DNA of 64,000 bases from a virus. A program made the position numbers and the translations under genes. The stretch lies in IMG/VR virus record IMGVR_UViG_3300036791_001436, positions 11,340 to 75,339 of that record. One strand, written 5' to 3'. The notes beneath the pieces were generated by a model, which saw nothing but the letters and a program-made list of their open reading frames with translations, ran no database searches and was not told the origin of the DNA. Every line of letters starts with the position of its first letter. Position 1 is the stretch's first letter. Shown here piece after piece: positions 1 to 64,000 of this stretch.

Positions 1-3000
1 CCGTTGACCTCGCTAGCCAAAGACACCTGCGTAATAGGCGACTTGATGTCGCTGTCATGGGGTGTTGCGAACGGCACTGGCACAGTGCAGCGCTTGCAGA
101 TGTCCCTGCTGGGAAGTGCATTGCACTCTGCCATCTATGGGAGTGCATATCCCAATACCAATCCAGCCTCGTTCCCCGGCAACAACCACTTCTACATGCC
201 CCTTTGGGGCTACATGATGGGAGCTGTCCTTTCGCAGCTGCCCTACGTCAATAATATGATTGGCGCAGCGGGGACATTGCAGAACCTGTCGATCAACCTG
301 CCGATCAACAACATGACCGGCGCCAGCGCCTTCACGATCTACCAGAACGGGGCGGTTGCTAACCTAGGACCGACTATCGGTGTGGGGCTCACTGGGATCT
401 TCACAGACACCCGCCAGCTGCAGGTCAACCAAGGCGATATGGTCTGCACGCACCTGTTCGCTAGCGGTGGATCCTTCCTGCCAACTGGTCTCACTGTAGG
501 GTTCGTCAATCCCAATGCGCCCGCCAACGACCTCAACGTTCACGTCTACGCCGGGCTGGTGGCTGGCACTACTACGTACTACCAGATCTACGGCGACTCG
601 TTCAGTCTCGGCGGAGTCACTGAGGTGGTGGCGCAGACCGCCCACGGCTTCGGCGTTACGATGTCTGGGATGCGGGTTGGTATCGCTACCAACACCACCA
701 CCTCGATCTCGACGGCGGCAATACGCGTCAATGGAGTAACAGGGAACTCTAAGGTCACCATTGGCGTCGGCCTAACCGGCTGGTTCGTTGACAGTGTGAA
801 CCAAGACTTCTGTGGGTATACGGACAAGGTTGCCTATCAGGTAGTGGCGGGCGCAGGTTCAGGATCTCCCATTGTAGTTTCCTTCATTGGCGCCGTAGAG
901 ACTGCCCCTGCCAACCCGCCCAGTAGTGTGCTGATGGGCGCAAGCGGCAGTATTGGCATCGCTGCGACTACCGGCAACTTCTCTGGACTAGCGGGTTCAG
1001 GCTTCGTTGGGAGTGGCGTTACAGAATCGTTCATTGCATACCCAATGCCTGTAGCAGGCGCGTTCAGTGGCCTCTCGGTGCCCCCGAACGCAGGACAGAC
1101 TGGTACCTGGACAGCCCAGTTCCGCAAGAACAGTGCGAATGGTGCCCAGGTGGTGACCAATGCAGCCCTGAGTTCCCTCAATGTGGACCCTGTAGCGGCA
1201 GGCGATAAGGTAGACCTAGCTTGGGGTGCAGGTACATCAGGTTTGATCTGGGCCATTCAGTCAGTCTTCTCAGCGGCGTCTGATCACTGGGCGATCTACG
1301 CCTGCGGCCACCAAGCGGCCGGCGGGAACGTAAACGCTGGAGCTACCATCTACCCCAGGCTCTGCGGATCGCCTGGAGGCCAAACGACCGAAGCAAATGT
1401 GCAGTCTCAGATAGGGGCTCCGGGCACACTCTCAGGGTTAGTAGTCATAATTTCGTTGAACGCTGCGACCGCCTCTTCAACTGCAGGGCTTCGTAAGAAC
1501 GCTGCGAACGGCACACAGACAGTCACGATTGGAGCCGGCCTAACTGGACTCTTCCAAGATGTGACCCATACCGATGCGGTGGTGGTAGGCGACCTGATCA
1601 ATGGGATCACCACTGCAGGTGCTGGCGGTACCATCAGCCTTATGGTAATAGGCGTAGCCTTCAAGAATACGGTCAACTTCCTTAGCGATCTCTTCGTGTC
1701 CGGGGTATCGTATACCGCGGCTGGATATGCTCGTATCTACGGGCAGAGTCTCGGCACCTTCACTGAGGCGCAGGCGCAGGTCTCACATGGCTTCGCGACT
1801 AGGATGTCACGCTACTGGATCAACGTCACTACAAATACCTGCACGGCTCCATCGAACAGCACGGTGCGTATCAACGGTGTGCAGGGGAATCAGGCTGTCA
1901 CTGTTGGTGCAGGCCTGCTAGGCATCTTCACCGACGTGATCAATACCGACGCTGTAGGGCCCAACGATCTTGTCTGCTATGGCACCTTCCCTGGTGTTGG
2001 TGGTTCATTCCAGCCACTTACTATGGGCATCACTGAGAACGGGAATGTTACATACACCCCCAACATAGTGGCAAATGCTACGGCCGCGGTGGTGAGGGGC
2101 GCGAACACCATCTTGCGCTCGCCGGTATTGGCCAATGTGCCCACAGTGCAGAACCTGCGCCCCTTCAGGATTGTTCAGCAGCCGTTGATACCTACGCTTG
2201 CTCAGGCAGTGTCTCTGTACTTCCACGGCAGGCAGGTCTTCCATAACCGCATCATCGACACCCCTGGGATCGGCATCATATACAAGAATGCCCTGAGGCC
2301 GATCAAGCCATTCGTTGCAGTGCAGTCGCCCTTGTCAAGGGGCACTGTGCGCATCCTCCTGACTCTCAGCGGTGCAGTGAGCGAGTACTCTTCTACGGTG
2401 ATTCGCGCCGCTGCCAATTACAGGGCGAATACCTTCCCGATAATGACTCAGAGGCTCGCCGCGACTATCATTCGGCACAATAACGAGCAGGTAGTTGCCC
2501 TGCTCAGGGAGAGCCTTGGACGTACCTTCCCGACGGTGATAGCCAATGTAGTGGCGCCGTATGCGAATACGTTCGGTCGCGCGATGAAGACCGTGTCTAC
2601 GGTAGTCGCCCTCTTCAACCGAGGGAGCCCACGGCTGTATCTGGTTGAGAGCACTCACGTAGTGGATCTGATCAACAAGGCAGCCGCTCGCCCAAGGATT
2701 ATCAACGCTCAGACTATCCAGTGGGTTGCCTTTGCGCCTGCACGTGCATACCTGGCGCTGGTGGCGATAGTGTCGTTGCGCCCGAACAGAGTAGGTCGCG
2801 CTGCGCCTGCTGTCGTGAACACGCTCAATATCCACACCAAGGAGGCAGTCCGACTGATCCTCACCCAGGTGACGCAGATTGTATCATTGCGGAACGATGC
2901 GCTGCACCAAGCGGAGTATGTTGACGCCGCTACTACGCAACGGTTGCGCAACCGAGTTGCTCGTGCCGCTCCTGTAGTCGCGACGGTAGTGTCGTCGATC

Positions 3001-4110
3001 GTGGACTCGATAGTTCAGCTTGCAACAACTACTATCGCAACGGCAGTGAGCCTGTTGAGGAGGCGGGTACCTAACTTCCCGTTGGCTGAATCTGAACACG
3101 TAATGTCCTTCGACACGTACACGGTGAAGCGCCACGAGGCCACCAATGTGGTTACAGTGCAGTCGATCAGCTTCACCTTCGGTCGAGGGATGCTGGCAGT
3201 TACAGCAGTAGTGTCTCTGTTGGTGAAGGCGGTGCGGAACGCCGTGAAGCCGCTCGCCAACGTCGTAGTCTTGTTCCAACACACAATCCCCACCTATCTC
3301 CTCGCGGCGAGCGAACATGTCGTGAGCATCGAGCATGATACGGTGAAAAGGCGTGAAGCTACCAGCGTAGAGACCGAGCAGCTGTTCTCCCAACTGAAGG
3401 GACACACCTCCATTGGCGTGACACAGGGTGTGCCATCCTCCAGCAACAATGTAGGGAAGCCTTTGGCGGCAGTGGTAGTTTTCACTACTGAGTCGTTCCG
3501 TAAGGGTGCTACACATATCGTGCTCGCGGTGGCCAACACTATGGAACGAGTGGCATTCTCCATTGCGCACCTTGAAGATCCTAACGCTGCCGTAGTCGCC
3601 ATCGAGCGTGTAGCAGTGGTAGAGCGCCCCATCGATGTGGTGGCTACCGTCGTCTCCGCTGATGTGAAGGCAATAGCCAAGCCTCTGGAAGCAATTGAGG
3701 TCCCGGTATCGCTGTTCACCAGGGTGACTCAGGTCCTGAGCTTCATCGCCGTCGCACCTGTAGTGACACTGCTAGGACGTGTAATCAACATCCGCAGAGT
3801 CATTATGGCTCCCGTCATAGCGTGGGTGCAGCTGGTTCGTCCCATGAGCGCTGTGGCTTTGGCAACCGTGTCGTCGCTGCTCGTGAGAGCTGTGACTCAA
3901 CCTCGTACGGCTGTAATCACGGTCTCCTCAAAGCTGTTCATCCCGCTGTTGCGCTTCTTCCTAGCCGCTGCCAATGTTGTCGCCCATGGCGCCAACAATG
4001 CAGGCAAAGTGGCGCACGTCAACGCTATCGTCGTGCCAATGACCAAATACGTTGGTGGAAGGGTTAGAAGGCTCTTCCAATTCATGCGAGGGATATCACC
4101 TAGGAGCTAG
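1..4110 (+). CDS. Giant virion-associated repeat protein (5' truncated); at least 5 tandem ~130-aa beta-sandwich (C1q/BclA-CTD-like) modules plus Val/Ala/Arg-rich C-terminal half; possible head fibre
   Basis: Frame is open from base 1. Recurrent motif TIG(V/A)GLTG(I/W/L)F.D followed by V..GD. Lies directly upstream of the head genes. Confidence 0.6.
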   Translation, partial: PLTSLAKDTCVIGDLMSLSWGVANGTGTVQRLQMSLLGSALHSAIYGSAYPNTNPASFPGNNHFYMPLWGYMMGAVLSQLPYVNNMIGAAGTLQNLSINLPINNMTGASAFTIYQNGAVANLGPTIGVGLTGIFTDTRQLQVNQGDMVCTHLFASGGSFLPTGLTVGFVNPNAPANDLNVHVYAGLVAGTTTYYQIYGDSFSLGGVTEVVAQTAHGFGVTMSGMRVGIATNTTTSISTAAIRVNGVTGNSKVTIGVGLTGWFVDSVNQDFCGYTDKVAYQVVAGAGSGSPIVVSFIGAVETAPANPPSSVLMGASGSIGIAATTGNFSGLAGSGFVGSGVTESFIAYPMPVAGAFSGLSVPPNAGQTGTWTAQFRKNSANGAQVVTNAALSSLNVDPVAAGDKVDLAWGAGTSGLIWAIQSVFSAASDHWAIYACGHQAAGGNVNAGATIYPRLCGSPGGQTTEANVQSQIGAPGTLSGLVVIISLNAATASSTAGLRKNAANGTQTVTIGAGLTGLFQDVTHTDAVVVGDLINGITTAGAGGTISLMVIGVAFKNTVNFLSDLFVSGVSYTAAGYARIYGQSLGTFTEAQAQVSHGFATRMSRYWINVTTNTCTAPSNSTVRINGVQGNQAVTVGAGLLGIFTDVINTDAVGPNDLVCYGTFPGVGGSFQPLTMGITENGNVTYTPNIVANATAAVVRGANTILRSPVLANVPTVQNLRPFRIVQQPLIPTLAQAVSLYFHGRQVFHNRIIDTPGIGIIYKNALRPIKPFVAVQSPLSRGTVRILLTLSGAVSEYSSTVIRAAANYRANTFPIMTQRLAATIIRHNNEQVVALLRESLGRTFPTVIANVVAPYANTFGRAMKTVSTVVALFNRGSPRLYLVESTHVVDLINKAAARPRIINAQTIQWVAFAPARAYLALVAIVSLRPNRVGRAAPAVVNTLNIHTKEAVRLILTQVTQIVSLRNDALHQAEYVDAATTQRLRNRVARAAPVVATVVSSIVDSIVQLATTTIATAVSLLRRRVPNFPLAESEHVMSFDTYTVKRHEATNVVTVQSISFTFGRGMLAVTAVVSLLVKAVRNAVKPLANVVVLFQHTIPTYLLAASEHVVSIEHDTVKRREATSVETEQLFSQLKGHTSIGVTQGVPSSSNNVGKPLAAVVVFTTESFRKGATHIVLAVANTMERVAFSIAHLEDPNAAVVAIERVAVVERPIDVVATVVSADVKAIAKPLEAIEVPVSLFTRVTQVLSFIAVAPVVTLLGRVINIRRVIMAPVIAWVQLVRPMSAVALATVSSLLVRAVTQPRTAVITVSSKLFIPLLRFFLAAANVVAHGANNAGKVAHVNAIVVPMTKYVGGRVRRLFQFMRGISPRS

Positions 4111-4112
4111 TC

Positions 4113-4277
4113 ATGGTTGACATCATCTTTGCCGTCCTCGTCGTGGTCGGCTTCATCTTCTGGTTCTTCGCCACCTTCCCGAACGCGCCCAATTGGTCGG
4201 AGCGTGTTGCCAGGGGCTTCTTCCTGGCTGCCTCGGTCGTCTTCGCCTACATGCTGCTCACTACTCACACTCCGTAG
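4113..4277 (+). CDS. 54-aa two-TM membrane protein (holin-like), not in ORF track
   Basis: AGGAG at 4102-4106, ATG 4113, TAG 4275-4277. MVDIIFAVLVVVGFIFWFFATFPNAPNWSERVARGFFLAASVVFAYMLLTTHTP. Confidence 0.6.
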   Translation: MVDIIFAVLVVVGFIFWFFATFPNAPNWSERVARGFFLAASVVFAYMLLTTHTP

Positions 4278-4314
4278 GGGACCCAAAAACTTTGGTGGAC
4301 CAACGTTTCTGGTA

Positions 4315-4343
4315 TTGATTGTGCCACCAACGTGCTATATAAT
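4315..4343 (+). promoter_or_regulatory. sigma70-like promoter for head/tail operon
   Basis: TTGATT-N17-TATAAT with GCTA before the -10 and an upstream A/T tract. Confidence 0.75.
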
Positions 4344-4369
4344 GATTAGATGATCCGCCGAGGAAGCTG

Positions 4370-6421
4370 ATGCAAACTCAACTCCGGGAGATCGCGGTCC
4401 AGATCGGTGGCCAGGGCTCTGGCATGGAGCTCCGCACCGAAAGCTTCGACGGCACTGAATATCTGGTCGCTCCCCTGGTGATGCTGGTCGAAGGGGTCAT
4501 CCAAGGCGCGAATAGCTCGCAGCCGGAGTTCTGCCCTGCTCTGGAGCTGGACAAGGCTCCACAGGGCTGGAATGGTCGCCCTCTGGTGATGAACCACCCG
4601 CAGTTGAACGGGGAGTTTGTTAGTGCCAACATCCCCGAGGTGTTGGAAGAGTGGGCGTTCGGCCACATCTTCAACGCGTCCGTCTCCGCAGGGAAACTCA
4701 AGGGCGAGGCGTGGATCGATACTGGGCGCGCCTCCGAGCGGGGCGGTGACTTCCAGAATGCCGTCGATCGGATCAACTCCGGTGAGCTCGTCGAGGTATC
4801 GACTGGGCTCTTCACCCAGGTGATTCCCAGTAAGGGGAGGTACAACAACTCCCGCTATTCAGGTGTTTGGTCTGGTATCGTGCCCGACCACCTTGCCATC
4901 CTGTCCAAGGGTGTCACAGGTGCGTGCTCGATAGAGGACGGTTGTGGCATACCTCGCCTCAACCAGATCGCAGCGTGGCATCAGAAAGCCCCTGGACCAG
5001 TTAACACCTCCGCCCTTCGAGTTCATGCTCAGCCCGTCGATCAAGCCGCCGCGATCAAGGACAATTGCTCCTGCGAGGGCAATGGTGCCCAGCCTATCGC
5101 CGTTGGCACGACAGGCATCGCAGCCACTGCGGCAGCGGTTGCTGCTGCGGTTGCACGTGTCCTTTCTCCAGGCGTCATTGGTGGGCCGGCGTGGGATCCA
5201 GCACCGATCAACGGTGGCAAGGTTGGGGGCGGAGACGGTCCCACCCGCACCACTGAAATGGCCGGTGCTGGAATCTCCCCAACATCGGTACCACCCCCGG
5301 GCACTGGGACTGGTGCGACGATACCGACCTCCGTAGATGACGATGCGGATGCGAGCGAAGACTATGAGATGGTCTACGGCGATGACGCCGAGGCGACCGC
5401 TCTACGCCCTCCTCGTCCCGCCGACACCTCCTTCACGTCGATGTCCAAGCGTGCGCTCGTCGCCTACGGCAAGCGTATGCGCGATCAGTTGGAGGCGGCC
5501 AAAGGCACGCCGACCCAGCTCAGGGGCAACGCCCTCGACTCCACCATCGTCTTCTCGGACGTCGCGCAGATCCTTGCTGCGGCGATCGACGACAACTACG
5601 ACACGATTACCGGCTACATGTACGTTGCGGCTGTGACTACAGATGTGGTCGTGGTCTGCGCGTATGATGACAATTGGAACCCGGTCTGCTACCAGATCGG
5701 CTATTCCATGGACTCCAACGGCAACGTGACGTTCACCGGCGAGCCCGAGCCAGTCATCATGCTGACGAGGATCGTCGCCCAACCTGACTCGGGTGTCACT
5801 GCGAACCAAGGAAGTACTACCATGACCGACAAGAACACCCCCGCCGCGCCGGCTGTGGCTTCTGCTCCTGCCGCGACTCCGACTGCAGTCCCCGCCACAC
5901 CGCCGGAGCCCACGGTTGCAGTGGCGCCCACAGTGCTGTCGGTCGACGAGTACATTGCTGCCGCGCCTCCGGGCATTCGGGAGATGATGTCCTCCTCGAT
6001 GCGTCTCTTCCAACAGCGGAAGGATACCCTGATCGCCGCGATCAAGGCCAACGGCCGCAACAAGTTCTCCGACGAACGCCTCGCTGCGTTCTCCGTCGAG
6101 GACTTGGAGGTGCTCGCCGACCTCGCCTTCGATCCGCCGCCGATCAATCCGCGGCCCCTCACCGAGGGTCGTGGAGGGAACGGCAATCCTCCGAATCCGT
6201 CCGCCGCTCCCGCAGCCAACGCTGCCCCGCCCAACTACTCAGGGCGAGCGGCACCCACCGCCGATGGCCCAGTGGTGATGGAAGATCAGGGAGGGGCGCC
6301 GCCTCCGCCCAAGGTCTTCGAAGGACGTCCTGCCTCCCGCTTCCAAAAGGGAGCAGGACTGAGCGCAGGCGCTGGTCGCCGTCCGATCAATCCGGACGAT
6401 GCCACCGCCTCAATGAACTGA
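4370..6421 (+). CDS. DUF2213-family prohead protease fused to scaffold region
   Basis: Motifs P.VMNHP, EVSTG, PDHLAIL..G..GACS..DGCG. Ala/Pro-rich C-terminus. Precedes decoration and capsid genes. Confidence 0.8.
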   Translation: MQTQLREIAVQIGGQGSGMELRTESFDGTEYLVAPLVMLVEGVIQGANSSQPEFCPALELDKAPQGWNGRPLVMNHPQLNGEFVSANIPEVLEEWAFGHIFNASVSAGKLKGEAWIDTGRASERGGDFQNAVDRINSGELVEVSTGLFTQVIPSKGRYNNSRYSGVWSGIVPDHLAILSKGVTGACSIEDGCGIPRLNQIAAWHQKAPGPVNTSALRVHAQPVDQAAAIKDNCSCEGNGAQPIAVGTTGIAATAAAVAAAVARVLSPGVIGGPAWDPAPINGGKVGGGDGPTRTTEMAGAGISPTSVPPPGTGTGATIPTSVDDDADASEDYEMVYGDDAEATALRPPRPADTSFTSMSKRALVAYGKRMRDQLEAAKGTPTQLRGNALDSTIVFSDVAQILAAAIDDNYDTITGYMYVAAVTTDVVVVCAYDDNWNPVCYQIGYSMDSNGNVTFTGEPEPVIMLTRIVAQPDSGVTANQGSTTMTDKNTPAAPAVASAPAATPTAVPATPPEPTVAVAPTVLSVDEYIAAAPPGIREMMSSSMRLFQQRKDTLIAAIKANGRNKFSDERLAAFSVEDLEVLADLAFDPPPINPRPLTEGRGGNGNPPNPSAAPAANAAPPNYSGRAAPTADGPVVMEDQGGAPPPPKVFEGRPASRFQKGAGLSAGAGRRPINPDDATASMN

Positions 6422-6484
6422 TCCCGCGTGCGGGATTGCCCCTAGCGTAGTCCTTAGGTTTAGGGCTGCGAAGGAGATACAGAC

Positions 6485-6958
6485 ATGCTACGCACCGTTC
6501 CTATTGGCCTTCGCTCTGCCCAGATCAAGGAAGCGAACGTCCTGGACGCCGGCGGCATTTTGCCAGGCCACCTGATCGCATACGATGCCTTGGGCAACGT
6601 CACTCGCACAACTGTCGCAGGTACCGTGGCGACACGGGTCGCGATCGAGAACAACATCTTCGGCGGTGGCGGCGGCTGGACCTCTTCGCAGGTTCACGCG
6701 CCTCAGCAGGTGATCCCCGCCAATCCCTACTTGTCAGGGGACCAGTGCATCTTCGCCATGCTCGACATCGGCGCCGAGTTCCTCGCCCTGGTGGCGACGG
6801 GAGCTCCTGCGATCGCCGTGAACGATCCGCTCGAGTCCGCCGGCGATGGCACCGTCCGCAAGCAGCTGGTTGCAGGCCCCTATTCGCTCAGGGCGATGCA
6901 GGCTCTCACCAACACCTCAGGGGTTCCGCAGCAGCTGCGCGTCGAGGTGATCATCTAG
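6485..6958 (+). CDS. Head decoration/cement protein
   Basis: 157 aa between protease and MCP, with I.PG.L and LES.GDG motifs; AAGGAG RBS. Confidence 0.65.
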   Translation: MLRTVPIGLRSAQIKEANVLDAGGILPGHLIAYDALGNVTRTTVAGTVATRVAIENNIFGGGGGWTSSQVHAPQQVIPANPYLSGDQCIFAMLDIGAEFLALVATGAPAIAVNDPLESAGDGTVRKQLVAGPYSLRAMQALTNTSGVPQQLRVEVII

Positions 6959-7007
6959 GCCGCGCCGTCGTCACTTACTCGCACGCGGCACAACGAGGAG
7001 GCACTAC

Positions 7008-8036
7008 ATGTATGGGATCAACGGACTAGCTGCCTCCGCCGGAGTCAGTGTCGATATCGCCAGGATGAGGACCGATGGCTCTGTCGGTGCCTCTGGTTCG
7101 GTCGCGCAGCGCCTCCTCCAATCTGGGATGAACGTCCAGGCGCTGCGCACGAACGGCACCCTCAGGTACGACGAGTGGAAGTTGTACGACAAGGTAGTCG
7201 TCGACGTCGCTCAGGAACGTCTGGTGGTTACCCAGGAACTGCTGTCAAGGGGATTGTCCTACCCAATCCCCAACGCCCTAGGCGTCATGCAGATCCAATG
7301 GGAGACCATCAACGACCTCGAGCCGGCCGAGATGACGATGTCAGGGCTGAGCGAGGCGTCGAAGGACGAGATCAACTACGCCCTGAACTTCATGCCCGTC
7401 CCGATCATCCACAAGGAGTTCCAGCTGAACCTGCGTCAACTGGAAGCTGCTCGGAACCACGGCAACCCGCTCGACACGACCCAGGCAGAACTCGCCACCC
7501 GCAAGGTCGCGCAGTTCATCGAGGCGCTCATCTTCACCGGCGCCACGGTCTCGACGAACAACGGCAACATCTACGGCTTGATGAACCACCCCAACCGCAA
7601 CGTGGGTTCCGCGTCGGCGCCTTGGGGCGTGTACACCGCGACCCTCGGTGGTACGGTCACCGCCGACATTTCCGCGATGGAAGCCGCGCTCGTCGCGAAG
7701 CACATGTTCGGGCCGTACTTGCTCTTCATCCCCTACGCGACCTACATCGCCTGGGGACAAGACTACAAGACCTACGCCGACACGACGATCCTCCAGCGCG
7801 TCCTCGAGATGCCTGGGATCGAAGGTGTCATCCCGACGCAGAAGTTCACCGGCAACGGCGGACTCATGGTGCAGACCACCTCGGACGTCATCCAGATGGT
7901 CGACGGCATGCAGCCCACCCTCGTCGAGTGGGATACGCGCGGCGGCTTCGAACTGAACTACCGGGTCATGGCGATCATGCTGCCCCGGGTCCGCGCAGAC
8001 CAATATCTGCAGTCGGGCATCGCTCACTGGTCGTAA
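7008..8036 (+). CDS. Major capsid protein (HK97 fold, Linocin M18/encapsulin-like type)
   Basis: RTNGTLRYDEWK.YD..VV.VAQERL, PVPIIHKEF, IYGLMNHP. Strongly C/G-ending codons; position. Confidence 0.85.
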   Translation: MYGINGLAASAGVSVDIARMRTDGSVGASGSVAQRLLQSGMNVQALRTNGTLRYDEWKLYDKVVVDVAQERLVVTQELLSRGLSYPIPNALGVMQIQWETINDLEPAEMTMSGLSEASKDEINYALNFMPVPIIHKEFQLNLRQLEAARNHGNPLDTTQAELATRKVAQFIEALIFTGATVSTNNGNIYGLMNHPNRNVGSASAPWGVYTATLGGTVTADISAMEAALVAKHMFGPYLLFIPYATYIAWGQDYKTYADTTILQRVLEMPGIEGVIPTQKFTGNGGLMVQTTSDVIQMVDGMQPTLVEWDTRGGFELNYRVMAIMLPRVRADQYLQSGIAHWS

Positions 8037-8142
8037 CGTTCGCCTACCGCTCGGCGCGCTACGATAGCATGATCAGGGCCACCTAGCGAGCGGAGGGCAG
8101 CTGGGTGGCTCAGAGTTTAGATAGCCCTCCTGGAGGCCAGAG

Positions 8143-8752
8143 GATGGCTGACGAACAATCTTCGACGAAGCCTGTGGCTCCCCCGAGGACGCCTCCTACC
8201 GATCCGTCGACTGGAGGCCCAGGCAACCCGGCTGTCGCAGTTCCGCAGAACCTGCAGAACCCGTCAGGCACCGCAGTGGCGCTGAATGAGCCCATCGACA
8301 ATACCGTGGCGATGGAAGGCCGCAAGGCCTACATCGTGCGCGAGGGCAAGGAATTCAGTGCGATCGGTCCGATGGGTCGTCGAGACTTCCAGGCTGGCGA
8401 GACGATCCAGCTGCCTCCAGAGACGGCTCAGAACTTCAGCTCGCACCTCTACGATGCAGAGCCGGACGAAAGAACGCCGGTCGACATGATGCCTCCGCCT
8501 CCTCCGCCCAAGGGATCGGAGGAGATGTCGCCGGCTGAACGGCAGGCAGCGCTGGCACGCGCCGGTCAACAGGTTCCGCAGCAGACGGCGCCTGGACAGC
8601 CCGTGCAGACAGCTCCTCAGGCGCCTGCTCAGCCTCAGATCCCTTCAGAGAGCCCGAACCCGCCGAAGCCTCCGATGCCTCCTCCTTCGGAGTCGCCGGC
8701 CGAGAAGCAAGCTGAGGCAGCCGCTCCCAAGCCAGCTCCACCCAAGACGTAA
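8143..8752 (+). CDS. Pro/Gln-rich protein downstream of MCP
   Basis: ORF with GAGG RBS before MADEQ; position. Confidence 0.55.
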
Positions 8753-8793
8753 CACTAGGCGGCGTGCAACTATCGGTGTGACGGTGACTACGG

Positions 8794-9210
8794 ATGACAG
8801 CTAGAGCGACAGATGCGGACGTCCGAACGCTGGTTGATATGCCAGCGAAGGACCCCACTACGCTCTTCCTGTCTATGGCCAACTTGCTTGTCGAGGAAGA
8901 GCTAGTCCCCGCCGCACCGACTCTTTCGCCAGCTCGCCTGACCGCCATCGAGCAATTGCTGGCGGCGCACTTCTGTGTGCTCGCTCAGGAGCGTGGAGGG
9001 CTTACCTCATCGGCCCTGAACAACACGAAGGACACCTACTACACCATCAAGGGCACTGCATTCGGGCTCGCCTCGACAAGGTTTGGAGCCCAGGCGATGC
9101 AGTTGGACGATACAGGCACTCTGGCGGCCCTACAGCAGAAGTCCGGCGGGACTGCCTTGTTTAGGGTTGCTGGCTATCCCTACGATTACGATTCGCCGGT
9201 GCTGCCATGA
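8794..9210 (+). CDS. Head-tail connector/adaptor
   Basis: IE..LAAHF and L.ST.FG.QA..LD.TG.L motifs; synteny. Confidence 0.7.
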   Translation: MTARATDADVRTLVDMPAKDPTTLFLSMANLLVEEELVPAAPTLSPARLTAIEQLLAAHFCVLAQERGGLTSSALNNTKDTYYTIKGTAFGLASTRFGAQAMQLDDTGTLAALQQKSGGTALFRVAGYPYDYDSPVLP

Positions 9211-9566
9211 CGGGTCCCTGCACGCGCATCCTCAACTCCATAGCCACCTACTGGGCGCCGCTCGGGCAGACCGACGACTTCGGCCAGCCGCTCTTGGACG
9301 CCCCGCAACTGGTGAACTCCAGGTGGCTGGACGAGGAGCAGTTCGTGCGCTCGCCGCAGGGTGACGATGTCAACTGCCATACCGTCGTCTATATCGATAT
9401 CGACGTGGATCTGGAAGGGTACCTAGCAGAGGGTGACTACTCCTATCTGGCAGACCCTCGCAACCTCGGGCAGGATGGGCCTCAGTGGATGGGGCAGATC
9501 AAGCTGTTCAGCTCCACCCCAGACTTGCGGAACCTTGAGCGGGAGAGGAGGGCTCACCTGACATGA
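9207..9566 (+). CDS. Head closure (stopper) protein
   Basis: YW.P...DDFG.P motif; synteny; ATGA overlap. Confidence 0.65.
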   Translation: MTGPCTRILNSIATYWAPLGQTDDFGQPLLDAPQLVNSRWLDEEQFVRSPQGDDVNCHTVVYIDIDVDLEGYLAEGDYSYLADPRNLGQDGPQWMGQIKLFSSTPDLRNLERERRAHLT

Positions 9567-10147
9567 GCCTCGCTCCCCGCCGTAGCGCCTATGAGATCCA
9601 TAGCATCTCCCTTCAGAAAGAGCTCAAGGCCTCCGCTCGCGCTCAAGGGCGTGCGGTCTCTCGTGGTGGCCGAGGTCATGAAGGCGGTGCTGGTGGTGGT
9701 GTACATATCCCGTCTGGGACGATCCACCCAATCAAGATGAGCGTAGGCTCGGGCCACTACACTGGCGACCTGGGAGAACAGCTGAACCAGCTGGAGAAGG
9801 ACTTCACCTGGTACTGCAACCAGTTCGAAGAAGGGTCGATGGAGGTACTGCTGGCAGCGTTGGCACCCACGATAGAACTGGCGTCGTACTACTGCCCCAA
9901 GAAGACTGGCGCTCTGGCAGAGAGCGCATATCTAGAGGCAGAGACGTTCCGTAACGGCCAGCGCGTAGAGATGGGGTTCGCGAAGGGCGGCCATCCTGAC
10001 TATGCGATCCCTGTGCATGAGGATGTGGAAGCGACACACGAGCCGCCTACCAAGGCCAAGTTCATGCAGGATGCCATTGACGAGGACTGGGGTAACGTCA
10101 CTACCAGGATCGCTCAGGGATATCAGCTCATGTCGGGGTTGAAGTGA
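9563..10147 (+). CDS. HK97 gp10-like neck/tail completion protein
   Basis: P..TGAL..S, YA.PVHE and AKF motifs. Confidence 0.7.
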   Translation: MSLAPRRSAYEIHSISLQKELKASARAQGRAVSRGGRGHEGGAGGGVHIPSGTIHPIKMSVGSGHYTGDLGEQLNQLEKDFTWYCNQFEEGSMEVLLAALAPTIELASYYCPKKTGALAESAYLEAETFRNGQRVEMGFAKGGHPDYAIPVHEDVEATHEPPTKAKFMQDAIDEDWGNVTTRIAQGYQLMSGLK

Positions 10148-10653
10148 TGGCCAACACCCCACCCCGCACTCCCAGCGTCGATCGGGTTGACAATGCTCAG
10201 ATGGTGGCCAACCCTGCCTCTGCTCCTACTACCTACCCTACCATCTGGAGCCCTGCGTATGGCATCCAGTTGATCCTTCAGAGCGTGGGAGTGGTGGATG
10301 GCGACTCTGGATGGACCTCAGCATGTGGCCAAGAGCCTGACCAACCTGACAAGATGGTGACGATCTACGACCGCGGCGGCCGTGCTCCCGAGGTGGTAGT
10401 AGGCATCAACTGGCCAGAGGTCCAGTTTATCGTGCGCGGGGGAAAGCTCGACTATAATGGGGCATATGGCCAGTGCATCGCAATTCGCAATGCGATCCAA
10501 GCCATTCCCGACCAACCCGTCTGGCCAGAACTCACCTCTGTGTGGGAGCGGACGGACATACAGAATCTTGGCAGGGACGGTGCGAGCCGCCCCCGCCTTT
10601 CGATGAACTACCAGTTGATCACTACGCCGGCTGATCCCGGCTACAGAATGTAA
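10144..10653 (+). CDS. Tail terminator protein
   Basis: PD.PD..V.IYD.GG, P.VQ..VRG and LGRD...RP..S.N motifs; synteny. Confidence 0.7.
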   Translation: MMANTPPRTPSVDRVDNAQMVANPASAPTTYPTIWSPAYGIQLILQSVGVVDGDSGWTSACGQEPDQPDKMVTIYDRGGRAPEVVVGINWPEVQFIVRGGKLDYNGAYGQCIAIRNAIQAIPDQPVWPELTSVWERTDIQNLGRDGASRPRLSMNYQLITTPADPGYRM

Positions 10654-10673
10654 TTGTTAGACAGGAGATCGTC

Positions 10674-11735
10674 ATGTCGAACAAAAGGCTGCAGATCTCG
10701 ACGGACAACGTCAACTGGTATACCTTCCCAGGCTCGACGGCGGCGAAGAAGGTTGAACTCAACTCGATCACTGACACGATCTTCGGTCAGCCCTTCGAGT
10801 CGATGAATCCGACCATTGGTCAGTCGGACTATTCCGGCGACTCCTACTTCAAGGGAGTGGCAGGGTACAATGCCCAGATCAAAGAGACGGGCATCCCGAC
10901 GGTGATGACCTCTGAGCCGTGCACTCTGGTCTCCGGTAAGACTTACCAGATCACCAATCCGGCACACCGGCTGATCGTCGTCGAAGCCAACCTCATCATC
11001 ATGGACGCCGGCGTCAACAAGGTCGCGAACGTGGCGTTCATCGACTATCTTGCCGGCACGATCACCTTCGCGGCTTCCTATGTGGTCACCGGACCCGTCA
11101 CCGTCACCGGCTCCTACTATCCTACGGCGACTCTGGCGAAGGCAAGGTCGTGGACTCTCACGCAGACCCAGACTGAGATCGACGCCACCGACTACGACGA
11201 TGCGCAAGCCACCAACGGGATGCGCACCTTCCTGCCAGGGCTGAAGAGCGTCAAGCTGGCGCTCCAGAGCATCTACTTCGCCTCCAACGCCTACATCTCC
11301 GACTTGCTCAGCCGGAGCACGGTGTACGTCGTCGGCGACCTCGAAGGGGCGACCACCCCCAATATGGAAGTCTGGCGGGGGATGTTCCGCAAGGTGGACC
11401 ACAACCAGCAGGGCAATCAAGGTGCGTTGGAAGAAGAGACCATCAACTACGACCTCTTCGTCTACAACAACCCCCTCATGTCGTTCCCCTTCAGCTGGTA
11501 CGTAGCTGGTGGGTCGTCGATGCTCGCCATGGCTGTGCAGGAGGCGATCAACGCCTGGCAGCTGCAGACCACGATCTACATCCGCTACCTGCCGTCAGGC
11601 GTTACGGGTATGATCCCTCCAGATGGCTGGACGTCGGCTGCGATCGTCACCGAGGCGAGCCTTGCCAACGACTCCACCGGGCAGAACGTCTTCACCTTCA
11701 AGTTCCGCGCAACGGGGGCGCTCTCGAACGTCTAG
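10674..11735 (+). CDS. Major tail tube protein
   Basis: 353 aa, beta-rich, with ID.T.YD motif; precedes chaperones and tape measure. Confidence 0.75.
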   Translation: MSNKRLQISTDNVNWYTFPGSTAAKKVELNSITDTIFGQPFESMNPTIGQSDYSGDSYFKGVAGYNAQIKETGIPTVMTSEPCTLVSGKTYQITNPAHRLIVVEANLIIMDAGVNKVANVAFIDYLAGTITFAASYVVTGPVTVTGSYYPTATLAKARSWTLTQTQTEIDATDYDDAQATNGMRTFLPGLKSVKLALQSIYFASNAYISDLLSRSTVYVVGDLEGATTPNMEVWRGMFRKVDHNQQGNQGALEEETINYDLFVYNNPLMSFPFSWYVAGGSSMLAMAVQEAINAWQLQTTIYIRYLPSGVTGMIPPDGWTSAAIVTEASLANDSTGQNVFTFKFRATGALSNV

Positions 11736-11784
11736 CCCCTGACCCCACCTCTCCCTTTATCAACCCGAATGACAAGAGGCCAAC

Positions 11785-12258
11785 ATGTCATCCGATACCA
11801 TGGAACCCGTCGGCGATGTGCCCGGCGTGACTACCACCGACGAAGAGGTTCTGCCTGCCGCCCCTGAGCCCAAGTTGGCTGACAAGGCCAATGGCTCCGA
11901 GAACGTCCTCGCAAATCCCACACGGGACCAGATCAGACAGGCGATCCTCGACTCCAAGCCTGAAACCGAGAAGGTGGTCTTCAACGGCGTCCTGGTGGAG
12001 CTGCACCAGCCTTCCCTCGAGGAACTGCTGAACGTTCGCGCCGGCGCAGAGGACGACAACAAGAAGGCGGTGGTCTCGATGATCATCACCTACTGCTACG
12101 TCCCTGGGACGAACATGAAGGTGTTCGAGGAGACCGACTACGATTCGCTCCTCTCCGTTCCTTTCGGGAAGGGCATGTCGACTCTGCTCGAAGGGTTCAC
12201 CAAGCTCACGGGGGTGGATGTCACGGATGCCGATAAAAGAAAGGCTGAGGGGAGATAG
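11785..12258 (+). CDS. Tail assembly chaperone (gpG-like)
   Basis: Position between tail tube and tape measure; acidic. Confidence 0.7.
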   Translation: MSSDTMEPVGDVPGVTTTDEEVLPAAPEPKLADKANGSENVLANPTRDQIRQAILDSKPETEKVVFNGVLVELHQPSLEELLNVRAGAEDDNKKAVVSMIITYCYVPGTNMKVFEETDYDSLLSVPFGKGMSTLLEGFTKLTGVDVTDADKRKAEGR

Positions 12259-12433
12259 CCTGCGCTGGATCATCATGACCGTCGCCTATGAACTCGGCAA
12301 GACGGAAGAGGAGATCGTTCACTGGTCTGTGACTACTCTGAAGCGGTGGTGGACGTTCTTTATCGTCCGGGCTGAAGAGGAGGCTAAGGCCTATGAGCGG
12401 GCCCGTCGGAGAGCTGGAGCCGGCGGTCGTTAG
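12218..12433 (+). CDS. Tail assembly chaperone extension (gpT-like), probably made by frameshift
   Basis: Overlaps the 3' end of the chaperone in the +1 frame; A.ELGKT.EE.....L..W..FF motif. Confidence 0.65.
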   Translation: MSRMPIKERLRGDSLRWIIMTVAYELGKTEEEIVHWSVTTLKRWWTFFIVRAEEEAKAYERARRRAGAGGR

Positions 12434-12448
12434 AGATGAGAGGGGCCG

Positions 12449-15400
12449 GTGCTAAACCTCGGTGACCTCACCTTTGGGATTACCGCGAACACTGCAGGGC
12501 TTCAGGCTGCACAGCAACAACTACAGTCATTCGGCCGTGCGTTACAGGGCACTGTAACCAAGGCGAAGGGTGACATCGACGCTACTACCTCTGCCCTGAT
12601 ACGGCAAGAGGGTGCGGCGCTACGTGCGCTGCAACAGGTGCAGAGCATGCAGAACCGGATCGCCTCTGGCGGTCTATCTCCTGCAGCAGCGTCACGTCTT
12701 ACCACCCAACTTGAAAGTGCATTCACTAAGTTCTCGAGCGCACAGGCGCAGCGATCACCCTTAAACCAGTTGCAGCAATCACGCCAGGCCATAGCTTTCG
12801 CCGAACAGCTTCAGGATGTTGCCCGAGCCTTTACTTCGGAGACCGTTGCTGCAAGGCAAGCAGAGGCCGAAGCAAATGCTGTCCAGGCGGCTTTCGAAAA
12901 GCAGTCGCTGGCCGCTATGCGCGCAGAGAACTCTGTCATGCTGCTTCAGGAACGTCTGGAGCAAGCGGCAAAGGCAGGCGCTATCTCCCCTGCTCGCGCT
13001 GGCGCACTCTCTGGACAATTGACTGGAGCTCTAGGGGCACTGCGCGGCGAGACAACAGGCGCAGGTGCAGATCCTCTCAATGCGGAGGCGATGCTTGCCA
13101 GCTCCCAGAAGTTCAGTAACGCACTCGGCTCTGTCCGGAATGAACTGTCCCAGGCGCAAAGAGCTGCGGCTCCCTTCAACGCTGCGATGCGTGGTATCAG
13201 TGATGCGTTGATCTTGTCTACTGGCCCCTTCGGAATGATGGCGTTCCGCCTACGTGCAGTTACCGACCTGATGAAGGAGTTCGGTGTTGTAGCCGGCGGC
13301 AGTGTAGCAGCTATTGTAGGCGTGGGCGTTGCCGTGTTCGGCCTGGGCGACGCTATGCTGCATGCTATGATTAGTCTACAGCAGGTTGAAGTCACTCTGA
13401 AGGCCATCACGGGATCTAGTATAGTTGCCAATGAAGAAGTTGGGTACTTACGGGATACTGCCAACCAGGCAGGCCTTTCGTTCCAAACCTTGGGAGCAGT
13501 GTTCGGGCGCTTTGAAGCCGCTGCAACTGCGACTGGGCAGAGTCTATCCATAACGCACGAGGAGTTTACTAAGCTCTCCCTGATCATGGGCACCTTGCAC
13601 TTAGGTACAGAGCAGGTGAATAACGTCGTGCGTACCATGGACGAGATCTTCTCGCAGGGGTATGTGCAGACGAGGAACGTGGTTCGACAGCTGGCGACCG
13701 AACTCCCAGGCGCGATGGACATCTCTCGTGTAGCTGCTGCGGCCATGACTGGCCAGCTGAAGCTCACGGGGGCAGAGTTCACGAAGATGCTGTCCCAGAA
13801 GACGGTGTCAGGCCCTGAATTCGTCCAGGCGTTCTTGAAGGCCTACTCCGAGTTCATCAAGCTGGATCCCGCCAAGCCTATTGATACCTTGCAGGCCTCT
13901 ATCAACCGCTTAGGCAACCAGTGGAACTATCTGCTCACTACTACCTCGGAGTCTACAGGAGCTACCAAACTCTTTAAGGACGTCATCACTGGGCTAGCAA
14001 ATGGGATCCAGTCGCTACGGAATAACTTGTCGACCGTGCTGACCAACATTGCAGGGTTTGTAGGCGCTTTGGCAGGTATAGGCGCAGCGCTGGTCGTGAT
14101 CTCGTCCTTCGCCCCTACAATCGCAGCATTTGCGACCGTCTGGAGAACCTTTGCCAATGCCATAGTAATAGTGCGCAATGCGGAGACGATCCTAGCCGGT
14201 GTACAGGCGGCGCTCAACGCCTTGATGTCCGCCAATCCTATAGTGCTCGTCATACAGCTATTCCTTTCGCTCGCTGCAGCTGTTGTGGGCGCCAAAGTTG
14301 CTATGGACTTGATGAACACTGCCATCATGACTAACAATGCCCAGATGGCGGACACTTCGGATATTGACAACTACATCAAGAAGGAGAAGGACCTCAAGAC
14401 CCAGGTCGATGAAGTGACTGCGGCTTACGCAAAGCAGGCTGGCGCAGCTCAGATCGCGACCCAGGGCCAGTTCATCCCTGCTCTGATTGCCCTTAATAAG
14501 GCGCAAAGGGACTTCGATGCGGAGTTGCAAGCTGCCCAGCAGATGGACATTGCGCAGGGCATTCCCACTTCGATGGCGAATCAGAGCAAGGCTGTTCAAA
14601 GAGCGCAGTCCGTACTGGACGACGCTAAGCAAGCCTATCAGATGGCTCAGCAGGCCGGTATCGACGCTGACAAGCGAGTGCAGGCCATTCAGGCGATCGC
14701 CGCTAAGCCTTCTGACCGAACCCTAGGAGTTGGGTCGGCAGGAGACGCTACTCACAAGGGACCGAGCCCCTTCGCCGGGACGTCGGAGATCGAGAAGGTC
14801 ATCCAAGAGGCGGCCGCCGCTCAACAACAAGTCAACGAACTGCTCGCCAATCCTACCGCCAATACGAAGACGATCGAAGACCTCGCTAAGGCGCGAGAGC
14901 TGCTATACGACATCTCCCACTCGAAGGACACCCAGGCGCAGCTCAACGTCATCGTCAAGTTGATGAACGATGCAGGCGACAAGTCTATCGGTCTAGGCGC
15001 CCACCTTGACGAAGTTACCGCACACCTAGAAGCGTTCGTCAAAAAGGCACGTGAAGGGCACGAGACTCTCAAGGACTGGGCAGATACGCAGGAGAGGATC
15101 AAGAAGGGCGCCGCAGATCTATCTTCTGAGCAGGAGAGGATCACCGCATTGGTAAATGGGGTGAACCCTGACTCGTTGGATATATTCAAGAAGCCTCTGG
15201 ATGAGGCGAGGAAGCTCATTGGCGAGCTTCAACAGTTCCCTGCTCTGTTGGCAACTTTGGAGGAGCAATCGAAGGGAGCTCCAGGAGAGGACTTTGCTCA
15301 CCGGCTTGCAAATATGATTTCCGGCGGAGAAGCACTGAAGGAGGCTGAGAAGCCTCTGCAGTTGATCAACGAAGATGCTCTGACAATGTCGACCAATCTG

Positions 15401-16588
15401 GCGTCGTTGAAGGCATCTTCTGTCGGTTCTATTCTCGACGTGGGCTATATGGAGCAGGCCACGAAAGCGTTGCAGGGCCTTGACTCTGACGGCCTTGCGA
15501 AGGTTGAAGCGTCTCTGTCCCGCTTCGAGACGGTAACTGGGAGTGCCACTACAGACCTTGCGAACTTCCTTAAGACGCAGGCGCTCGTGCAGCAAGCGAC
15601 TGACCTTCACAAGAAGGCGCTAGAAGACAACATCAAGGCCTGGCAGGACTGGGCTGACAATACGGTAGATTCCATCGGCAAGGTCCTCAACGGGACTGAG
15701 TCCCTGGGGACTGGCATAAAGGATATCTTCCACTCCCTGGCAACGACGATAATTAACGCCGCGCTCATTAATCCCATGAAGCTGGCGCTGAACCAGGGCA
15801 TCTCCAACATGATGCAGGGGATTACCTCTGGCTTCGGTGCTACCTCTATGGGAGGTCTCTGGGGGACTATCGGCAATGTGATCAAGAGCGCGTTCGGGGG
15901 AGGTGCTCAGGGGTTCTCGGGTGCGGCCGGTACCTCGGCAGCTTTGGCAGCAACGACTTCGCTCACCGCTGCAACGACTGCAACTGCTGCCTCGACTACC
16001 GCACAGGGCATCGCCACCGCCACTGCCACTGCGTCGTTGGTAGCGTTCACTGGCGCCTTAGATTTGGCTTCCGTTGCGGCCATGGGCTCTGCAACCAGTG
16101 GTATCACATCGTTCCTCTCGCCCCTGATTGGCGTTGGGACTCTGATGACGGTTGCTACGGGTACTCAAGGGCCCATCTCTGGTCCAGGCACTACCACTTC
16201 AGATTCCATCCTTGCAAGGGTGTCGAAGGGTGAATGGATCATCAACGCCGCGGTAGGTCAGCGGTATGGATCCTTGCTGCGTGCGATCACGACAGGCAAG
16301 GCTCTTCCTGGGTTCGCCTATGGAGGGTACGCTGGCAATGCGGCTGGTGACCTCTTCGTGCCAGGGGTTGGGTCGCAGGCAATGTCTGCAGCCATCACCA
16401 ACGCCAACTCGACTGGGATAGACGCACGTGCGTATATCGATGCGCGCGGCGCAACTCCAGACGCGGTAGCGGCCCTCAGAGACGAGATGCGGATCAGGGA
16501 GGCAAAACTGAAGTCGCAACTACCCCAGATCATCGATGCGCGTACGGTAGATAACCGAGTGCGCAATCGTTGGGGCATGGCGTACTAG
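12449..16588 (+). CDS. Tape measure protein
   Basis: 1379 aa Ala-rich helical. N-terminal LGDL.F.I.A.T, tape-measure core, C-terminal GPGT.TSDSI.ARVS.GE. Confidence 0.9.
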   Translation: MLNLGDLTFGITANTAGLQAAQQQLQSFGRALQGTVTKAKGDIDATTSALIRQEGAALRALQQVQSMQNRIASGGLSPAAASRLTTQLESAFTKFSSAQAQRSPLNQLQQSRQAIAFAEQLQDVARAFTSETVAARQAEAEANAVQAAFEKQSLAAMRAENSVMLLQERLEQAAKAGAISPARAGALSGQLTGALGALRGETTGAGADPLNAEAMLASSQKFSNALGSVRNELSQAQRAAAPFNAAMRGISDALILSTGPFGMMAFRLRAVTDLMKEFGVVAGGSVAAIVGVGVAVFGLGDAMLHAMISLQQVEVTLKAITGSSIVANEEVGYLRDTANQAGLSFQTLGAVFGRFEAAATATGQSLSITHEEFTKLSLIMGTLHLGTEQVNNVVRTMDEIFSQGYVQTRNVVRQLATELPGAMDISRVAAAAMTGQLKLTGAEFTKMLSQKTVSGPEFVQAFLKAYSEFIKLDPAKPIDTLQASINRLGNQWNYLLTTTSESTGATKLFKDVITGLANGIQSLRNNLSTVLTNIAGFVGALAGIGAALVVISSFAPTIAAFATVWRTFANAIVIVRNAETILAGVQAALNALMSANPIVLVIQLFLSLAAAVVGAKVAMDLMNTAIMTNNAQMADTSDIDNYIKKEKDLKTQVDEVTAAYAKQAGAAQIATQGQFIPALIALNKAQRDFDAELQAAQQMDIAQGIPTSMANQSKAVQRAQSVLDDAKQAYQMAQQAGIDADKRVQAIQAIAAKPSDRTLGVGSAGDATHKGPSPFAGTSEIEKVIQEAAAAQQQVNELLANPTANTKTIEDLAKARELLYDISHSKDTQAQLNVIVKLMNDAGDKSIGLGAHLDEVTAHLEAFVKKAREGHETLKDWADTQERIKKGAADLSSEQERITALVNGVNPDSLDIFKKPLDEARKLIGELQQFPALLATLEEQSKGAPGEDFAHRLANMISGGEALKEAEKPLQLINEDALTMSTNLASLKASSVGSILDVGYMEQATKALQGLDSDGLAKVEASLSRFETVTGSATTDLANFLKTQALVQQATDLHKKALEDNIKAWQDWADNTVDSIGKVLNGTESLGTGIKDIFHSLATTIINAALINPMKLALNQGISNMMQGITSGFGATSMGGLWGTIGNVIKSAFGGGAQGFSGAAGTSAALAATTSLTAATTATAASTTAQGIATATATASLVAFTGALDLASVAAMGSATSGITSFLSPLIGVGTLMTVATGTQGPISGPGTTTSDSILARVSKGEWIINAAVGQRYGSLLRAITTGKALPGFAYGGYAGNAAGDLFVPGVGSQAMSAAITNANSTGIDARAYIDARGATPDAVAALRDEMRIREAKLKSQLPQIIDARTVDNRVRNRWGMAY

Positions 16589-16611
16589 CGCTAGGGAGAG
16601 GGTAAGAGGCC

Positions 16612-17310
16612 ATGGCAATTGTTCCTGCCCTAGCGATGCCGAGCCCCTTGCCGGTGAACTCGGTGACCTTCAATCTCACTCCGGTTCAGATGCTGACTCC
16701 TACCAATACAGGCGGGGGTGGTTTCATCCAGAGCATAGACCGTACCACTCCGATGTGGACAGCGAAGTATGTGACGCGCCCTCTGGCATCAACTGGCGGC
16801 AGCGCGTATCAAGCCTGGATTAGATGGCTTGACCTTCTTGAAGGGTCCAACTATCCTTTCCTGGCGTTCCATCCTCGCTTCCCAGTGCCTGCGGCGTTCA
16901 TGTCGCAGATGCCTGGCGCGCTGACTTCAAAGCCATGGGGTGCGGCAACTGTTGTGTCAGCCAACAACTTCTCCGACCCTGGGTACATCATCAACGGGGT
17001 GCAACAGGGAACACTGACGGTGTCTGGGTTCACCGTTGGTACAGTATTGAGCCCAGGTGACTTCGTCGCTTACCAGAACGGGAACCTCTTCCTCCTGTAT
17101 AGGGTGTGCGACCAGGCAGGCCCAGGGGCCATCTCGAAGATCGCCGTGAAGCCCCGTCCTCAGGATGTGATCTCTACGTCACTGGCGCTGAACCTGTCCA
17201 AGCCCTGCTGCTCTATGAAGATGACCGCAGTTCCTGCATGGACTGACGATGTATCGTCGTTCCCCATCTGCACAATTATGGCAGCCCAGTATATGGAACG
17301 GGGGACGTAG
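16612..17310 (+). CDS. Distal tail (Dit-like) protein
   Basis: Follows TMP; W...L..LEG and L.PGD motifs. Confidence 0.6.
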   Translation: MAIVPALAMPSPLPVNSVTFNLTPVQMLTPTNTGGGGFIQSIDRTTPMWTAKYVTRPLASTGGSAYQAWIRWLDLLEGSNYPFLAFHPRFPVPAAFMSQMPGALTSKPWGAATVVSANNFSDPGYIINGVQQGTLTVSGFTVGTVLSPGDFVAYQNGNLFLLYRVCDQAGPGAISKIAVKPRPQDVISTSLALNLSKPCCSMKMTAVPAWTDDVSSFPICTIMAAQYMERGT

Positions 17311-17313
17311 CCC

Positions 17314-18063
17314 GTGGCACGAGCGTTTACCCCCGCACAACTACAGCTAATACAGGGAGGTCGTATTAAAGCCCGTCTCCTGGCATTGTTTGCCTTGGAC
17401 TCAGGCAACTGGTATTTCTGTGATGACGTATGGGACATGTCAGATGGAACTAATACTTGGATTGGTGCTTCTGCTCTTGCATCTTGCACTGACATCACTT
17501 CCGCCGCCGGATTCGCCGCCGAGTCCGCAACGATCATTATTGATGGAGACCGCCTATCACAGTCAGGCTTTACCGATCCTGCGTATCTCTTCCGGGAGAT
17601 CATGTACGAGATGGTGCACCAGCGCCGGGTATACCTTTATTTAGGCCTAGCGCTGCCGGACTCGAAGAACTTCACGCTGGTAGTCCCGATCTACACCGGG
17701 GTGATCAATAACTGCAAGGTGGTATACCCTGCCGTCGATGTTATGGGGTCCAAGGGGGGCGGTGATCCTTCTACAGTGCAGCCATCCCAGGGGCAGTTGA
17801 TCATCACCCTGGATTCTATTGCCAGCCGATATAGTTCCTCGACATTCCGCACCCGCTCGCACAACGACCAGTTGAACATTGACTCCTCGGATCAGTTCAT
17901 GTCGTTCGTGAGCCGTTTGGTTGGTAATGAGCAGATCCTATACTGGGGCAAGAATCCTCCCAAGGCCATCCCCAACCAGGGATATCCGTACCAGGGCTCG
18001 GTCATAGGAGGGCAGTATAACCCCTACGACCCCTTCGGCGGGATACAAGGGAATACCTACTGA
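17314..18063 (+). CDS. Minor tail/hub protein (gpL/DUF2163-like)
   Basis: Synteny; D.F..FV.......I.WG C-terminal motif. Confidence 0.6.
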   Translation: MARAFTPAQLQLIQGGRIKARLLALFALDSGNWYFCDDVWDMSDGTNTWIGASALASCTDITSAAGFAAESATIIIDGDRLSQSGFTDPAYLFREIMYEMVHQRRVYLYLGLALPDSKNFTLVVPIYTGVINNCKVVYPAVDVMGSKGGGDPSTVQPSQGQLIITLDSIASRYSSSTFRTRSHNDQLNIDSSDQFMSFVSRLVGNEQILYWGKNPPKAIPNQGYPYQGSVIGGQYNPYDPFGGIQGNTY

Positions 18064-18539
18064 TGTCCAGAGTTCATGACTGGGGACAGAGGCTGACGGA
18101 GTACATCGTGCAGTTGCGGTACGAGATGGACTGCGACTACAAGCACTTCGGGTATGATACTGGGGACCCGTTTGCAGTCAACTGCCTGACGTTTGCAGTA
18201 GGTGCTGCCCAGGTGATCACAGGGCGTTCCTATGCAGATGCGTTTGCTGGGTACACGGATCCCAAGAGTGCACTGCGGTACATGAGGTCAAAGGGGGAGA
18301 ACCTCGGAGATGTGTTAGGCCTATACTTCCCGGAGAAGCCTTGTGCCTATGTGCAACGGGGTGATATCGTGCTGGTGCCAGCGCTGGAGCTCACCCCGTT
18401 CGGAGAGGGATGCTGCATTGCAGATCCGCCCCACTACTGGGGTTTAAGTGAAGGAGGTATAGGCTTCGGCCAGCTCACGGAGATCCTGCGAGCCTTCGCA
18501 GTTGATTCACTCCCGAGCCAATGGGAGGAGAAGGCTTAG
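18063..18539 (+). CDS. NlpC/P60-like tail tip protein (DUF6950-like)
   Basis: R..DW..RL, NC..FA......TG and QRGDIV motifs. Confidence 0.7.
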   Translation: MSRVHDWGQRLTEYIVQLRYEMDCDYKHFGYDTGDPFAVNCLTFAVGAAQVITGRSYADAFAGYTDPKSALRYMRSKGENLGDVLGLYFPEKPCAYVQRGDIVLVPALELTPFGEGCCIADPPHYWGLSEGGIGFGQLTEILRAFAVDSLPSQWEEKA

Positions 18540-20554
18540 TGCCTATCGTTATTCCCATCATAGCAGGGATTATTGTCGGCGCTGGCACGCTCGTTGGCGT
18601 CACTATCTCTGTCACCCTAGCCACTATGATCGCGTGGGGGCTAGTCCTAGGTGCGGCCATTGCTGCGTCGATGTTGCTGGCTCCCAAGGGGAATAAGTCG
18701 CTGTCCCAGGGGCAAGAGCTGGACGTCAAGTTGGATCCTACAATGCCCCGCCAGATAGTGGTTGGGCAGACAGCAACTGGTGGGAGTGTCATATGGGCAT
18801 TCACCTACACTGACGATTCCACTCCCAATAAGTACCTGGTGCGTGTAATAGAACTGTCGGACTACCCATGCTCAGGGTTCGTCAATGTGATGGAGGGATC
18901 GAACATCTACGGCCAGCTGCCGAATATTCTCAGCTTCGATGGGGACATCACTACAGGCTGGCACAACTGTCAACAGCACCTAGGGGCTGGCGGCGCCTAC
19001 AAGATGATGGCGCGGCTGTACTTGGGGACGCTACCGACACAAGCCAAAGGGTCGATCACTCTCATAGCGAATCCCCAGCCAGGGAATACGGTCACCATCG
19101 GAGGGTCTGCGATCACCTTTGTGTCGTCGGGGGCCAGCGGGAGCGCCCAGGTGAACATTGGAGCGAACCTCGCCGCTACAGCACTGGCGCTGACATACGT
19201 GGTTGCTGCCTATGAGACCATATATGGAGTACGCCCAGTCAACGTCCCTGGCACTGGCCAGGTGAATCTGTCCGCTATGGCGGCTGGGACTCCGGGCAAC
19301 GCCGTTCACCTTGCTACATCCAATCCTGGCGCGATCACCCTATCAGGGGCGACGCTGACAGGTGGTGGCAACGATGCCGTTGCAGACGCCAATCTCATTA
19401 ACTGGTCTGGAGGTCAGTGGACGTCCAACCACAAAGGCTCAGGCATATGCTACTGCGCTATGCGGTATACCTACAATACCGACGCGTTCCCAAATGGGGA
19501 ACCGCAGCTGCAGTGGATCCTGCAAGGGGCTAAGATCTACGACCAGCGCCAGGATGCAACTCGAACGAATCCTACCCGTACTGGTAGCCAGCGGCTGACT
19601 GACCCAAATTCTTGGGCATACTCCGAGAACAGCGCAGTAGTCGCCCAACAGGTGATGAGAGGCTTCTACGTCAACGGCGTTCAGATCTTCGGCGCTGCGG
19701 CGCAGGACATTGACTTGCCAGATCCCATGCTGCTGGCCGCATACAACACCTGCGATATCCTTGTACCCTTACCAGTTGGCGGGTCTGAGAAGCAGTATCG
19801 CTGTGGTATAATGCTCACGGCCTCTGAGAATGTATCCCAAGACTTGCTTGAGCTGCAGTCCTCTATGGACGGGAACATCTACGACCGCTCTGGGATCATC
19901 ACCATACTGCCGGGCGGGTCTCGTACTCCGCTGTTCACCCTTACGGACCAGGACGTCGTCTGGACAGAGGAGTCTTCTTGGCAGACGCTGGCCTCACTGG
20001 ATACCCTCTATAATTCCGTTACTGGTTCGTACATTCCGCAATCGCAAGCATACGTTGAGACGCCATTCCCTGTGCTACGCAATACGGCTTGGGAGACCGA
20101 TGATGGCTCGCAATGTATTCCCAGGAACATCACCTACCGTGCGGTCACCTCTGATACACAGGTACAGCGGATCAACAAGAGGGTGCATGCCGGTTCACGC
20201 TTCCAGGGCACGATAGGGTTCGTGACGAACCTCAATGGTCTGCAGATGGAGCAAGGGGATTGGTTCCAGTTCACCTCGGCCAGGTGGGGGTTTGCGGGGA
20301 AGTACTTCGTTTGCACACAGGACACTCTGCTGCAGACCCTGCGCCTGGGATTCATCGGCTCGGAGATATCTCCCAACATAGACGGGTGGGTCCCTGCAAT
20401 CGACTACAAGACTCCTACCGACACCGTCAGAGGGCAGACACTGCCGATCTTGTATCCAGGCGTTCCTCCATCCAACACCGTGTCCTCATCTGATGGGAGT
20501 AACCTGATCACCGACATCAACTTCACTGACCCCTTCTACTGGACTCTCTCGTAA
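18521..20554 (+). CDS. Central tail tip protein (gpJ-like) with inserted beta domain
   Basis: Hydrophobic N-terminus, PR..VVG.....G, G.KIYD.R, W.YSEN.A, YNSVTG.Y. Confidence 0.75.
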   Translation: MGGEGLVPIVIPIIAGIIVGAGTLVGVTISVTLATMIAWGLVLGAAIAASMLLAPKGNKSLSQGQELDVKLDPTMPRQIVVGQTATGGSVIWAFTYTDDSTPNKYLVRVIELSDYPCSGFVNVMEGSNIYGQLPNILSFDGDITTGWHNCQQHLGAGGAYKMMARLYLGTLPTQAKGSITLIANPQPGNTVTIGGSAITFVSSGASGSAQVNIGANLAATALALTYVVAAYETIYGVRPVNVPGTGQVNLSAMAAGTPGNAVHLATSNPGAITLSGATLTGGGNDAVADANLINWSGGQWTSNHKGSGICYCAMRYTYNTDAFPNGEPQLQWILQGAKIYDQRQDATRTNPTRTGSQRLTDPNSWAYSENSAVVAQQVMRGFYVNGVQIFGAAAQDIDLPDPMLLAAYNTCDILVPLPVGGSEKQYRCGIMLTASENVSQDLLELQSSMDGNIYDRSGIITILPGGSRTPLFTLTDQDVVWTEESSWQTLASLDTLYNSVTGSYIPQSQAYVETPFPVLRNTAWETDDGSQCIPRNITYRAVTSDTQVQRINKRVHAGSRFQGTIGFVTNLNGLQMEQGDWFQFTSARWGFAGKYFVCTQDTLLQTLRLGFIGSEISPNIDGWVPAIDYKTPTDTVRGQTLPILYPGVPPSNTVSSSDGSNLITDINFTDPFYWTLS

Positions 20555-20560
20555 CCTCCT

Positions 20561-21742
20561 ATGGGCACAGCGGCATTCTCCTCGGACACCCACGTTACGA
20601 CCCAGCAGCCTAATGGGCTGGGCCTGACGAAGGCTATCCTGTTTGCCTCGACCGGAGGCTCGCAGCAGCCTGCCCAGAGCGCTCAGACTCCTGTCATGCC
20701 GATCCAGGCGCAGGCGCTGTACTACTTGTCGTCTGACTACTATGTGCTGGCAGGGTTCAACGGGCAGACATCCATTTCAGTCGTCTGGCTGGCTCAGGAC
20801 CGAACGACTGTAGTAGCAGTGAACAACGTCTTCGGAAAGGACTATCGGGGAGCACCTGCTCCAGCGGCAGCTCTCTTGGGACTACAGCAGATCCTGGCAG
20901 CGCCTGTCAATGCCGTGTATGCGGTGACGTCGTATAACTGTACTTGGCCATCTGGTGCTTCGGCGGGGAGTGCATATGCAGGGTCAGGCACTGCACCTAA
21001 CGCAGCCACCGGGTCTGGGGCTGGTATGCAGTTCAACCAGACTCAGGATCCTACCACCTACCAGAACGGTGTGGCCGGGTCATATGTGGTTCCTAATGGG
21101 GCGGTATGGACGATCCCAGGAGGTGCCTCGTATGTGCGGATCAACTCCACGTGGGTAGTGACCTCGAACGCAATTACGATATCCCCAGGTACCATATTGT
21201 TATCGACGCACAATATCGGGGCTCTCTCATTCGCGTTCCCTCCTGGTACGGGGTATTCCCATGCGGACGTCTACCTGTGCGGTTGTGGAGGCAATGGGTC
21301 AGGAGTGAACACTGGGTCAGGGAAGAGCTACAGCGTTGCGGATGTTGGAGGCTCTGGTGCCAGCTCGTGCATCGCTACTGGGGTTGCAGTATCACCTGGG
21401 AGTTCAACGGTCAACTACAATCTGTCTGGGATTCCTGGGTCTCCTTCAACGCTAACTGGGGCAGGTCTCAATCTCATATGCCCCTCTGGGAACAGCGCGA
21501 CTTCCAGTGCAGAAGGGGCTGCGCCAGCGCCAGCTACAGGGGGGACCACCAACTGGACTGGTAGAGCCGGCGGGCTAACCAACTCCTGGGATGGTGGGGG
21601 CTGCTATGATCCCAGTGGTGCCGTTGCCGACAACGTTACCGATGGCTCTGTAGGTTCTGGGAATGGGGTGGGAGGTGCAGGTACCTACTATTCACCCTCC
21701 GCTGGAGGTCCTGCGTTCTTACAGATCATCGCCCGTGCTTAG
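20561..21742 (+). CDS. Tail fibre / receptor-binding region (CBM-like plus Gly-rich domain), in frame with the upstream gene
   Basis: Gly/Ser-rich, with V.L.G.GG.G glycine-rich domain motif; same frame as 18521-20554. Confidence 0.6.
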   Translation: MGTAAFSSDTHVTTQQPNGLGLTKAILFASTGGSQQPAQSAQTPVMPIQAQALYYLSSDYYVLAGFNGQTSISVVWLAQDRTTVVAVNNVFGKDYRGAPAPAAALLGLQQILAAPVNAVYAVTSYNCTWPSGASAGSAYAGSGTAPNAATGSGAGMQFNQTQDPTTYQNGVAGSYVVPNGAVWTIPGGASYVRINSTWVVTSNAITISPGTILLSTHNIGALSFAFPPGTGYSHADVYLCGCGGNGSGVNTGSGKSYSVADVGGSGASSCIATGVAVSPGSSTVNYNLSGIPGSPSTLTGAGLNLICPSGNSATSSAEGAAPAPATGGTTNWTGRAGGLTNSWDGGGCYDPSGAVADNVTDGSVGSGNGVGGAGTYYSPSAGGPAFLQIIARA

Positions 21743-21764
21743 AGGTTAGAGGTTAGAGGCCCCC

Positions 21765-22502
21765 ATGCTGCTCAACACTGACATTCGACTTGCCCCGCAC
21801 ACGCAGACCGTGGAACGCTGTTCCCTTGATGAGATGATGGCTGCTCGGGACCCTGACGTGTGGCCGTGGGTGAAGAGATACCGCTATATCACAGTCGAGG
21901 AGGTGCTCGCTGACTATGACGACTCAACTACGTCATTGGAGATCAAGAATTGTGCCTCCACTGAGTACCTTAGGGAACACGTTGGGGACAACCTGCTGGA
22001 CGTGAACGAGTACATGTATTCCCATGAAGAGTGGGGTCCAATGGTGTGCACCTGGACGATGTACTTGACCTTCGCCCACAATAATGCTCGGGTCCCTGAA
22101 GACGGCTCTGGGCCCCTAATGGCTCAGTGGATCCAGCACTATATGGCTTTGGCGTTGGTCCGCTTTCATCCCTGGTCGAGAGCGCGGGGCATGGTGGAGC
22201 AGCTACTGGCGCACCAGAACATGAAGTTTGTTTCTAGGGAGGCTGCTCAGATTGTGCTGGACTATGTAGTTCAGGGGCATCCCAATCCAGGGAGGTTTTT
22301 GTGTAAGCCGGAGGTAGCGCCCAAGTTCGTAGGGGCAGGTTGGGCTCTGGAGCAGCTAGCAGCGTTTCCCGCCCCTGACTTTCCCCCGTCTTATGATCGC
22401 AAGCCTGACAAGCCTCCTCCTGATCAGGCGGAAGGGACCCCTGTCCATGAGCTCCCTTCCTTCCCTGTTCCTTCCCATTCTTCATCGGCTAAGAGTACGT
22501 AG
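21765..22502 (+). CDS. Hypothetical protein, possible GNAT-like fold
   Basis: LVRFHPWSRARGMVEQLL resembles the acetyl-CoA-binding motif; weak. Confidence 0.4.
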   Translation: MLLNTDIRLAPHTQTVERCSLDEMMAARDPDVWPWVKRYRYITVEEVLADYDDSTTSLEIKNCASTEYLREHVGDNLLDVNEYMYSHEEWGPMVCTWTMYLTFAHNNARVPEDGSGPLMAQWIQHYMALALVRFHPWSRARGMVEQLLAHQNMKFVSREAAQIVLDYVVQGHPNPGRFLCKPEVAPKFVGAGWALEQLAAFPAPDFPPSYDRKPDKPPPDQAEGTPVHELPSFPVPSHSSSAKST

Positions 22503-22568
22503 GTTCGGTTCGCCCCTTTCCTTGCGTACTCCTTAGGGCAGGGCCTCCGATGGCCTCTCGGGGGTCCT
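22493..22568. terminator. Hairpins between convergent operons
   Basis: GAGTACGTAGG/CCTTGCGTACTC and AGGGCCTCCGA/TCGGGGGTCCT stems. Confidence 0.45.
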
Positions 22569-22616
22569 GATCCCTATGCCTCTGCCCTCCAGAGTTCTCC
22601 CTCCATAGGGTGAGGG

Positions 22617-22650
22617 TCCGGCCTCTCCCTATCTATTCCGTTGCTGTAAC
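22617..22650 (-). repeat. 34-bp dispersed direct repeat, copy 1
   Basis: tccggcctctccctatctattccgttgctgtaac; 31/34 identical to 48167-48200. Confidence 0.8.
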
Positions 22651-22651
22651 G

Positions 22652-23140
22652 CTAACCGAACTCCCAAGGGAAGACGACCCAATTATTCGGTATCTCGGTA
22701 CCAGGGAACGAGATCGGAGGGCGGTGCCCCTTGTAGAACATCACCGCAGTAGTGGCTTCAGGGAGTAGCCAGCGCGCCCAGGTCATAGTGCGCCCTGTAT
22801 CCCAGAGGTCGTCGACGATCAGCGAGTCCGGGTTGTTGTACTTGGCTCGGTATTCTGGCAGAGTCATCTGCGGGCGCGGGAGCAGCTCCCCTAGTCGACG
22901 ACCGTCCTTATACCCCATTACCCGAACGGATTCAAGGTTGGTCACGTTGAACCTATGGCTGAGCAGAAGGCCAGCGAACCACCCACCACGCCCTATAGCG
23001 AGCAATCGGTCAGGCTTGTACTTGTGCTCAAGCATAACCCTATGCAGGTGATTGACCGCTAGCTCCGCGGTCGCCCAACTGACGTATACCTTAGGTGCCG
23101 GCTCAGGAGCGACCGCGCGTGAGTTAAGCTCTGACGGCAT
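22652..23140 (-). CDS. Type I phosphoribosyltransferase (xanthine/guanine PRTase-like)
   Basis: AIGRGG, PRPP-binding motif LIVDDLWDTGRT, WVVFPWE C-terminus; GAAGGAG RBS before 23140. Confidence 0.85.
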   Translation of the reverse strand: MPSELNSRAVAPEPAPKVYVSWATAELAVNHLHRVMLEHKYKPDRLLAIGRGGWFAGLLLSHRFNVTNLESVRVMGYKDGRRLGELLPRPQMTLPEYRAKYNNPDSLIVDDLWDTGRTMTWARWLLPEATTAVMFYKGHRPPISFPGTEIPNNWVVFPWEFG

Positions 23141-23870
23141 CGAAGAACTCCTTCCGCAGAGGCGGGTTGGTGAGGAATCGTCCGCCACAGCGGTCGGTGA
23201 CAGTCTTGGAGTTTTGCTGTTGAGCGCCCCTGGCCTTCATGCACATGTGCGTTGCCTTGATGCACACAGCGATGTCCGTGGTGCCGAGGATGTATGCCAG
23301 CGCCTCGTAGATCTGTGCAGTCAGACGTTCCTGCACTTGAGGGCGCCGAGCGAAGAACTCTGCCACACGGGCGAACTTGGATAGGCCGAGGAGTTTGCGG
23401 TTGGGAATGTAGGCGATGTGCGCCACCCCGTCAATAGGCATCAGGTGATGCTCGCATAGACTCATGATCTGGATATCCTGCACCAGCACCATCTGGTCGT
23501 AGGCGCCGTGTGCTTCCTCTGGGGGAGGGGCGTTACTGCCGGTCCCTGTAGCGGCGGGGACTAGTACGGGCCGAAGCACACCATTCGGCACCACCGTGCA
23601 CTCAGGGAAGCGTTCGTAATCCAGGCCGGCACAGAACTCCTCAATGAACATCTTCGCATACCGGGCCGGTGTACGCATTAGGGAAGGATTGGTCAGGTCC
23701 AGCCCAAGATGGTTCAGGGCGATGCACAAGGACTCTTCGATGTAGGACTCTGCCAGTTTGAAGTCCGGGTCGTCCTTGAGAGGGGTCTCGAACCCCATCT
23801 TGACAAGGTGTTTGCGGACCTCCTCGCCTAGGGCGGGGTTGGTGATGTACTCGCTACCGAGTCGTGCCAT
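23124..23870 (-). CDS. folE: GTP cyclohydrolase I
   Basis: TP.R.AK, SLCEHHL.P, GLSK..R, RPQVQERLT, HMCM.ARG. Confidence 0.95.
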   Translation of the reverse strand: MARLGSEYITNPALGEEVRKHLVKMGFETPLKDDPDFKLAESYIEESLCIALNHLGLDLTNPSLMRTPARYAKMFIEEFCAGLDYERFPECTVVPNGVLRPVLVPAATGTGSNAPPPEEAHGAYDQMVLVQDIQIMSLCEHHLMPIDGVAHIAYIPNRKLLGLSKFARVAEFFARRPQVQERLTAQIYEALAYILGTTDIAVCIKATHMCMKARGAQQQNSKTVTDRCGGRFLTNPPLRKEFFDAVRA

Positions 23871-24153
23871 TCGTAGCCTCTGCCTGCTTGCGTTGCGCCA
23901 TTTGGTCCATCTTGCGGCGGCGCTTGATTTCCCTGCGGACGAACCATAGAGCTTTCTCTAGGTCTTCGTACGGGCAAGGGTGCTTCTCGTCACACCGCCA
24001 GAGGTATTGCATGGCGCTGCCGATGTTGAACGGCATGTGCTCGACTATCTCGATGCACTCTACGCCCGAGGGGTGATGGTTGTAATGAGGCGGGTGGTTG
24101 ATCATATCTACCACCGCAGGCTCGTGTTCACGTGGAACGACTGTCATTGACAT
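23854..24153 (-). CDS. DUF3310 protein (T7 gp1.7-like putative nucleotide kinase)
   Basis: D.INHP.HY, ECIEI, G.A..YLWR, EDL.KA.W. Confidence 0.8.
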   Translation of the reverse strand: MSMTVVPREHEPAVVDMINHPPHYNHHPSGVECIEIVEHMPFNIGSAMQYLWRCDEKHPCPYEDLEKALWFVRREIKRRRKMDQMAQRKQAEATNGTTR

Positions 24154-26594
24154 GTGCTATATCCGCATCCCTTACAGATCATGCATCCCGATTCAGAGAC
24201 GTACTTGTATTCGTAGCACTTCGGGCACTGCTGGACCATCGCTGCCAGTATGCGCGCCTCGACTGCACTGAAGTCCATGTCGATAAGCCGAGGCTTAGAA
24301 GGGCTCAGGGGCACCACCTTATGTTCCGGAGGCTCTGTAGCTGGCTGGTACAGAGGATCGAACGGAGGGGTCATCTGCTCCAGCTTCGAGCCGATGTAGG
24401 CGACTAGACTGGGATAGTACTGGCCTTCTGCCCATGCCCCTTCCAAGCTGCTTAGCTGCTTCAGTTCCTTTGCCAGGTCTTCAAGGGTGAACCCGTACCG
24501 GAGTACTAAGCTCATGAGTAGGGAGGTAGTGGTCGTCCACTCCATGCTGCGCTGGTCTTTGGAGTTGAAGAATATCTCCCAGGGAGTTCCATCCGGAAGA
24601 TAGTTGATCGTCAGGTAGAGGGCGGAGTTGAGGTTTGGCCAGCGGAGCTTGATTGTTCGGCCGACGAGCATTTCACTTCGCTCACGGCTGCCATTCCCGT
24701 TCGTGCCATTCTCTTGGTGCGGAGTCTCGTCAGGCGTCTCACCAGCCCGGGAGAGAATCGCTCCACGCACATCGCTAGGGCGATAAGTTGTACAGCCTTT
24801 GCAGCCGGCGTCATACGCGAGGGAGTAGACATTGCGGAACTCCTCAAACGTGGTCTCCTTGGGGAGGTTGATAGTCTTGCTGATGCTTGCGTCGATCCAC
24901 TTCTGGCAGACTTCCTGCATCCGAATGTGTTCGTGGATCGCCACATCCTCTGCCGTGTTCATATGGCGAGGGAGCTCGTCGTCGGGGTGCAGAGAATGCC
25001 AAAGCTTGGCAGCGTAGGAGTACTCGGTATAGGGTTTGTAGCTACCATCACCCTGCAGGACGTTCCTCTGCATCTCGTGGGCGAACGTTGGCTCGAGCCC
25101 GCCGTCGATGTTGCCGTAGGCGATTGAGGTAGTGCCCGTTGGAGCGACGGTTAGGAGCACCCCATTCCGCAGACCGCGCTCCCGGATCCTATCTTGTAGG
25201 GTGTGGGGCAACATGGTGCCAGCGAACCCTTCGAAGAACTGCTCCGCAGAGAACTTCGGGAATGGGTCCCGCTCGATGGAGAGTTCCACCGACGTCTCGT
25301 ATGCAGTGATGCAGAGGGTCTGGATGATCTGCTCTGCCAGCTGGAAGCTGCGCACACTTCCGTAGCGGGTCCCCATCTGGGCGAATGCGTCGCCGAGACC
25401 AGCAACTCCGAGTCCCAAGCGGCGCTTGGCGATCTCTTCTTCACGTTGCTGTGGGAGTGGGTAGTTTGTGACGTCGATCACGTTGTCGAGGAATCTGGTG
25501 CCGATCCGTGCGACGGTCTTCAGGAGCTCGAAGTCGAAGTAGGCGTCGTCGGTGAATGGCTTCTGCACCATCCTGGATAGGTTCACCGCACCTAGGTTGC
25601 ACGTACCGTGTGGCGGTAGCGGTTGCTCGCCGCAAGGGTTCGTACAGTGGATGTACTCGCAGTACTGCAGGTTGTTGAGGTCGTTGATGCGATCAATGAA
25701 GATGACACCGGGCTCTGCGTATTCATAGGTTGACTGAAGAATTTGATCCCAGAGATCTCGGGCTCGGTGGACTGCGTACACGTACTGCTTGAGTCCTGTC
25801 TCGTCTTCGTCCCAGTCCAGGTCGATCAACTTGCGAGGGCGCTCGAATGCAGGGGGAACGTCGAAATGTAGGTACCAGTCTTCGTCCTCTTCGATTGCTC
25901 CCATGAAGGCGTCGGAGATCAGGACGGACACGTTGAAGTTGGTCAGCCGACCCTTCTCATGCTTGGCGGTAACGAACTTCAGGAGGTCAGGGTGGGTGTC
26001 GCTGATGGTCGCCATCATGGCGCCGCGACGGTCTCCAGCGGACTTGACAGTTGAACATGCAGAATTCCAGGTATCCATAAAAGGAAGTGGACCTGATGCA
26101 ACTGACCCCGTCCGTCTGAGAATGGCACCGGAAGGACGTAGCGTGGAGAAGTCAGTGCCGATGCCGCCGCCTTGCTGCCCAGTGAGCATGATATGCTTGA
26201 GCGCATCTGCAATGAACTCCATGCTGTCTTCAATGCGGTCGTTGACGTAGCAGTTCATCAAGGTGACTACCTTGGCAGTGCCGGCGCCAGCCAGGATACG
26301 GCCGCCAGGCATCCAGAGGTAGTTCTTCATCGCCACTTCGGCGAGGTCTCGGTTCTTGGAACCGATGTCACTCAGGTCCTTGACGTAGATCCCGGACACT
26401 ACTCGCGAGCACAGATCGTCCCAGGTCTCGATGCCGTAAGCGTACTTGCTCTTGAATATGTCGGCGACCAGGGGGCTGGAGTAGATGTCGAAGGAGTCGT
26501 GCTCCTTCGGGCGCTGGGAGAGGGTGTTGCGTTCTGCTTCGAACCACTCTGCCGAATTGTATTCAGGGGCTGGGGCTGGCTTACGGAGGGCCAT
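24144..26594 (-). CDS. nrdJ: Class II (adenosylcobalamin) ribonucleotide reductase with TSCPD domain and Zn ribbon
   Basis: PGGRIL, NCYV, GGGIG.DFS.LRP, TNPCGEQPL, CNLG, APTGT, ISKTIN, KG.T.YR, terminal CPKC..GC..C..CGYSTC; no beta subunit seen. Confidence 0.93.
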   Translation of the reverse strand: MALRKPAPAPEYNSAEWFEAERNTLSQRPKEHDSFDIYSSPLVADIFKSKYAYGIETWDDLCSRVVSGIYVKDLSDIGSKNRDLAEVAMKNYLWMPGGRILAGAGTAKVVTLMNCYVNDRIEDSMEFIADALKHIMLTGQQGGGIGTDFSTLRPSGAILRRTGSVASGPLPFMDTWNSACSTVKSAGDRRGAMMATISDTHPDLLKFVTAKHEKGRLTNFNVSVLISDAFMGAIEEDEDWYLHFDVPPAFERPRKLIDLDWDEDETGLKQYVYAVHRARDLWDQILQSTYEYAEPGVIFIDRINDLNNLQYCEYIHCTNPCGEQPLPPHGTCNLGAVNLSRMVQKPFTDDAYFDFELLKTVARIGTRFLDNVIDVTNYPLPQQREEEIAKRRLGLGVAGLGDAFAQMGTRYGSVRSFQLAEQIIQTLCITAYETSVELSIERDPFPKFSAEQFFEGFAGTMLPHTLQDRIRERGLRNGVLLTVAPTGTTSIAYGNIDGGLEPTFAHEMQRNVLQGDGSYKPYTEYSYAAKLWHSLHPDDELPRHMNTAEDVAIHEHIRMQEVCQKWIDASISKTINLPKETTFEEFRNVYSLAYDAGCKGCTTYRPSDVRGAILSRAGETPDETPHQENGTNGNGSRERSEMLVGRTIKLRWPNLNSALYLTINYLPDGTPWEIFFNSKDQRSMEWTTTTSLLMSLVLRYGFTLEDLAKELKQLSSLEGAWAEGQYYPSLVAYIGSKLEQMTPPFDPLYQPATEPPEHKVVPLSPSKPRLIDMDFSAVEARILAAMVQQCPKCYEYKYVSESGCMICKGCGYSTCQ

Positions 26595-26602
26595 CGGTAC
26601 CT

Positions 26603-26941
26603 CTACTGTGCGACGCGTTCAATCTCTGTGAAGGTATCCGTCTGCGGACGGATCGGCGGTGCAGTGCGGATCAGAGCGCGAAGGGTTACCACCTCGCATA
26701 GAGTATGGCCCTTCTTGCGGTGGCCACCCATCACCACGCGATCCATGAGCGTTGCCGCTCGATCTGCGAGTCGTGGGCTGATCGAGAACTGCCCAAGGTT
26801 CTTGATGGCGGTTATCAGCACCCCTACGGTGAGTGCCCCGCTCCCGCGGAAGTATGCGTGCGACAGGATCCAGAATTGGGTAGTGGCCTGTTCGTTGGAT
26901 TCTGGGTCATAGGCGGGCTTCGGTTGTAGTGACTTTATCAT
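26603..26941 (-). CDS. Hypothetical protein
   Basis: ORF in operon orientation upstream of nrdJ. Confidence 0.5.
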   Translation of the reverse strand: MIKSLQPKPAYDPESNEQATTQFWILSHAYFRGSGALTVGVLITAIKNLGQFSISPRLADRAATLMDRVVMGGHRKKGHTLCEVVTLRALIRTAPPIRPQTDTFTEIERVAQ

Positions 26942-27075
26942 TGTTGGTCTTCCCCTATCCTCAACGAGGATGAGCCCCCAGCCAGCGGTACCTGACTGAG
27001 GGCTCCCCTTGTGTCACCTCGCGGATGTGTGCCGGCTTACAGGCACCGCAAGGCTTAGCAAGTCTGCGTTACCCG

Positions 27076-27582
27076 CTATGCCTTCGGCTGCGGGAGATCG
27101 GCCGGATGCGTTGGATGCGAGTCGGCGTCGATCACCACCCAGCGGAAGCCGACATAGGGGATGTAGACGAGGATCATGACGTCGCCCTGCACCCCTCCGA
27201 GCGGCGGCCACACGGTGCCAGGCGGCAGCGCGATGGGATGCTCCGGCGTTCCCGTGACAACCGGCGGCAGCGTGTTGTCCACGTGCGGCGGTGCTTCACC
27301 TCCCCAGATCCCCGGGGGAGGCGGAGGGAGAGTGTTGTCGGGCCCGACAGGCGGCGGCCAGAGACCCACAGCCGGCGGCAGTCCCTGATCCGGATGGGGA
27401 GGCGGAGCACCACCCCAGATCCCCGGAGGCGCTCCACCTGGGGCGATCGGGTGGCTCGGTGCCCCTGGACCCGGCCAGACGCTCGGCGGAGAACCGCCAG
27501 GTGCAATGGGGTGGGTAGGCGTTCCGCCTCCGCCACCGCTGTGTGCCAACGGTGTGATCAGGGCGAGGAAGGGTTCAGACAT
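27076..27582 (-). CDS. Pro/Gly-rich repeat protein (HPIAPGG / PPGIWGG / DNTLPP repeats)
   Basis: GGAG RBS, own promoter, C/G-ending codons. Confidence 0.7.
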   Translation of the reverse strand: MSEPFLALITPLAHSGGGGGTPTHPIAPGGSPPSVWPGPGAPSHPIAPGGAPPGIWGGAPPPHPDQGLPPAVGLWPPPVGPDNTLPPPPPGIWGGEAPPHVDNTLPPVVTGTPEHPIALPPGTVWPPLGGVQGDVMILVYIPYVGFRWVVIDADSHPTHPADLPQPKA

Positions 27583-27677
27583 AACTTCTACTCTCTCCTA
27601 AGTAGTGGCGTCTGCCACGGTTGAACGCACTTGTCTCGCCCCCGCCGTACTCTTCGGTCTCACTATATGCTATAAGT

Positions 27678-27706
27678 ATTATATAGCATACTAGCGAAGG
27701 AATCAA
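27678..27706 (-). promoter_or_regulatory. sigma70-like promoter
   Basis: GCCTC-TTGATT-N17-TATAAT on minus strand. Confidence 0.75.
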
Positions 27707-27757
27707 GAGGCAAAATGATGGGCGCCCCAATTTACTTTTGGCTCAGTCTTAGCCCTC

Positions 27758-30169
27758 CTATGCCGCCTCCTGTAAGGGTTCCCACTCCTGCATTGCGTCC
27801 GAGTCCCAACGTTCACCGAACTTCGCATCGGCGACGAACGGCACTCGTGTAAGGCCCCAATCTCTTGGTACTCTGGCCATCACCCCGAGCACGTACGTTA
27901 GCGATTCGTCCAAGGCCTGACGGTCCTGACGGATCTTGAAGTAGATGCTGTCGTGCACTAGGTTGCAGATCCTAGCATTCCACCGCTCGCGAAGCACGGG
28001 GGCCACCTCGCAGGCGGCCACGGTGTTGATGTCGGACGCCGTGCTTGAGTGGGGGTAGTTCGCGGCCTCGTTCTCAAGGTCGTGAAGGTTCTCGTAGCTG
28101 ACCACACCCCACCTCTTTTTGCGTCCGAAGTTGGTGATCATCGTCCATCCTCGTGCAGGGGCTTTGCGCGAGTCCATGATGAACTCCTTTGCCCGAGGAA
28201 ACTGGGCAAACCACCCATCGATGTACTCTTGCGCCACTTCGGTCGTGGTGTCGAATTCCTCTGCCAAGGTCCATGCAGTGCGCCCATATACGATACCAAA
28301 CGTGACCGCTTTCGCTCTCATGTACTGCTCGTGGTTGTAGTTCTCCCCAAAGTATCGTCGTGACACAACCTTGTGGATGGAGGTCTTACCCTCCACGTAG
28401 ATCTCGCATAGGGAAGGGTCGCCGCTCATAACAGCGAGGCATCGGAGCTCGGCTTGGTTCAGGTCAGCCTCAACTAACCACTCATCGGGGTCCGCAATGA
28501 ACTGCCGACGGATGAAGGGACCGCGCTCCATGTTCTGTAGGTTGGGGTCCTTAGAGGCTAGACGTCCATTCACAGTCCCATGGATCAGGTAGCTCGTATG
28601 AACCTTCCCGTCCTTGTATCTCCACCCGAGCGCGGGCTTAACGTAAGTGCCGTGGCGTTTGGCGAGCTTCCTTACGCGCTGGATGGGGCGCACAATGGGA
28701 TGATTGTGCTTGCGCTGGATCTGGATGATCGCCTTGGCGTCTGTGGAAGTGCCGATGGGGCCTAGCTTCATCCGGTTGTATAGGAGATCCCCCAGCTGTG
28801 CTGGGGAGTTGACGTTGATCGGGGCCCCGCAGTACTTGATAGCGTATGGCTGGATCTTGGCAACTTCCGCTTCGATCTCATCCTTGCACAGCTTGTCGTT
28901 CGTTGCGACTACTTCTGGGTCTAGGAGGATACCTTCCAGTTCCACCTCTGCCAGCATTTCGGAGGCTGGGATCAGTACACGGCGGTACAGCTTGGAGAGG
29001 TGTGGGTCCTTAGTGATCCGGGGCTGCTGCGCAAAGAATATCTGGTGCGTCTTGGCAATGTCATATGCTTGGTACTTGTAGAGAGCCTCTCTAGGTACGA
29101 GAGCATACGAGCGGTCGGCTTTCTTGTACCGCTTCAGGTATTGGTCTAGTTCCGCCTTGTGATGCGGAGCACCGAGTTCCCGTAGGGCAATTTGATCCAA
29201 GTCGTGCAGACCGCGCGTCTCGTTGAGCGCATAGGACTGTAGCATAGTGTCTTCATCGACACGAGCTCGTATGCCTTCTGCCCGGAAAAACTTAACGTCA
29301 AACTTGCCGTTCTGCCAGATCCATCTGGGTCCACGGGACTCCATGAGCCTCCGGGTAAGAGATTCGGCCCGCCAGATAAGGCGGTTCGGGATGATGTAGA
29401 CATGCTCCCCATTCCACGTTACACCATGTGATATCATCCAGTCGCTGAGGAAGTCGAACCCAGAGGTCTCGATGTCCCCAGTCAGGTACGGTTGCTTGAT
29501 GGCCTTATGTACGAACGCGGCATACTCTGGGATAGTTTTGATCACTCTGTAGGTAGGTGGCTCCCACACATCTGGTGGGCGGTCTTGTGCTAAGAGAACT
29601 GCCTTCTTCAGATCCCGCTGCCACTCCGAGTACCCTCCCCCACCTTGCTTCATCAGGAACGCAGGGTGCACCGCCAGTACTACTCCGTGCTTGGCGAGTG
29701 AGGTGGGGATGACTTGCCCACGCACACGGGTAATCTTGATGTTGGTAATGCCGGTTAGGCTTACGGCTGCATGCTGCCCTAGTGCCAGAATGACTTTGCG
29801 AGGGTGCGCGCGGATCTGGTTGATGAGCCGCTCGTGGCAAATGCTCACAGCCCGTGGCATCCGATCGTCGTCCTTCACCTTCGGGAAGCACTGGATCGCA
29901 TTGAGGATGAGCGGTTTGATGTGGGGAGGCAGACCTACCTTTGCCAGGATGGTCTCTAGCATCTCTCCTGAGGGCCCAACAAACGGGACCCCACGTGACA
30001 GCTCTTGCGCCCCTGGGCTCTCTCCGACTATCACGAATGGAGAATCAGCGGGGCCCCTTCCCCCTACTTTGAGCCCTCCGAAGGGACACCCATTGCAGCC
30101 TACTGGCCGCTGGTCTAGAGGGACCCTAGGAATGAGGCGTAGGGCGGACGCTAGAGGATGGACAGCCAC
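27758..30169 (-). CDS. polA: Family A DNA polymerase with N-terminal family-4 uracil-DNA-glycosylase-like domain and 3'-5' exonuclease
   Basis: UDG: CxxC, GESPG, PFVGPSG, HPA. Exo: DIET, QNGKFD, YQAYD. Pol motifs: A DLNQAELR, B RAKAVTFGIVYG, C VHDSI. Confidence 0.93.
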   Translation of the reverse strand: MAVHPLASALRLIPRVPLDQRPVGCNGCPFGGLKVGGRGPADSPFVIVGESPGAQELSRGVPFVGPSGEMLETILAKVGLPPHIKPLILNAIQCFPKVKDDDRMPRAVSICHERLINQIRAHPRKVILALGQHAAVSLTGITNIKITRVRGQVIPTSLAKHGVVLAVHPAFLMKQGGGGYSEWQRDLKKAVLLAQDRPPDVWEPPTYRVIKTIPEYAAFVHKAIKQPYLTGDIETSGFDFLSDWMISHGVTWNGEHVYIIPNRLIWRAESLTRRLMESRGPRWIWQNGKFDVKFFRAEGIRARVDEDTMLQSYALNETRGLHDLDQIALRELGAPHHKAELDQYLKRYKKADRSYALVPREALYKYQAYDIAKTHQIFFAQQPRITKDPHLSKLYRRVLIPASEMLAEVELEGILLDPEVVATNDKLCKDEIEAEVAKIQPYAIKYCGAPINVNSPAQLGDLLYNRMKLGPIGTSTDAKAIIQIQRKHNHPIVRPIQRVRKLAKRHGTYVKPALGWRYKDGKVHTSYLIHGTVNGRLASKDPNLQNMERGPFIRRQFIADPDEWLVEADLNQAELRCLAVMSGDPSLCEIYVEGKTSIHKVVSRRYFGENYNHEQYMRAKAVTFGIVYGRTAWTLAEEFDTTTEVAQEYIDGWFAQFPRAKEFIMDSRKAPARGWTMITNFGRKKRWGVVSYENLHDLENEAANYPHSSTASDINTVAACEVAPVLRERWNARICNLVHDSIYFKIRQDRQALDESLTYVLGVMARVPRDWGLTRVPFVADAKFGERWDSDAMQEWEPLQEAA

Positions 30170-30984
30170 TGCCGCACCGCCCTGATGTTGTCAAGTGCGT
30201 GTGGGTGGTCGTCCAGAGTTCCTTTCTCGAACCAGTTCTTCGGGCGAGGCTCTTGCTTGTGGCTCGGGCTTAGTTGTTGGGGATGGCGTATAGGGACTGC
30301 CGAGTCAATTCCTAACACCCCCGTCTGTCGAGCCGCCTGTAGATCATCCCATATGTTGTCACTGAACCCCAGCAGGTGGATGTTGATGTCCGGCCGTATG
30401 AGATGGATGTACTGCACCGCCGCTGTTCGCATTGGCCCTAGTAGGCGAGGTACTCCTGCCCAGGTGATCAGCGGGAAGGCCTTGGTGTCCAGTAGGAAAG
30501 CGTCTGCGATGTTGGTGAACTCCTCCCAAGAGGGGCCATGCGTCACCAGCATGAATCCTTCGCTGAGGTCCACGATGTCACTTTGTACCCACTCACTGTA
30601 GGCGATCGTGCTACGGAGAGCGGTAATGTCGGCGCTGCCCATCTCATCTGGAAGTACTGGCACTAGACGGAGGCGCGAGAGCCGATGGGCGTGGATGGGT
30701 TCGGCTGTGGAGATGGCCTTGAGCGCGGCCTCCATCACGTCTATCGGGATGGGTATCCCCAACTCCACGATGCTGTTGTCCATGATCACGACAACGTCCC
30801 CGCCTGCAGTGGTGAGGATGTATTCTCTGAACCTAGCGGTGAACCGTTCTGGGAACTCCAGTACGTGGTGCGCCAGGAGGAGATGGTAGTCCCCGAATAC
30901 AAAAGGGGACATCTCCTCCAGGATCTGGATGGGAGCAACAGGTGCGAACTTCGGGTGGTGGGTGGGGTGGTTGTTGATTGTCAT
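30151..30984 (-). CDS. Divergent TGT/DpdA-like TIM-barrel protein (putative deazaguanine transglycosylase)
   Basis: Likely start overlaps the queE stop (ATGA). Motifs IMDNS, LPD, VTHG, IHLLG and GIDS parallel TGT-superfamily motifs. Between queE and polA. Confidence 0.6.
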   Translation of the reverse strand: MTINNHPTHHPKFAPVAPIQILEEMSPFVFGDYHLLLAHHVLEFPERFTARFREYILTTAGGDVVVIMDNSIVELGIPIPIDVMEAALKAISTAEPIHAHRLSRLRLVPVLPDEMGSADITALRSTIAYSEWVQSDIVDLSEGFMLVTHGPSWEEFTNIADAFLLDTKAFPLITWAGVPRLLGPMRTAAVQYIHLIRPDINIHLLGFSDNIWDDLQAARQTGVLGIDSAVPIRHPQQLSPSHKQEPRPKNWFEKGTLDDHPHALDNIRAVRQWLSIL

Positions 30985-31832
30985 CGTGCGCGCTCGTTTC
31001 CCCAGATGAGTACGTGAAGTTGTGGCAGGTACTTCCAGTGTGCCAGTCGCCAGTCGTTCAGGAAGTCCTGCTCCAGAGAGTCCTTGAAGTCGCGGAGTAG
31101 CAGTTTGGGGATATCTTCGTCCCCCTCTGCTGCCTGAAATCCTCTGGCGGGAATTGGTGGCCACGGATTGCCGACAGAGAGGAATCGCTCCTCTCTTGGG
31201 AAGACGTAGTAGTCCAGGAGTGCATCCACTGTGATGGCGAACTCTAGGTCCAGTGCCGAGAAGACGATGACTTTGATGCTGGTCATGGTGCCACTGCAAC
31301 GCATCAGGAAGTCGGAGAACTTATCTGGCTCGAACTTCTCTCCCATGCCAGGACCCTTTGGTGAGATGGTCACCTGGTTGCACAAGGCCACCCAGTCTTG
31401 CCAGATGGTCCCTTGGGTCTCTAGGGCGACCTTGAATCCTCGTTGTTGTAGGGAGCGGACTAGATCACCCCCTTCTTCCCAGATGGCTGGGTTGCCTCCG
31501 CTCAGAGTCACCCACTGAGCTAGCCGACCGCATTTTTGGGCGACCTCTTCCGCTATTTCCTCCGGGTACATCCACGTTGCGTGCGCGTGGATAACTTGAG
31601 GGATCACTGCGAACAGGGAGTCGCACATCCTGCAGCGGTAGTCGCAACCTCCTAGTCTGACGAACATCGTTTTGGTGCCAATCATGACACCCTCGCCTTG
31701 GATGGTAGGGCCGAAGACTTCCATCACGGGGAGCTTGCCTCGCTTCCCTTCGTCCTGATCGGGGAGCGGTGCTGCCTTGAGCTGGGCTGCCTCAGTCGGG
31801 TCGGATCTCGTAGCTTGCGGAATTTCCGTCAT
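30981..31832 (-). CDS. queE: 7-carboxy-7-deazaguanine synthase (radical SAM)
   Basis: EVFGPTIQGEG, CDYRCRMCD, LSGGNP, ETQG, ISPK, PQLH. Confidence 0.93.
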   Translation of the reverse strand: MTEIPQATRSDPTEAAQLKAAPLPDQDEGKRGKLPVMEVFGPTIQGEGVMIGTKTMFVRLGGCDYRCRMCDSLFAVIPQVIHAHATWMYPEEIAEEVAQKCGRLAQWVTLSGGNPAIWEEGGDLVRSLQQRGFKVALETQGTIWQDWVALCNQVTISPKGPGMGEKFEPDKFSDFLMRCSGTMTSIKVIVFSALDLEFAITVDALLDYYVFPREERFLSVGNPWPPIPARGFQAAEGDEDIPKLLLRDFKDSLEQDFLNDWRLAHWKYLPQLHVLIWGNERAR

Positions 31833-32250
31833 GTTCCGACACTGTCACTTTCTCTAGTTGTACCCGCCCGTCTGATTGGGAGGCGATGAAGGAGTAGGCG
31901 TGTTGGAAGATATGGGCAGCGAAGGCCTCGATCCCTACTTGTGGGAGCACTATGAGGTCTGCCGCTTTGGCGATCTGGAGTTCCCTGAATGTGCTGATCA
32001 GAGGATCGTCGGCAGCCACTAGCAGCTTATGGTCGAACTGCTCCTGGAGCCACATCTTCAGTTCCTTGAGCCCGCCGAAGTCCTGCACCCAGCCATTCTC
32101 GTCAAGGGCAAACGCCGAGAACTCGAAGTGGATCTTCAACGCATACCCATGCAGGTAGTGGCAGTGGGAATCCGATCGCCATTGCCTGAAGCAGCAGCTT
32201 AGACCTTGTTCGTGCCCATAGGTCTTGCTGCTAGTGAACCTATGTTCCAT
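31792..32250 (-). CDS. queD: 6-carboxy-5,6,7,8-tetrahydropterin synthase
   Basis: C..LHGY, DFGGLK, FDH, V.EH..NSA. Confidence 0.9.
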   Translation of the reverse strand: MEHRFTSSKTYGHEQGLSCCFRQWRSDSHCHYLHGYALKIHFEFSAFALDENGWVQDFGGLKELKMWLQEQFDHKLLVAADDPLISTFRELQIAKAADLIVLPQVGIEAFAAHIFQHAYSFIASQSDGRVQLEKVTVSEHDGNSASYEIRPD

Positions 32251-32255
32251 GGCTG

Positions 32256-33050
32256 CTACTCCGCCAGGTAGACGGTTGGGTCGTGGACGATCGCATCGTG
32301 GAACGCTTCCCTACGTGCGATACAGGTTGGGCAGACACCGCAGTGCCGGCTCTCACCTGCATAGCAGCTCCAGGTGTCTGCGAAGTCGACGTCCAGGGAG
32401 TCACCGAGTTGCACGACTTCGGACTTCACCATGTGCACCAAGGGAACGCGAAGGCGCACCTTCCCGTAGGTGCCGATCTGGATGGCTGCCGCTTGCGCAC
32501 CGAGGAACTCCAGAGTGCAGTCTGGGTATGCGTCTCTGGCTGCATCGTCGGCGTGCATCCCAGCGTAGAGAATGGCGTTGGCCTGTGCTAGGCTCTTCTC
32601 TGCTGCCATCACCCAGGACTGTGCCCTCGCTGCCATGATGCTGAGCATTGTCCCGTTGCGATAGCTGACGTAGGTTGGGGAGATGCCTTCGGGAAGCTCC
32701 CCGTACGACATCTGGGGGATGGGTTCGTTCACTTCCTTGTCCACCAACATTCCCGTGAAGGACCCTTGGATGTTGACAACGATGTGCTCGGCCTCGAACT
32801 TCTTGGCTTGCCTGCGGGCGTACTCGATCTCCTTCTTGTGCCGTTGCCCATAATCGAAGGTCAGGCACTCGATCTCAGCACTGGGGAATTGGTCACGAGC
32901 GAACGCCAGGACGGTGCTGGAGTCGACTCCTCCCGACAACATGACGAAGCACTTGGTGACCACGAGCGGGGGCTTGGGTCTCGGATCCCTAAATGTCGAA
33001 GTCAGGGTCTGGGGTAGGTCTGACTCTGTGGAGGTAGGGTGATCGACCAT
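32256..33050 (-). CDS. queC: 7-cyano-7-deazaguanine synthase
   Basis: SGGVDS, FDYGQRH, TYV..RN, YPDC, TWSCY, CGVCPTC; no GAT domain fused. Confidence 0.95.
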   Translation of the reverse strand: MVDHPTSTESDLPQTLTSTFRDPRPKPPLVVTKCFVMLSGGVDSSTVLAFARDQFPSAEIECLTFDYGQRHKKEIEYARRQAKKFEAEHIVVNIQGSFTGMLVDKEVNEPIPQMSYGELPEGISPTYVSYRNGTMLSIMAARAQSWVMAAEKSLAQANAILYAGMHADDAARDAYPDCTLEFLGAQAAAIQIGTYGKVRLRVPLVHMVKSEVVQLGDSLDVDFADTWSCYAGESRHCGVCPTCIARREAFHDAIVHDPTVYLAE

Positions 33051-33297
33051 GTTGGCCTCTAGCTTGTGGGTCGGAGGGTGGAGACTGGGCAAGACGTCGG
33101 AGCTCGGAGATGGGGATGCGATAGTTGCGCCCCATGTACTCGCCCTTGATCTGCCCAGTCTTGATCCAGTTCAGTACCGTGTGGTAGTGTACGTGGAGTA
33201 ACGGTGCAGCGCGACGAGGCGATATCCATCCTCGGAGGTTGAGGATCTCCGCCGCCGTGAGACCGGCGACTTCTTCTTCAATGTCGTTGGGGGACAT
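32989..33297 (-). CDS. HTH_17/excisionase-like DNA-binding protein
   Basis: AA.LL.VH..TV.NWIK.GQI......YRIP. Confidence 0.75.
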   Translation of the reverse strand: MSPNDIEEEVAGLTAAEILNLRGWISPRRAAPLLHVHYHTVLNWIKTGQIKGEYMGRNYRIPISELRRLAQSPPSDPQARGQHGRSPYLHRVRPTPDPDFDI

Positions 33298-33334
33298 GCC
33301 TCGTCACACCACACGCGGCCTCTGCGTATTGGCC

Positions 33335-33865
33335 TTACAAAGGGTTGCTGAAACCGCCCTGCGCCGCACCTTGCACCGGTGCCAGGACGTCCTTCACCTC
33401 GTTGCGGCGCTCGCCTTGGTAGAGGCGGATCCCCACCTTGGCGCGCAGCGGCTTGCCGAGGAGCAGGCCTTCGTCGGCGACGAGCTTCGGGTTGAAGTTC
33501 GTCACGATCAGTTCCGGTGCGACCTTCATGAGGAAGGACTTGCCACGGGCGATCATGTTCTCCGCCCAACTAACGTTCAGGAAGAGCTTCCTGTTGACGA
33601 GGTCCTTGGACTCGTCGTCGTCGACGGCCAGCTTGATCGCCCACATGGGCTTGCCGGCGGCATTGGAGAGCTTGTACTCGCACTCCTCGATCGTGCTGGG
33701 GTAGAGTCCAGCCGGGAGCACAGGGAAGCCCTTGTCGGCTTCGACGTCGGTGAGGTCGACGGTGAAGCCTTCACCGCCCTCGTATTGCAGGCCTTGGGTG
33801 TCCTGCTCGTGCTCCTGCTCTTGAGACAGGTCGACTTCGTTGCCGTGTTCGTCGGTCATGGACAT
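33335..33865 (-). CDS. Single-stranded DNA-binding protein (DUF669-like)
   Basis: F.VLP.G.Y...I..C, S..GKPM, Y.GE.RNEVK; next to Sak4-like gene. Confidence 0.75.
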   Translation of the reverse strand: MSMTDEHGNEVDLSQEQEHEQDTQGLQYEGGEGFTVDLTDVEADKGFPVLPAGLYPSTIEECEYKLSNAAGKPMWAIKLAVDDDESKDLVNRKLFLNVSWAENMIARGKSFLMKVAPELIVTNFNPKLVADEGLLLGKPLRAKVGIRLYQGERRNEVKDVLAPVQGAAQGGFSNPL

Positions 33866-33916
33866 GTTGGTTCCTTGGGCTTGGTTGGGTTTGGGTTAGG
33901 GGTTGGCCAGTTGAGG

Positions 33917-34978
33917 TTACGCCGGCTGCGCCAACTTGAAGGCAGCCATGATGCTGCCCATAGTTGGGTTGTCGAAGTACGCCTGCTTATATGAAGCCCG
34001 ACGATTCTTAGCGTCGAACTTCACTCCAGACTGGGGCTGGATATACAGTCGGCGTAGATCGGGTGAGCTGGGGTCTGCTTGTGAAACTACCATGTATCCC
34101 ACCAGGTCGACGAACGACTGGATCTGCGTGGCGAGCTTGCCCGTCATCCAGGGAGTGAAGTGCATCTTCTTCAACTCGTCCTGGGCATAGGACTGCCCGC
34201 AAATGATGAGAAGGTTGATAGGCAGGTCGCGGAACGCTCTCACGATCGCCTGGATGGCGTTGTTGTTCTTCCTGAACTCTGGGAAGCCTGCGATCGGCAT
34301 CTCGTCACCAGCTTCCCACGCCATCGCATCTGGCCCTACACCACCCAGCCCCATCACTTTGGCCAGGTTCATCTGTTCGATCTCCGTCAGGGAGTCGATG
34401 ATGACAGTGCGAAAGCGGCGCAGACGGTCGATCTCTTCTGGAGGGACACCGAAGGTCTGGCTTTGGATCTGGCGTAGCACCGGTTCGTTGTTCGTGTCCC
34501 GCGCACGACAGTGGTGTTGCAGGAACTCGTAGATCTTCCGGAGCTGCTCGATCTGCGTGACGCGCACCTCGTCGATCATCTCGTAGTTCAGCACACGGTC
34601 GTTGTCCTCCAGGACTAGCTCGCCGCCTTCTGCCGACAAGAGGAGGATGTCCTGCATTGAGGGAACATCGACTGCGCTGCCGCATAGTGTGGTCTTACCT
34701 GTCCCTGCTGGCCCATAGAAAAGAGCCTTGATGTAACGGTTCTTCAGGGGGCTAGAGATGCCGCCGATCTTGAAGAACGCAGGGTTGGGGACGCTCAGAG
34801 CAGTTCTGGTAGGACCCGCTCCTGCTTGAGCTGGCGCTGGTGCGATCTTGGGTGCTGGTGCTGGCGTGGGCGCAGGTGCGGTTGGTGTGGCCGGCTTGAC
34901 AGGTGCCTGGCCTGGCTTCAGCGTAGTAGGAGCTGGTGAGGCGGGAGCAGTTGGGGTGCCTGTGGTGGTCATGGTCAC
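33917..34978 (-). CDS. AAA_24/Sak4-like ssDNA-annealing ATPase
   Basis: YGPAGTGKT Walker A, VIIDSLT Walker B, D.VGY, AK.R. Confidence 0.8.
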   Translation of the reverse strand: MTMTTTGTPTAPASPAPTTLKPGQAPVKPATPTAPAPTPAPAPKIAPAPAQAGAGPTRTALSVPNPAFFKIGGISSPLKNRYIKALFYGPAGTGKTTLCGSAVDVPSMQDILLLSAEGGELVLEDNDRVLNYEMIDEVRVTQIEQLRKIYEFLQHHCRARDTNNEPVLRQIQSQTFGVPPEEIDRLRRFRTVIIDSLTEIEQMNLAKVMGLGGVGPDAMAWEAGDEMPIAGFPEFRKNNNAIQAIVRAFRDLPINLLIICGQSYAQDELKKMHFTPWMTGKLATQIQSFVDLVGYMVVSQADPSSPDLRRLYIQPQSGVKFDAKNRRASYKQAYFDNPTMGSIMAAFKLAQPA

Positions 34979-36417
34979 TCGTGATCTACAAGGTTGATGG
35001 TCGGGTTGAGGCCAACTTCTTGGTTGCCTTCTTCCTCTTCCACACCGGCCGTCCTGAGGACGACATGTGGGTCCGCACGCTCTCGGGTGTACTCGTCACC
35101 CTGAGAGGGGTCCTTCCATTCGGGAGGAGGCTTGAAGTCGTTGATGTCGTCAACGTCGTCTGCGGCGATCTCTGCCCGGTATTGATCTTCTCGCGACCGT
35201 TGCTGGATCAGCCCGAGGTCGATATCTGGAAGGCGGTCCTGTGGCACTCCCTGCAGGCGCTCGTGGAGCACACGGGGGTCAGGAAGTCGGGAGCGCCAAA
35301 GGCGATCCACTTCTAAGTCACGCTCACAGTAGTCTGCTTCTAACTCCAGCTCCCAGTCTCCGCCGTCGTCTAGGGATACGCACGGGCTCAGGAAGCTGCA
35401 TAGGCGGAAGCAGTCACGTGTTGGGTTCGGGTACAGCGGGAGATCTGGGTTCAGCATGTCCTCCAACTCCAGGAGGATCAAGATCCCTTGTGACTGGATC
35501 TGTTGCACTGTACGGTTGATCTCATCCCGCCGTACATAGCGGTCGCGGTTCTCGTTCTCAGAGGAGGCCAGCGCCCATAGGAAGTCGATGTTGGCCTTAG
35601 GCGCGGCGTCGACGGAGTTGTAGAGGTCGAGTAGTCGCTGCCGGTATAGGGATTCAGAGGTCACTAGGTTCTGCGCTGTGGATACTTTCCCCGATTGCAG
35701 GATCCTGGGAGGGTCAGGGGCTCGCTTCCAGAACTGATGGTAGATCACCCCTACTACCGGTTGCTCGTAGATCTGCGCACCTGCCCACACGTATCGCGAT
35801 ACTTGCGGGTCAGTCATGTAGTGTTGGGTCTGGATAACCTTGGCGGTCTTGTACTCGTCGATCAGGAGAGTGTCGTAGTCTCCCTGGACTACTCTGTCGA
35901 TCGTACCGCGGTAGAGGATGATGTCAATCCCCAACTGGGCGCATAGGGCTTGGATGGTGGGGTTGATCGATGGGGTGATCGGGATCTCGAAGTTGACCTC
36001 TACCTGAGGTTCCGAGACTCCCGTGATTGGGTTTGGTGCCCAGAAAGTTTGGTCATTACGCTTATGGCGCAGCCAGTTGTACTGGTAGTACCGCATCATC
36101 TGCTGGCCGAGCACGAAGAGGTCAGCGTAGTCCGAGGGAAGATCGCGGACGTAGTTCTGCGCTGTGGCGATGCAGTAGGCGATGAAGGCGCGCTCGGCCG
36201 AGTCGAAGACCCGATACCCGTGGAAGTCTTCCAGCGCGTAGTGGACCCCCGACCCGAACCAGAGCGGGCTCGCCAAATGGATGGGCCCAAGGTTCATCTG
36301 GAGGTGGCTGCCCCAACCCCACTTCCGGCGACACTGCTTGAAGTTGATGGAGTCGCTCGTACGGAAGATCGCAGCGTTGCGTCCATCTGCTAGCCGTGTC
36401 AGGTTGAGCCGACGCAC
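34975..36417 (-). CDS. PD-(D/E)XK Cas4/RecB-like exonuclease
   Basis: F..CRRKW, G.IDR, DEYKT, Q...Y, C..C....C. Confidence 0.8.
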   Translation of the reverse strand: MRRLNLTRLADGRNAAIFRTSDSINFKQCRRKWGWGSHLQMNLGPIHLASPLWFGSGVHYALEDFHGYRVFDSAERAFIAYCIATAQNYVRDLPSDYADLFVLGQQMMRYYQYNWLRHKRNDQTFWAPNPITGVSEPQVEVNFEIPITPSINPTIQALCAQLGIDIILYRGTIDRVVQGDYDTLLIDEYKTAKVIQTQHYMTDPQVSRYVWAGAQIYEQPVVGVIYHQFWKRAPDPPRILQSGKVSTAQNLVTSESLYRQRLLDLYNSVDAAPKANIDFLWALASSENENRDRYVRRDEINRTVQQIQSQGILILLELEDMLNPDLPLYPNPTRDCFRLCSFLSPCVSLDDGGDWELELEADYCERDLEVDRLWRSRLPDPRVLHERLQGVPQDRLPDIDLGLIQQRSREDQYRAEIAADDVDDINDFKPPPEWKDPSQGDEYTRERADPHVVLRTAGVEEEEGNQEVGLNPTINLVDHE

Positions 36418-36456
36418 GCGTGAGATCCCTATGACTTGAACACATCCAATCTAACT

Positions 36457-36485
36457 ATACTATACTAGATCAGAGGGGAAATCAA
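36457..36485 (-). promoter_or_regulatory. sigma70-like promoter
   Basis: TTGATT-N17-TAGTAT followed by AGTTAGATTGGA. Confidence 0.65.
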
Positions 36486-36606
36486 CAGGAATCTTTTGGG
36501 CGGTCCATAAATTTATTGTACCTCGCCGGAGGTAGTAAGGTGGGCAAATTCTCCCTTAACGGGGAGCGAAAGACACCCGTGAGCTCCTGCGAGGCTGGCC
36601 GTGGCC

Positions 36607-38157
36607 CTAGTCGGCGACAGACTCTGTGACCATAGCTTTTGCTCCCTTTGTTAGAAGGGTCTTGATGTGCTTCGGGTAGGTGAGGAGGCGGGTCACATTC
36701 CACCCCTTTGCCATGATATACTCCCACAGGTCGATGTCGAAGGTATCCTGGCATTGGCAGTAATAGGCGAAGCATGTGTCTTCCGAGGTGAGACGGTGGA
36801 GACGATCCTCAGCCTGTTCGTTCTCGTCCTTGTCCCACTCGTACCCGATGAAGGCGCAATAGCTGGCGTACGGTGCTAGCTCGAAGGATTCCGCGTACTT
36901 GATCGTGCACACGATCACCCCTGTTGGGGATTGGGACCATGCCTTGATGATCTCTTCCTGCTCTATCGGGTTCACTCCTCCTCTGAGGATCCAGGTTGGC
37001 AGGTTCCGTGCGTTGCGAAGGTAGTCCGCGAAGTGATCGCACGGTGCCCTATAGGGGGTGTATATGACGTACTTCGAGATGTCGTTCTCGGCGAACTCGT
37101 CAGCCACTGCTTCGATCGCTGCGCCGACCCCTAGCTGCTCGTTGAGGGCCTTGGGACATACTAGAGCCATCCGAGCAGCGTGGAGAGCAGCTAGTTCGTT
37201 GGCACGGACAATGAAATCCCCATCTGGTAACTCGGCGAGCGAGTCTTCCCGTAGGGACTCGTATAACTTCCGCTGCCAGGGCTCCAGTTCATACTCCAGC
37301 GGGAGCCGAACCTTGTCCTTCAGGTGCTTGGCTACCTGGTGCTTCTTGACACTGGTGAACCAAGGGGCTACTGCATTCTGCCACTGAGGTATGTTCTTGG
37401 GCCCTAGGATGGTCTTCCCGTACCCGGAGTCGTCAATCAGGCAGAACATGTTGACGTACTTCCAGTAGGAGCTCCAGGTTCGAGGGTCCAAGATGTTGAG
37501 CGCTGGCCAGATATCCTGGGGCCCCGTGGTGATAGCGCTACCAGAGAGGAAGATTTTGACCAGGGGGCGCGGTGAATAGGCTAGGTGCTGCTTCAGGAGT
37601 TTGAACGTGGCGGAGTCCTTATGGCGCATGTACCGATGGAACTCATCGAAGATCCATCCTGGGGACTTCCAGACCCATTGGGGAACAGCGTCCGTGGTGT
37701 TGACGTGCTTGCCAGTGCGACGTGCGCTGTCGGAGAGCAGAGTGGCCGCTGGGATGACGAACACCTTGGCCTCTGGATTCCCCCATTGTTGAGCGCGAAT
37801 GGCTCTCCCCTTGTCACCTACTGCGCTCTTTGGGGCGTACACCAACTGGACCTTGGCCGCATCCTCTGGGAGCCACTTTTCTGTTTCCTTCTTGTAGGTA
37901 CGGAGACCACGCCCAGTGGTGAGAACGATAAGGGGGTATGCATTAAAATGTCGGGCAATTAGCAGGGCGAGGATGGTCTTGCCTAGTCCCTTATCCACAC
38001 CAAAGATATGTCTGCCGGCACGGAGACGGACCCCACGATCGTAGCAGACTAGTCCATAGGGGTGCAGCTCGATGTTCTGGGGGTAGGGTTGTTGTACATG
38101 ACGGTTCTCGATGTACTGCTCGAACTCGTCCAGCTCCGCTTCTTGGGTCTGGGTCAT
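36607..38157 (-). CDS. SNF2-like SF2 helicase
   Basis: D.GLGKT, DEFH, LSGS, QAEDR.HR. Confidence 0.85.
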   Translation of the reverse strand: MTQTQEAELDEFEQYIENRHVQQPYPQNIELHPYGLVCYDRGVRLRAGRHIFGVDKGLGKTILALLIARHFNAYPLIVLTTGRGLRTYKKETEKWLPEDAAKVQLVYAPKSAVGDKGRAIRAQQWGNPEAKVFVIPAATLLSDSARRTGKHVNTTDAVPQWVWKSPGWIFDEFHRYMRHKDSATFKLLKQHLAYSPRPLVKIFLSGSAITTGPQDIWPALNILDPRTWSSYWKYVNMFCLIDDSGYGKTILGPKNIPQWQNAVAPWFTSVKKHQVAKHLKDKVRLPLEYELEPWQRKLYESLREDSLAELPDGDFIVRANELAALHAARMALVCPKALNEQLGVGAAIEAVADEFAENDISKYVIYTPYRAPCDHFADYLRNARNLPTWILRGGVNPIEQEEIIKAWSQSPTGVIVCTIKYAESFELAPYASYCAFIGYEWDKDENEQAEDRLHRLTSEDTCFAYYCQCQDTFDIDLWEYIMAKGWNVTRLLTYPKHIKTLLTKGAKAMVTESVAD

Positions 38158-38495
38158 GGGAGTTCGATCCCGTACTTCACTTTGAACCCCTCAACGAACC
38201 TGTTCAGTTCGTCGGCGATCTGCCCCATGCGGATCTCATCTGCCGGGGTGGGTTCTTCACTACCAGGGTCGAGCATTGTCATTATGGAACCGAGGAGGTG
38301 TTGGGCTCCAGCGAAGAATGCCATGCGCATTTCCTCCAGTTGGATCTCCGGGGCGTCAGGAGGAATTGCCATCTCTCGCATGCCCAGCCACCCTGCTTCG
38401 ATCAGCAGGCCGTCGGCAACCGCTTTCCTCGTGACCTTGGCGACAATTGCCTGTAGGCGTTCTCTGTCTTGAGCTTCGCGCTCTTCGTTGGTCAT
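38154..38495 (-). CDS. Hypothetical phage protein
   Basis: Coupled ORF; Q..E.R.AFFAGA motif. Confidence 0.6.
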   Translation of the reverse strand: MTNEEREAQDRERLQAIVAKVTRKAVADGLLIEAGWLGMREMAIPPDAPEIQLEEMRMAFFAGAQHLLGSIMTMLDPGSEEPTPADEIRMGQIADELNRFVEGFKVKYGIELP

Positions 38496-39208
38496 GTCAG
38501 GTTCTCCGTTGCTCGGTGGTCGGGGATGTCAGGGAAGTATTTCATGATCGCATTCCAGCACAGGTTTGCGATATGACGGTGCTCCTTCTGGGAACCTTCT
38601 TTTGTGCGCACACGGGTGTAGTGGTACCAGTCTCGTATGCGCCCGTTGAAGTACATCTTGGTTGGGGTGTTCCCTTCTGGGAGCACTACTCGGGCCTGCT
38701 CCTTAGCAATGCCTCTAGCGAGCGCCTGGTTGTAGACAGCGATGGCTCGGAGCCAGATTTCCCCTTGGGCGGCTAGCCACCACTCTTGGTCGCCGAGTTG
38801 TTGAGGATCACGAAGGTCAGGTTCTAAGGAACCTTGGCGGTTGATGGGGTCTTGGTATCGTAGTTCCCTGAGGATAGGACCTCTGATATCGGTCCCAACC
38901 TCAGCATAGCGCTGGGAGAATTCCTGGGGCTTTAAGGAGGAGTGTCGAAGGATCTGTCGCCCGATGTCACGAGTGGCGAGGATCTCGCATGTGGCATCCA
39001 CCATCTCCAGTGGGGACCACTCCTCTCTCCTGATCAGACCGCGGATCAGTTTTGCTCCAGTCCTGTGGTTGGTCTGGTTGGCTTCGTTGCTCACGCGGGC
39101 ATAGAATGCCAGCAGCTCCTGAGGGGTCTTGACCCCGTACACCTCCTGCAGTTCTTGGGTCGGCATGGAGATGGAGGTCACTCTTGCGTCATAACCGACT
39201 ATGGTCAT
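38492..39208 (-). CDS. thyX: Flavin-dependent thymidylate synthase
   Basis: ARVSN, WSPLE, QILRH...QEFSQRY, KEQAR.VLP, QKEH. Confidence 0.92.
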   Translation of the reverse strand: MTIVGYDARVTSISMPTQELQEVYGVKTPQELLAFYARVSNEANQTNHRTGAKLIRGLIRREEWSPLEMVDATCEILATRDIGRQILRHSSLKPQEFSQRYAEVGTDIRGPILRELRYQDPINRQGSLEPDLRDPQQLGDQEWWLAAQGEIWLRAIAVYNQALARGIAKEQARVVLPEGNTPTKMYFNGRIRDWYHYTRVRTKEGSQKEHRHIANLCWNAIMKYFPDIPDHRATENLT

Positions 39209-39411
39209 TCCTCGTCCTCGTACTCCAGGTCACTGATGTGGCACGAGCGGTAGCGAGGGAATTCGCTCCCCTCTGGTTGCCACCGCACCCAGGCTGCGCC
39301 TGCTGGATAGGGACACTCTGGGTCGGTGGCCAAGACTAGGACGCGGACGCCCGCTGGCAGCACCTGGGTGGGGCCCACCCACTTCGCCCAGCGTTGCTTG
39401 TGTTCCTGCAT
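39205..39411 (-). CDS. Hypothetical protein
   Basis: Short coupled ORF MQEHKQRW... Confidence 0.5.
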   Translation of the reverse strand: MQEHKQRWAKWVGPTQVLPAGVRVLVLATDPECPYPAGAAWVRWQPEGSEFPRYRSCHISDLEYEDEE

Positions 39412-39412
39412 G

Positions 39413-39706
39413 TTAGTGCACCGCTTCCTTCTCGACGAAGATGTGCCAGACGTACTCGCTGATAGGCGGCTGGAGGACGGTGTCAACGTAGTCCTCGGGC
39501 TCGACATGAACTTCCGTGGTGTCTAGGTTCCACCCTGTGCCTACTATCCAGACCCTACGTGGCATTAAGGGTTGGCCCTCATCTACGAACGCCCACAGAG
39601 TCAGCTGTGGCCCTTGGAACGCTACCTTCAATATCTTGGAGCCCTTAGGCAGACGTAGCGTCTGCTGCGAAGTCAGGTTCAACGGGTACTTGAAGATGAT
39701 GGCCAT
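39413..39706 (-). CDS. Conserved small phage protein (IFKYPL...LWA.VD...GTG...VWH.F type)
   Basis: Recurrent phage motif pattern. Confidence 0.6.
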   Translation of the reverse strand: MAIIFKYPLNLTSQQTLRLPKGSKILKVAFQGPQLTLWAFVDEGQPLMPRRVWIVGTGWNLDTTEVHVEPEDYVDTVLQPPISEYVWHIFVEKEAVH

Positions 39707-39707
39707 G

Positions 39708-39974
39708 CTATTGTCCTGGGCGTCCTGTCTTGATTGGGCGATTAGGGTTACGGCCTTTGATGCGCGCCACACGAGGGCTCACCTGCTTCGGGAGTTCGGG
39801 GCCCCTCAACTTTGGGATGGGATAGAAGTGGCGACATAGGTGTCCTTCCGGACCTATGTGTAGCACGATCAAAGGCGGTATTGCGTGCTCTTGCCCACGA
39901 GCGAAGCACTCGCATAGGTTGTGCAGCGTGCACTCATGGTTATGACAGTAATCCTGCTCAGAGTTCGCGGCCAT
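39708..39974 (-). CDS. Cys/His-rich hypothetical protein
   Basis: C....C.....C.C.....C pattern. Confidence 0.5.
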   Translation of the reverse strand: MAANSEQDYCHNHECTLHNLCECFARGQEHAIPPLIVLHIGPEGHLCRHFYPIPKLRGPELPKQVSPRVARIKGRNPNRPIKTGRPGQ

Positions 39975-40551
39975 TAGGGGTGTAGCCCTTGTTGTCTTCC
40001 ACTGGCGGTTCCAGATCCCAGTCTGTAGATTCTGCCGCATGGCGTGCGTAGTTGACTGCCTTGTCGAAGCTTCCGAACCCTAGAGCATAGTCCCGTTGGT
40101 TGTTCTGGGATTGGATCTTGAACACCTGGTACGGGTTACGGCGGGCTTCTTTGTTGTAGCGGACTTCGAAGTAGTTCACGCTGTCGGTGTACCCTGTCCG
40201 GTATGCCGTGCGGGTTATGAGGGACGTTGCCTCTGCTGGTATGAACGGTGGCAACACCTCTCGCCAGGGGGTCCTAACTGGGGTCACCTCTGCCTCTTTC
40301 CCCATCGCAGGGCTTGCCTCTGCCTCTTTCCCCACCTTGGCTGGCTGCTCATCGTTCAGGTCAGCTATCAAGTCTGCTACGTTGCTGAAGCTCTTAGTCT
40401 CGCCGGCCTCAGCGGCCCTGATAGCCTCTTGCGTCTCAGCGTTGGGCTGAGGTTCAGGCTCTGCTTTGATGTACGCCGGCCCGCTCCTGAACGAGGCTGG
40501 GGGCAGAGCGGGGGTCCACTTCCCTGTCTTGAGCCAATTGATCAGTCCCAT
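39958..40551 (-). CDS. Hypothetical protein containing a DinJ/RelB-like C-terminal peptide
   Basis: PNAETQEAIRAAEAGETKSFSNVADLIADLN. Confidence 0.55.
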   Translation of the reverse strand: MGLINWLKTGKWTPALPPASFRSGPAYIKAEPEPQPNAETQEAIRAAEAGETKSFSNVADLIADLNDEQPAKVGKEAEASPAMGKEAEVTPVRTPWREVLPPFIPAEATSLITRTAYRTGYTDSVNYFEVRYNKEARRNPYQVFKIQSQNNQRDYALGFGSFDKAVNYARHAAESTDWDLEPPVEDNKGYTPNGREL

Positions 40552-40557
40552 GGTGTT

Positions 40558-41589
40558 TTACCCGATGTCTATTGGGTCGCGGAAGCCTTTGAAGACTGGC
40601 GTCCGCGGCGCGGTGTAGCCCCCACCGTATCCTTGGTGCTTAAATTTGACCGTCTTCCCGATCAGCTGCTCCCGGAGGAGCCATAGGGATTCCTTTTCTG
40701 CCATGCTGAGACCGTCGAACACCCCGATGCTGAAGTGGATCTGGAGGTTCTGGGTTTCGTTGCCTAGGGGTGGGTAGTCCATTACTACCTGCAGAGCCCC
40801 TAGGCAGTCTAGGGCTACCAGGTTCTCCTGGTGCGCGGAGCGGCTTGTGAGCCCGAGTTCGTTCTCCGTCTGAGGGTTGTTGTTCTGGTAGCGGGGCTCA
40901 TACCCTACGACCACTGCCTCCGCATCCTCGAACCGCTTCAGCTTCGTGAGCAGACCCTGTTTGGCGGTTGATCGACCGAATTTGTACCCTCCGATGCTGC
41001 GCCGCACGATCGCCCCTTCCCACCCCTGCTCGAGGAATTTGCGTTCCAGTTCGTAGATGTCGCCCAGTGTCGCTGCGGTCTCGTTCGGGACTACCACGAT
41101 CTGCGCGCAGTACTCGCCGTTGGTGCCTCGCACCTTGATGGCCTTGTTGGCCACGAGGTCGAAAGAGCGTTCATGGGAGGACAGTTCGTTGATTAGCATC
41201 TGAGGGCGCCACCTGCGGATCGAGAAGTCCTCCGGCCACATGATGTCGAAGAGGTACACGGTGAACTCCGGGCTCCCCTCTTCGCTTCGGATCCCGGACA
41301 TCGATGTTCGGAACACCGTTGGGTCGTAGGTGTGTCCAGAGATCACCTCGCCATCGCAGTTCATCAGTTCGAAGTGGAAGTCCTGCGCGAACTGTTGCAG
41401 GTACTTGTTAGCGTGAGGTTTCCACGAACGGCTCCTGGCGATGCCGTCACGGTCGAAGACCACCCGCATCCCGTCGATCTTCGGCTGCACGTAGAGGAAC
41501 TTGTCTTCCGCTAGGTGCGCGTGTACGATCTGCTCGTCGAACTTCTGCGCCGCGAGCATCGGCCTGATCTGTGTGTTCTCAGTGGTCAT
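40558..41589 (-). CDS. ATP-dependent DNA ligase
   Basis: PMLA, PKIDGMR (KxDG), DGEV, FDI, EGAIVR, KLKRF.DAEA, PR.PVF.GFRD. Confidence 0.92.
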   Translation of the reverse strand: MTTENTQIRPMLAAQKFDEQIVHAHLAEDKFLYVQPKIDGMRVVFDRDGIARSRSWKPHANKYLQQFAQDFHFELMNCDGEVISGHTYDPTVFRTSMSGIRSEEGSPEFTVYLFDIMWPEDFSIRRWRPQMLINELSSHERSFDLVANKAIKVRGTNGEYCAQIVVVPNETAATLGDIYELERKFLEQGWEGAIVRRSIGGYKFGRSTAKQGLLTKLKRFEDAEAVVVGYEPRYQNNNPQTENELGLTSRSAHQENLVALDCLGALQVVMDYPPLGNETQNLQIHFSIGVFDGLSMAEKESLWLLREQLIGKTVKFKHQGYGGGYTAPRTPVFKGFRDPIDIG

Positions 41590-41593
41590 GGCC

Positions 41594-41938
41594 CTACCTC
41601 CTCCGGTGCCTGACAGGGTCGATCACGTTCAGCAGATCGTACGCATCGTCGTCGAGGTCGAATCGATCCGTGTTCCCATATGCCCATCGGCAATACTTGG
41701 GGTCTGCTCGGATGAGATCCTCTACGAGGACTCCTGCGTACTTCCCGAACTTGATAGTGTCGCCGAGACTGTACACTGTTCGTATGGAGGTGAAGCTACG
41801 GATCATCACCTCGGCGAAGTGGTTAGGGGTGATCCCTCGTTCCGCCGCTGTGTTGTAGAAGTCCTGAGCCACCTCGAATGGCACATCGATGACGATGCGC
41901 TGCACCTCTGGCTGGTTGGTTAGTGTCAGGGATCCCAT
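41594..41938 (-). CDS. Small protein with FGKY.G (exonuclease-X C-terminal-like) motif
   Basis: IKFGKYAG...DLI..DP.Y..W. Confidence 0.6.
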   Translation of the reverse strand: MGSLTLTNQPEVQRIVIDVPFEVAQDFYNTAAERGITPNHFAEVMIRSFTSIRTVYSLGDTIKFGKYAGVLVEDLIRADPKYCRWAYGNTDRFDLDDDAYDLLNVIDPVRHRRR

Positions 41939-41972
41939 GGTTGGCCTACCGCCTCCTTTTCGTCGTCATTAT

Positions 41973-42001
41973 ATTATATAGCACCCAACGAGTGACCTCA
42001 A
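41973..42001 (-). promoter_or_regulatory. sigma70-like promoter
   Basis: GACTC-TTGAGG-N17-TATAAT. Confidence 0.7.
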
Positions 42002-42672
42002 GAGTCCAAATTGTGGTTGCCATTGTTTCTGTTGGCTCGGGCCTTGTCGATCATCGCCCGGACCTCTGGTGACATCTTCCGCTCATGCCCCTTAGGGGTG
42101 TATCCCGATTCTACCAGGCTGTACTTTGGTGGCCGGTCTTCTAGGATGTTGATGATCTCCTCCGCCCACATCTCCGACAGCATCTGGTTCTCTGCCGTTG
42201 CCATCTTCCCGTCCACCGTCAAGCTGACGGTTTGGAGTACGGCACCAAACTCCTCCAGCCGTTGTCGCGATCGGACTAGGGGGAAGAAGCTCACCCGCTT
42301 TCCTTGGGCAATTGGTGCTAGTGTAGGGACCGAACAACAGATGGCAGAGGTCATCTTGCCCTCGCCTTGAAACCCCCTCAGTAGTTGCTGCAAGTGGTCG
42401 TCCGTCCAGTAAGCCTCTGTGTCGGCCATGTTGCCTGACACCACTACGATCCCGTCTAGGGTTGGAGTGGAATGGGCCGTCACCGCCTCAAGAGGGCTGA
42501 CTTGATAGACTGTCCTCTGGATAGTGTTGGGACGTAGTGTCAGCTCATCCCGGATTAGGGTTTCTTGCGACACGACTTCGAAGGAGTGCCCCTTTTTCTG
42601 GAGCACCCCCAACAGGGTCCACAGCTCATGGCCATTGTACCTCTTCGCACATACAACTAGCACTTTGGACAT
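41998..42672 (-). CDS. DJ-1/PfpI family protein
   Basis: KVLVV....Y...E, nucleophile elbow SAICCS, GKR.S, VDGK.ATA. Confidence 0.8.
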   Translation of the reverse strand: MSKVLVVCAKRYNGHELWTLLGVLQKKGHSFEVVSQETLIRDELTLRPNTIQRTVYQVSPLEAVTAHSTPTLDGIVVVSGNMADTEAYWTDDHLQQLLRGFQGEGKMTSAICCSVPTLAPIAQGKRVSFFPLVRSRQRLEEFGAVLQTVSLTVDGKMATAENQMLSEMWAEEIINILEDRPPKYSLVESGYTPKGHERKMSPEVRAMIDKARANRNNGNHNLDS

Positions 42673-42692
42673 GGCTGTGGCTCCTGTAGGGG

Positions 42693-43094
42693 TTAGACCG
42701 TAGTGTCGGTTGCTTGGGCGCTGCGCGCTTCGACTTCTTCGGGGGTGATCGGCACTGCGGCCACATCACGCTCGGCGCCTAGGTTCCCTTCTGTGGTTGC
42801 CATATCCGGCTTCCAGTTGGGGATCACGTTCCCCTCGTCGTCCATATCGAGACGCATCAGGTGCAGATCGCCGCCGGCCGCGAAGAGTTTGATCGGCAGA
42901 CTGTGGCTGTTGATGTACGCGGTGAGTACGGAGCGAAGATAGGCTGGATTCTTTCCGAGCCCGGTGATGTCGATCTTGGCGACCCTGTAGTTGGTCTCCA
43001 TGAACCCCTTGATGATCGGGTAGGAAACCCTACCACGCCGACCAAGACGTTCAGTGGGGACATCTGCGGGATCGACTTCGACGAACTTGACCAT
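42693..43094 (-). CDS. Hypothetical protein
   Basis: AAGGA RBS before MVKF; own promoter. Confidence 0.6.
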   Translation of the reverse strand: MVKFVEVDPADVPTERLGRRGRVSYPIIKGFMETNYRVAKIDITGLGKNPAYLRSVLTAYINSHSLPIKLFAAGGDLHLMRLDMDDEGNVIPNWKPDMATTEGNLGAERDVAAVPITPEEVEARSAQATDTTV

Positions 43095-43144
43095 TATGCT
43101 ATTCCTTGACCTCTTGCCCTCAGGCATATTGATATAATACATAA

Positions 43145-43173
43145 ATCATATATGTATCAGATGTAGAAGTCAA
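43145..43173 (-). promoter_or_regulatory. sigma70-like promoter
   Basis: TTGACT-N17-TATGAT in an AT-rich island. Confidence 0.7.
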
Positions 43174-43202
43174 CAACTAATATATGTTCATCATAAAAAT
43201 AC

Positions 43203-43772
43203 CTACGTCGGAGGTTTACCTTCCCAGTCACTACGCTTATTGCGCCCCTGCTCTTCGCTCGTAGCCCAACGGACTTGACGTGTCTTGCCGTCAGCTTGGT
43301 ATGGTTGATAGTTGCCACGAGGATCGACTCTGTCTAGGGTATGATCCTTACTAGGTGCTGGCCCCATGAAGGCTATGAAGTTCGCCCAACCTTGTGGGTT
43401 ATCCCTGTGCCATTCAGGACATACGATAACTCCCTTGGCTCCATAGTACGGATACCCTACGTGGTCTGGATGGTAGCATCTACGCATCATCATCCACCAA
43501 ATACCCCGCTCACGGGGGAAGGGGTTGGCGTCCGCGTAGGTGATGCAGCCGCAGCTGCGCTTTGGCCATTTTGGGCGGAGGAGGTAGAATGCTGGCACGG
43601 ACTCACGCTTACCACAGTCGCACTCAACCCTCCACCGGGAGTTCTGTGCTCCCTTGACGCTCACCCGCTGGATCACCGTTAGGTATCCAAACCTGGCTCC
43701 GGGGTACACTCCAACTTTACGCGCGCGCTCCGTACGCTTGTCAGCCTTGTGCTTGTGAGTGGCTTGTGGCAT
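43203..43772 (-). CDS. Free-standing HNH homing endonuclease
   Basis: G.RFG.LTV, CDCG, SCGC, M..RC, YG.KG..VC.EW, TLDR.D..GNY, RWAT..EQ.RN. Confidence 0.85.
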   Translation of the reverse strand: MPQATHKHKADKRTERARKVGVYPGARFGYLTVIQRVSVKGAQNSRWRVECDCGKRESVPAFYLLRPKWPKRSCGCITYADANPFPRERGIWWMMMRRCYHPDHVGYPYYGAKGVIVCPEWHRDNPQGWANFIAFMGPAPSKDHTLDRVDPRGNYQPYQADGKTRQVRWATSEEQGRNKRSDWEGKPPT

Positions 43773-43823
43773 CAGTCCTCAGCCTTGTGCTTGTGAGTGG
43801 CTTGTGGCATCAGTCCTCAGCCT
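43741..43823. repeat. 38-bp perfect tandem duplication (2 copies plus 7 nt)
   Basis: tcagccttgtgcttgtgagtggcttgtggcatcagtcc at 43741-43778 and 43779-43816. Confidence 0.9.
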
Positions 43824-44133
43824 CATATCGATGGGTGCGTTCCACCTCTGCGACCTTCCATACGCGCACGTTGTTGCCTTCCTTCCTGCACGTAACCCAC
43901 CCGGAGCCTCCTAATAGCCATGCAGTGGCTGATACCCTGCTCGTTGAGACGCGGCGGATGAGTACCGAGTCGCCAATGTCAGCTGCTATCAGCGCCTTGA
44001 TACAAGCCGAGATGCCTCTGGATCGGTGGCGTCCTTCGGGTATCGGGATGCCCTTCTCGATCACAGGGTCCAGGTTTGTGATCGTGTCGGGATCGTGTTC
44101 GTCGTCGGGTGCTGGTTTGGGTGAGGGTGGCAT
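43810..44133 (-). CDS. Small putative DNA-binding protein (IEKGIPIP type)
   Basis: IEKGIPIP...IGDS...VRVW pattern; GAAGGAG RBS. Confidence 0.6.
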   Translation of the reverse strand: MPPSPKPAPDDEHDPDTITNLDPVIEKGIPIPEGRHRSRGISACIKALIAADIGDSVLIRRVSTSRVSATAWLLGGSGWVTCRKEGNNVRVWKVAEVERTHRYEAED

Positions 44134-44158
44134 CACGTCTCCTTCCGCATCTATGTAT

Positions 44159-44187
44159 ATTATATAGCACTCCTTATAGTCAAGCAA
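44159..44187 (-). promoter_or_regulatory. sigma70-like promoter
   Basis: GACTC-TTGCTT-N17-TATAAT. Confidence 0.7.
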
Positions 44188-44217
44188 GAGTCCAAATTTA
44201 GGGGCTAGGGGCTTGGG

Positions 44218-44784
44218 CTAAGTGCCGAAGATCAGATGATGGAGCAGGTGCCGCTCCGCGTCGCGAGCGTGCTTGAGTCCTTTGCTGTATAGATCCCACT
44301 GCATTAGCTTGTTGTCGGTGACGAAGGTCTTGCCGACGTAGGCCATCTGGAAGAGGATGGGTATTTGGAGCTGATGTGCGATTAGCCGGATCGCACCGAT
44401 CAGCTGCAGGGTGTGTACCCCCGACCACTTGTGCTCTTCCGACTTCCAGCTGTAGACCTTGTAGTCCTCACACACCAACTGGATGGCAAGGGACTGGGCC
44501 TTTAGTGTGCTCAGCAACATCCCTATATCAGTTGCCCCACTTTCAAGGTGCTTGGTGTCCATCTGCCGTAGGAGGATCCTGGTGTCCTTGTCCAAAGACA
44601 TCGGGCGGATGGCTACTCCAGTGGTCTCTCCAGGGTCCAGTGCTACGATCGTGTGGTTGATATTGTCCTTCCAGTCCTTGGTCTGTTGGCGGGCGCTTCC
44701 GCGCACCTTCCAAAATAGGTCATTCGGGGTGACATACTCTACCCGCTCGTTCTGGTCCATCTCGTAGATGCCTGTGCTTGTCAT
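44218..44784 (-). CDS. RuvC-like Holliday junction resolvase
   Basis: ALDPGETTGVA, VCE, HARDA. Confidence 0.75.
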   Translation of the reverse strand: MTSTGIYEMDQNERVEYVTPNDLFWKVRGSARQQTKDWKDNINHTIVALDPGETTGVAIRPMSLDKDTRILLRQMDTKHLESGATDIGMLLSTLKAQSLAIQLVCEDYKVYSWKSEEHKWSGVHTLQLIGAIRLIAHQLQIPILFQMAYVGKTFVTDNKLMQWDLYSKGLKHARDAERHLLHHLIFGT

Positions 44785-44824
44785 GTTGTTCTTGCTCTGT
44801 AGGTACTGTGGGGAAGCTTGGTGG

Positions 44825-44864
44825 AAGAAAACCCCAAGTCCGGGTCGATCAGTCGGACTTGGGG
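44825..44864 (-). terminator. Intrinsic terminator
   Basis: CCCCAAGTCCG/CGGACTTGGGG stem with a U-tract on the minus strand. Confidence 0.65.
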
Positions 44865-45015
44865 CTCCTTCCCGCCGGGTGCGTGTTCGGGGGGCGCCTA
44901 CCGGCAGAAACTAAGGGCTAGGATCAGGGCCATCCCGACCGTTGCTACTGTGGTGATCCAGGCGCTCTCACGCTGCCGCTCCCGAGGCGAGCGCATTCTG
45001 CACCTGTGGGGTCGC

Positions 45016-45282
45016 TCATCGACTGAACACCTTCCATACCAGGACTCCGACGCCGATCATGACGCCCCAGAAGAAGAGGCCGCCGGCCCAAGCACTGATC
45101 CACATCTGCCAAGCGGCTACCGGCGCTCTCTCGGGATAGTGGTCACGTGGCAGATCCCAAGGTCGAGGAGGGGAAGAAGGAGGTACGCTGCCGTGTCTCG
45201 TCGCTCCCGTGGCCTTCGCGATGCCGTCGATCAGTCGTTCGACTTCGGGGTCGACGTCGGGATGGGGTTCGATTTCAGGCAT
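45016..45282 (-). CDS. Small protein with C-terminal TM helix
   Basis: GAGGAGG RBS; hydrophobic C-terminus. Confidence 0.55.
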   Translation of the reverse strand: MPEIEPHPDVDPEVERLIDGIAKATGATRHGSVPPSSPPRPWDLPRDHYPERAPVAAWQMWISAWAGGLFFWGVMIGVGVLVWKVFSR

Positions 45283-45506
45283 GCCGCCTCCTCGCCCTTC
45301 CTGATGAAGGGCAACCCTTCGATCCTCCGACAGCGTTGGCAGTCAACGTCCATCGGGTTGCTACTGGCTAGTACCACCGGACCCCCACCCCAGCCGCGCC
45401 TCTGATAGGTTCCGTCTGACAGGCGCTGGACCATTATTCCGCACGCCGTACCGCCAGACGCTTTGTATAGGTAGTGGCGCTTCCGGGGATAGGACTTGAC
45501 TGTCAT
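45231..45506 (-). CDS. Small Zn-binding-type protein (H..CG..C..C)
   Basis: ATGA-coupled ORF. Confidence 0.5.
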   Translation of the reverse strand: MTVKSYPRKRHYLYKASGGTACGIMVQRLSDGTYQRRGWGGGPVVLASSNPMDVDCQRCRRIEGLPFIRKGEEAACLKSNPIPTSTPKSND

Positions 45507-45793
45507 CTGCGATGGTGGCCCCTATGGTAATGGTGATGGTGCCGGCCACGATGGTGGCGCGGCGGGTCTGCGGGCTGTACCGGCTTCATCACCGTCAGCG
45601 TGCGAGGGTTGGCCCGCTGCATGGTGGTGGCTTCGGCCTGCCGGATGATCCGGTAGTCGGTCTGGCAGAGCGTCGAGTAGGCGGTGATCGCCTCTGGAAC
45701 GGTGAAGGCGTGAAGCATCGGTACGCGGACATCCGGCGCGAGCGACGGGATCAGCATCAGCGAGGCTGCGGCGATGATGACAGGGTCAGTCAT
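45503..45793 (-). CDS. 96-aa protein with His/Arg-rich tail
   Basis: AGGAG RBS before MTDPV; ends HHRGRHHHHYHRGHHRR. Confidence 0.6.
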   Translation of the reverse strand: MTDPVIIAAASLMLIPSLAPDVRVPMLHAFTVPEAITAYSTLCQTDYRIIRQAEATTMQRANPRTLTVMKPVQPADPPRHHRGRHHHHYHRGHHRR

Positions 45794-45905
45794 AGTGGTC
45801 TCCTGTAGTCCTGGCCTCTTGATGAATGGGGCTAATCGACGTGCTCCCTCCCGAGGGATAGGGGGAAAGGAGGGAGCACGCCGACCAGAGCCGCCTCGAA
45901 GCCCG

Positions 45906-46877
45906 TCAGTTACGGGGGGCTTTGGCACCTTCCGACGGTGGGGGATTCGGAATCGGTGCCATCGTTCCCGACGGTTCAGCCTCGGGGGGCGGGGGTGGAG
46001 CTGCGTAGAGATACTGCGCAGGTGGAGGAGGTGGCGGCGGAGGCACGAAAGCGCTCGGCGGCTGGGCGTTCTGCCCGGCTTCAGGGCAGGGTCGGCCAAC
46101 GTCGAGGAACGCCTGACGCACGTCTTTGTCCTGGCAGAGGATTGCACGAGCGGCTTCTCTGTCGCCGGTGAGGCTTGCGACCTCACGAGCGTAGAGACGC
46201 CGGTTGCAGTTGTGGTCCTCCCATGTGCTGCCGATCGAGAGACCCCACCCCATCCCGGTGCCCGACATGGAGGAGCTCCCCATGCAGGTGTCGGTGAGCG
46301 TCGTGGTCAGAGCCGGGGCCGAGACTTGAGCGACGGTCTTGATGTCCGCTGTGGTGTGCGTCGGCACGTTGGAGTTGAGGGTCACGCTTTGGGCGTTCCC
46401 TGCGTTGCTGGCTTGGTTGTTCGCCGCCGCGTTCGACGAGCCGCCGTTGGAGGTCGAATTGCCCCCCATCGCCGACGAAGTCGAGCTGCCACCTTGACCG
46501 CCGGTCGCCACGGAGTGCGAGAGCGAAGCCGAATTGGACTCGGAGGCCGAGCGGCTGGTGTTATCCGCCGATGACGACACGGGGGCGGCCGTAACGGTGG
46601 TCTGTTGTCCGCCGTTATTGGCTTGGGAGCCGCTGGCCGACACCGCACCCGAGTTGGAGTTCGAAGTTGAGGTCTGCGGACCCACCGTGGTGGTCTGCGG
46701 GCCGTTGGTGTTCGCGCCGTTCGAGTTGGTCTGAGCACCTTGGGACTGGGTCTGAACTTGACCCTGGCCCTGCTGGGCGTTCGACGCGGCGTCAGAGGTT
46801 GAGGTTTGTTGGGCGTATGCGACAGGGTTGCCGCACAGCATGAGAGCGACCGCAGTGGTCGCGAGGAGTCGTTTCAT
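45906..46877 (-). CDS. Secreted Gln/Asn/Ser/Thr-rich protein with Cys-containing C-terminal domain
   Basis: Signal peptide MKRLLATTAVALMLCGNPVAYA; CMGS.S....G.S.G.TW.D.NC. Confidence 0.75.
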   Translation of the reverse strand: MKRLLATTAVALMLCGNPVAYAQQTSTSDAASNAQQGQGQVQTQSQGAQTNSNGANTNGPQTTTVGPQTSTSNSNSGAVSASGSQANNGGQQTTVTAAPVSSSADNTSRSASESNSASLSHSVATGGQGGSSTSSAMGGNSTSNGGSSNAAANNQASNAGNAQSVTLNSNVPTHTTADIKTVAQVSAPALTTTLTDTCMGSSSMSGTGMGWGLSIGSTWEDHNCNRRLYAREVASLTGDREAARAILCQDKDVRQAFLDVGRPCPEAGQNAQPPSAFVPPPPPPPPAQYLYAAPPPPPEAEPSGTMAPIPNPPPSEGAKAPRN

Positions 46878-46910
46878 CTTGGCCCCACCTGGGTCTGAGG
46901 AGAAGGGAAA

Positions 46911-46940
46911 GAGGTGGAGGGCATGTGACCCTCCACCTCC
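46911..46940 (-). terminator. Stem-loop between the secreted-protein genes
   Basis: GAGGTGGAGGG/CCCTCCACCTC followed by TTTCCCTT on the minus strand. Confidence 0.6.
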
Positions 46941-47006
46941 CCTCGCGCCTAAGCACGCTGTTTGAGGGCAGGCGAGCTTAGGACGTGACTCGTGCTTCCC
47001 TGGCGC

Positions 47007-47351
47007 TTAGTGAGCCAGAGCGGCCGCGGTGCCGAAGCCCGTCTGGAACGAGAACCCGCCGCTGATGCTGGTCGGGGAGTTCGAGGTGGAGGCGTTGGCG
47101 GACGAGCCGGTCGTGGTCGTGTTGGCGGCCGTGGTGCTGAACACCGGCTGCAGCGAGAGAGCCGCAGAGGTGCTGTGCGTGGTGTTGGTCGCCGTCGAGG
47201 CCGCAGCGGTGGTGCCCGCACCGGCTTGCGCCGAGAAGGTACCGCTGGCGACGCCCGAAGCCGCCGTGGCGGAAGTGGCAGTGGCCGCAGCCGCCGCACC
47301 GGCGAAACCGAGCATGGCGACGACGGCCGCAGCCGCGAAGAACTTCTTCAT
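47007..47351 (-). CDS. Secreted Ala/Thr/Ser-rich small protein
   Basis: Signal peptide MKKFFAAAAVVAMLGFAGAAAA; mature part nearly uncharged. Confidence 0.7.
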   Translation of the reverse strand: MKKFFAAAAVVAMLGFAGAAAAATATSATAASGVASGTFSAQAGAGTTAAASTATNTTHSTSAALSLQPVFSTTAANTTTTGSSANASTSNSPTSISGGFSFQTGFGTAAALAH

Positions 47352-47476
47352 ATGGGATATCCCTTGCTCCACAAAAGGTTTGATCCTCGGGCAAAGTTGT
47401 GGAGCGACCCCCCACCCGAGAATCCTGTTGAGCGCACAAGAAAGAAGTTCACTGAAGCCCTTGTGCGCAGGTGTGG

Positions 47477-47965
47477 CTATTCGGCAGCCGGCGCCTCCGT
47501 GGCGGGGGCTTCTGCCGAAGCCGGAGCCGCCGGAGCGGCAGGTGCTGCGGCCATCACTGGCTGCGCGGCTTTGTCGGGGCCGCCGGGCACCTTGTCGGTC
47601 GCCTGGAAGACGATCTGGTAGGCGACGTTCTTCCCTTCCAGGCGCGTGAGCTCCTTGGAGATGGGACCGCGGCCGATCTTCTGGCTCCAGCGCGCGAGGA
47701 TGTACTCCTTGCGTTTCATCGTGTCGCCGGCAGCGTAGGGATGGCCATCGGCCTTCACCACGCCGGTGAGATCGGTGGCCGCTTGCGCGTCCAGCTTCAG
47801 AACAATGAAGCGGGAGTCGCCGGTGTTGGGCACCACCACGGGTGTGATCGTCGGGGCAGCGGGAGCGGCTGCAGCTTCGGCAGCGGGCGGGGCTTCGGCG
47901 ACGGTTTCAGTGGCGGCTTCGGATGCGCTTTGATCCTGAGGATCGTGAGCGGGTTCCCTTGCCAT
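47477..47965 (-). CDS. Ala/Pro-rich protein with HTH-like module (paralog 1)
   Basis: AAGGAGG RBS; RKEYILARWSQKIGRGPISKEL...YQIV. Confidence 0.6.
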   Translation of the reverse strand: MAREPAHDPQDQSASEAATETVAEAPPAAEAAAAPAAPTITPVVVPNTGDSRFIVLKLDAQAATDLTGVVKADGHPYAAGDTMKRKEYILARWSQKIGRGPISKELTRLEGKNVAYQIVFQATDKVPGGPDKAAQPVMAAAPAAPAAPASAEAPATEAPAAE

Positions 47966-48057
47966 GGTTTGGCCTCCTTGGGGTGGTAGCGAGCGCTTGT
48001 AACGGTGTACTAGTGGTAGTGTCGCTGGGTACATCGCTGCTCTCACCGAACTCCATT

Positions 48058-48086
48058 AGTATATAGAAGCTCTAATGGTCAATCAA
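48058..48086 (-). promoter_or_regulatory. sigma70-like promoter
   Basis: TTGATT-N17-TATACT. Confidence 0.7.
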
Positions 48087-48166
48087 CGGTAGTTTTGGGG
48101 GCGACCAAAAATTATTTTTGTGCTACCTTTGGCCAGGCCTATGCTACGGCAATCCCTATCTATCCC

Positions 48167-48200
48167 TCCGGCCTATCCCTATCTATTCCGTTGCGGTTAC
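48167..48200 (-). repeat. 34-bp dispersed direct repeat, copy 2
   Basis: tccggcctatccctatctattccgttgcggttac. Confidence 0.8.
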
Positions 48201-50668
48201 TTTTTGACTAGCTTGTACATCTGCTTGTTGTGTAGTGTGCGGCCGGGAACTAGACCTGCAGTGCTGGCAACGGTATGCTTGTTCAACTGTAGGTATCGGC
48301 CTAGAGACCGTGGTTCCTGAAGGACTTTGCAGTTGGCGAATTCTTCCTCCCCTGATGCCCAGGTAGAGATTTCTATAGCCGCCCATTCCTGGCTGTACAC
48401 CCCCGCGCCGTTCTGCTCTTCCATCTCCGCAACGAACGCGACTAGTCCTTCTAAGGCCCAGTCTGCCTCGCTCAGACGCTCATCGCGGGAGGACTCTAGG
48501 TAGTCCTTCACCCATCCAGCGTCGGAAGGTGCTGCCCCAAAAATTTGTGCAGTGAGCGTAAGTAGCTGCTCGACGTTGATTAGCCGGTACTTCGCCTTAT
48601 ATCGTGTTGCCCACTTTTCGTGGTTGAATGCGGATCGCAGGAGGCGGTGCACGAACAAGATGTGATGTGCCAGCCAGTTTGCCCGACCACCGAATCGCGC
48701 CAGTTGGTGGGAGGCCCATTCACCGTCGTACTCTAGTTCGTCCGTCCCCTTATCCAGCTCCGTGATGATTGAGCGTTGCACGATGTCAGCGTTGGTGAAG
48801 GGCTGCCGTATACTCGTAATCCCGAAGACGCAGCTCACGTGGATCTTGACTACTCCGGTATTGGTGTAAAGTCGGCGCTGCTCGATGTTTGGCGCAGGCT
48901 CAGTAGTGAGTCGGCACAGCTCATCACTGAGCTTTTGCCGAAGCTGCGCATCCTGAAGCTGGACATTGTCAGTGACATAGAGTCCCCCGGAGTTCGCCAC
49001 ACCAGCCTGCCAGTCTCGTAGGTCGTTCGGAGTGTTTCTAAGGACTGCGCTACCTGTGAGGATGTTGAGCCGAATAACGTACAGCGAAGACTTGCCGCTT
49101 CCGGCCTCTCCAGTAACGATCTCAACAGGAAGCTGCGTCTCTCGCCAACGGTAGAACCAAGGGGAGATGTAGTAGAGATAGGAAAGGAGGAGACGCTGGT
49201 GGTCCCCGCTTGACTCTTGTATACGTGCTCCCCTAAGAACATCGTACCAACGGTTAGGTAGGGGTCGTCCACTATCGCCCACGTCGTTGGTTTGAGTCTT
49301 GAGGGCCTCTCGGAACTCTTCCTCTGTGATGCCTTGGACATGTCCCGCCTCGAACAAAACGTTATCGTCCCCGTTGTTCAGGATGGCAATATGGTCTTTA
49401 GTGACTCGGACCTGCTGTCCGTCGTTCAGATGGTAGTAGAAGGTATCGCCGCGCCATGCGAGGATTCGCTCTGGAACTACTTCCTCAATAGGCTGTTCAG
49501 CGGAAAACTGGCCCGCCAGCCACGTCAAGGTGCGAACATCGCCTTGGTGTAGATTGTATTCCTTGAATAGAAGAATGCCCCAAGGGCTATCTGCGTACCC
49601 TGGTTCCTTCGGGTGCGGGAATATTACCTTAAGCAGCCTCTTCTCTTCAGCCTGGTAGTAGTATAGTTGACCTTCATCTGGGGCTCGGAGTCGTTGCCCT
49701 CGAGCGTCCAGATCTGTGAGAACTGCAAGGGCAACAGACTGCTGATCCTGTCGGGTAAGCGAATTACCTCTCTGCAGACGCTCGTTAATGTAGGCACTAA
49801 TATTCGGGTAACGAGGAAAGGCGGTTCTGTCTGCAATACACCCACGGACAAGTTCTCGAAGTTTCTCCGGACCTCCGTCCTCGTGTAGCAGATAGTCGTC
49901 CAGCCCGGTCTTGTAGAAGAACGTCTTGAGGCCTTGATGCGTAGGCGGGGCTTTCCCGGCGAGAAGGGGTGGAAGATGACATTGACGGATTTGAGCCAAC
50001 GGGATTCCACGACGACGAAGCTCGAAAGCAAACATCGCGGCGGCTCTAGCAACGGGTTCTTTAGCCCTTGGGCCATCCGTGTCATATACAAGGACAATAG
50101 GGATGTCGGCTTGTCGTATATAGTTGATGACATCTTCTAGCCCTTCAGCCAGAGTGGAGGCAAGCTCCACAGGCCTTTTGTTTCCTGGGAGCTTTGCCTT
50201 CAACTGGCCGTTGACTGAGGCTAGTTTGGTATCACGTGGAAGACTAATAGTGCGGTTACGCCAGCTGTCGACGCCGCTAAGAGAGCAACAAGGAAACCCG
50301 TTCTTGACAGCAGCGACGGCTTTCTTTTCCCCCTCCGTGACGAGAAGGTATTCCAGTTCACCTCGGGAGGCCAATTCATTGATCAGCCCCCACAGTCTTG
50401 GCGGGAAGTAAACATGGTTTAGGCTCCCTATGACCTGACGATATTTGGCATCGTCGTCTTCTACGTCGAACAGCTTTACACGGTAGAAGGGAAGCGGGGT
50501 TCCCCTCAGCGAGAAGTAGGGAATAGCATAGCCGTCGCTGCCAACGGGCGCGCCGGTTGCTGCCTTCTCGGCCGGTGTCAAAGTCTTGGCCCGTATCTCC
50601 CCAGGCAGGATCCCTGACTGTGCCAGGTCTGCGAGAAGCTTCGGGCTGTACAGTTGATCCACAGACAT
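48197..50668 (-). CDS. Primase-helicase (DUF3854/Toprim primase plus P-loop helicase)
   Basis: IPYF, KY.Q, TEGEKKA, GVDSW, YD.D, GLDDYL; GEAGSGKS Walker A, R.LYT. Confidence 0.85.
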   Translation of the reverse strand: MSVDQLYSPKLLADLAQSGILPGEIRAKTLTPAEKAATGAPVGSDGYAIPYFSLRGTPLPFYRVKLFDVEDDDAKYRQVIGSLNHVYFPPRLWGLINELASRGELEYLLVTEGEKKAVAAVKNGFPCCSLSGVDSWRNRTISLPRDTKLASVNGQLKAKLPGNKRPVELASTLAEGLEDVINYIRQADIPIVLVYDTDGPRAKEPVARAAAMFAFELRRRGIPLAQIRQCHLPPLLAGKAPPTHQGLKTFFYKTGLDDYLLHEDGGPEKLRELVRGCIADRTAFPRYPNISAYINERLQRGNSLTRQDQQSVALAVLTDLDARGQRLRAPDEGQLYYYQAEEKRLLKVIFPHPKEPGYADSPWGILLFKEYNLHQGDVRTLTWLAGQFSAEQPIEEVVPERILAWRGDTFYYHLNDGQQVRVTKDHIAILNNGDDNVLFEAGHVQGITEEEFREALKTQTNDVGDSGRPLPNRWYDVLRGARIQESSGDHQRLLLSYLYYISPWFYRWRETQLPVEIVTGEAGSGKSSLYVIRLNILTGSAVLRNTPNDLRDWQAGVANSGGLYVTDNVQLQDAQLRQKLSDELCRLTTEPAPNIEQRRLYTNTGVVKIHVSCVFGITSIRQPFTNADIVQRSIITELDKGTDELEYDGEWASHQLARFGGRANWLAHHILFVHRLLRSAFNHEKWATRYKAKYRLINVEQLLTLTAQIFGAAPSDAGWVKDYLESSRDERLSEADWALEGLVAFVAEMEEQNGAGVYSQEWAAIEISTWASGEEEFANCKVLQEPRSLGRYLQLNKHTVASTAGLVPGRTLHNKQMYKLVKK

Positions 50669-50732
50669 ACAGGGTTGGTACCCTTGTCACATCACCCCCA
50701 ATGGGCGATCTGCATGGTGGTCGTCCTTGTGA

Positions 50733-51185
50733 CTATGCTGTTTGTTGGGGGGTCTGGGTTTGGGGTTCGTTGTCTGCTTGTTCAGCGGTGTATTGCTCCA
50801 CCGTGAGAGTCTGTGGGCGCAGTTGCGCGTTGTACGGGTAGGTGTTATCTGCCCGGTGGTAGATGAGGTAGCTCATCGCACGACCTGCCGGCGTTTGAGC
50901 CGATAGGCGGGTGGCTGCCACTAGTCCCTTGGTCACCATCCTGTGGAGGACGGGACGCCACATCTTCGGAGGCAAGGAGGGGCCAATCCCCGTTTGGAGC
51001 ATCGATGCCGAGACAAATGGGAAGATCGTCATGACGTGCATCAGACGGTCTTCAACATCCCTAAACAGCTCCTCCACCTGACTCTCAGTGTGAGTCGGCT
51101 GGATGAGGTGCACGACCGCAGGAACGTCGTCGACCTCCACTTCGGTTTCGGGGTCGGCTCCCGTGTCGTTAACTTGGTCGTTCAT
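50733..51185 (-). CDS. Hypothetical protein (possible winged helix)
   Basis: AAGGAG RBS; own promoter. Confidence 0.55.
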   Translation of the reverse strand: MNDQVNDTGADPETEVEVDDVPAVVHLIQPTHTESQVEELFRDVEDRLMHVMTIFPFVSASMLQTGIGPSLPPKMWRPVLHRMVTKGLVAATRLSAQTPAGRAMSYLIYHRADNTYPYNAQLRPQTLTVEQYTAEQADNEPQTQTPQQTA

Positions 51186-51217
51186 GTAATGCTCCTTACA
51201 CTCTGTCTCAATTACAT

Positions 51218-51246
51218 ATTATATAGCACCCTATGGGGTCAATCAA
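51218..51246 (-). promoter_or_regulatory. sigma70-like promoter
   Basis: CCCTC-TTGATT-N17-TATAAT. Confidence 0.75.
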
Positions 51247-51275
51247 GAGGGCATCTTTGGGTTGAATAGTTCGCC

Positions 51276-51686
51276 CTAGAAACGCTTCACGTTGACGGTG
51301 GGCGTATCGGCGTCCGTCATGAAATCGTCCAGGATCCCCTGTGCTTCGAAGTAGTCCTTCGCCTTCTGCTGGTTCAACATACGCCGCGGGACGATCGTTT
51401 GGGAAGCCTCGTAGGTGTCACCGCGCTTCGTCCATGGCTGCTCACGCCCTAATTTGGCTTTCAGCAGGTCGACGTACAGCTTCTCCACCTTCTCGATGTC
51501 CTTCCGGAGAGCCTTGAGGGGGCCGATGTCGTCGATCAGCGCCACTGGCGTCACGTTCCCCATCTTCGGAGCTTCCCTCTCGAACCAGGGCTGTAGGACT
51601 TTGAAGGCGGCCTCCCATTCCATCTCGCGCTGCGTCCGTTGCGGTGGCATGAGAGGGATGGCGTTGGCTGGTTGTGGGTCGCTCAT
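51276..51686 (-). CDS. Hypothetical protein
   Basis: GGAGG RBS; ATGA coupling. Confidence 0.6.
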   Translation of the reverse strand: MSDPQPANAIPLMPPQRTQREMEWEAAFKVLQPWFEREAPKMGNVTPVALIDDIGPLKALRKDIEKVEKLYVDLLKAKLGREQPWTKRGDTYEASQTIVPRRMLNQQKAKDYFEAQGILDDFMTDADTPTVNVKRF

Positions 51687-51928
51687 GCTTCTATGTCTAG
51701 CCTCCAGGTTTGATTGCGGACGGAATTCCAGAGCTTGTCGACCGTGGACTTGAGATCCTCACAGTCTTGCCACAAGGTTGATGCACACTCCTTGTCACCC
51801 TGCGACTTGAGCTGTTGCTCTCCTACTAGCCCGACGGCGATCGCATTGTTCATCACCCGCTCGATGCTGTTGATGCGGATGAGCTTGATGTCCTTTGCGG
51901 AGAGCTCCAGCTCGATTGTGACCTTCAT
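51683..51928 (-). CDS. Hypothetical protein
   Basis: AAGGA RBS. Confidence 0.55.
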   Translation of the reverse strand: MKVTIELELSAKDIKLIRINSIERVMNNAIAVGLVGEQQLKSQGDKECASTLWQDCEDLKSTVDKLWNSVRNQTWRLDIEA

Positions 51929-51977
51929 GGTATCCTTCTGGTAGAGAGGTTGGGAACATCTGCTTCCGCGCGGTCTT

Positions 51978-52298
51978 TCACCCGTGGGCCGCGGTAGCGT
52001 GAGGGTCTCGGATCCACCCGATGTAGACGTCGCCGACTCTGTGGTGTACCTTACGTGGCGGCTTCGTCACCTCGTACAGAGCCCAAACGAACCCTTCCGG
52101 GGGCTGTTGGATGAAGGTTGGGCTGGCCCGGCGAAGGTTCGTACCGAACTTGTCTCCGTTCCGGGGACCGTCCCCTTCAACCTGTAGGATCTTGTACCCG
52201 TAGAATATGGGTGCCCCTTCCTGACTGATATTGGCGCTCATCTTCTCTTCCCTCGGTCTTGGGTTCTTGGGCGGTGCTGCCTTCTTGCCCCTAGGCAT
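51978..52298 (-). CDS. Hypothetical basic protein
   Basis: First ORF after promoter 52333-52361. Confidence 0.5.
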   Translation of the reverse strand: MPRGKKAAPPKNPRPREEKMSANISQEGAPIFYGYKILQVEGDGPRNGDKFGTNLRRASPTFIQQPPEGFVWALYEVTKPPRKVHHRVGDVYIGWIRDPHATAAHG

Positions 52299-52332
52299 GT
52301 ACCTTTGCTCCAGATCTCCTACTTCACTATTC

Positions 52333-52361
52333 ATTATATAGCAACTTCCAGAGGGCTTCAA
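52333..52361 (-). promoter_or_regulatory. Leftward promoter of divergent pair
   Basis: GCCTC-TTGAAG-N17-TATAAT. Confidence 0.7.
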
Positions 52362-52417
52362 GAGGCATTCGATTGGTCGGGCCAAAATCTTTTTTGGGTT
52401 CAACCCCATTTCGCCTC

Positions 52418-52446
52418 TTGAGGTCCCTTAGGGGTTGCTATATAAT
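52418..52446 (+). promoter_or_regulatory. Rightward promoter of divergent pair
   Basis: GCCTC-TTGAGG-N17-TATAAT. Confidence 0.7.
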
Positions 52447-52464
52447 ATATAGAATGGAATTGGG

Positions 52465-52770
52465 GTGACGAGAGTGAGTCTGTACACCGCACGGCGGATC
52501 TCCAAAGAGCAGATCGCCATGACCAAGTGGGAAGCGGATCGCACCGACCCACTTGAAGTGTACTACATATTTGGGTCCAAATGCTCTTGTCTCGGGAGCC
52601 TTAGACAACCATACTGCCGCCACATGCAAGTCCTAGCCGCGTTCCGCGAACTGCAGAGCAAGGGCGAGAACATCTGGGGGCTGGCCTACGACTATGACGC
52701 TCAGACCTTTGAGAGGTGGGTGCCATTGGAAGGTGTCGTGAACATCCGTGCATGGAGCAAGGCAGGTTGA
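52465..52770 (+). CDS. SWIM zinc-finger protein
   Basis: CSC.......CRH (CxC..CxH). Confidence 0.65.
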   Translation: MTRVSLYTARRISKEQIAMTKWEADRTDPLEVYYIFGSKCSCLGSLRQPYCRHMQVLAAFRELQSKGENIWGLAYDYDAQTFERWVPLEGVVNIRAWSKAG

Positions 52771-52793
52771 ATGCCAATGGTTGGAGAGGGACA

Positions 52794-52991
52794 ATGATGG
52801 GGCCAAGCCGCAGTCGGGAAGTGAAGCCGCGGTACAAGAGAGGGGGCACAGTGTTAACAAAGGAAGGGGGCATTGGGGTGGTGGAATCGGTCGAGAAGTA
52901 TCGATTCCGTTGGCACCCTGTCGTGCCCATCTATACGGTGCGGTTCAAGGACGGTAGCACTCGCCGTCTCTTCGAAGCAGACCTTTGGTAG
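52794..52991 (+). CDS. Small SH3/KOW-like protein
   Basis: G..V....G.V......Y.V.F.DG...F.E.DL. Confidence 0.5.
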   Translation: MMGPSRSREVKPRYKRGGTVLTKEGGIGVVESVEKYRFRWHPVVPIYTVRFKDGSTRRLFEADLW

Positions 52992-53001
52992 GAGGAAGGG
53001 A

Positions 53002-53211
53002 ATGACGAGCGACAATTGGGACGGCGGCATCCACCACGACCGCTACTTCCCTGACGATGATGAAGATCCAGATCCTGAAGAGGATGGGTGCACCAACCCT
53101 GAAGGTCACGAATGGACGTTCACTGGCACGTCTTATGGCGGCGAAGACTCGCGCTGGTTCGGCGAGGGCCGTTGCTACTGCAGGTGGTGCGGTGCGGATG
53201 GCGATGGTTGA
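53002..53211 (+). CDS. Small acidic Cys-containing protein
   Basis: AGGAGG RBS; H.W...C.WCG. Confidence 0.55.
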   Translation: MTSDNWDGGIHHDRYFPDDDEDPDPEEDGCTNPEGHEWTFTGTSYGGEDSRWFGEGRCYCRWCGADGDG

Positions 53212-53271
53212 GGGAGGAGAGGAGCAGGACGTTTGCGGCAACCATCGTGGGAAACCAGAGGAGCTGTAACC

Positions 53272-53535
53272 GTGGCAGACTTTGTCTTGCACGAGTACCA
53301 CGGAGAGGATGTGCATGGATTCGAGTACTTCGAGGTCTGGACGGTCTGGCGTGGTCTCCGCTATTCCCGCGTCATCTACTGTGACCCATTGTGGGGTTGG
53401 TCCCCAACATGGGACGAGGTGCGCGAAGACGTACGAGCGGCGGCAATGAAGGGAGGGTTAGCACAATCGGCACCATCAACGACGACGAGCTCACCGACGA
53501 CCGGATCGAAGCGATCTGGGAAGAGGCGGCGGTAG
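53272..53535 (+). CDS. Hypothetical protein
   Basis: GAGGAG RBS before GTG. Confidence 0.45.
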   Translation: MADFVLHEYHGEDVHGFEYFEVWTVWRGLRYSRVIYCDPLWGWSPTWDEVREDVRAAAMKGGLAQSAPSTTTSSPTTGSKRSGKRRR

Positions 53536-53660
53536 CTGCCCTTCATGCTTGGGGTCCAGGTGGGCGTACGGCGCGCAATCCGTATCGGGAGGGAACGGAA
53601 GAGGCGGAGATCTGGGCGTGTGCATTCCGCAACGCCTATGCTAGGGAGAACGGGTACTGA
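53391..53660 (+). CDS. Small protein with Rmf-like NPY...W motif (start uncertain)
   Basis: ARNPYREGTEEAEIWACAF; TGATG-coupled to the MazG-like gene. Confidence 0.45.
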   Translation: MGLVPNMGRGARRRTSGGNEGRVSTIGTINDDELTDDRIEAIWEEAAVAALHAWGPGGRTARNPYREGTEEAEIWACAFRNAYARENGY

Positions 53661-54100
53661 TGGCTGACCTGCATAACTACACCTGCTACCAGGTGTTCCA
53701 GTACATCACCGAGGTGAACGCCTCAAGGGTGTTAGGTTGGCACGGAGTCGCTGACAAATGGTCCTTACTGGAATGGGCCGGCGCTATGTGTGGCGAGGCT
53801 GGAGAAGTCGCCAACATCGCCAAGAAGATCCGCAGGGTGGAGCTAGGCATCAACCCAGAGGCCAAGGGCGGTAACAGCGAGGGCAATCTGGCCCAGTTTA
53901 AGATAGCCCTGGGGGAAGAGATCGCCGACACGTTCATCTACTTGAACCTGCTCGCCCATGAGGCGGGCATCGACATGTACGATGCCATCCAGACCAAGTT
54001 CAACGCCGTATCCATTCGAGACGGTCACCCAGAGCGTCTCTTGGGCTATCCGCCGCTGCCTAGGGATATCGTGACAAGTTCGGAACCTCAGGAGTCTTGA
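53660..54100 (+). CDS. MazG-like NTP pyrophosphohydrolase
   Basis: GEAGEVAN..KK and EEIAD..IY..LLA...GID (ExxE...ExxD). Confidence 0.85.
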   Translation: MADLHNYTCYQVFQYITEVNASRVLGWHGVADKWSLLEWAGAMCGEAGEVANIAKKIRRVELGINPEAKGGNSEGNLAQFKIALGEEIADTFIYLNLLAHEAGIDMYDAIQTKFNAVSIRDGHPERLLGYPPLPRDIVTSSEPQES

Positions 54101-54163
54101 TCCCTCCGCGACTGGGTGTTCCGCCCTGCTGGTAGACTCCCCCAGACTACTAGTAGGTACCTT

Positions 54164-54205
54164 GGCCCCCTCCATTTCATAACGGGCGTGGAGGGGGTTC
54201 TTTTT
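54164..54205 (+). terminator. Intrinsic terminator
   Basis: CCCCCTCCA/TGGAGGGGG followed by TTCTTTTT. Confidence 0.7.
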
Positions 54206-54304
54206 GACCTTGCTCGATGGTCAACGGGGATTTGCACAATTTGACCAACAATTTGGGTCGACGGGGCATGGGGTTGCAGGTGGGTTTAGGTGGTTGGATT
54301 TACT

Positions 54305-54569
54305 GGTGCCGATCTCGCTAACTCGTTGAAATCATTGGGGATAGGTTAGAGTTGTGGGTTTCTTTGAGGATATATTGTTCTAAAAAACTGAGGTGACGAT
54401 CTGTGACGGATTTGCCTGGGTTAATCCAAGGAAAATACCATAGAGAACAGGGAGGAATATTATGGTCAAAATTGGTCCCAGAGCGATAAGAGAGAGGATA
54501 GATCTCTCCAGCCAAACCCGCGACTCTAACATTCCCTAATGAAATCAACGAGTTATCGAGATCGGCACC
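54305..54569. repeat. ~57-bp imperfect inverted repeat flanking a 152-bp core
   Basis: Arms 54305-54361 and 54514-54569 are reverse complements with few mismatches. Confidence 0.85.
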
Positions 54570-54666
54570 CCCAAAGAACAGCTTGGTAACCCACCGGCAG
54601 CCACCGAAAACACGCCGAGTTAGTCCAACAGCGTCAAAAACTTTTGGTCGCCCATCATTTGGACCG

Positions 54667-54695
54667 TTGATTGCCCTATTTGGGTGTAGTATAAT
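54667..54695 (+). promoter_or_regulatory. sigma70-like promoter
   Basis: TTGATT-N17-TATAAT. Confidence 0.75.
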
Positions 54696-54700
54696 AAGGA

Positions 54701-55138
54701 ATGAATGAAGATGTTGATCAACTCGGGCGGGACCCGGAACGCTTCAAGGGCAAGGCAAGAGCAGTGAACTGTTGCCTATACCGTGGATGGGAGGTTGACC
54801 CACGTCTGCTCGAGATACAAAGGGATATTCCGGTATTTAAGGGAATGCCGATCAATGTTCCGGATGCGATGTGGGGGCTGTCGTTCAACGTGCTAACATC
54901 GAATAAGTGGTTCTTCGGGGAGATGTCGCGAGGAGGATGGCTGCTCGTAGAAACACGGCGCATGAAGCGCGCGCCACACACGAAGAACCCGCACCTCATC
55001 TGGTTGTTCATGAAGGCGAAGGCTGATGACCAGAAGAAGGGGTTGATCGAGCTCAGGGTGTACACCGAGGATTACGCCAAGATCTGGCGGGATAGGAAGA
55101 AGGAAGAGGAGCTTGAAAGGAAACCATGGCTAAAGTGA
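54701..55138 (+). CDS. Hypothetical protein
   Basis: ORF immediately after promoter. Confidence 0.55.
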   Translation: MNEDVDQLGRDPERFKGKARAVNCCLYRGWEVDPRLLEIQRDIPVFKGMPINVPDAMWGLSFNVLTSNKWFFGEMSRGGWLLVETRRMKRAPHTKNPHLIWLFMKAKADDQKKGLIELRVYTEDYAKIWRDRKKEEELERKPWLK

Positions 55139-55383
55139 CCGTCTACGTCGGGGATTATTCGTGGGGTCCACGTGGGGTGGACGCTCCGAAGAGAGCAGGA
55201 TCGTTGGCGCACTGGGTTAGGCCGTGCATGAAGATGTTCCCAGAACTGGGGAAGCATTGTGTGGGCTCATGGATGATAGTCGCATCCAACGTGTCGGAAT
55301 CGCGCATATACATGCGGGTGCGGTTCGCCAATCAGGCATTCGCATCGTTCGAAATCGTCAGGGGCGTTCACGCTCTTGCATAG
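55126..55383 (+). CDS. Hypothetical protein
   Basis: AAGGA RBS. Confidence 0.5.
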   Translation: MAKVTVYVGDYSWGPRGVDAPKRAGSLAHWVRPCMKMFPELGKHCVGSWMIVASNVSESRIYMRVRFANQAFASFEIVRGVHALA

Positions 55384-55412
55384 GTTGGTGGGGACCAACA
55401 GAAAGGGATAGG

Positions 55413-55835
55413 ATGGACGAGGAAGAGAAGAAGCCGGACATCTACGTCGCAAAGCCGGTAGCTGCCAAGAGCCTGCCGCCCATTAGCGACATTGTGGTAC
55501 CCAAGACACTGACAAAGTCGGCGATGATCCGCTGGCTGGTCGCGATGGGGTATTCCATCTTGGACATTCACCATTGGTCAGGCATTCAGTACCAGATGGT
55601 GAGGAACATCGCAAAGTCTGTCCCCAAGCGCGCTGCGCGGGAAGATTTACCTCCGCTCAAGTTAGAGTACAGACAGGACGGTGATCTCATCGATGCCGCC
55701 ATGGATGGTGCCTTGGAGGCGTCGCTCCTAGAGGAGCGGAAGGCGAGGAAGAAGGAAGAGGCGGCGGCTCGGAGAGCTGATCGTGCGGCGTTCCCAGACG
55801 GGGATGAGGAAGTGGACGAGATAGGAGAGGACTGA
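55413..55835 (+). CDS. HTH-like protein (paralog 2)
   Basis: TKSAMIRWL...GYS..DI....GI.YQMVRNI. Confidence 0.65.
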   Translation: MDEEEKKPDIYVAKPVAAKSLPPISDIVVPKTLTKSAMIRWLVAMGYSILDIHHWSGIQYQMVRNIAKSVPKRAAREDLPPLKLEYRQDGDLIDAAMDGALEASLLEERKARKKEEAAARRADRAAFPDGDEEVDEIGED

Positions 55836-55840
55836 CGTTA

Positions 55841-56071
55841 ATGGTTCAGGCAGATATGACGGTGTTGCGGTATCTGGGGCCTAGCGACAACCCAGTTACC
55901 TGCGTGCGCTCGTTCGTGAAACAGTTCCCAGAGTACTCCGGTAGGAGGCTGCGGTGGGACGATGGCATTACGTGGCTCGTCCTGGAGCTGTGGCATGACC
56001 ATCACGCCATGGACCTCGATGAGCCCCTCGACCAGTTGAAGAAGAGGCTAGGACTGCCTGGTCCTACGTAA
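55841..56071 (+). CDS. Hypothetical protein
   Basis: ORF with GAGG RBS. Confidence 0.5.
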   Translation: MVQADMTVLRYLGPSDNPVTCVRSFVKQFPEYSGRRLRWDDGITWLVLELWHDHHAMDLDEPLDQLKKRLGLPGPT

Positions 56072-56073
56072 CC

Positions 56074-56107
56074 AAAAAGATGCCCCAGGACCTTTCGGTT
56101 CTGGGGC
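56074..56107. terminator. Terminator between convergent units
   Basis: GCCCCAGGACC-TTTC-GGTTCTGGGGC preceded by an A-tract. Confidence 0.65.
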
Positions 56108-56140
56108 GTAGTTATGTTGAGGTAGAAGAGGAAGAAAGAG

Positions 56141-56275
56141 TTACGGGTGGTGCGGATGCGTAAGGAGCGTGTAGATCGGCGGGATGCAGATCACGAAGCA
56201 GAACCCCCATGCGAACATGATCGTGATCACGATCAGGATCCGCAGGAGGATTGGTAGGCTCTTCCAGATGAACAT
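56141..56275 (-). CDS. 44-aa single-TM peptide (not in ORF track)
   Basis: MFIWKSLPILLRILIVITIMFAWGFCFVICIPPIYTLLTHPHHP; weak RBS. Confidence 0.4.
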   Translation of the reverse strand: MFIWKSLPILLRILIVITIMFAWGFCFVICIPPIYTLLTHPHHP

Positions 56276-56354
56276 CTTGGGTTGCCCGATGTTTAATGGC
56301 GCCTCAGGGGGAGCCACAGAAGTCTGTGACTCCCCCCAGGGGAAGGACGAACGT

Positions 56355-56882
56355 TTAGAGGCGCTCGTTCTTCACCGGCGTGGCCAGCACGTTGCGGACG
56401 TGCTGGAACTTCATCGGACGGTTGCGCCGGCGACCCAGCTCACGAGCGATATCGCCCTTGCTGTAGCCGAGGCGGTGCAGCGAACGGATCCGCGAGGATT
56501 CCGTGGTGCACATGCTGAGGTCGACGGCTTGGATTCCCGTCGCCACCGGCACGACCACCACCGGCTCGCCTTCCGGCTCCACCTGAGGCTCGGTGACCTC
56601 GTCGGTGATCTCGTCGGACGCCGGATGATCCAGCGCCTCGAGGTCGGCCGCGAGCTGCTTCAGTTCGGCTTGTTCGGCCGATTCGGCAGCTTCCGGGTGG
56701 ATCTCGGCGGTGTCTTCGGGTTCGACCCCGAGTTCCATCGCCTCGACGCCGTCGGTGTTGTCCACCGTCAGCTCTTCCGCCGGTTGCTCTTGCGCCGTGG
56801 TGATCACCTGTTCGACGGTGTTGATGTTCTCGTCGGTGGTGGTCGCGGCTTGAGCAGCGGTCTTGGTTTGGCTTTTGGCCAT
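56355..56882 (-). CDS. Acidic protein with C-terminal HTH (paralog 3)
   Basis: TESSRIRSLHRLGYSKGDIARELG...FQHVRNVL; own promoter and downstream hairpin. Confidence 0.7.
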   Translation of the reverse strand: MAKSQTKTAAQAATTTDENINTVEQVITTAQEQPAEELTVDNTDGVEAMELGVEPEDTAEIHPEAAESAEQAELKQLAADLEALDHPASDEITDEVTEPQVEPEGEPVVVVPVATGIQAVDLSMCTTESSRIRSLHRLGYSKGDIARELGRRRNRPMKFQHVRNVLATPVKNERL

Positions 56883-56960
56883 TGTAGTAGTTCCTTTGAT
56901 TGTCAAAGATCCCCGTTCCCGATATTGGGCGCGGCATGATGATCTCTCATCACTACGAAT

Positions 56961-56990
56961 ATAATAAAGAGGGGCGGAGGACAAAATCAA
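56961..56990 (-). promoter_or_regulatory. sigma70-like promoter (18-bp spacer class)
   Basis: TTGATT-TTGTCCT..-TATTAT. Confidence 0.6.
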
Positions 56991-57047
56991 TAGTCAAAGT
57001 GGGGTAGGTTGCAAAATTTAATTTCGGAGGGGTTCTCATTTGGACTC

Positions 57048-57076
57048 TTGAGGTCATCTCTATGGTGCTATATAAT
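57048..57076 (+). promoter_or_regulatory. sigma70-like promoter
   Basis: GACTC-TTGAGG-N17-TATAAT. Confidence 0.75.
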
Positions 57077-57101
57077 ATCCGTATAGAGCGAAGGAGGATC
57101 A

Positions 57102-57479
57102 ATGAAGGTCTGGGTCATTATGGGGAACGATTTCCCCGTGTCCGTTTGGGCCACTAAAGAAGAGGCCGACGCGGAAGAAGGTGTGCTGCGCGTAGCAGAC
57201 ATGGAGAGAGTACGGCGCCAGAGCCCTCGAGGTGTCGGCATCTACTATCGGTCGATGGAGTTCGAGCTGGAAGGGGCAAAGCCTCATTGGCGCTCGCTTC
57301 CGGACGACGAGCAACAGTGGCTGATCACGTGCGAGACCCAATGTATCCACGAGGATCCTGGCTCATACGCCGAGGTTGCGTGTGACGACAACTACGCCAC
57401 CAAGGAAGAATGCGACAACGCACTGATCGACTATCGGGACGAGCGTGAAAACGCAGTTCCCCCGGATCCAATCAGATAG
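57102..57479 (+). CDS. Hypothetical early protein
   Basis: AAGGAGG RBS. Confidence 0.6.
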   Translation: MKVWVIMGNDFPVSVWATKEEADAEEGVLRVADMERVRRQSPRGVGIYYRSMEFELEGAKPHWRSLPDDEQQWLITCETQCIHEDPGSYAEVACDDNYATKEECDNALIDYRDERENAVPPDPIR

Positions 57480-57486
57480 GAGCGGC

Positions 57487-57612
57487 ATGAAACCGCAGAG
57501 CCCACCACCACCACCACCACCGCGCCCGACACCATCGTCGACGCGTACCCAAGTGTCCATCCGAGCCGAAGCAGCGCAACGTGCGCAACGGCGTATGTGG
57601 GGAGAACAGTAG
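57487..57612 (+). CDS. 41-aa poly-Pro peptide (not in ORF track)
   Basis: AGGAG RBS; (CCA)6CCG encodes P7. Confidence 0.4.
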   Translation: MKPQSPPPPPPPRPTPSSTRTQVSIRAEAAQRAQRRMWGEQ

Positions 57613-57616
57613 AGTC

Positions 57617-57946
57617 ATGCCAGAGTCCAACGTGATCGCGATCACGGACGAACAGATCAAGAGAGGGGCGCGACTTTGTATCGTGGCGCCGATCAAACCA
57701 GACGGAGTCGACTGGTCCTCGGCTCACATGGACAACTGGGAGGATCTGACCCCCGCCATGCAGGAGTTGATCGAGTACCTGTGCGAGACTGAGATCACCT
57801 CCGATGTGTCAGTGAGCCTCGCGATCCGGGTGATCCAGCTCATGAGCGACGCCGACTACAACGGCCTCCTGGATGAGCTCGTGCAGTGGCGAGCGCAGTG
57901 CGCCGAAGAGAACGCTGCCGATGATGGCAGCTACGACGAGAGCTGA
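57617..57946 (+). CDS. Hypothetical acidic protein
   Basis: ORF with GGAG RBS. Confidence 0.55.
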   Translation: MPESNVIAITDEQIKRGARLCIVAPIKPDGVDWSSAHMDNWEDLTPAMQELIEYLCETEITSDVSVSLAIRVIQLMSDADYNGLLDELVQWRAQCAEENAADDGSYDES

Positions 57947-57956
57947 GGAGGTTAGG

Positions 57957-58169
57957 GTGCCTAGCATCGAGAACCATCCAGAATCTACCATCATCGCCGA
58001 CGTTAAGCGGGCGCTGAAGTCGGTGCCTGACGATGTTGTGGCCTCAAGGCTGATCGAGTACTTGGAGGAGTCCGAGCACTCGGGTTGGGAAGGATTCACC
58101 GGGCGAGACTTGTTCGGGATCCGCAGTTTCTGGGTAGACTTCTGTCTATTCATGGAGAACTACAACTAG
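57957..58169 (+). CDS. Hypothetical protein
   Basis: GAGGAGG RBS before GTG. Confidence 0.55.
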   Translation: MPSIENHPESTIIADVKRALKSVPDDVVASRLIEYLEESEHSGWEGFTGRDLFGIRSFWVDFCLFMENYN

Positions 58170-58196
58170 GTTGTAGTCTAGGAGAGGGATAGGAAT

Positions 58197-58514
58197 ATGG
58201 GTATGGCACAGATCAAGACGGCCGATCAGGTAAAGGCCTCCATTAGTGCACACCAGGCCAAGATGTCGGCGGAGAAACGGGAGTTTCGTCGCGCGCAGAT
58301 GGAACTGGAGAAATACCAGGACCTTCGCGACGATGTGATGTCCCTAGTCAAGAACTCGCAGATGTCGTACGAGGACATTCATGCGCGCTGCGGTCCTTGC
58401 CCAGCCACACTGGAGAACTGGGCACAGAAGAAGGTCGACCAGCCTAGGTTAGGGAAGCTGCGGGCGACGCTCCTGATTCTGGGCTTTGACTTTGGGATTA
58501 TACCCAAGGGTTAA
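58197..58514 (+). CDS. XRE-like HTH protein
   Basis: MSYEDI..RCG....TL.NW......PR...L...L..LG. Confidence 0.6.
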   Translation: MGMAQIKTADQVKASISAHQAKMSAEKREFRRAQMELEKYQDLRDDVMSLVKNSQMSYEDIHARCGPCPATLENWAQKKVDQPRLGKLRATLLILGFDFGIIPKG

Positions 58515-58584
58515 CTTTTTGGGGCGTCAGAGTGAGGGCGTCGCTATAGGTCTGAGTATTTTAGAACCGGTTTCATTTTGACTC

Positions 58585-58614
58585 TTGAGTGTCCCCATGG
58601 ACTTGCGATATAAT
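58585..58614 (+). promoter_or_regulatory. Early promoter (18-bp spacer class)
   Basis: GACTC-TTGAGT-N18-TATAAT-AGTTATATTGGAAG. Confidence 0.8.
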
Positions 58615-58647
58615 AGTTATATTGGAAGTTGACAGAGGGAACTTGGT

Positions 58648-58917
58648 ATGGACAACGAACGTTACCAGAACTTCTCCATCGAACTGGATTGTCCTCCAGG
58701 CGGCATCAGACCGAAGGATCTGATCGAAGGAGTCCTGAAGGGCACAGGGATCAAGGTGTCCGACTTTGAAACGGGGAACCCATTCTTCGGACATCAAACC
58801 TGGGTCTTGAAGAAGTCGGCCATGATGGACTTCACCTTCAGAGAGTCCAAGCCGCTGTTCAAGGAGCGGATCGAGGCGCTGTATCATTCGGGGTCCATTC
58901 GCTACGGCACTTGGTAG
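58648..58917 (+). CDS. Hypothetical protein
   Basis: GAGG RBS. Confidence 0.6.
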   Translation: MDNERYQNFSIELDCPPGGIRPKDLIEGVLKGTGIKVSDFETGNPFFGHQTWVLKKSAMMDFTFRESKPLFKERIEALYHSGSIRYGTW

Positions 58918-58927
58918 GAGGTTAGGG

Positions 58928-59143
58928 GTGGGCTACAGTACTAATGGGGTTCGTCTTTCCGATTCGTCACCGGCGATCTGTGGCGAATGCGGAAGCGACA
59001 ACGTGGTGCGCGACGCATTCGCGCGGTGGGAGCCAAGCAGCCAGTCGTGGGAGATCGCCGTCCTGATTGACGACGCCGGTTTCTGCCACGACTGCGATTG
59101 CGAGGTCGATCTGTTTGAACGTCCTGAGGGAAAGGGAAACTAG
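58928..59143 (+). CDS. Small Zn-ribbon protein
   Basis: C..CGS.NV..DA...W...Q.WE...C.DC. Confidence 0.6.
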   Translation: MGYSTNGVRLSDSSPAICGECGSDNVVRDAFARWEPSSQSWEIAVLIDDAGFCHDCDCEVDLFERPEGKGN

Positions 59144-59145
59144 GT

Positions 59146-59376
59146 ATGGTTACATTCAAGGTGTCGGAGCGAGAGGCTCACATGCTCATCGCCGCCATGG
59201 GGGCTGTAGCCCCTTCAGGTGGCGGCTCCGGCGAGTACACGCTGTGCCGGAAGCTGATGAGCCAGTACATCGCACAGAACACTAGCGGTCTTATCAGTGG
59301 CGAGATGATCGAGCGCATGACGCTCCGCTACTGTGCGCAGATCATCACTGATGCCAGAGAAGCGGGAGTTCTGTAA
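59146..59376 (+). CDS. Hypothetical protein
   Basis: Operon-packed ORF. Confidence 0.5.
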   Translation: MVTFKVSEREAHMLIAAMGAVAPSGGGSGEYTLCRKLMSQYIAQNTSGLISGEMIERMTLRYCAQIITDAREAGVL

Positions 59377-59777
59377 TGGACGCTGGTGAGGACTTCGGGT
59401 TCAATCGCGGGAAGACATACGCTCAGATCGTTGTAGAGGCGCTCGAGAAGGGGCTGATCGAGAACTCGGCCCAAGAGAGCGGGTTCGAACCCTTCTGGAT
59501 CCACGTTCGTGACATCGAGGCGGCCATATTGCCGCTCTTGTGGCCGATAGCAGTAGCCGTAGGCTACGACGCCGCCGCGAAGATGCGAAGTCGGAAGCTG
59601 CAGAGCGAGGCGGAACGGATCATCGAGGATGCGTCGTATCGGATCTGGGCGATGGTCGTTGACGACAGTATCGGGCCAGAGATGTACGAGCTGAATCCGG
59701 ACAATTACCTCGACATGCACTGTGGCGTTGCTCGGGTAGATTGGCGGGAGCAGCTTCTGCGTCATGTCGGTCTTTGA
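59376..59777 (+). CDS. Hypothetical protein
   Basis: TAATG coupling. Confidence 0.55.
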   Translation: MDAGEDFGFNRGKTYAQIVVEALEKGLIENSAQESGFEPFWIHVRDIEAAILPLLWPIAVAVGYDAAAKMRSRKLQSEAERIIEDASYRIWAMVVDDSIGPEMYELNPDNYLDMHCGVARVDWREQLLRHVGL

Positions 59778-60147
59778 TAGTGTCGACGGCGACTGGCTAC
59801 TAGTCCACGACCTTTGGAAACGGAAAGGGAGGAAATTGCTTAGGTTCACCATGGTGCACCCCCAGGCTACGACTGCGATGCTCGGGTATATACCAACCTT
59901 CTTGTCGGAGTCCGACCCTAGGTCAGCCAGGGAGCAACTCAACGCCAACTATGCCCACGGCGGCGGCTACGATCCATTCCCGGGCTTCAAGATGCTGCCG
60001 GATCTCAACCTGCAGTATCCTGGTGATCCCCCAACACGGCTGTTAGCGTTCGCAGAGTTGCGGGACGAACGGATCCTGATGTACGAGCACTCGTGGGTCG
60101 CGATCGTGCAGAAGGATGGCTCCTGGGTTGTGAGCCGAATGGATTAA
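59764..60147 (+). CDS. Hypothetical phage protein (YPGDPP...WVAI...RMD type; start uncertain)
   Basis: ORF track; motif pattern. Confidence 0.55.
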   Translation: MSVFDSVDGDWLLVHDLWKRKGRKLLRFTMVHPQATTAMLGYIPTFLSESDPRSAREQLNANYAHGGGYDPFPGFKMLPDLNLQYPGDPPTRLLAFAELRDERILMYEHSWVAIVQKDGSWVVSRMD

Positions 60148-60210
60148 CGGGCACTCTGCAACGCTCCGCGGCCCCCGGTAAAATCTTTGGGACTAGGCCT
60201 CTTTTGCCCA

Positions 60211-60240
60211 TTGATTTTGTCCTTAGACCTAAGATATAAT
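60211..60240 (+). promoter_or_regulatory. Early promoter (18-bp spacer class)
   Basis: TTGATT-TTGTCCT..-TATAAT-AGTTATATTGGAAG. Confidence 0.8.
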
Positions 60241-60271
60241 AGTTATATTGGAAGAGACAAGAGGAACATCT

Positions 60272-60523
60272 ATGGCAGACTATTCTTTAACACCGTTCTA
60301 CGACGTGATCGAAGAGCTGGGCGAAGCGCTCGAGGCCGCTATACAAGGCATCTGTGTCGTACCACCAGAGCACCTTGGCGTGGCGATCTTCAAGCTGTTC
60401 GCCGACGTCAGAACGTTCGACAAGCTCGGCTGGACGCCCGAAGAGATGAAGGTCGTAGCAGCGTTCATCGAACGTGTCTACGCCATCTCGGACAATATGC
60501 GCGGCATCGATCGTAACAGCTAG
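60272..60523 (+). CDS. Hypothetical protein
   Basis: GAGGA RBS. Confidence 0.6.
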   Translation: MADYSLTPFYDVIEELGEALEAAIQGICVVPPEHLGVAIFKLFADVRTFDKLGWTPEEMKVVAAFIERVYAISDNMRGIDRNS

Positions 60524-60535
60524 GAGCGACAGAGC

Positions 60536-60706
60536 ATGAAAGCACAGATCCAAGCACAGATCGGCCGACTGGAGAAGTTGAAGGAATCGGCCGAGGAAAA
60601 GGCGGACAGCGACAATGACGCTACCGCAGAACGCTACGAGCAGGTGATTGCGGGTCTCGAAGAGGCCATCAACGTGCTCGAAGAACTGACGCAGCTCTGG
60701 GATTAG
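60536..60706 (+). CDS. 56-aa coiled-coil acidic protein (not in ORF track)
   Basis: AGGAG RBS; MKAQIQAQIGRLEKLKESAEEK...TQLWD. Confidence 0.55.
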   Translation: MKAQIQAQIGRLEKLKESAEEKADSDNDATAERYEQVIAGLEEAINVLEELTQLWD

Positions 60707-60716
60707 GAGATCGGGC

Positions 60717-60932
60717 ATGAAAGCCTATATCGTGCAAATCGCGGTCGAGTGTCCGCACAACGCCATTACCAAGGAAGAGATCCACAACGCGCTCTGTCAG
60801 TGGATCCATGAAGGGGATGACGCGCCGCTGATCAACATGGCGGCCGAGATCGTTGACATCTCGTACCCCGCAGATGTCGAGTACCACGAAGAGTCCTACT
60901 TCGACCCCACCACCGGCGCACTGAAGGAATAA
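60717..60932 (+). CDS. Hypothetical acidic protein
   Basis: AGGAG RBS. Confidence 0.55.
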   Translation: MKAYIVQIAVECPHNAITKEEIHNALCQWIHEGDDAPLINMAAEIVDISYPADVEYHEESYFDPTTGALKE

Positions 60933-60933
60933 C

Positions 60934-61146
60934 ATGGCCAAGGACAAGAAGCCTAAGGCTCCCAAGTGGGACAAACTCGGTTCAATCCCAGCAGCACTGA
61001 GCATAACTGCAAGGTATGAGCTGCTGGGGCATCTGGTCAAGTTTTTGGTCGAGGAACCAGAGGATCCTACAGATCCGATCTACACCCGTACGCGCAAGGA
61101 CGTTCTGGAGCTTGCGCAGATCATCCAAGGCTGGGACATAGCGTAG
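60934..61146 (+). CDS. Hypothetical protein
   Basis: AAGGA RBS. Confidence 0.55.
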   Translation: MAKDKKPKAPKWDKLGSIPAALSITARYELLGHLVKFLVEEPEDPTDPIYTRTRKDVLELAQIIQGWDIA

Positions 61147-61157
61147 GAGCAGAGAAC

Positions 61158-61415
61158 ATGCCTGACTATGAAGACGATTGGGACGACGAAGACGAAGACT
61201 ACATCGACGAGGACGAGCTCGACTTCGACGGGTCGCGGCTCGAGTTCGCGCGCCCAGGGGAGAATTCCGCGCTGAGAGCGGCTACGGCTGACAATCCCAG
61301 AATCTTCCCGTGTCCAACCTGTGAGCGCGAGAATAGGCTCACACGCAAAGACGTGCAGTTGGGCTACCAGTGCGATTCCTGCGCAGATGCCGCAGAGAGA
61401 GGTTGGGACTACTGA
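61158..61415 (+). CDS. Acidic Zn-ribbon protein
   Basis: D/E-rich N-terminus, CPTC...YQCDSC. Confidence 0.6.
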   Translation: MPDYEDDWDDEDEDYIDEDELDFDGSRLEFARPGENSALRAATADNPRIFPCPTCERENRLTRKDVQLGYQCDSCADAAERGWDY

Positions 61416-61696
61416 TGCCCAAGACCAAGAAGGTCAAGTTCGAATGTGACGGTTGCGGCCGTCAGGAGGAGTTCGACCCGGAGGTCTTTCACCTCCCAGA
61501 GATCGATTCGGTAGAGGAGCTGCGCGCTTATGTCCGCGCCCATCCGATGCCGATGTGCGATTGTGACGACTTCTGGGGCTGGATGGAAGTGGGTAGTCCT
61601 TCGTGGCACCGCTACCATGACGAAGGCATTCGTCCGATGCATGAATTGGCAGAGACTATCGTCGCCGAGTACAAGAAGCGCATCGAGCGGAACTAG
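61415..61696 (+). CDS. Cys-containing hypothetical protein
   Basis: TGATG coupling; CDGCG...CDC. Confidence 0.55.
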   Translation: MPKTKKVKFECDGCGRQEEFDPEVFHLPEIDSVEELRAYVRAHPMPMCDCDDFWGWMEVGSPSWHRYHDEGIRPMHELAETIVAEYKKRIERN

Positions 61697-61775
61697 CGGC
61701 GCTAACGGCTAACTGGGCCTTCCCTCTGGCGCCAGGAGGGGCTAAAATTTTTTCGGACCGGTTGCATTTTGACTC

Positions 61776-61805
61776 TTGATTTTGTCCTACGACCTAATAT
61801 ATAAT
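61776..61805 (+). promoter_or_regulatory. Early promoter (18-bp spacer class)
   Basis: GACTC-TTGATT-TTGTCCT..-TATAAT-AGTTATATTGGAAG. Confidence 0.8.
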
Positions 61806-61819
61806 AGTTATATTGGAAG

Positions 61820-61984
61820 ATGACAGTGGAGCAGAGAGTGTTCAAGTACCAAGCAATTGTCTACGGCGTGATCTTCGAGGCTGATACAGTCCAAGGGGTT
61901 CACAAGGCGATCGAGTGGTACGAGGACGCATTCCGAGCCGACAAACGTCTCCAATCCTACGTGATCAAAACAGTCAAGGACTAA
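61820..61984 (+). CDS. ~54-aa hypothetical protein (not in ORF track; start uncertain)
   Basis: Fills the gap between promoter and next gene. Confidence 0.45.
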   Translation: MTVEQRVFKYQAIVYGVIFEADTVQGVHKAIEWYEDAFRADKRLQSYVIKTVKD

Positions 61985-61990
61985 GGACAA

Positions 61991-62251
61991 ATGACGCAAC
62001 CCATCATCTGGAACCAGCGCCTCGCGGACGCATGTCGCGCTGTGGCAAACGATCCTGCCGAGGTCGAGTATCGCAACATGGCCGATGTTCGTTCCAGAGC
62101 AGCGGAGTTCGTGCGACACCAACGAGTTGGGTCGCAGATGACGGCGATGAACGTCGAGTACTTCATCAGCCTCTACCAGCGCCTCGAGACCTCTGAAAAG
62201 TACGGTCTCGACTCGCACCGGGAATTGACCGCCGCCTGGATCGCAGCCTAA
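61991..62251 (+). CDS. Hypothetical protein
   Basis: AAGGA RBS. Confidence 0.55.
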   Translation: MTQPIIWNQRLADACRAVANDPAEVEYRNMADVRSRAAEFVRHQRVGSQMTAMNVEYFISLYQRLETSEKYGLDSHRELTAAWIAA

Positions 62252-62255
62252 GGAG

Positions 62256-62534
62256 ATGGCATTGAGACTAGACGAATCGGCTTTTGACAGCCGCGACGAG
62301 CACACAACCGAGCTGGTTCTAGAGGGCCTCTCGGTTCCGCAGTGTTTGAACCTGGAGAGGGTTGAGATCGATCCCTTCCTTGTCTTTCTGAACATGATCG
62401 ACAATTGCTTTCCTGGTCCCGATGTCGAGAACGTCGATGAGCAGACCTTGGTGAGCCTCCAACATCTCTACTCGGTCCAGAAGCGGATCCGCGCAGTGCT
62501 GGATCTGTATCCCACGTTTGTACCAGCTGGTTAG
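62256..62534 (+). CDS. Hypothetical acidic protein
   Basis: Operon-packed ORF. Confidence 0.5.
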   Translation: MALRLDESAFDSRDEHTTELVLEGLSVPQCLNLERVEIDPFLVFLNMIDNCFPGPDVENVDEQTLVSLQHLYSVQKRIRAVLDLYPTFVPAG

Positions 62535-62548
62535 GAGCTACTAGAGAT

Positions 62549-62725
62549 ATGTCGTGGTTGGCCGCTGGCGCGCTTATGGGCTGCGCCGTCCTGTACTTTC
62601 TGCCCACGTTCGTGTCTGGGTTGAGGGGGAGACCGAATACACCAGCTTTGTTAGTAGTCAATCTGTTCTTGGGCTGGACGCTACTGGGCTGGGTCCTCTG
62701 TCTCGCCTGGGCGCTTCTAGTCTAG
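62549..62725 (+). CDS. Superinfection immunity protein (T4 Imm-like), 58 aa, not in ORF track
   Basis: MSWLAAGALMGCAVLYFLPTFVSGLRGRPNTPALLVVNLFLGWTLLGWVLCLAWALLV; YFLP...NLFLGWT..GW....WA signature. Confidence 0.85.
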   Translation: MSWLAAGALMGCAVLYFLPTFVSGLRGRPNTPALLVVNLFLGWTLLGWVLCLAWALLV

Positions 62726-63024
62726 GTCAGATTTTGGGTTAGGCGCCTGGGCTCAATACTGAGCTGGGCGTCTATTTGGTCAATGTGCCCCGGAGGTGGG
62801 GATCAGGTTTGTCAAAAAAATTTTGGTAGGAATAGGAACAGGCCTGCATGGTCCTTCCGTCCAGACTAGTCCACGCAAACCGTGCTAAATTGACGGGGAG
62901 GTGTGGGAAACGCTCGGCCTGGTCCAAAATCCGTCGGCAGCGTTAAATTTGACATGGCATAAGCACGGTCCACTCACGTCATTGCCAGGGCGGTAGAATT
63001 TTATGGTCGGTCCCATTTTGACTC

Positions 63025-63054
63025 TTGCTTTTGTCCTTGGACGTAATATATAAT
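63025..63054 (+). promoter_or_regulatory. Early promoter (18-bp spacer class)
   Basis: GACTC-TTGCTT-TTGTCCT..-TATAAT-AGTTATATTGAAG. Confidence 0.8.
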
Positions 63055-63087
63055 AGTTATATTGAAGCAAGTCGTAGGAGCGACAAA

Positions 63088-63372
63088 ATGAAACTAGTCG
63101 AGCTGCTCACTGATCTGATCGAGAACGGCGGACTCGAAGATGTCGAGGTCCAACGAGTCGAGTTCGATCCGGAACAGAGCATCGTCGTGGAGGGCGAAAA
63201 GCCTGAGCCGACGTACACGGTCTACTTCGAGTCCATGACCAACGGCGAGGTTCTGGGCGCGACCATCGAAGTGTCCGCTGAACTGTTCGCCAAGTTGCAA
63301 CCTGAACTGAAGTATCCGGAGCCGATCGCTTCGAATACCAAGCAGCGCGAGCAGGACGAGGAGCTGCACTAG
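63088..63372 (+). CDS. Highly acidic hypothetical protein
   Basis: AGGAG RBS; single-gene unit. Confidence 0.6.
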   Translation: MKLVELLTDLIENGGLEDVEVQRVEFDPEQSIVVEGEKPEPTYTVYFESMTNGEVLGATIEVSAELFAKLQPELKYPEPIASNTKQREQDEELH

Positions 63373-63819
63373 CGGCTCAATCAGCGTCTAGGCGGTCTAG
63401 AGCGGCCGCCTAGCGACTGAGAAATTTGGGCGACTGAGATGACCCGCGCATTTGCGTGTGTCTAGGCCGCCCAATTCTGGGCTGAACCTGGGGACTAGTT
63501 AATTGGTCGCCGGGCAGGCGCAGCCTGGTCCTGACTGGACTAGTCGCCCGGTCCGCCCGCCGTGACCGGTCCCGCTAGCGTGACTAGGCCGAATGGAGCG
63601 CCTGGTCCCGGACCTGCCCCCCCCCCGGTTATAGACCGCCTGGTCCGCGCCGACTGGTCCGCCCAGACCGGGCCTAAAGGCTCTGTTGCCCTGACTGGTC
63701 CGGGCGCACGGGCCCGCTTTAGGCAGGTGGGGGCCGTTCCGGGCTGCTTAGGCAGACCGTACCGGCGGCGTATCTGGGCGGCGGACTAGCCCCTTGCGGG
63801 GCTAGGCGCGGCGGTCTAG
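63369..63819. repeat. Non-coding GC-rich tract with clustered CTAG and (C/T)GGTCC motifs and a C10 run
   Basis: 12 CTAG and 7 GGTCC counted by eye in ~450 bp; C10 at 63617-63626. Confidence 0.6.
63786..63805 (-). terminator. Stem-loop after minus-strand small ORF
   Basis: CTAGCCCC-TTGC-GGGGCTAG perfect stem (GCAA loop on minus strand). Confidence 0.5.
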
Positions 63820-63944
63820 AAGGCCCAGCACCTGGCGAAGACCTTGGTCGCGTAGATACGGCGCTTGGTCACCAGGAGCAGACCGCGCTCGTCCCAGACG
63901 AACTGGGTACGGTAGCACGGATTCGGGCGGATCAGGATGTTCAT
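63816..63944 (-). CDS. 42-aa hypothetical peptide (not in ORF track)
   Basis: MNILIRPNPCYRTQFVWDERGLLLVTKRRIYATKVFARCWAF; followed by hairpin. Confidence 0.4.
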   Translation of the reverse strand: MNILIRPNPCYRTQFVWDERGLLLVTKRRIYATKVFARCWAF

Positions 63945-64000
63945 GATTGATCTTTCTATACTTGAACTATAGTAGAAGAGTAGAGAGATCTTTCGATCTC

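Follow-up and report, generated by a model that had tools for sequence, protein, structure and literature searches.

In our best estimate, held at slightly better than even confidence, the minus-strand gene block at positions 22,652 to 33,050 of the window (the 64,000-nucleotide stretch of viral DNA analysed here) is a DpdA3-type dPreQ0 DNA-modification system with a guanine-scavenging phosphoribosyltransferase (PRTase) that feeds FolE. FolE, QueD, QueE and QueC would convert GTP to the free base preQ0, and a DpdA3-like enzyme of 277 aa, apparently translationally coupled to queE and PolA, would swap guanine for preQ0 in the phage DNA. The exchange would probably take place at the replication fork or shortly behind it, and the level of replacement, judging from the relationship to DpdA3, would probably be high or complete. 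Each exchange would free one guanine, which the XGPRT-type PRTase is predicted to combine with PRPP to give GMP, a step that would remove the competing exchange product; two kinase steps would then return GMP to GTP and to FolE, closing the loop. NrdJ, ThyX and the DUF3310 kinase would form the general dNTP supply of the phage and would not be specialised for deazapurine nucleotides. The salvage of guanine freed by base exchange, which the original prediction had offered as an alternative, is the best fit to the data.

Gene content of the cluster and its predicted end base

All of the genes named in the original prediction were found on the minus strand in the order given: PRTase, folE, DUF3310, nrdJ, two small ORFs, UDG-polA, the TGT-like gene, queE, queD and queC. 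The junctions consist of overlaps of 17, 17, 10, 19, 4 and 41 nt and gaps of 5–8 nt. The features, in window coordinates, are:

22652–23140, minus: PRTase (P0121), small XGPRT/Gpt-type purine phosphoribosyltransferase, 162 aa; final gene in the block, with a 17 nt overlap with the folE stop; PHROG 8995, E 4e-14
23124–23870, minus: FolE, GTP cyclohydrolase I, 248 aa; PF01227, E 1e-56; NF006824, 239 bits against a cut-off of 202
23854–24153, minus: DUF3310 protein, 99 aa; PF11753, 30.4 bits against a cut-off of 24; PHROG 11324, E 1e-25
24144–26594, minus: NrdJ, class II (B12-dependent) ribonucleotide reductase, 816 aa; TIGR02504, 527.5 bits against a cut-off of 399.95; PF02867 and TSCPD
26603–26941, minus: small ORF, putative coding, 112 aa; no Pfam or PHROG match
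27076–27582, minus: small ORF, putative coding, 168 aa, Pro/Gly-rich low complexity; no family match
27758–30169, minus: PolA with N-terminal UDG-like and 3'-5' exonuclease domains, 803 aa; PF00476, E 8e-68; PF03167, E 8e-21; PF01612, E 6e-9
30151–30984, minus: putative DpdA3-like transglycosylase ("TGT-like"), 277 aa; divergent, assigned by fold and profile comparison
30981–31832, minus: QueE, 7-carboxy-7-deazaguanine synthase, B. subtilis type; TIGR03365, 214 bits against a cut-off of 206; PHROG 2076
31792–32250, minus: QueD, 6-carboxytetrahydropterin synthase; PF01242, E 1e-19; PHROG 2389, E 3e-42
32256–33050 (ATG) or 32256–33092 (TTG), minus: QueC, 7-cyano-7-deazaguanine synthase, without Gat domain; PF06508, E 2e-48
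53660–54100, plus: possible MazG-like protein, outside the cluster; PF12643, 17.2 bits (cut-off 27), E 0.006; PHROG 229, E 3e-5

The TGT-like gene starts at the ATG at 30984, which gives an ATGA overlap with the queE stop and a 19 nt overlap with the polA start, and a GTG at 23188 is probably not used as the start of the PRTase. QueC scored slightly below the curated cut-off of TIGR00364 (146.8 against 150.3 bits). The two small ORFs between nrdJ and polA are doubtful, and no homologue of either was found in 60 related loci. PHROG families that hold the DUF3310 domain carry the label 'nucleotide kinase', and T7 gp1.7 is presumably a member of the same family; by its family label, the DUF3310 protein is a putative kinase. 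Promoter and terminator scans of the block gave nothing beyond shuffled expectation, and megablast of the block against GenBank phages gave no match. The sequence of the window occurs in Logan contigs of three 2020 soil metagenomes.

The chemistry of the FolE, QueD, QueE and QueC families, which leads from GTP to preQ0, is established. Profile searches across the whole 75-kb genome detected no queF, canonical TGT/ArcS or formyltransferase (the sole QueF signal being a 12-bit match located inside folE), and preQ0 is therefore the predicted end base. Together with the lack of a Gat domain in QueC, this bears out the earlier observation that queF, arcS and a GAT-QueC fusion are missing, and the presence of the que genes supports dPreQ0 DNA as the simplest product.

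A divergent DpdA3-like transglycosylase

The TGT-like protein gave no match in Pfam, even at an E-value of 10, nor in PHROG or NCBIfam, and its identity therefore rests on fold and profile comparison. A canonical TGT or DpdA1 identity (PF01702, phrog_887) was rejected, as the family profiles give no match. PF01702 was silent on the whole genome; the six-frame search with this profile fails even on the genuine DpdA1 of 9g and Seurat, so it is the PHROG result that carries weight. On 50 PRTase-bearing viral records the same six-frame search found nothing and was discarded on this ground, and the DpdA1 test was repeated on PRTase-bearing viral records with phrog_887 and positive controls.

The AF2 model of the TGT-like protein (pLDDT 92.5) aligned to Z. 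mobilis TGT with Z 16.1 and rmsd 3.6 over 233 of 277 residues (VIA). The top 50 VIA matches were all Z. mobilis TGT (Z 15.6–16.1, rmsd ~3.6), and the best Foldseek match was likewise TGT (E 5e-5); as modelled, the protein has a TGT-like (beta/alpha)8 fold. Alignment of its family with the phiST DpdA3 family by hhalign extended end to end (95.4%, E 1.9e-8, 234 columns). The two family profiles match identical ORFs in 11 records, and both families weakly match the same Bacillus BSTP genes. On this profile evidence, the TGT-like protein is a distant homologue of DpdA3 (type member phiST CGPG_00065), with only ~18% identity to phiST DpdA3; it falls in a clade of its own, whose link to DpdA3 is missed by single-sequence searches. 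Comparison of the family with a single Vibrio nt-1 DpdA2 sequence by hhalign gave no signal, a single-sequence template being uninformative.

Two aspartates, D69 (MDNS) and D227 (GIDS), are invariant among 35 sequences of the family, and hhalign pairs their motifs with those of D51 and D205, which are invariant in the phiST family; by motif order alone, they would correspond to the two catalytic Asp of TGT. In each of the 60 related viral loci, the que genes and PolA flank the DpdA3-like gene, which is accompanied by FolE/QueD/QueE(/QueC) wherever the flank is long enough. DpdA3 proteins are about 260–280 aa in size. TGT possesses a Zn subdomain; neither family alignment contains an invariant Cys, which we read as absence of that subdomain. 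Both families are also acidic (median pI 5.1–5.3), which would be weak evidence against a DNA-binding enzyme.

The window shares with the phiST-type DpdA3 phages its FolE/QueD/QueE core and its XGPRT-type PRTase, and in both a small TGT-fold protein that Pfam does not recognise is encoded with the pathway genes on one side and the polymerase on the other. In contrast to phiST, it has QueC but no DpdL, QueF or DpdN, consistent with preQ0 as the predicted base, and its polymerase is PolA rather than that of phiST. Among the DpdA3 phages tested by Cui et al., none had preQ0 as the end base (PMC10516641), and DpdA3 with preQ0 would be a new combination. The preQ0 pathway and a DNA transglycosylase are also found together in the DpdA1-type Queuovirinae (9g, CAjan/Seurat, NP1, iggy), but DpdA1 (phrog_887) belongs to a different subfamily, with a reported replacement of 0.1–30%. 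The nearest cultured relatives, Brevundimonas phages such as MaInes, share the order helicase, exonuclease, AAA_24, DUF669, HTH, queC, queD, queE, DpdA3-like, PolA, RNR, kinase, folE and PRTase, with protein identities of 34–54% to the window. In place of the window's NrdJ and DUF3310, they encode a class I RNR and a dNMP kinase of 221 aa, and their DpdA3-like gene bears the annotation 'hypothetical'.

The phages with complete replacement of G have enzymes of the DpdA3 subfamily (PMC10516641). The high-level replacement envisaged in the original prediction is plausible because the transglycosylase is DpdA3-like. A caveat to our preferred reading is that post-replicative exchange would be an unusual way to reach complete replacement. 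The other complete base replacements known to us in phages take place at the nucleotide level. At a fairly low probability, DpdA3-type phages might also replace guanine at that level, with the PRTase making a 7-deazaguanine ribonucleotide, or DpdA3 swapping the base of dGMP or dGTP, and the polymerase using the modified dNTP.

The phosphoribosyltransferase and its link to FolE

The PRTase scored under the family cut-offs (Pfam, 23.2 against 26.3 bits; NCBIfam NF006613, 55.2 against 138 bits, E 6e-15), thus not reaching an equivalog-level score to NF006613, and belongs to a separate, mostly viral clade. Sequence matches in the PDB were 1vdm and E. coli XGPRT (E 5e-9). The best Foldseek match of its AF2 model (pLDDT 89.8) was E. 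coli XGPRT 4jit/1a97 (E 3e-11, TM 0.71–0.80). Its fold is that of a type I PRTase, with both the PPi loop and the PRPP-binding motif, and it matches in fold and size the E. coli and Yersinia XGPRT (PDB 1A95–1A98, 1NUL, 4JIT, 5XTK) and archaeal small purine PRTases (1VDM, 4Z1O). Conserved across 38 relatives are the PPi loop RGG, the motif DDLWDTG including its third Asp, a Lys, and a WxxFPWE segment, and these align to the corresponding segments of E. coli XGPRT, which has the same PPi loop, third Asp, Lys and stacking Trp-x-x-x-Pro-Trp-acid segment at 24–28% overall identity. Motif conservation suggests an XGPRT-type enzyme with putative guanine/xanthine activity. Since 7-deazaguanines share the guanine face, conservation of the residues at that face leaves them possible substrates. 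Cellular genomes seldom carry the DDL-W-DTG signature of the clade (8 loci, in MAGs, among 185,579 species genomes), and no TubE/ToyH-like cluster or Streptomyces locus was found among those 8.

Unlike cellular XGPRT, the clade of the PRTase is encoded beside or fused to FolE, a pattern that bears on whether the enzyme performs ordinary salvage, recycling the purines of degraded host nucleic acids in a general module (NrdJ, ThyX, kinase) with no tie to deazaguanine. We consider this rather unlikely. It would agree with the position of the gene, which closes a run of nucleotide-metabolism genes (nrdJ, DUF3310), and some viral relatives have no que gene within 10 kb, including those in the complete records behind loci L065 (198 kb) and L088 (provirus). 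It would also agree with the accessory, dispensable status of the PRTase in its clade, which supports the preferred reading as well: of 10 complete genomes that share the que/DpdA3-like/PolA cluster, 3 have the PRTase and 7 lack it, as do the DpdA3-like isolates BSTP5 and MA9V-3. However, folE lies within 10 kb, mostly directly adjacent, in 50 of 80 viral contigs with a PRTase relative, on unrelated backbones, and in 51 of 86 loci a same-strand QueE gene lies no more than 3.5 kb away. In GenBank, single-sequence tblastn found the PRTase in 16 of 50,697 phage records, 11 of them from DpdA3-type phages; searches of 9g and Seurat gave no stand-alone PRTase.

Two independent fusion architectures also speak against ordinary salvage. 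One is a full-length PRTase-FolE fusion (L113:8932-10218); the other is the FolE of Pseudomonas phage NP1, which has a fused, trimmed PRTase-like N-terminal domain (97.3%, E 2e-11), with ~30 residues lacking from the stretch that joins the RGG loop to the PRPP motif. No vestigial PRTase domain was detected by hhalign with the PRTase profile in the window's own FolE. PRTase and FolE are non-consecutive, with two kinase steps between them, and fusion is therefore not explained by channelling. The original assignment of the PRTase to the que pathway is upheld by these links, which do not suggest a chance neighbour; the co-occurrence with que genes looked for in related phages was found for the PRTase but rarely for DUF3310, whose homologues occur in just 2 of the 60 related loci.

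Possible nucleotide-level routes to modified DNA

The original prediction had joined PRTase, DUF3310, NrdJ and PolA in a dedicated pre-replicative chain, in which the PRTase would ribosylate preQ0, kinases and NrdJ would lead to dPreQ0TP, and PolA would incorporate it while dGTP is depleted. We regard this route as unlikely. Its mechanistic model is TubE/ToyH of tubercidin and toyocamycin synthesis, a purine-type PRTase encoded, as in the window, with FolE/QueD/QueE homologues (compared by description); those clusters, unlike the window, contain no nucleic-acid insertion enzyme, and their products are secondary metabolites. TubE, a PRPP-dependent, CDG-specific 7-deazapurine PRTase, provides a precedent (PMC6112128), a route through modified dGTP had been suggested earlier for Campylobacter phages (PMC6884629), and the ADG nucleoside has been observed in infected cells (PMC10516641). 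PRTase relatives are present in all three tested phage types with complete replacement, phiST, immuto_2-6A and CP220, reported as 100% replaced (Cui et al. 2023, PMC10516641), a presence that also speaks for the preferred reading, and MazG/PRA-PH-like NTP pyrophosphatases lie close to the PRTase in 17 of 86 loci.

Against the pre-replicative route, an obligatory entry enzyme would not be expected to be missing from 7 of 10 genomes, BSTP5 and MA9V-3, and the conserved partner of the PRTase, by adjacency and fusion, is FolE and not QueC, the kinase or the RNR. NrdJ and DUF3310 are not conserved partners, their places being taken in MaInes by the class I RNR and the different dNMP kinase, whereas the DpdA3-like gene is always present. 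Phages with different end bases (DG, ADG, fdPreQ1 and preQ0) have a PRTase of one and the same family, in keeping with a single substrate shared by all of them. DDLWDTG also retains its third Asp; in 6-oxopurine PRTases, the third Asp of the PRPP motif contacts the purine N7. In the 2-aminoadenine (dZ) pathway of S-2L-like phages (PurZ, DatZ, MazZ), the analogy drawn in the original prediction, replacement of one purine is complete and relies on a dedicated synthetase working on nucleotides and on a dNTPase that clears the canonical dNTP. The window, in contrast, shows no such synthetase and has a transglycosylase, and its sole dNTPase candidate is the MazG-like ORF, which the original prediction had drawn into the chain: the call is sub-threshold, with no NCBIfam match, and the ORF is 20 kb from the cluster on the opposite strand. 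Clear MazG/PRA-PH-like genes do occur in the clusters of relatives.

A swap at the nucleotide level, in which the DpdA3-like enzyme would exchange guanine for preQ0 on dGMP, dGDP or dGTP, PolA would incorporate the product and the PRTase would recycle guanine, appears improbable. It would explain complete replacement and would suit a small, acidic protein with no invariant Cys; DpdA3 action on DNA has never been demonstrated, and Cui et al. report unsuccessful attempts in E. coli (PMC10516641), which also counts against the preferred reading. The DpdA3-like gene always adjoins a DNA polymerase gene (PolB lies within 3.5 kb of the PRTase in 16 loci), but this adjacency is equally compatible with fork-coupled exchange in DNA, and since DpdA3 adjoins PolB in other lineages, a conserved DpdA3–PolA interface has a lower prior. 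Every characterised TGT/DpdA enzyme uses polynucleotides, and no datum speaks directly for a nucleotide substrate. Least probable by our estimate is a sensing partner that binds PRPP, guanine or GMP and tunes GTP entry via FolE with little or no catalysis, as the shortened domain of NP1 FolE and the fusion of non-consecutive enzymes, where channelling is impossible, might suggest, given that the window's stand-alone PRTase is full length, with all catalytic motifs and a confident XGPRT model.

The preferred reading, exchange by a DpdA3-type enzyme with guanine scavenging, extends DpdA3 to a large, unannotated sister clade of 355 proteins that is found in two cultured Brevundimonas phages. It also adds to DpdA3 systems a well-defined and testable helper step by an XGPRT-type enzyme whose tie to FolE shows in both adjacency and fusion, and of which there is no mention in the literature searched. 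To our knowledge, no system other than DpdA3 puts a 7-deazaguanine in place of every guanine in a genome, by a mechanism never demonstrated biochemically. Guanine scavenging by the PRTase, if it occurs, would account both for the exchange running to completion and for the recycling of the purine; should the enzyme accept deazapurines, the post-replicative model of the field would be wrong. Either result would bear on the engineering of restriction-resistant DNA.

Organization of the deazaguanine gene block

The source record is 75,339 bp long and is rated complete by CheckV; the window covers its bases 11340-75339, and the window sequence was found in three 2020 soil metagenomes. The ORF listing, together with Pfam, PHROG and NCBIfam scans, confirmed the minus-strand block in the gene order of the original prediction.

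Genes of the block, with two further genes of the same leftward arm
22652-23140, minus strand, PRTase
23124-23870, minus strand, folE
23854-24153, minus strand, DUF3310
24144-26594, minus strand, nrdJ
26603-26941 and 27076-27582, minus strand, two small ORFs
27758-30169, minus strand, UDG-exo-PolA
30151-30984, minus strand, TGT-like
30981-31832, minus strand, queE
31792-32250, minus strand, queD
32256-33050/33092, minus strand, queC
38492-39208, minus strand, ThyX (PF02511, E 1e-31)
41998-42672, minus strand, DJ-1/PfpI-family protein

Gene junctions within the block are 4-41 nt overlaps or 5-8 nt gaps. The two small ORFs gave no family match in Pfam or PHROG and no homologue among 60 related loci. 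The second encodes 168 aa of Pro/Gly-rich low-complexity sequence with repeated HPIAPGG-like units and lies between polA and nrdJ, in a stretch locally richer in GC; it may be non-coding, since an Arg-rich ORF occupies the opposite strand. A whole-genome search found no QueF, canonical TGT/ArcS or formyltransferase in the rest of the genome, indicating that the phage's own pathway ends at preQ0. Other genes in the genome encode a ligase, an SNF2 helicase and a primase-like protein, and the ThyX and DJ-1/PfpI-family genes point to a broad nucleotide-metabolism set separate from the que cluster.

The DpdA3-like transglycosylase

Searches with the TGT-like protein gave no match to PDB sequences, NCBIfam or PHROGs, nor to Pfam at a threshold as loose as E 10. 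Its 355 homologues are all unnamed and without Pfam domains, and the only GenBank phages that carry one are the Brevundimonas phages MaInes and StAshley, the closest relatives in culture, which have the same cluster. For an AlphaFold model built from 35 homologues (pLDDT 92.5), the best structural matches were all tRNA-guanine transglycosylases (Foldseek E 5e-5; by VIA, Z 16.1, rmsd 3.6, 233 residues aligned). The DpdA3 of phage phiST (CGPG_00065) was described by Cui et al. 2023 as a Pfam-invisible TGT homologue with the CDG genes on one side and the polymerase on the other (PMC10516641). Following this description, CGPG_00065 was retrieved, its family was built and the profile was compared with that of the window's family, giving a match of 95.4% probability (E 1.9e-8) over 234 columns across both proteins. 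The two profiles also match identical ORFs in 11 other viral records, and both families weakly match one gene beside Pol I in Bacillus BSTP phages. The TGT-like protein is thus a member of a divergent DpdA3-like clade, with ~18% identity to phiST DpdA3.

In each of the two families, every sequence keeps the motif Asp residues. TGT carries a Zn site, of which there is no sign here, as neither family has an invariant Cys. In the 60 related IMG/VR loci, the DpdA3-like gene is directly upstream of PolA in every case, and it comes after the que genes wherever the flank suffices. A six-frame PF01702 search missed the known DpdA1 of phages 9g (KJ419279) and Seurat (KM236243), both of which were found by phrog_887 (E 1e-98 to 1e-100); a negative PF01702 result thus does not argue against a phage DpdA.

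In Bacillus phage BSTP5, a gene annotated as 'putative integrase/recombinase' (L160:6899-7687; MW354669 33944-34732) shows weak similarity to both DpdA3 families. Gat-QueC/QueD/QueE/FolE lie upstream of it and DNA polymerase I follows immediately downstream; the gene is probably DpdA3-like and misannotated. Adjoining the DpdA3 cluster of phiST is a 3.8-kb stretch without an annotated gene (L147:11526-15347; NC_020842 41525-45346), locus tag CGPG_00063 being missing, and the phiST polymerase genes have been placed at this position (PMC10516641).

Identity, linkage and distribution of the PRTase

The PRTase is a small XGPRT/Gpt-type enzyme. It matched NF006613 with E 6e-15, far under the equivalog cut-off, and its best PDB sequence matches were E. 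coli XGPRT and a P. horikoshii PRTase. The top fold match of its model (pLDDT 89.8) was likewise E. coli XGPRT (E 3e-11, TM 0.71-0.80). An exhaustive HMMER search returned 1109 relatives, the nearest with ~40% identity; an RGG loop, DDLWDTG, one Lys and a WxxFPWE segment are conserved across 38 of them. These motifs align to the matching segments of E. coli XGPRT, whose aligned residues include the base-stacking Trp, the Lys contacting O6 and the Asp contacting N7. In cellular genomes the clade signature is uncommon (8 loci found).

A connection between the PRTase and the que pathway had been predicted, and it is borne out by folE adjacency, fusions with FolE and neighbour clustering: the PRTase is tied to the pathway, and specifically to FolE. 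In 50 of 80 viral contigs of unrelated backbone, folE lies within 10 kb of the PRTase relative and is mostly adjacent; queD was found in 29 of the contigs, queE in 28 and queC in 14. Unbiased clustering of same-strand neighbours at 86 PRTase loci recovered QueE in 51, MazG/PRA-PH-like NTP pyrophosphatase in 17, QueD in 16 and PolB in 16, and fusion proteins drew FolE into the PRTase cluster itself. One such natural fusion (429 aa, PF00156 + PF01227), at L113:8932-10218 in a 35.7 kb viral record rated complete (IMGVR_UViG_3300007734_000624), has a full-length PRTase domain, and the record also has a DpdA1-type gene (phrog_887, E 1e-15). In Pseudomonas phage NP1, a DpdA1-type Queuovirinae phage with Gat-QueC, the 297-aa annotated GTP cyclohydrolase gp36 (L169:2396-3289; NC_031058 30895-31788) carries a trimmed N-terminal PRTase-like domain (97.3%, E 2e-11) that retains the RGG loop, IDDLIDSGST and WIVFPWE. 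A further GTP/GDP-linked neighbour, a GDP-mannose-4,6-dehydratase/epimerase-like gene, recurs at 14 viral loci (L080:9036-9995 and 13 others), where it precedes the PRTase by ~1 kb.

By tblastn, the window's PRTase matched 16 of 50,697 GenBank phage records, 11 of them from the two Brevundimonas phages, the phiST group of Cellulophaga and the Flavobacterium immuto phages. In Campylobacter CP220 the profile also found CPT_0182, which lies two genes away from a radical-SAM gene; the PRTase is thus carried by each of the three phage types with a reported replacement of 100% (phiST, immuto and CP220). The PRTase is not required: its profile matched 7 of 31 whole records with the window's DpdA3-like clade (3 of 10 among those with a completeness rating of 90% or more). 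A search of the type that was positive in phiST, MaInes and CP220 found none in two complete isolates with a DpdA3-like gene, Bacillus BSTP5 and Chryseobacterium MA9V-3, and none was found in nt-1, 9g, Seurat, MS1, Qyrzula, R29Z or RHEph06. Among 50 PRTase-bearing viral records, DpdA3 was present in 17 and DpdA1 in 3 (phrog_887; positive controls matched), most of the remainder being fragments of 5-25%; no record in this often fragmentary set clearly had a complete que pathway and the PRTase but no DpdA of any type.

Base exchange, guanine recycling and the nucleotide pool

The most economical scheme has four steps. FolE, QueD, QueE and QueC would produce preQ0; the DpdA3-like enzyme, coupled to PolA, would replace G in phage DNA with preQ0, the level of replacement probably being high; the PRTase would turn the freed guanine into GMP; and GMP would be re-phosphorylated to GTP and return to FolE. 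The PRTase step would thereby recycle the purine and also rid the exchange of its competing base. In this scheme the gene assignments and distributions are demonstrated; the PRTase substrate, the exchange site and the modification level are inferred. Circumstantially, after dsDNase treatment of a winter Brevundimonas sample, all 'ssDNA virome' contigs gave alignments to MaInes and StAshley, two dsDNA phages whose GC of 50% is far under the 59-66% of other Brevundimonas phages (PMC10070969). Survival of these contigs is a possible sign of heavy DNA modification or nuclease resistance, but high phage abundance could explain it equally well.

Alternatively, the modified base might enter at the nucleotide level. 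Complete base replacement normally arises from the nucleotide pool, and MazG-like genes recur in the clusters of relatives. Both DpdA3 families are markedly acidic, with pI about 5.2 (medians 5.1 and 5.3 in the alignments of the window's and phiST families, net charge about -8 to -12), which is unexpected if the enzyme processes each G of a duplex genome. Action of DpdA3 on DNA has never been shown for any member (PMC10516641), and TubE is a precedent for a PRPP-dependent deazapurine PRTase (PMC6112128). The proposed pathway partners NrdJ and DUF3310 proved not to be conserved companions: DUF3310 is present in 2 of 60 related loci, and in MaInes the corresponding positions are taken by a class I RNR and a different dNMP kinase. 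The MazG-like gene proposed at 53660 was a sub-threshold call only. Taken together, the pool-level readings appear unlikely.

The kind of system, DpdA3-type deazaguanine DNA, is already known; the divergent DpdA3-like clade, preQ0 as the predicted end base and the PolA coupling are new here. The searchable literature yielded no mention of a phosphoribosyltransferase in this context, and the PRTase helper appears to have gone unremarked. The guanine-recycling scheme would account for the pairing of the PRTase with FolE, not QueC, and for the occurrence of one PRTase family in phages with different end bases. Its enrichment in complete-replacement systems would follow from a guanine release stoichiometric with genome G content, and its dispensability from host Gpt or Hpt, which could substitute for it.

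Follow-up and report, generated by a model that had tools for sequence, protein, structure and literature searches.

A viral TGT-fold protein assigned by profile comparison to the DpdA3 group of predicted DNA transglycosylases

We analyzed a 64,000-nucleotide stretch of viral DNA (IMG/VR record IMGVR_UViG_3300036791_001436, positions 11,340 to 75,339; hereafter the window) and find, on the basis of sequence-profile comparison, that a 277-residue protein encoded within it (P0001) belongs, so far without annotation, to the known DpdA3 group and is not a new type. The fold of the P0001 model, its homology, its conserved residues and its gene context agree in this assignment, and P0001 is probably a DpdA3-type enzyme that exchanges guanine in phage DNA for preQ0 or ADG through a double-displacement mechanism.

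A TGT-fold gene coupled to queE and polA

The P0001 gene (30151–30984, minus strand, stop codon included) was assigned as a DpdA3-family TGT-fold transglycosylase gene from its open reading frame and translation, its structural model and its DpdA3 homology. Its codons span 30984 to 30154, with an ATG start codon at 30984–30982 that shares the tetranucleotide ATGA with the queE stop codon TGA at 30983–30981 and a TAG stop codon at 30153–30151. An alternative TTG start at 31299 would create a 315-nt overlap with queE, and P0001 homologues start 2–12 residues ahead of a conserved FAPVAP motif that is found at residue 13 of P0001; we therefore place the start at 30984. At the other end of the gene, GTG 30169 is the sole canonical start codon upstream of the polA UDG motif and overlaps the end of P0001 by 19 nt. 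These features bear out an earlier note on this DNA, made from the letters alone, which had read the locus as a 277-residue frame starting at 30984 and not at 31299, coupled to queE and overlapping the polA start. All six motifs listed in that note are present and correspond to conserved columns of the P0001 family: IMDNS (residues 67–71), LPD (111–113), VTHG (147–150), WAGVPR (175–180), IHLLG (202–206) and GIDS (225–228). P0001 contains no cysteine, so no Zn-Cys cluster is possible, in line with the note's remark that a C-terminal cluster is absent. The protein is strongly acidic, with about 33 D+E against 21 K+R by hand count.

P0001 lies in a replication module beside genes for preQ0 synthesis, and its translation would be coupled to that of queE upstream and of PolA downstream. 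The upstream minus-strand genes encode the 7-carboxy-7-deazaguanine synthase QueE (30981–31832; TIGR03365 at 214 bits, above cut-off, and a QueE-like PHROG), the 6-carboxytetrahydropterin synthase QueD (31792–32250; PF01242 at 1e-19 and a QueD-like PHROG at 3e-42) and the 7-cyano-7-deazaguanine synthase QueC (32256–33092; PF06508 at 2e-48 and TIGR00364 at 146.8 bits, just below the cut-off of 150.3). A TTG start for queC would add about 46 N-terminal residues. Downstream on the same strand is a family-4 UDG domain fused to a family A DNA polymerase (27758–30169; PF03167, PF01612 and PF00476), and folE, encoding the GTP cyclohydrolase I of the first preQ0 pathway step, is found at 23124–23870 (minus strand; PF01227 at 1e-56), so that folE, queD, queE and queC all fall within one minus-strand block. 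A six-frame search of the whole 75-kb genome, which CheckV rates as 100% complete, found no match to the TGT family PF01702. The same gene arrangement occurs in Brevundimonas phages and in phages Youna2 and BSP7, and all of 25 related viral contigs encode both QueC and PolA, whereas none of the 25 encodes a canonical TGT.

We next compared an AlphaFold model of P0001 (pLDDT 92.7, pTM 0.91) to known structures. The model is an eight-stranded TIM barrel of eight β/α units, and the top 30 Foldseek matches in the PDB are all TGTs (E 1.7e-5). Comparison by VIA with Zymomonas mobilis TGT gave a Z-score of 15.8 and an rmsd of 3.6 Å over 233 residues. Among 48,161 PDB representatives, ranks 1–3 are held by DpdA (7ui4, Z 14.7), archaeosine TGT (1iq8, Z 14.7) and bacterial TGT (3unt, Z 14.5), with generic TIM barrels next at Z 13.9, inside the tool's 1-unit tie range relative to the TGT family. 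In the viral structure database BFVD, the DpdA3 protein of phage phiST ranks third (E 1e-9, TM 0.66/0.70). By Foldseek, VIA and the PDB-representative comparison alike, the model is a TGT-like TIM barrel, the fold on which the earlier note had staked its proposal.

Sequence profiles place P0001 in the DpdA3 group

The DpdA3 subfamily was defined by Hutinet et al. 2023 (NAR 51:9214; PMC10516641) from phiST CGPG_00065, Flavobacterium phage immuto26A_65 and Campylobacter phage CP220 gp056. Using hhalign, we found that the P0001 family profile matches each of these branches: phiST-type DpdA3 at 98.9% probability (E 1.9e-17, 233 columns), immuto DpdA3 at 98.75% (E 1.5e-16, 230 columns) and CP220 DpdA3 at 97.9% (E 5e-13). 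The family profile also matches Weizmannia phage Youna2 at 98.9%, and Youna2 in turn directly matches the immuto, Brevundimonas and CP220 proteins. The phiST link depends on profiles, as the single phiST sequence matches the first family profile (A1) weakly and the strong match appears with the phiST-type profile only. This full-length homology to DpdA3 settles the two halves of the earlier note's description differently: a divergent TGT/DpdA-like enzyme is upheld by fold and catalytic aspartates, and an unclassified DpdA subfamily is not.

Links to structurally characterized enzymes emerge at greater distance. An HMM spanning all of DpdA3 retrieves TGT-superfamily chains only as its top PDB matches, including DpdA at 1.4e-4 and archaeosine TGT at 0.0066. 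Profile A1 reached no TGT in the PDB, and PDB TGT matches came only from alignments that include Youna2, BSP7, immuto, CP220 and phiST. A mixed alignment (A2; the P0001 family with Youna2, BSP7, phiST and MA9V-3) gave a weak match to a bacterial TGT profile (16.5%), the P0001 family alone had no significant hhalign match to a narrow gammaproteobacterial TGT profile (0.2%), and PF01702 did not match P0001 at E≤0.1.

P0001 and the published DpdA3 proteins share a length of about 260–280 residues, a TIM barrel without a Zn site, and the invariant motifs D-N, D, [Q/H]-G, H-x-x-G and D-S. Each is encoded near 7-deazaguanine synthesis genes and a DNA polymerase, and each is the sole TGT-like protein of its genome. 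P0001 differs in having only about 16–19% identity to published members in a multiple alignment, in belonging to a clade with its own motifs that no Pfam, PHROG or NCBIfam model covers, and in coming from a phage with a full preQ0 pathway including QueC, whereas the phiST and CP220 pathways end at CDG or ADG.

Comparison with the remaining members of the superfamily supports placement outside them. Bacterial DpdA from S. Montevideo (7UI4; Gedara et al. 2023, PMC10164549) is the best PDB sequence match and joint best structural match, with the same predicted double-displacement chemistry as P0001, but is a 413-residue protein with four insertions, among them the 128-residue Ins8 held by a CxCx2Cx22H Zn site, none of which is present in P0001. 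Bacterial DpdA also requires the ATPase DpdB, whereas P0001 has no DpdB and no match to PF23859. A bacterial-type DpdA was rejected as a candidate identity since PF23859, although found in 17% of the members of a neighbouring cluster (Atlas), has no match in the P0001 genome, phiST, immuto, Youna2 or StAshley. DpdA4/DUF6610 (PF20314), exemplified by Halovirus HVTV-1 gp69, is likewise a short divergent viral TGT-like protein beside preQ synthesis genes, with motifs colinear with those of P0001, but is longer (386 residues) and specific to archaeal viruses. Membership of P0001 in DpdA4 was also rejected, with no match to PF20314 and an hhalign probability of 1% (E 0.054) against HVTV1_69; weak, sub-threshold PF20314 matches occur in 25 of 125 P0001-family members (best 3e-4). 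Bacterial and archaeosine TGTs (PF01702) have the same fold and catalytic aspartates as P0001, which differs from them in lacking their CxCxxC...H Zn site and tRNA-binding C-terminal elements and in its DNA-replication gene setting.

Predicted active site and mechanism of P0001

Five residues, D69, D113, H203, G206 and D227, do not vary anywhere in the DpdA3 set, and in the model each predicted catalytic residue lies where DpdA is described to have its counterpart, at the C-terminal end of the strand with the same number. The predicted nucleophile D227 (codon 30304–30306, minus strand) lies at the end of β8 in the GIDS motif and aligns with DpdA Asp256, archaeosine TGT Asp249, Z. mobilis TGT Asp280 and E. 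coli Tgt D264. The predicted general acid/base D69 (codon 30778–30780, minus strand) lies at the end of strand β3 (residues 64–69) in the MDNS motif and aligns with Asp95 of Pyrococcus horikoshii archaeosine TGT (1iq8), in keeping with the general acid/base aspartate described at the end of β3 in the Z. mobilis (D102), P. horikoshii (D95) and DpdA (D95) enzymes. The two catalytic aspartates whose equivalence the earlier note had made a test of its proposal thus match by alignment, as opposed to superposition. A third aspartate, D113 (codon 30646–30648, minus strand), follows β4 in the LPD motif and is probably, but not certainly, equivalent to the base-binding aspartate known as D156 in the Z. 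mobilis enzyme and D130 in DpdA: hhalign aligns it to D143 of E. coli Tgt, and HMMER differs in pairing it with Asp136 of archaeosine TGT 1iq8, 6 residues off Asp130. H149-G150 (30535–30540, minus strand) align with His181-Gly182 of S. Montevideo DpdA, whose roles have been described (PMC10164549), and with Q187-G188 of E. coli Tgt.

The earlier note had taken DNS in place of DSG, HG in place of QG and the missing Zn site as deviations hinting at altered base specificity, a suggestion that did not hold up. D-N-S/G is near-invariant in DpdA3, H-G is found in bacterial DpdA, and Q-G is the pair in most of P0001's own family. We rejected H149 as the mark of a new specificity, as histidine is the bacterial DpdA state and also occurs in Youna2, BSP7 and HVTV1_69. 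All three features are DpdA3 or DpdA norms and do not point specifically to an altered choice of base. The note's other suggestion, that the substrate might be a free nucleotide instead of DNA, raises a fair question, but one that concerns DpdA3 in its entirety.

Together with the gene context, these residues suggest a mechanism in which phage FolE, QueD, QueE and QueC would convert GTP to preQ0. As the phage encodes no amidotransferase and a search of its genome found no QueF, the inserted base is predicted to be preQ0 or its amide ADG, with dPreQ0 or dADG in DNA as the product. The minimal barrel of about 270 residues would retain the base pocket and catalytic aspartates without the Zn subdomain or the large insertions of TGTs and bacterial DpdA. 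[quoted passage not shown] As in the characterized DpdA3 phages, replacement of guanine may be extensive or complete. Counting against DNA as the substrate, P0001 is strongly acidic and lacks every insertion by which TGT and DpdA hold nucleic acid. To our knowledge activity has been demonstrated for no DpdA3 protein, and the name DNA transglycosylase is for that reason a prediction for the whole subfamily. Hutinet et al. report that DpdA3 phages have fully substituted 7-deazaguanine DNA and that DpdA3 could not be reconstituted in E. coli (PMC10516641).

Alternative substrates and the PolA partnership

The alternative that survives best retains the same family and chemistry but places the reaction before replication, with guanine/preQ0 exchange on free dGMP or dGTP followed by incorporation by PolA. 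We consider this unlikely, although it would explain complete replacement without scanning of finished DNA and would suit an acidic protein devoid of nucleic-acid-binding insertions. PolA follows the gene immediately, in many cases with an overlap, in the window, in StAshley, Youna2 and BSP7, and in about 22 of the 25 related contigs (hand arithmetic). Published DpdA3 loci sit among nucleotide-metabolism genes, with a phosphoribosyltransferase (PRTase), an NTP pyrophosphohydrolase and a thymidylate kinase at the immuto locus and an HD/AAA protein and a thymidylate kinase flanking CP220 DpdA3. Cells infected with CP220 contained the ADG nucleoside, and a DNA assay in E. coli gave no DpdA3 activity (PMC10516641), as exchange at the nucleotide level would allow. 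In the window, a purine PRTase-like gene (22652–23188, minus strand; PF00156 at 23.2 bits, below the 26.3 cut-off) adjoins folE and is nearest to xanthine PRTase NF006613 (6e-15, under that model's cut-off), and an accessory DUF3310 gene (23854–24153, minus strand; PF11753) matches PHROG families labelled 'nucleotide kinase'. A Rhizobium phage protein joins a DpdA3-like barrel to DUF3310 and is encoded next to a dUTPase; a search for fused forms longer than 582 residues found none, which is weak evidence.

Against free nucleotides as substrates, activity on mononucleotides is not known for any member of the TGT superfamily, and the published view is post-replicative insertion. The helper genes are not conserved in the P0001 clade: of 25 contigs, 8 have the accessory PRTase, 3 have DUF3310 and none has a thymidylate kinase. 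The window yielded no MazG or dGTPase, and a purine PRTase could just as well salvage the guanine that is released. A broader proposal, also unlikely in our estimate, is that DpdA3-type minimal barrels work with the downstream PolA, either by deoxynucleotide exchange before incorporation or by acting on nascent DNA at the fork, and not by post-replicative editing. If true, such a PolA link would constitute a new phage route to complete guanine replacement and, for the TGT superfamily, the first case of a substrate that is not a polymer. The near-universal PolA pairing and the DUF3310 fusion offer handles on how DpdA3 phages replace all guanines.

The remaining readings depart further from exchange of guanine in phage DNA. 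A queuosine- or archaeosine-type enzyme that modifies host or phage tRNA to tune translation is very improbable: the nearest characterized structural relatives include tRNA enzymes and phages sometimes carry queuosine genes, but P0001 has no Zn subdomain, C-terminal tRNA-binding elements or PF01702 match, its gene is coupled to PolA within a replication module, and the phages of its relatives, phiST, immuto and CP220, contain modified DNA (PMC10516641). It is just as improbable that P0001 is functionally unrelated to TGT and shares nothing beyond the fold, as the closeness of generic TIM barrels and the silence of every curated HMM might imply, since profiles reach DpdA and archaeosine TGT with catalytic residues in register, and QueC accompanies P0001-like genes in all 25 contigs, where they are the sole TGT-like genes. 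Least likely of all is an enzyme resembling Cap10, which belongs to the TGT family and couples a nucleobase to protein (10.1101/2025.04.06.647259), attaching 7-deazaguanine to a protein such as the neighbouring polymerase, a reading compatible with the conserved PolA pairing and with the appearance of Cap10 at rank 28 of the PDB-representative comparison (9ntn_B, Z 12.4) but at odds with the position of Cap10 below generic TIM barrels, with sequence links that lead to DpdA3, DpdA and archaeosine TGT and not to Cap10, and with DpdA3 phages that demonstrably have 7-deazaguanine DNA and no other transglycosylase.

Spread of the P0001 clade

Exchange of guanine for a 7-deazaguanine in phage DNA is the predicted activity of a large clade. 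The P0001 family comprises 355 clusters at 90% identity; at 50% identity the number is at least 2,251, with 479 of these at E≤1e-30, and the alignments run end to end. Given these end-to-end homologue clusters, the P0001 motif set is, as judged from sequence, far beyond chance. Clade-specific conserved motifs include FAPVAP, HLLLAHH, W-x-G-I-P-R and LGFSD-x-x-x-DD. Searches of Pfam, PHROGs, NCBIfam and PDB sequences with P0001 as a single sequence gave no match, nor did megablast of the 14-kb region against phages; this large clade has been missed by every curated library, and no record that we found annotates it as DpdA. The DpdA3 identity flags clade phages as probable carriers of 7-deazaguanine DNA, which would affect their sensitivity to restriction, CRISPR and nucleases and their behaviour in sequencing and cloning.

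Only two GenBank phages were found with the clade gene, the Brevundimonas phages StAshley and MaInes, in which it is labelled 'hypothetical protein'. Their homologue shares about 44% identity with P0001 and has the same gene neighbourhood. Both phages are cultivable test cases for a subfamily that has never been reconstituted. DNA of StAshley and MaInes dominated a dsDNase-treated 'ssDNA' virome (PMC10070969), the one hint that these phages carry modified DNA.

P0001, a divergent DpdA3 protein without annotation

P0001 is a 277-aa protein encoded on the minus strand of the window (30151–30984; ATG at 30984, TAG at 30153–30151), which belongs to a 75,339-bp IMG/VR virus record with a CheckV completeness of 100%. 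Homologs begin a few residues before a conserved FAPVAP (residue 13), placing the start at 30984, where the ATG and the stop codon of the upstream radical-SAM gene queE share the tetranucleotide ATGA; a TTG at 31299, which would create a 315-nt overlap with queE and disagrees with the homolog starts, was rejected. The 803-aa ORF downstream combines family-4 UDG, 3′–5′ exonuclease and family A polymerase domains, and its only canonical start 5′ of the UDG motif is a GTG at 30169, which gives a 19-nt overlap with the 3′ end of P0001. Six motifs occupy residues 67–71, 111–113, 147–150, 175–180, 202–206 and 225–228 and P0001 contains no cysteine, in agreement with an earlier note that had described the coordinates, start, motifs and lack of a C-terminal Zn-Cys cluster.

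P0001 homologs form 355 clusters in a word-indexed search and 2,251 clusters at 50% identity in an exhaustive profile search (E ≤ 1e-3), 479 of them at E ≤ 1e-30. The gene is real and conserved, with all members ~250–290 aa in length and aligning end to end. All family clusters are unnamed and devoid of Pfam domains, and searches with P0001 alone gave no match in Pfam, PHROGs or NCBIfam, nor among PDB sequences. Clear homologs in GenBank phages are limited to Brevundimonas phages StAshley and MaInes (43–44% identity), each annotated 'hypothetical protein' within the gene order queC–queD–queE–(small ORF)–homolog–polA, as in the window. In the nearest Atlas cluster by structure (TM 0.78, 275 aa), 95% is assigned to 'Bacteria', chiefly Actinomycetota, and the family may therefore also occur in prophages or bacterial genomes.

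DpdA3, a short phage subfamily resembling tRNA-guanine transglycosylase (TGT), was defined by Hutinet et al. 2023 from phiST CGPG_00065 (HHpred 98.8% to PF01702) and related proteins of Campylobacter phages and of the Flavobacterium phage immuto, and in all these phages G in DNA is completely replaced by a 7-deazaguanine (PMC10516641). The P0001-family profile aligned with a 120-sequence phiST-type profile (98.9%, E 1.9e-17, 233 columns; residues 13–275 versus 3–258), the immuto 'DNA guanine transglycosylase' (98.75%, E 1.5e-16, 230 columns), CP220 gp056 (97.9%, E 5e-13, 193 columns) and a Weizmannia phage Youna2 protein (98.9%, E 2.3e-17, 198 columns). The Youna2 protein is a hub that reaches phiST by blastp (E 3e-13) and immuto (2e-9), the Brevundimonas phages (5e-5) and CP220 (0.02) by tblastn. 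In contrast, comparison with DpdA4 (HVTV1_69) was not significant (1%, E 0.054, 115 columns), the DpdA4 family PF20314 (DUF6610) gave sub-threshold matches only, in one fifth of the P0001 family, and Pfam PF23859 'DpdA' matched no DpdA3-type phage tested. When an HMM of 21 sequences drawn from the full breadth of DpdA3 was run against all PDB sequences, DpdA 7ui4 ranked first (E 1.4e-4) and archaeosine TGT second (E 0.0066), and variants of Z. mobilis TGT filled the list below. Profile and fold bear out the proposal of a TGT/DpdA relative, and the profile links do not support its possible extension to an unclassified subfamily: P0001 belongs to the known DpdA3 subfamily, as a divergent and unannotated member, rather than to a new one.

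A TGT-like barrel with conserved catalytic residues

An AlphaFold2 model computed with the family alignment as input (pLDDT 92.7, pTM 0.91) reveals eight alternating strands and helices. As had been anticipated, the model is a TIM barrel whose best PDB matches belong to the TGT superfamily: Z. mobilis TGT accounts for each of the first 30 Foldseek matches in PDB (E 1.7e-5), and VIA-align yields Z 15.8 and rmsd 3.6 Å over 233 residues. An unbiased scan of 48,161 PDB representatives ranked its three TGT-superfamily members first, DpdA 7ui4 (Z 14.7), archaeosine TGT 1iq8 (14.7) and bacterial TGT 3unt (14.5), followed by generic TIM barrels, pyruvate kinase among them, from Z 13.9, a margin of less than one Z unit, so that fold alone indicates a TIM barrel most like TGT rather than membership. 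The third BFVD match, an uncharacterized 259-aa Cellulophaga phage phiST protein (E 1e-9, TM 0.66/0.70), is CGPG_00065, the founding DpdA3.

Across the 21-sequence set, L37, D69, D113, H203, G206 and D227 are invariant and N70, T121, G150 and R186 nearly so. HMMER pairs 'LDNS' with 'VDSGSFQ' and 'IDS' with 'FDSA' of 1iq8, equating D69 with Asp95 and D227 with Asp249 and supporting the expected match to the superfamily Asp pair; alignment further matches D227 to Asp256 in DpdA and to Asp280 in Z. mobilis TGT, and hhalign to E. coli D264. D113 pairs with E. coli D143 by hhalign, but HMMER places it six residues off Asp130 of 1iq8, which makes its equivalence probable rather than certain. In DpdA, Asp95 serves as acid/base and Asp256 as nucleophile, and mutagenesis showed both to be essential (PMC10164549). 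The modeled D69, D113, H149-G150 and D227 sit at the C-terminal ends of strands 3, 4, 5 and 8, as described for DpdA. Three features had been read as departures from TGT, but each is normal for the family: DpdA3 proteins have D-N-S/G as their signature, H149-G150 pairs with His181-Gly182 of DpdA (most of the P0001 family has Q-G), and the Zn subdomain occurs in no DpdA3 protein.

Gene neighborhood and predicted mechanism

P0001 lies in a minus-strand block that begins with an SNF2 helicase, a PD-(D/E)XK exonuclease, Sak4, two small genes (a DUF669 protein, 33338–33865, and an HTH protein, 32992–33297), queC, queD and queE, and continues after P0001 with UDG-polA, two small ORFs (one plus-strand), class II RNR, DUF3310, folE and a purine PRTase. 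QueF is absent, its sole signal being a T-fold echo inside folE, and PF01702 has no match anywhere in this genome or in phiST, Youna2, BSP7, StAshley or MA9V-3. The most likely base is preQ0 or ADG. Among 25 homolog-carrying IMG/VR contigs no shorter than 45 kb (13 at least 90% complete), QueC and a family A polymerase occur in all 25, QueF above cut-off in one and PF01702 in none. By hand arithmetic on coordinates, the polymerase frame starts no more than ~0.3 kb downstream of the homolog in ~22 of 25 (exceptions G005, G007 and G013), and the pairing, often overlapping, recurs in Youna2 and BSP7. These tallies define a conserved core of preQ0 synthesis, a DpdA3-like gene and PolA. In the fused replicative polymerase of the window (27758–30169, minus strand) the family-4 UDG domain spans residues 38–176; PolA frames in related contigs are similarly long (765–1094 aa), which suggests that an N-terminal extension is common.

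The best-supported reading is a predicted DpdA3-type DNA transglycosylase that would replace G in the DNA of the phage through double-displacement chemistry of the TGT type; DpdA3 reconstitution in E. coli failed (PMC10516641). Nucleotide-level or replication-coupled action of the barrel, which we consider unlikely, would draw on the tight pairing with PolA, an acidic barrel free of insertions, and DpdA3 neighbors in immuto (PRTase, NTP pyrophosphohydrolase, thymidylate kinase) and CP220 (an HD/AAA protein, thymidylate kinase), together with a Rhizobium phage fusion of a DpdA3-like barrel (98.7%) to DUF3310 adjoining a dUTPase. However, accessory nucleotide enzymes are not conserved in the P0001 clade (PRTase in 8, DUF3310 in 3 and thymidylate kinase in none of the 25 contigs), and a purine PRTase would be just as useful for salvaging the freed guanine as GTP to feed FolE. 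Three further readings, a Cap10-like modification of protein, a modification of tRNA and an enzyme unrelated to TGT, are each very improbable. The Rhizobium phage RHph_I1_18 protein (EVB91_073, L093:5956–7224, 422 aa), annotated only 'DUF3310 domain-containing', carries the barrel at residues 1–240 and DUF3310 at 353–411, between queD/folE and the dUTPase.

P0001 is of moderate interest for its large unannotated clade and conserved PolA coupling, and cultivable relatives are on hand for a first biochemical test of DpdA3. StAshley and MaInes, both dsDNA phages, are the only relatives in culture. The paper describing them includes a winter 'ssDNA' virome prepared from material treated with a dsDNA-specific DNase, and its contigs, 17 in total, all mapped to this pair of phages (PMC10070969). 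This mapping would fit nuclease-resistant modified DNA, a point on which the authors are silent.

Several neighboring genes have further features. The purine PRTase-like gene (22652–23188, minus strand), closest to xanthine PRTase below cut-off, adjoins folE, as in StAshley and immuto; its product could salvage the guanine that base exchange sets free, or else ribosylate the deazapurine. FolE (23124–23870, minus strand) matches Pfam from residue 121 of 248, leaving ~120 N-terminal residues unexplained, and QueC (32256–33092, minus strand) has ~46 extra N-terminal residues if its TTG start is right. A stand-alone 99-aa DUF3310 protein between nrdJ and folE (23854–24153, minus strand) matches several PHROG families labeled 'nucleotide kinase'. 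Between polA and nrdJ, a 112-aa ORF (26603–26941, minus strand) has no Pfam, NCBIfam or PHROG match and a 199-aa ORF (27025–27624, plus strand) no Pfam or NCBIfam match; other DpdA3 phages carry a MazG/dUTPase-like gene near the corresponding place. Further genes of the replication module (38492–43772, minus strand) encode ThyX, an ATP-dependent DNA ligase, an HNH endonuclease and proteins of the DJ-1/PfpI and DUF7352 families, and an 823-aa protein with a DUF3854 (Toprim-like) segment (48197–50668) is probably the primase.
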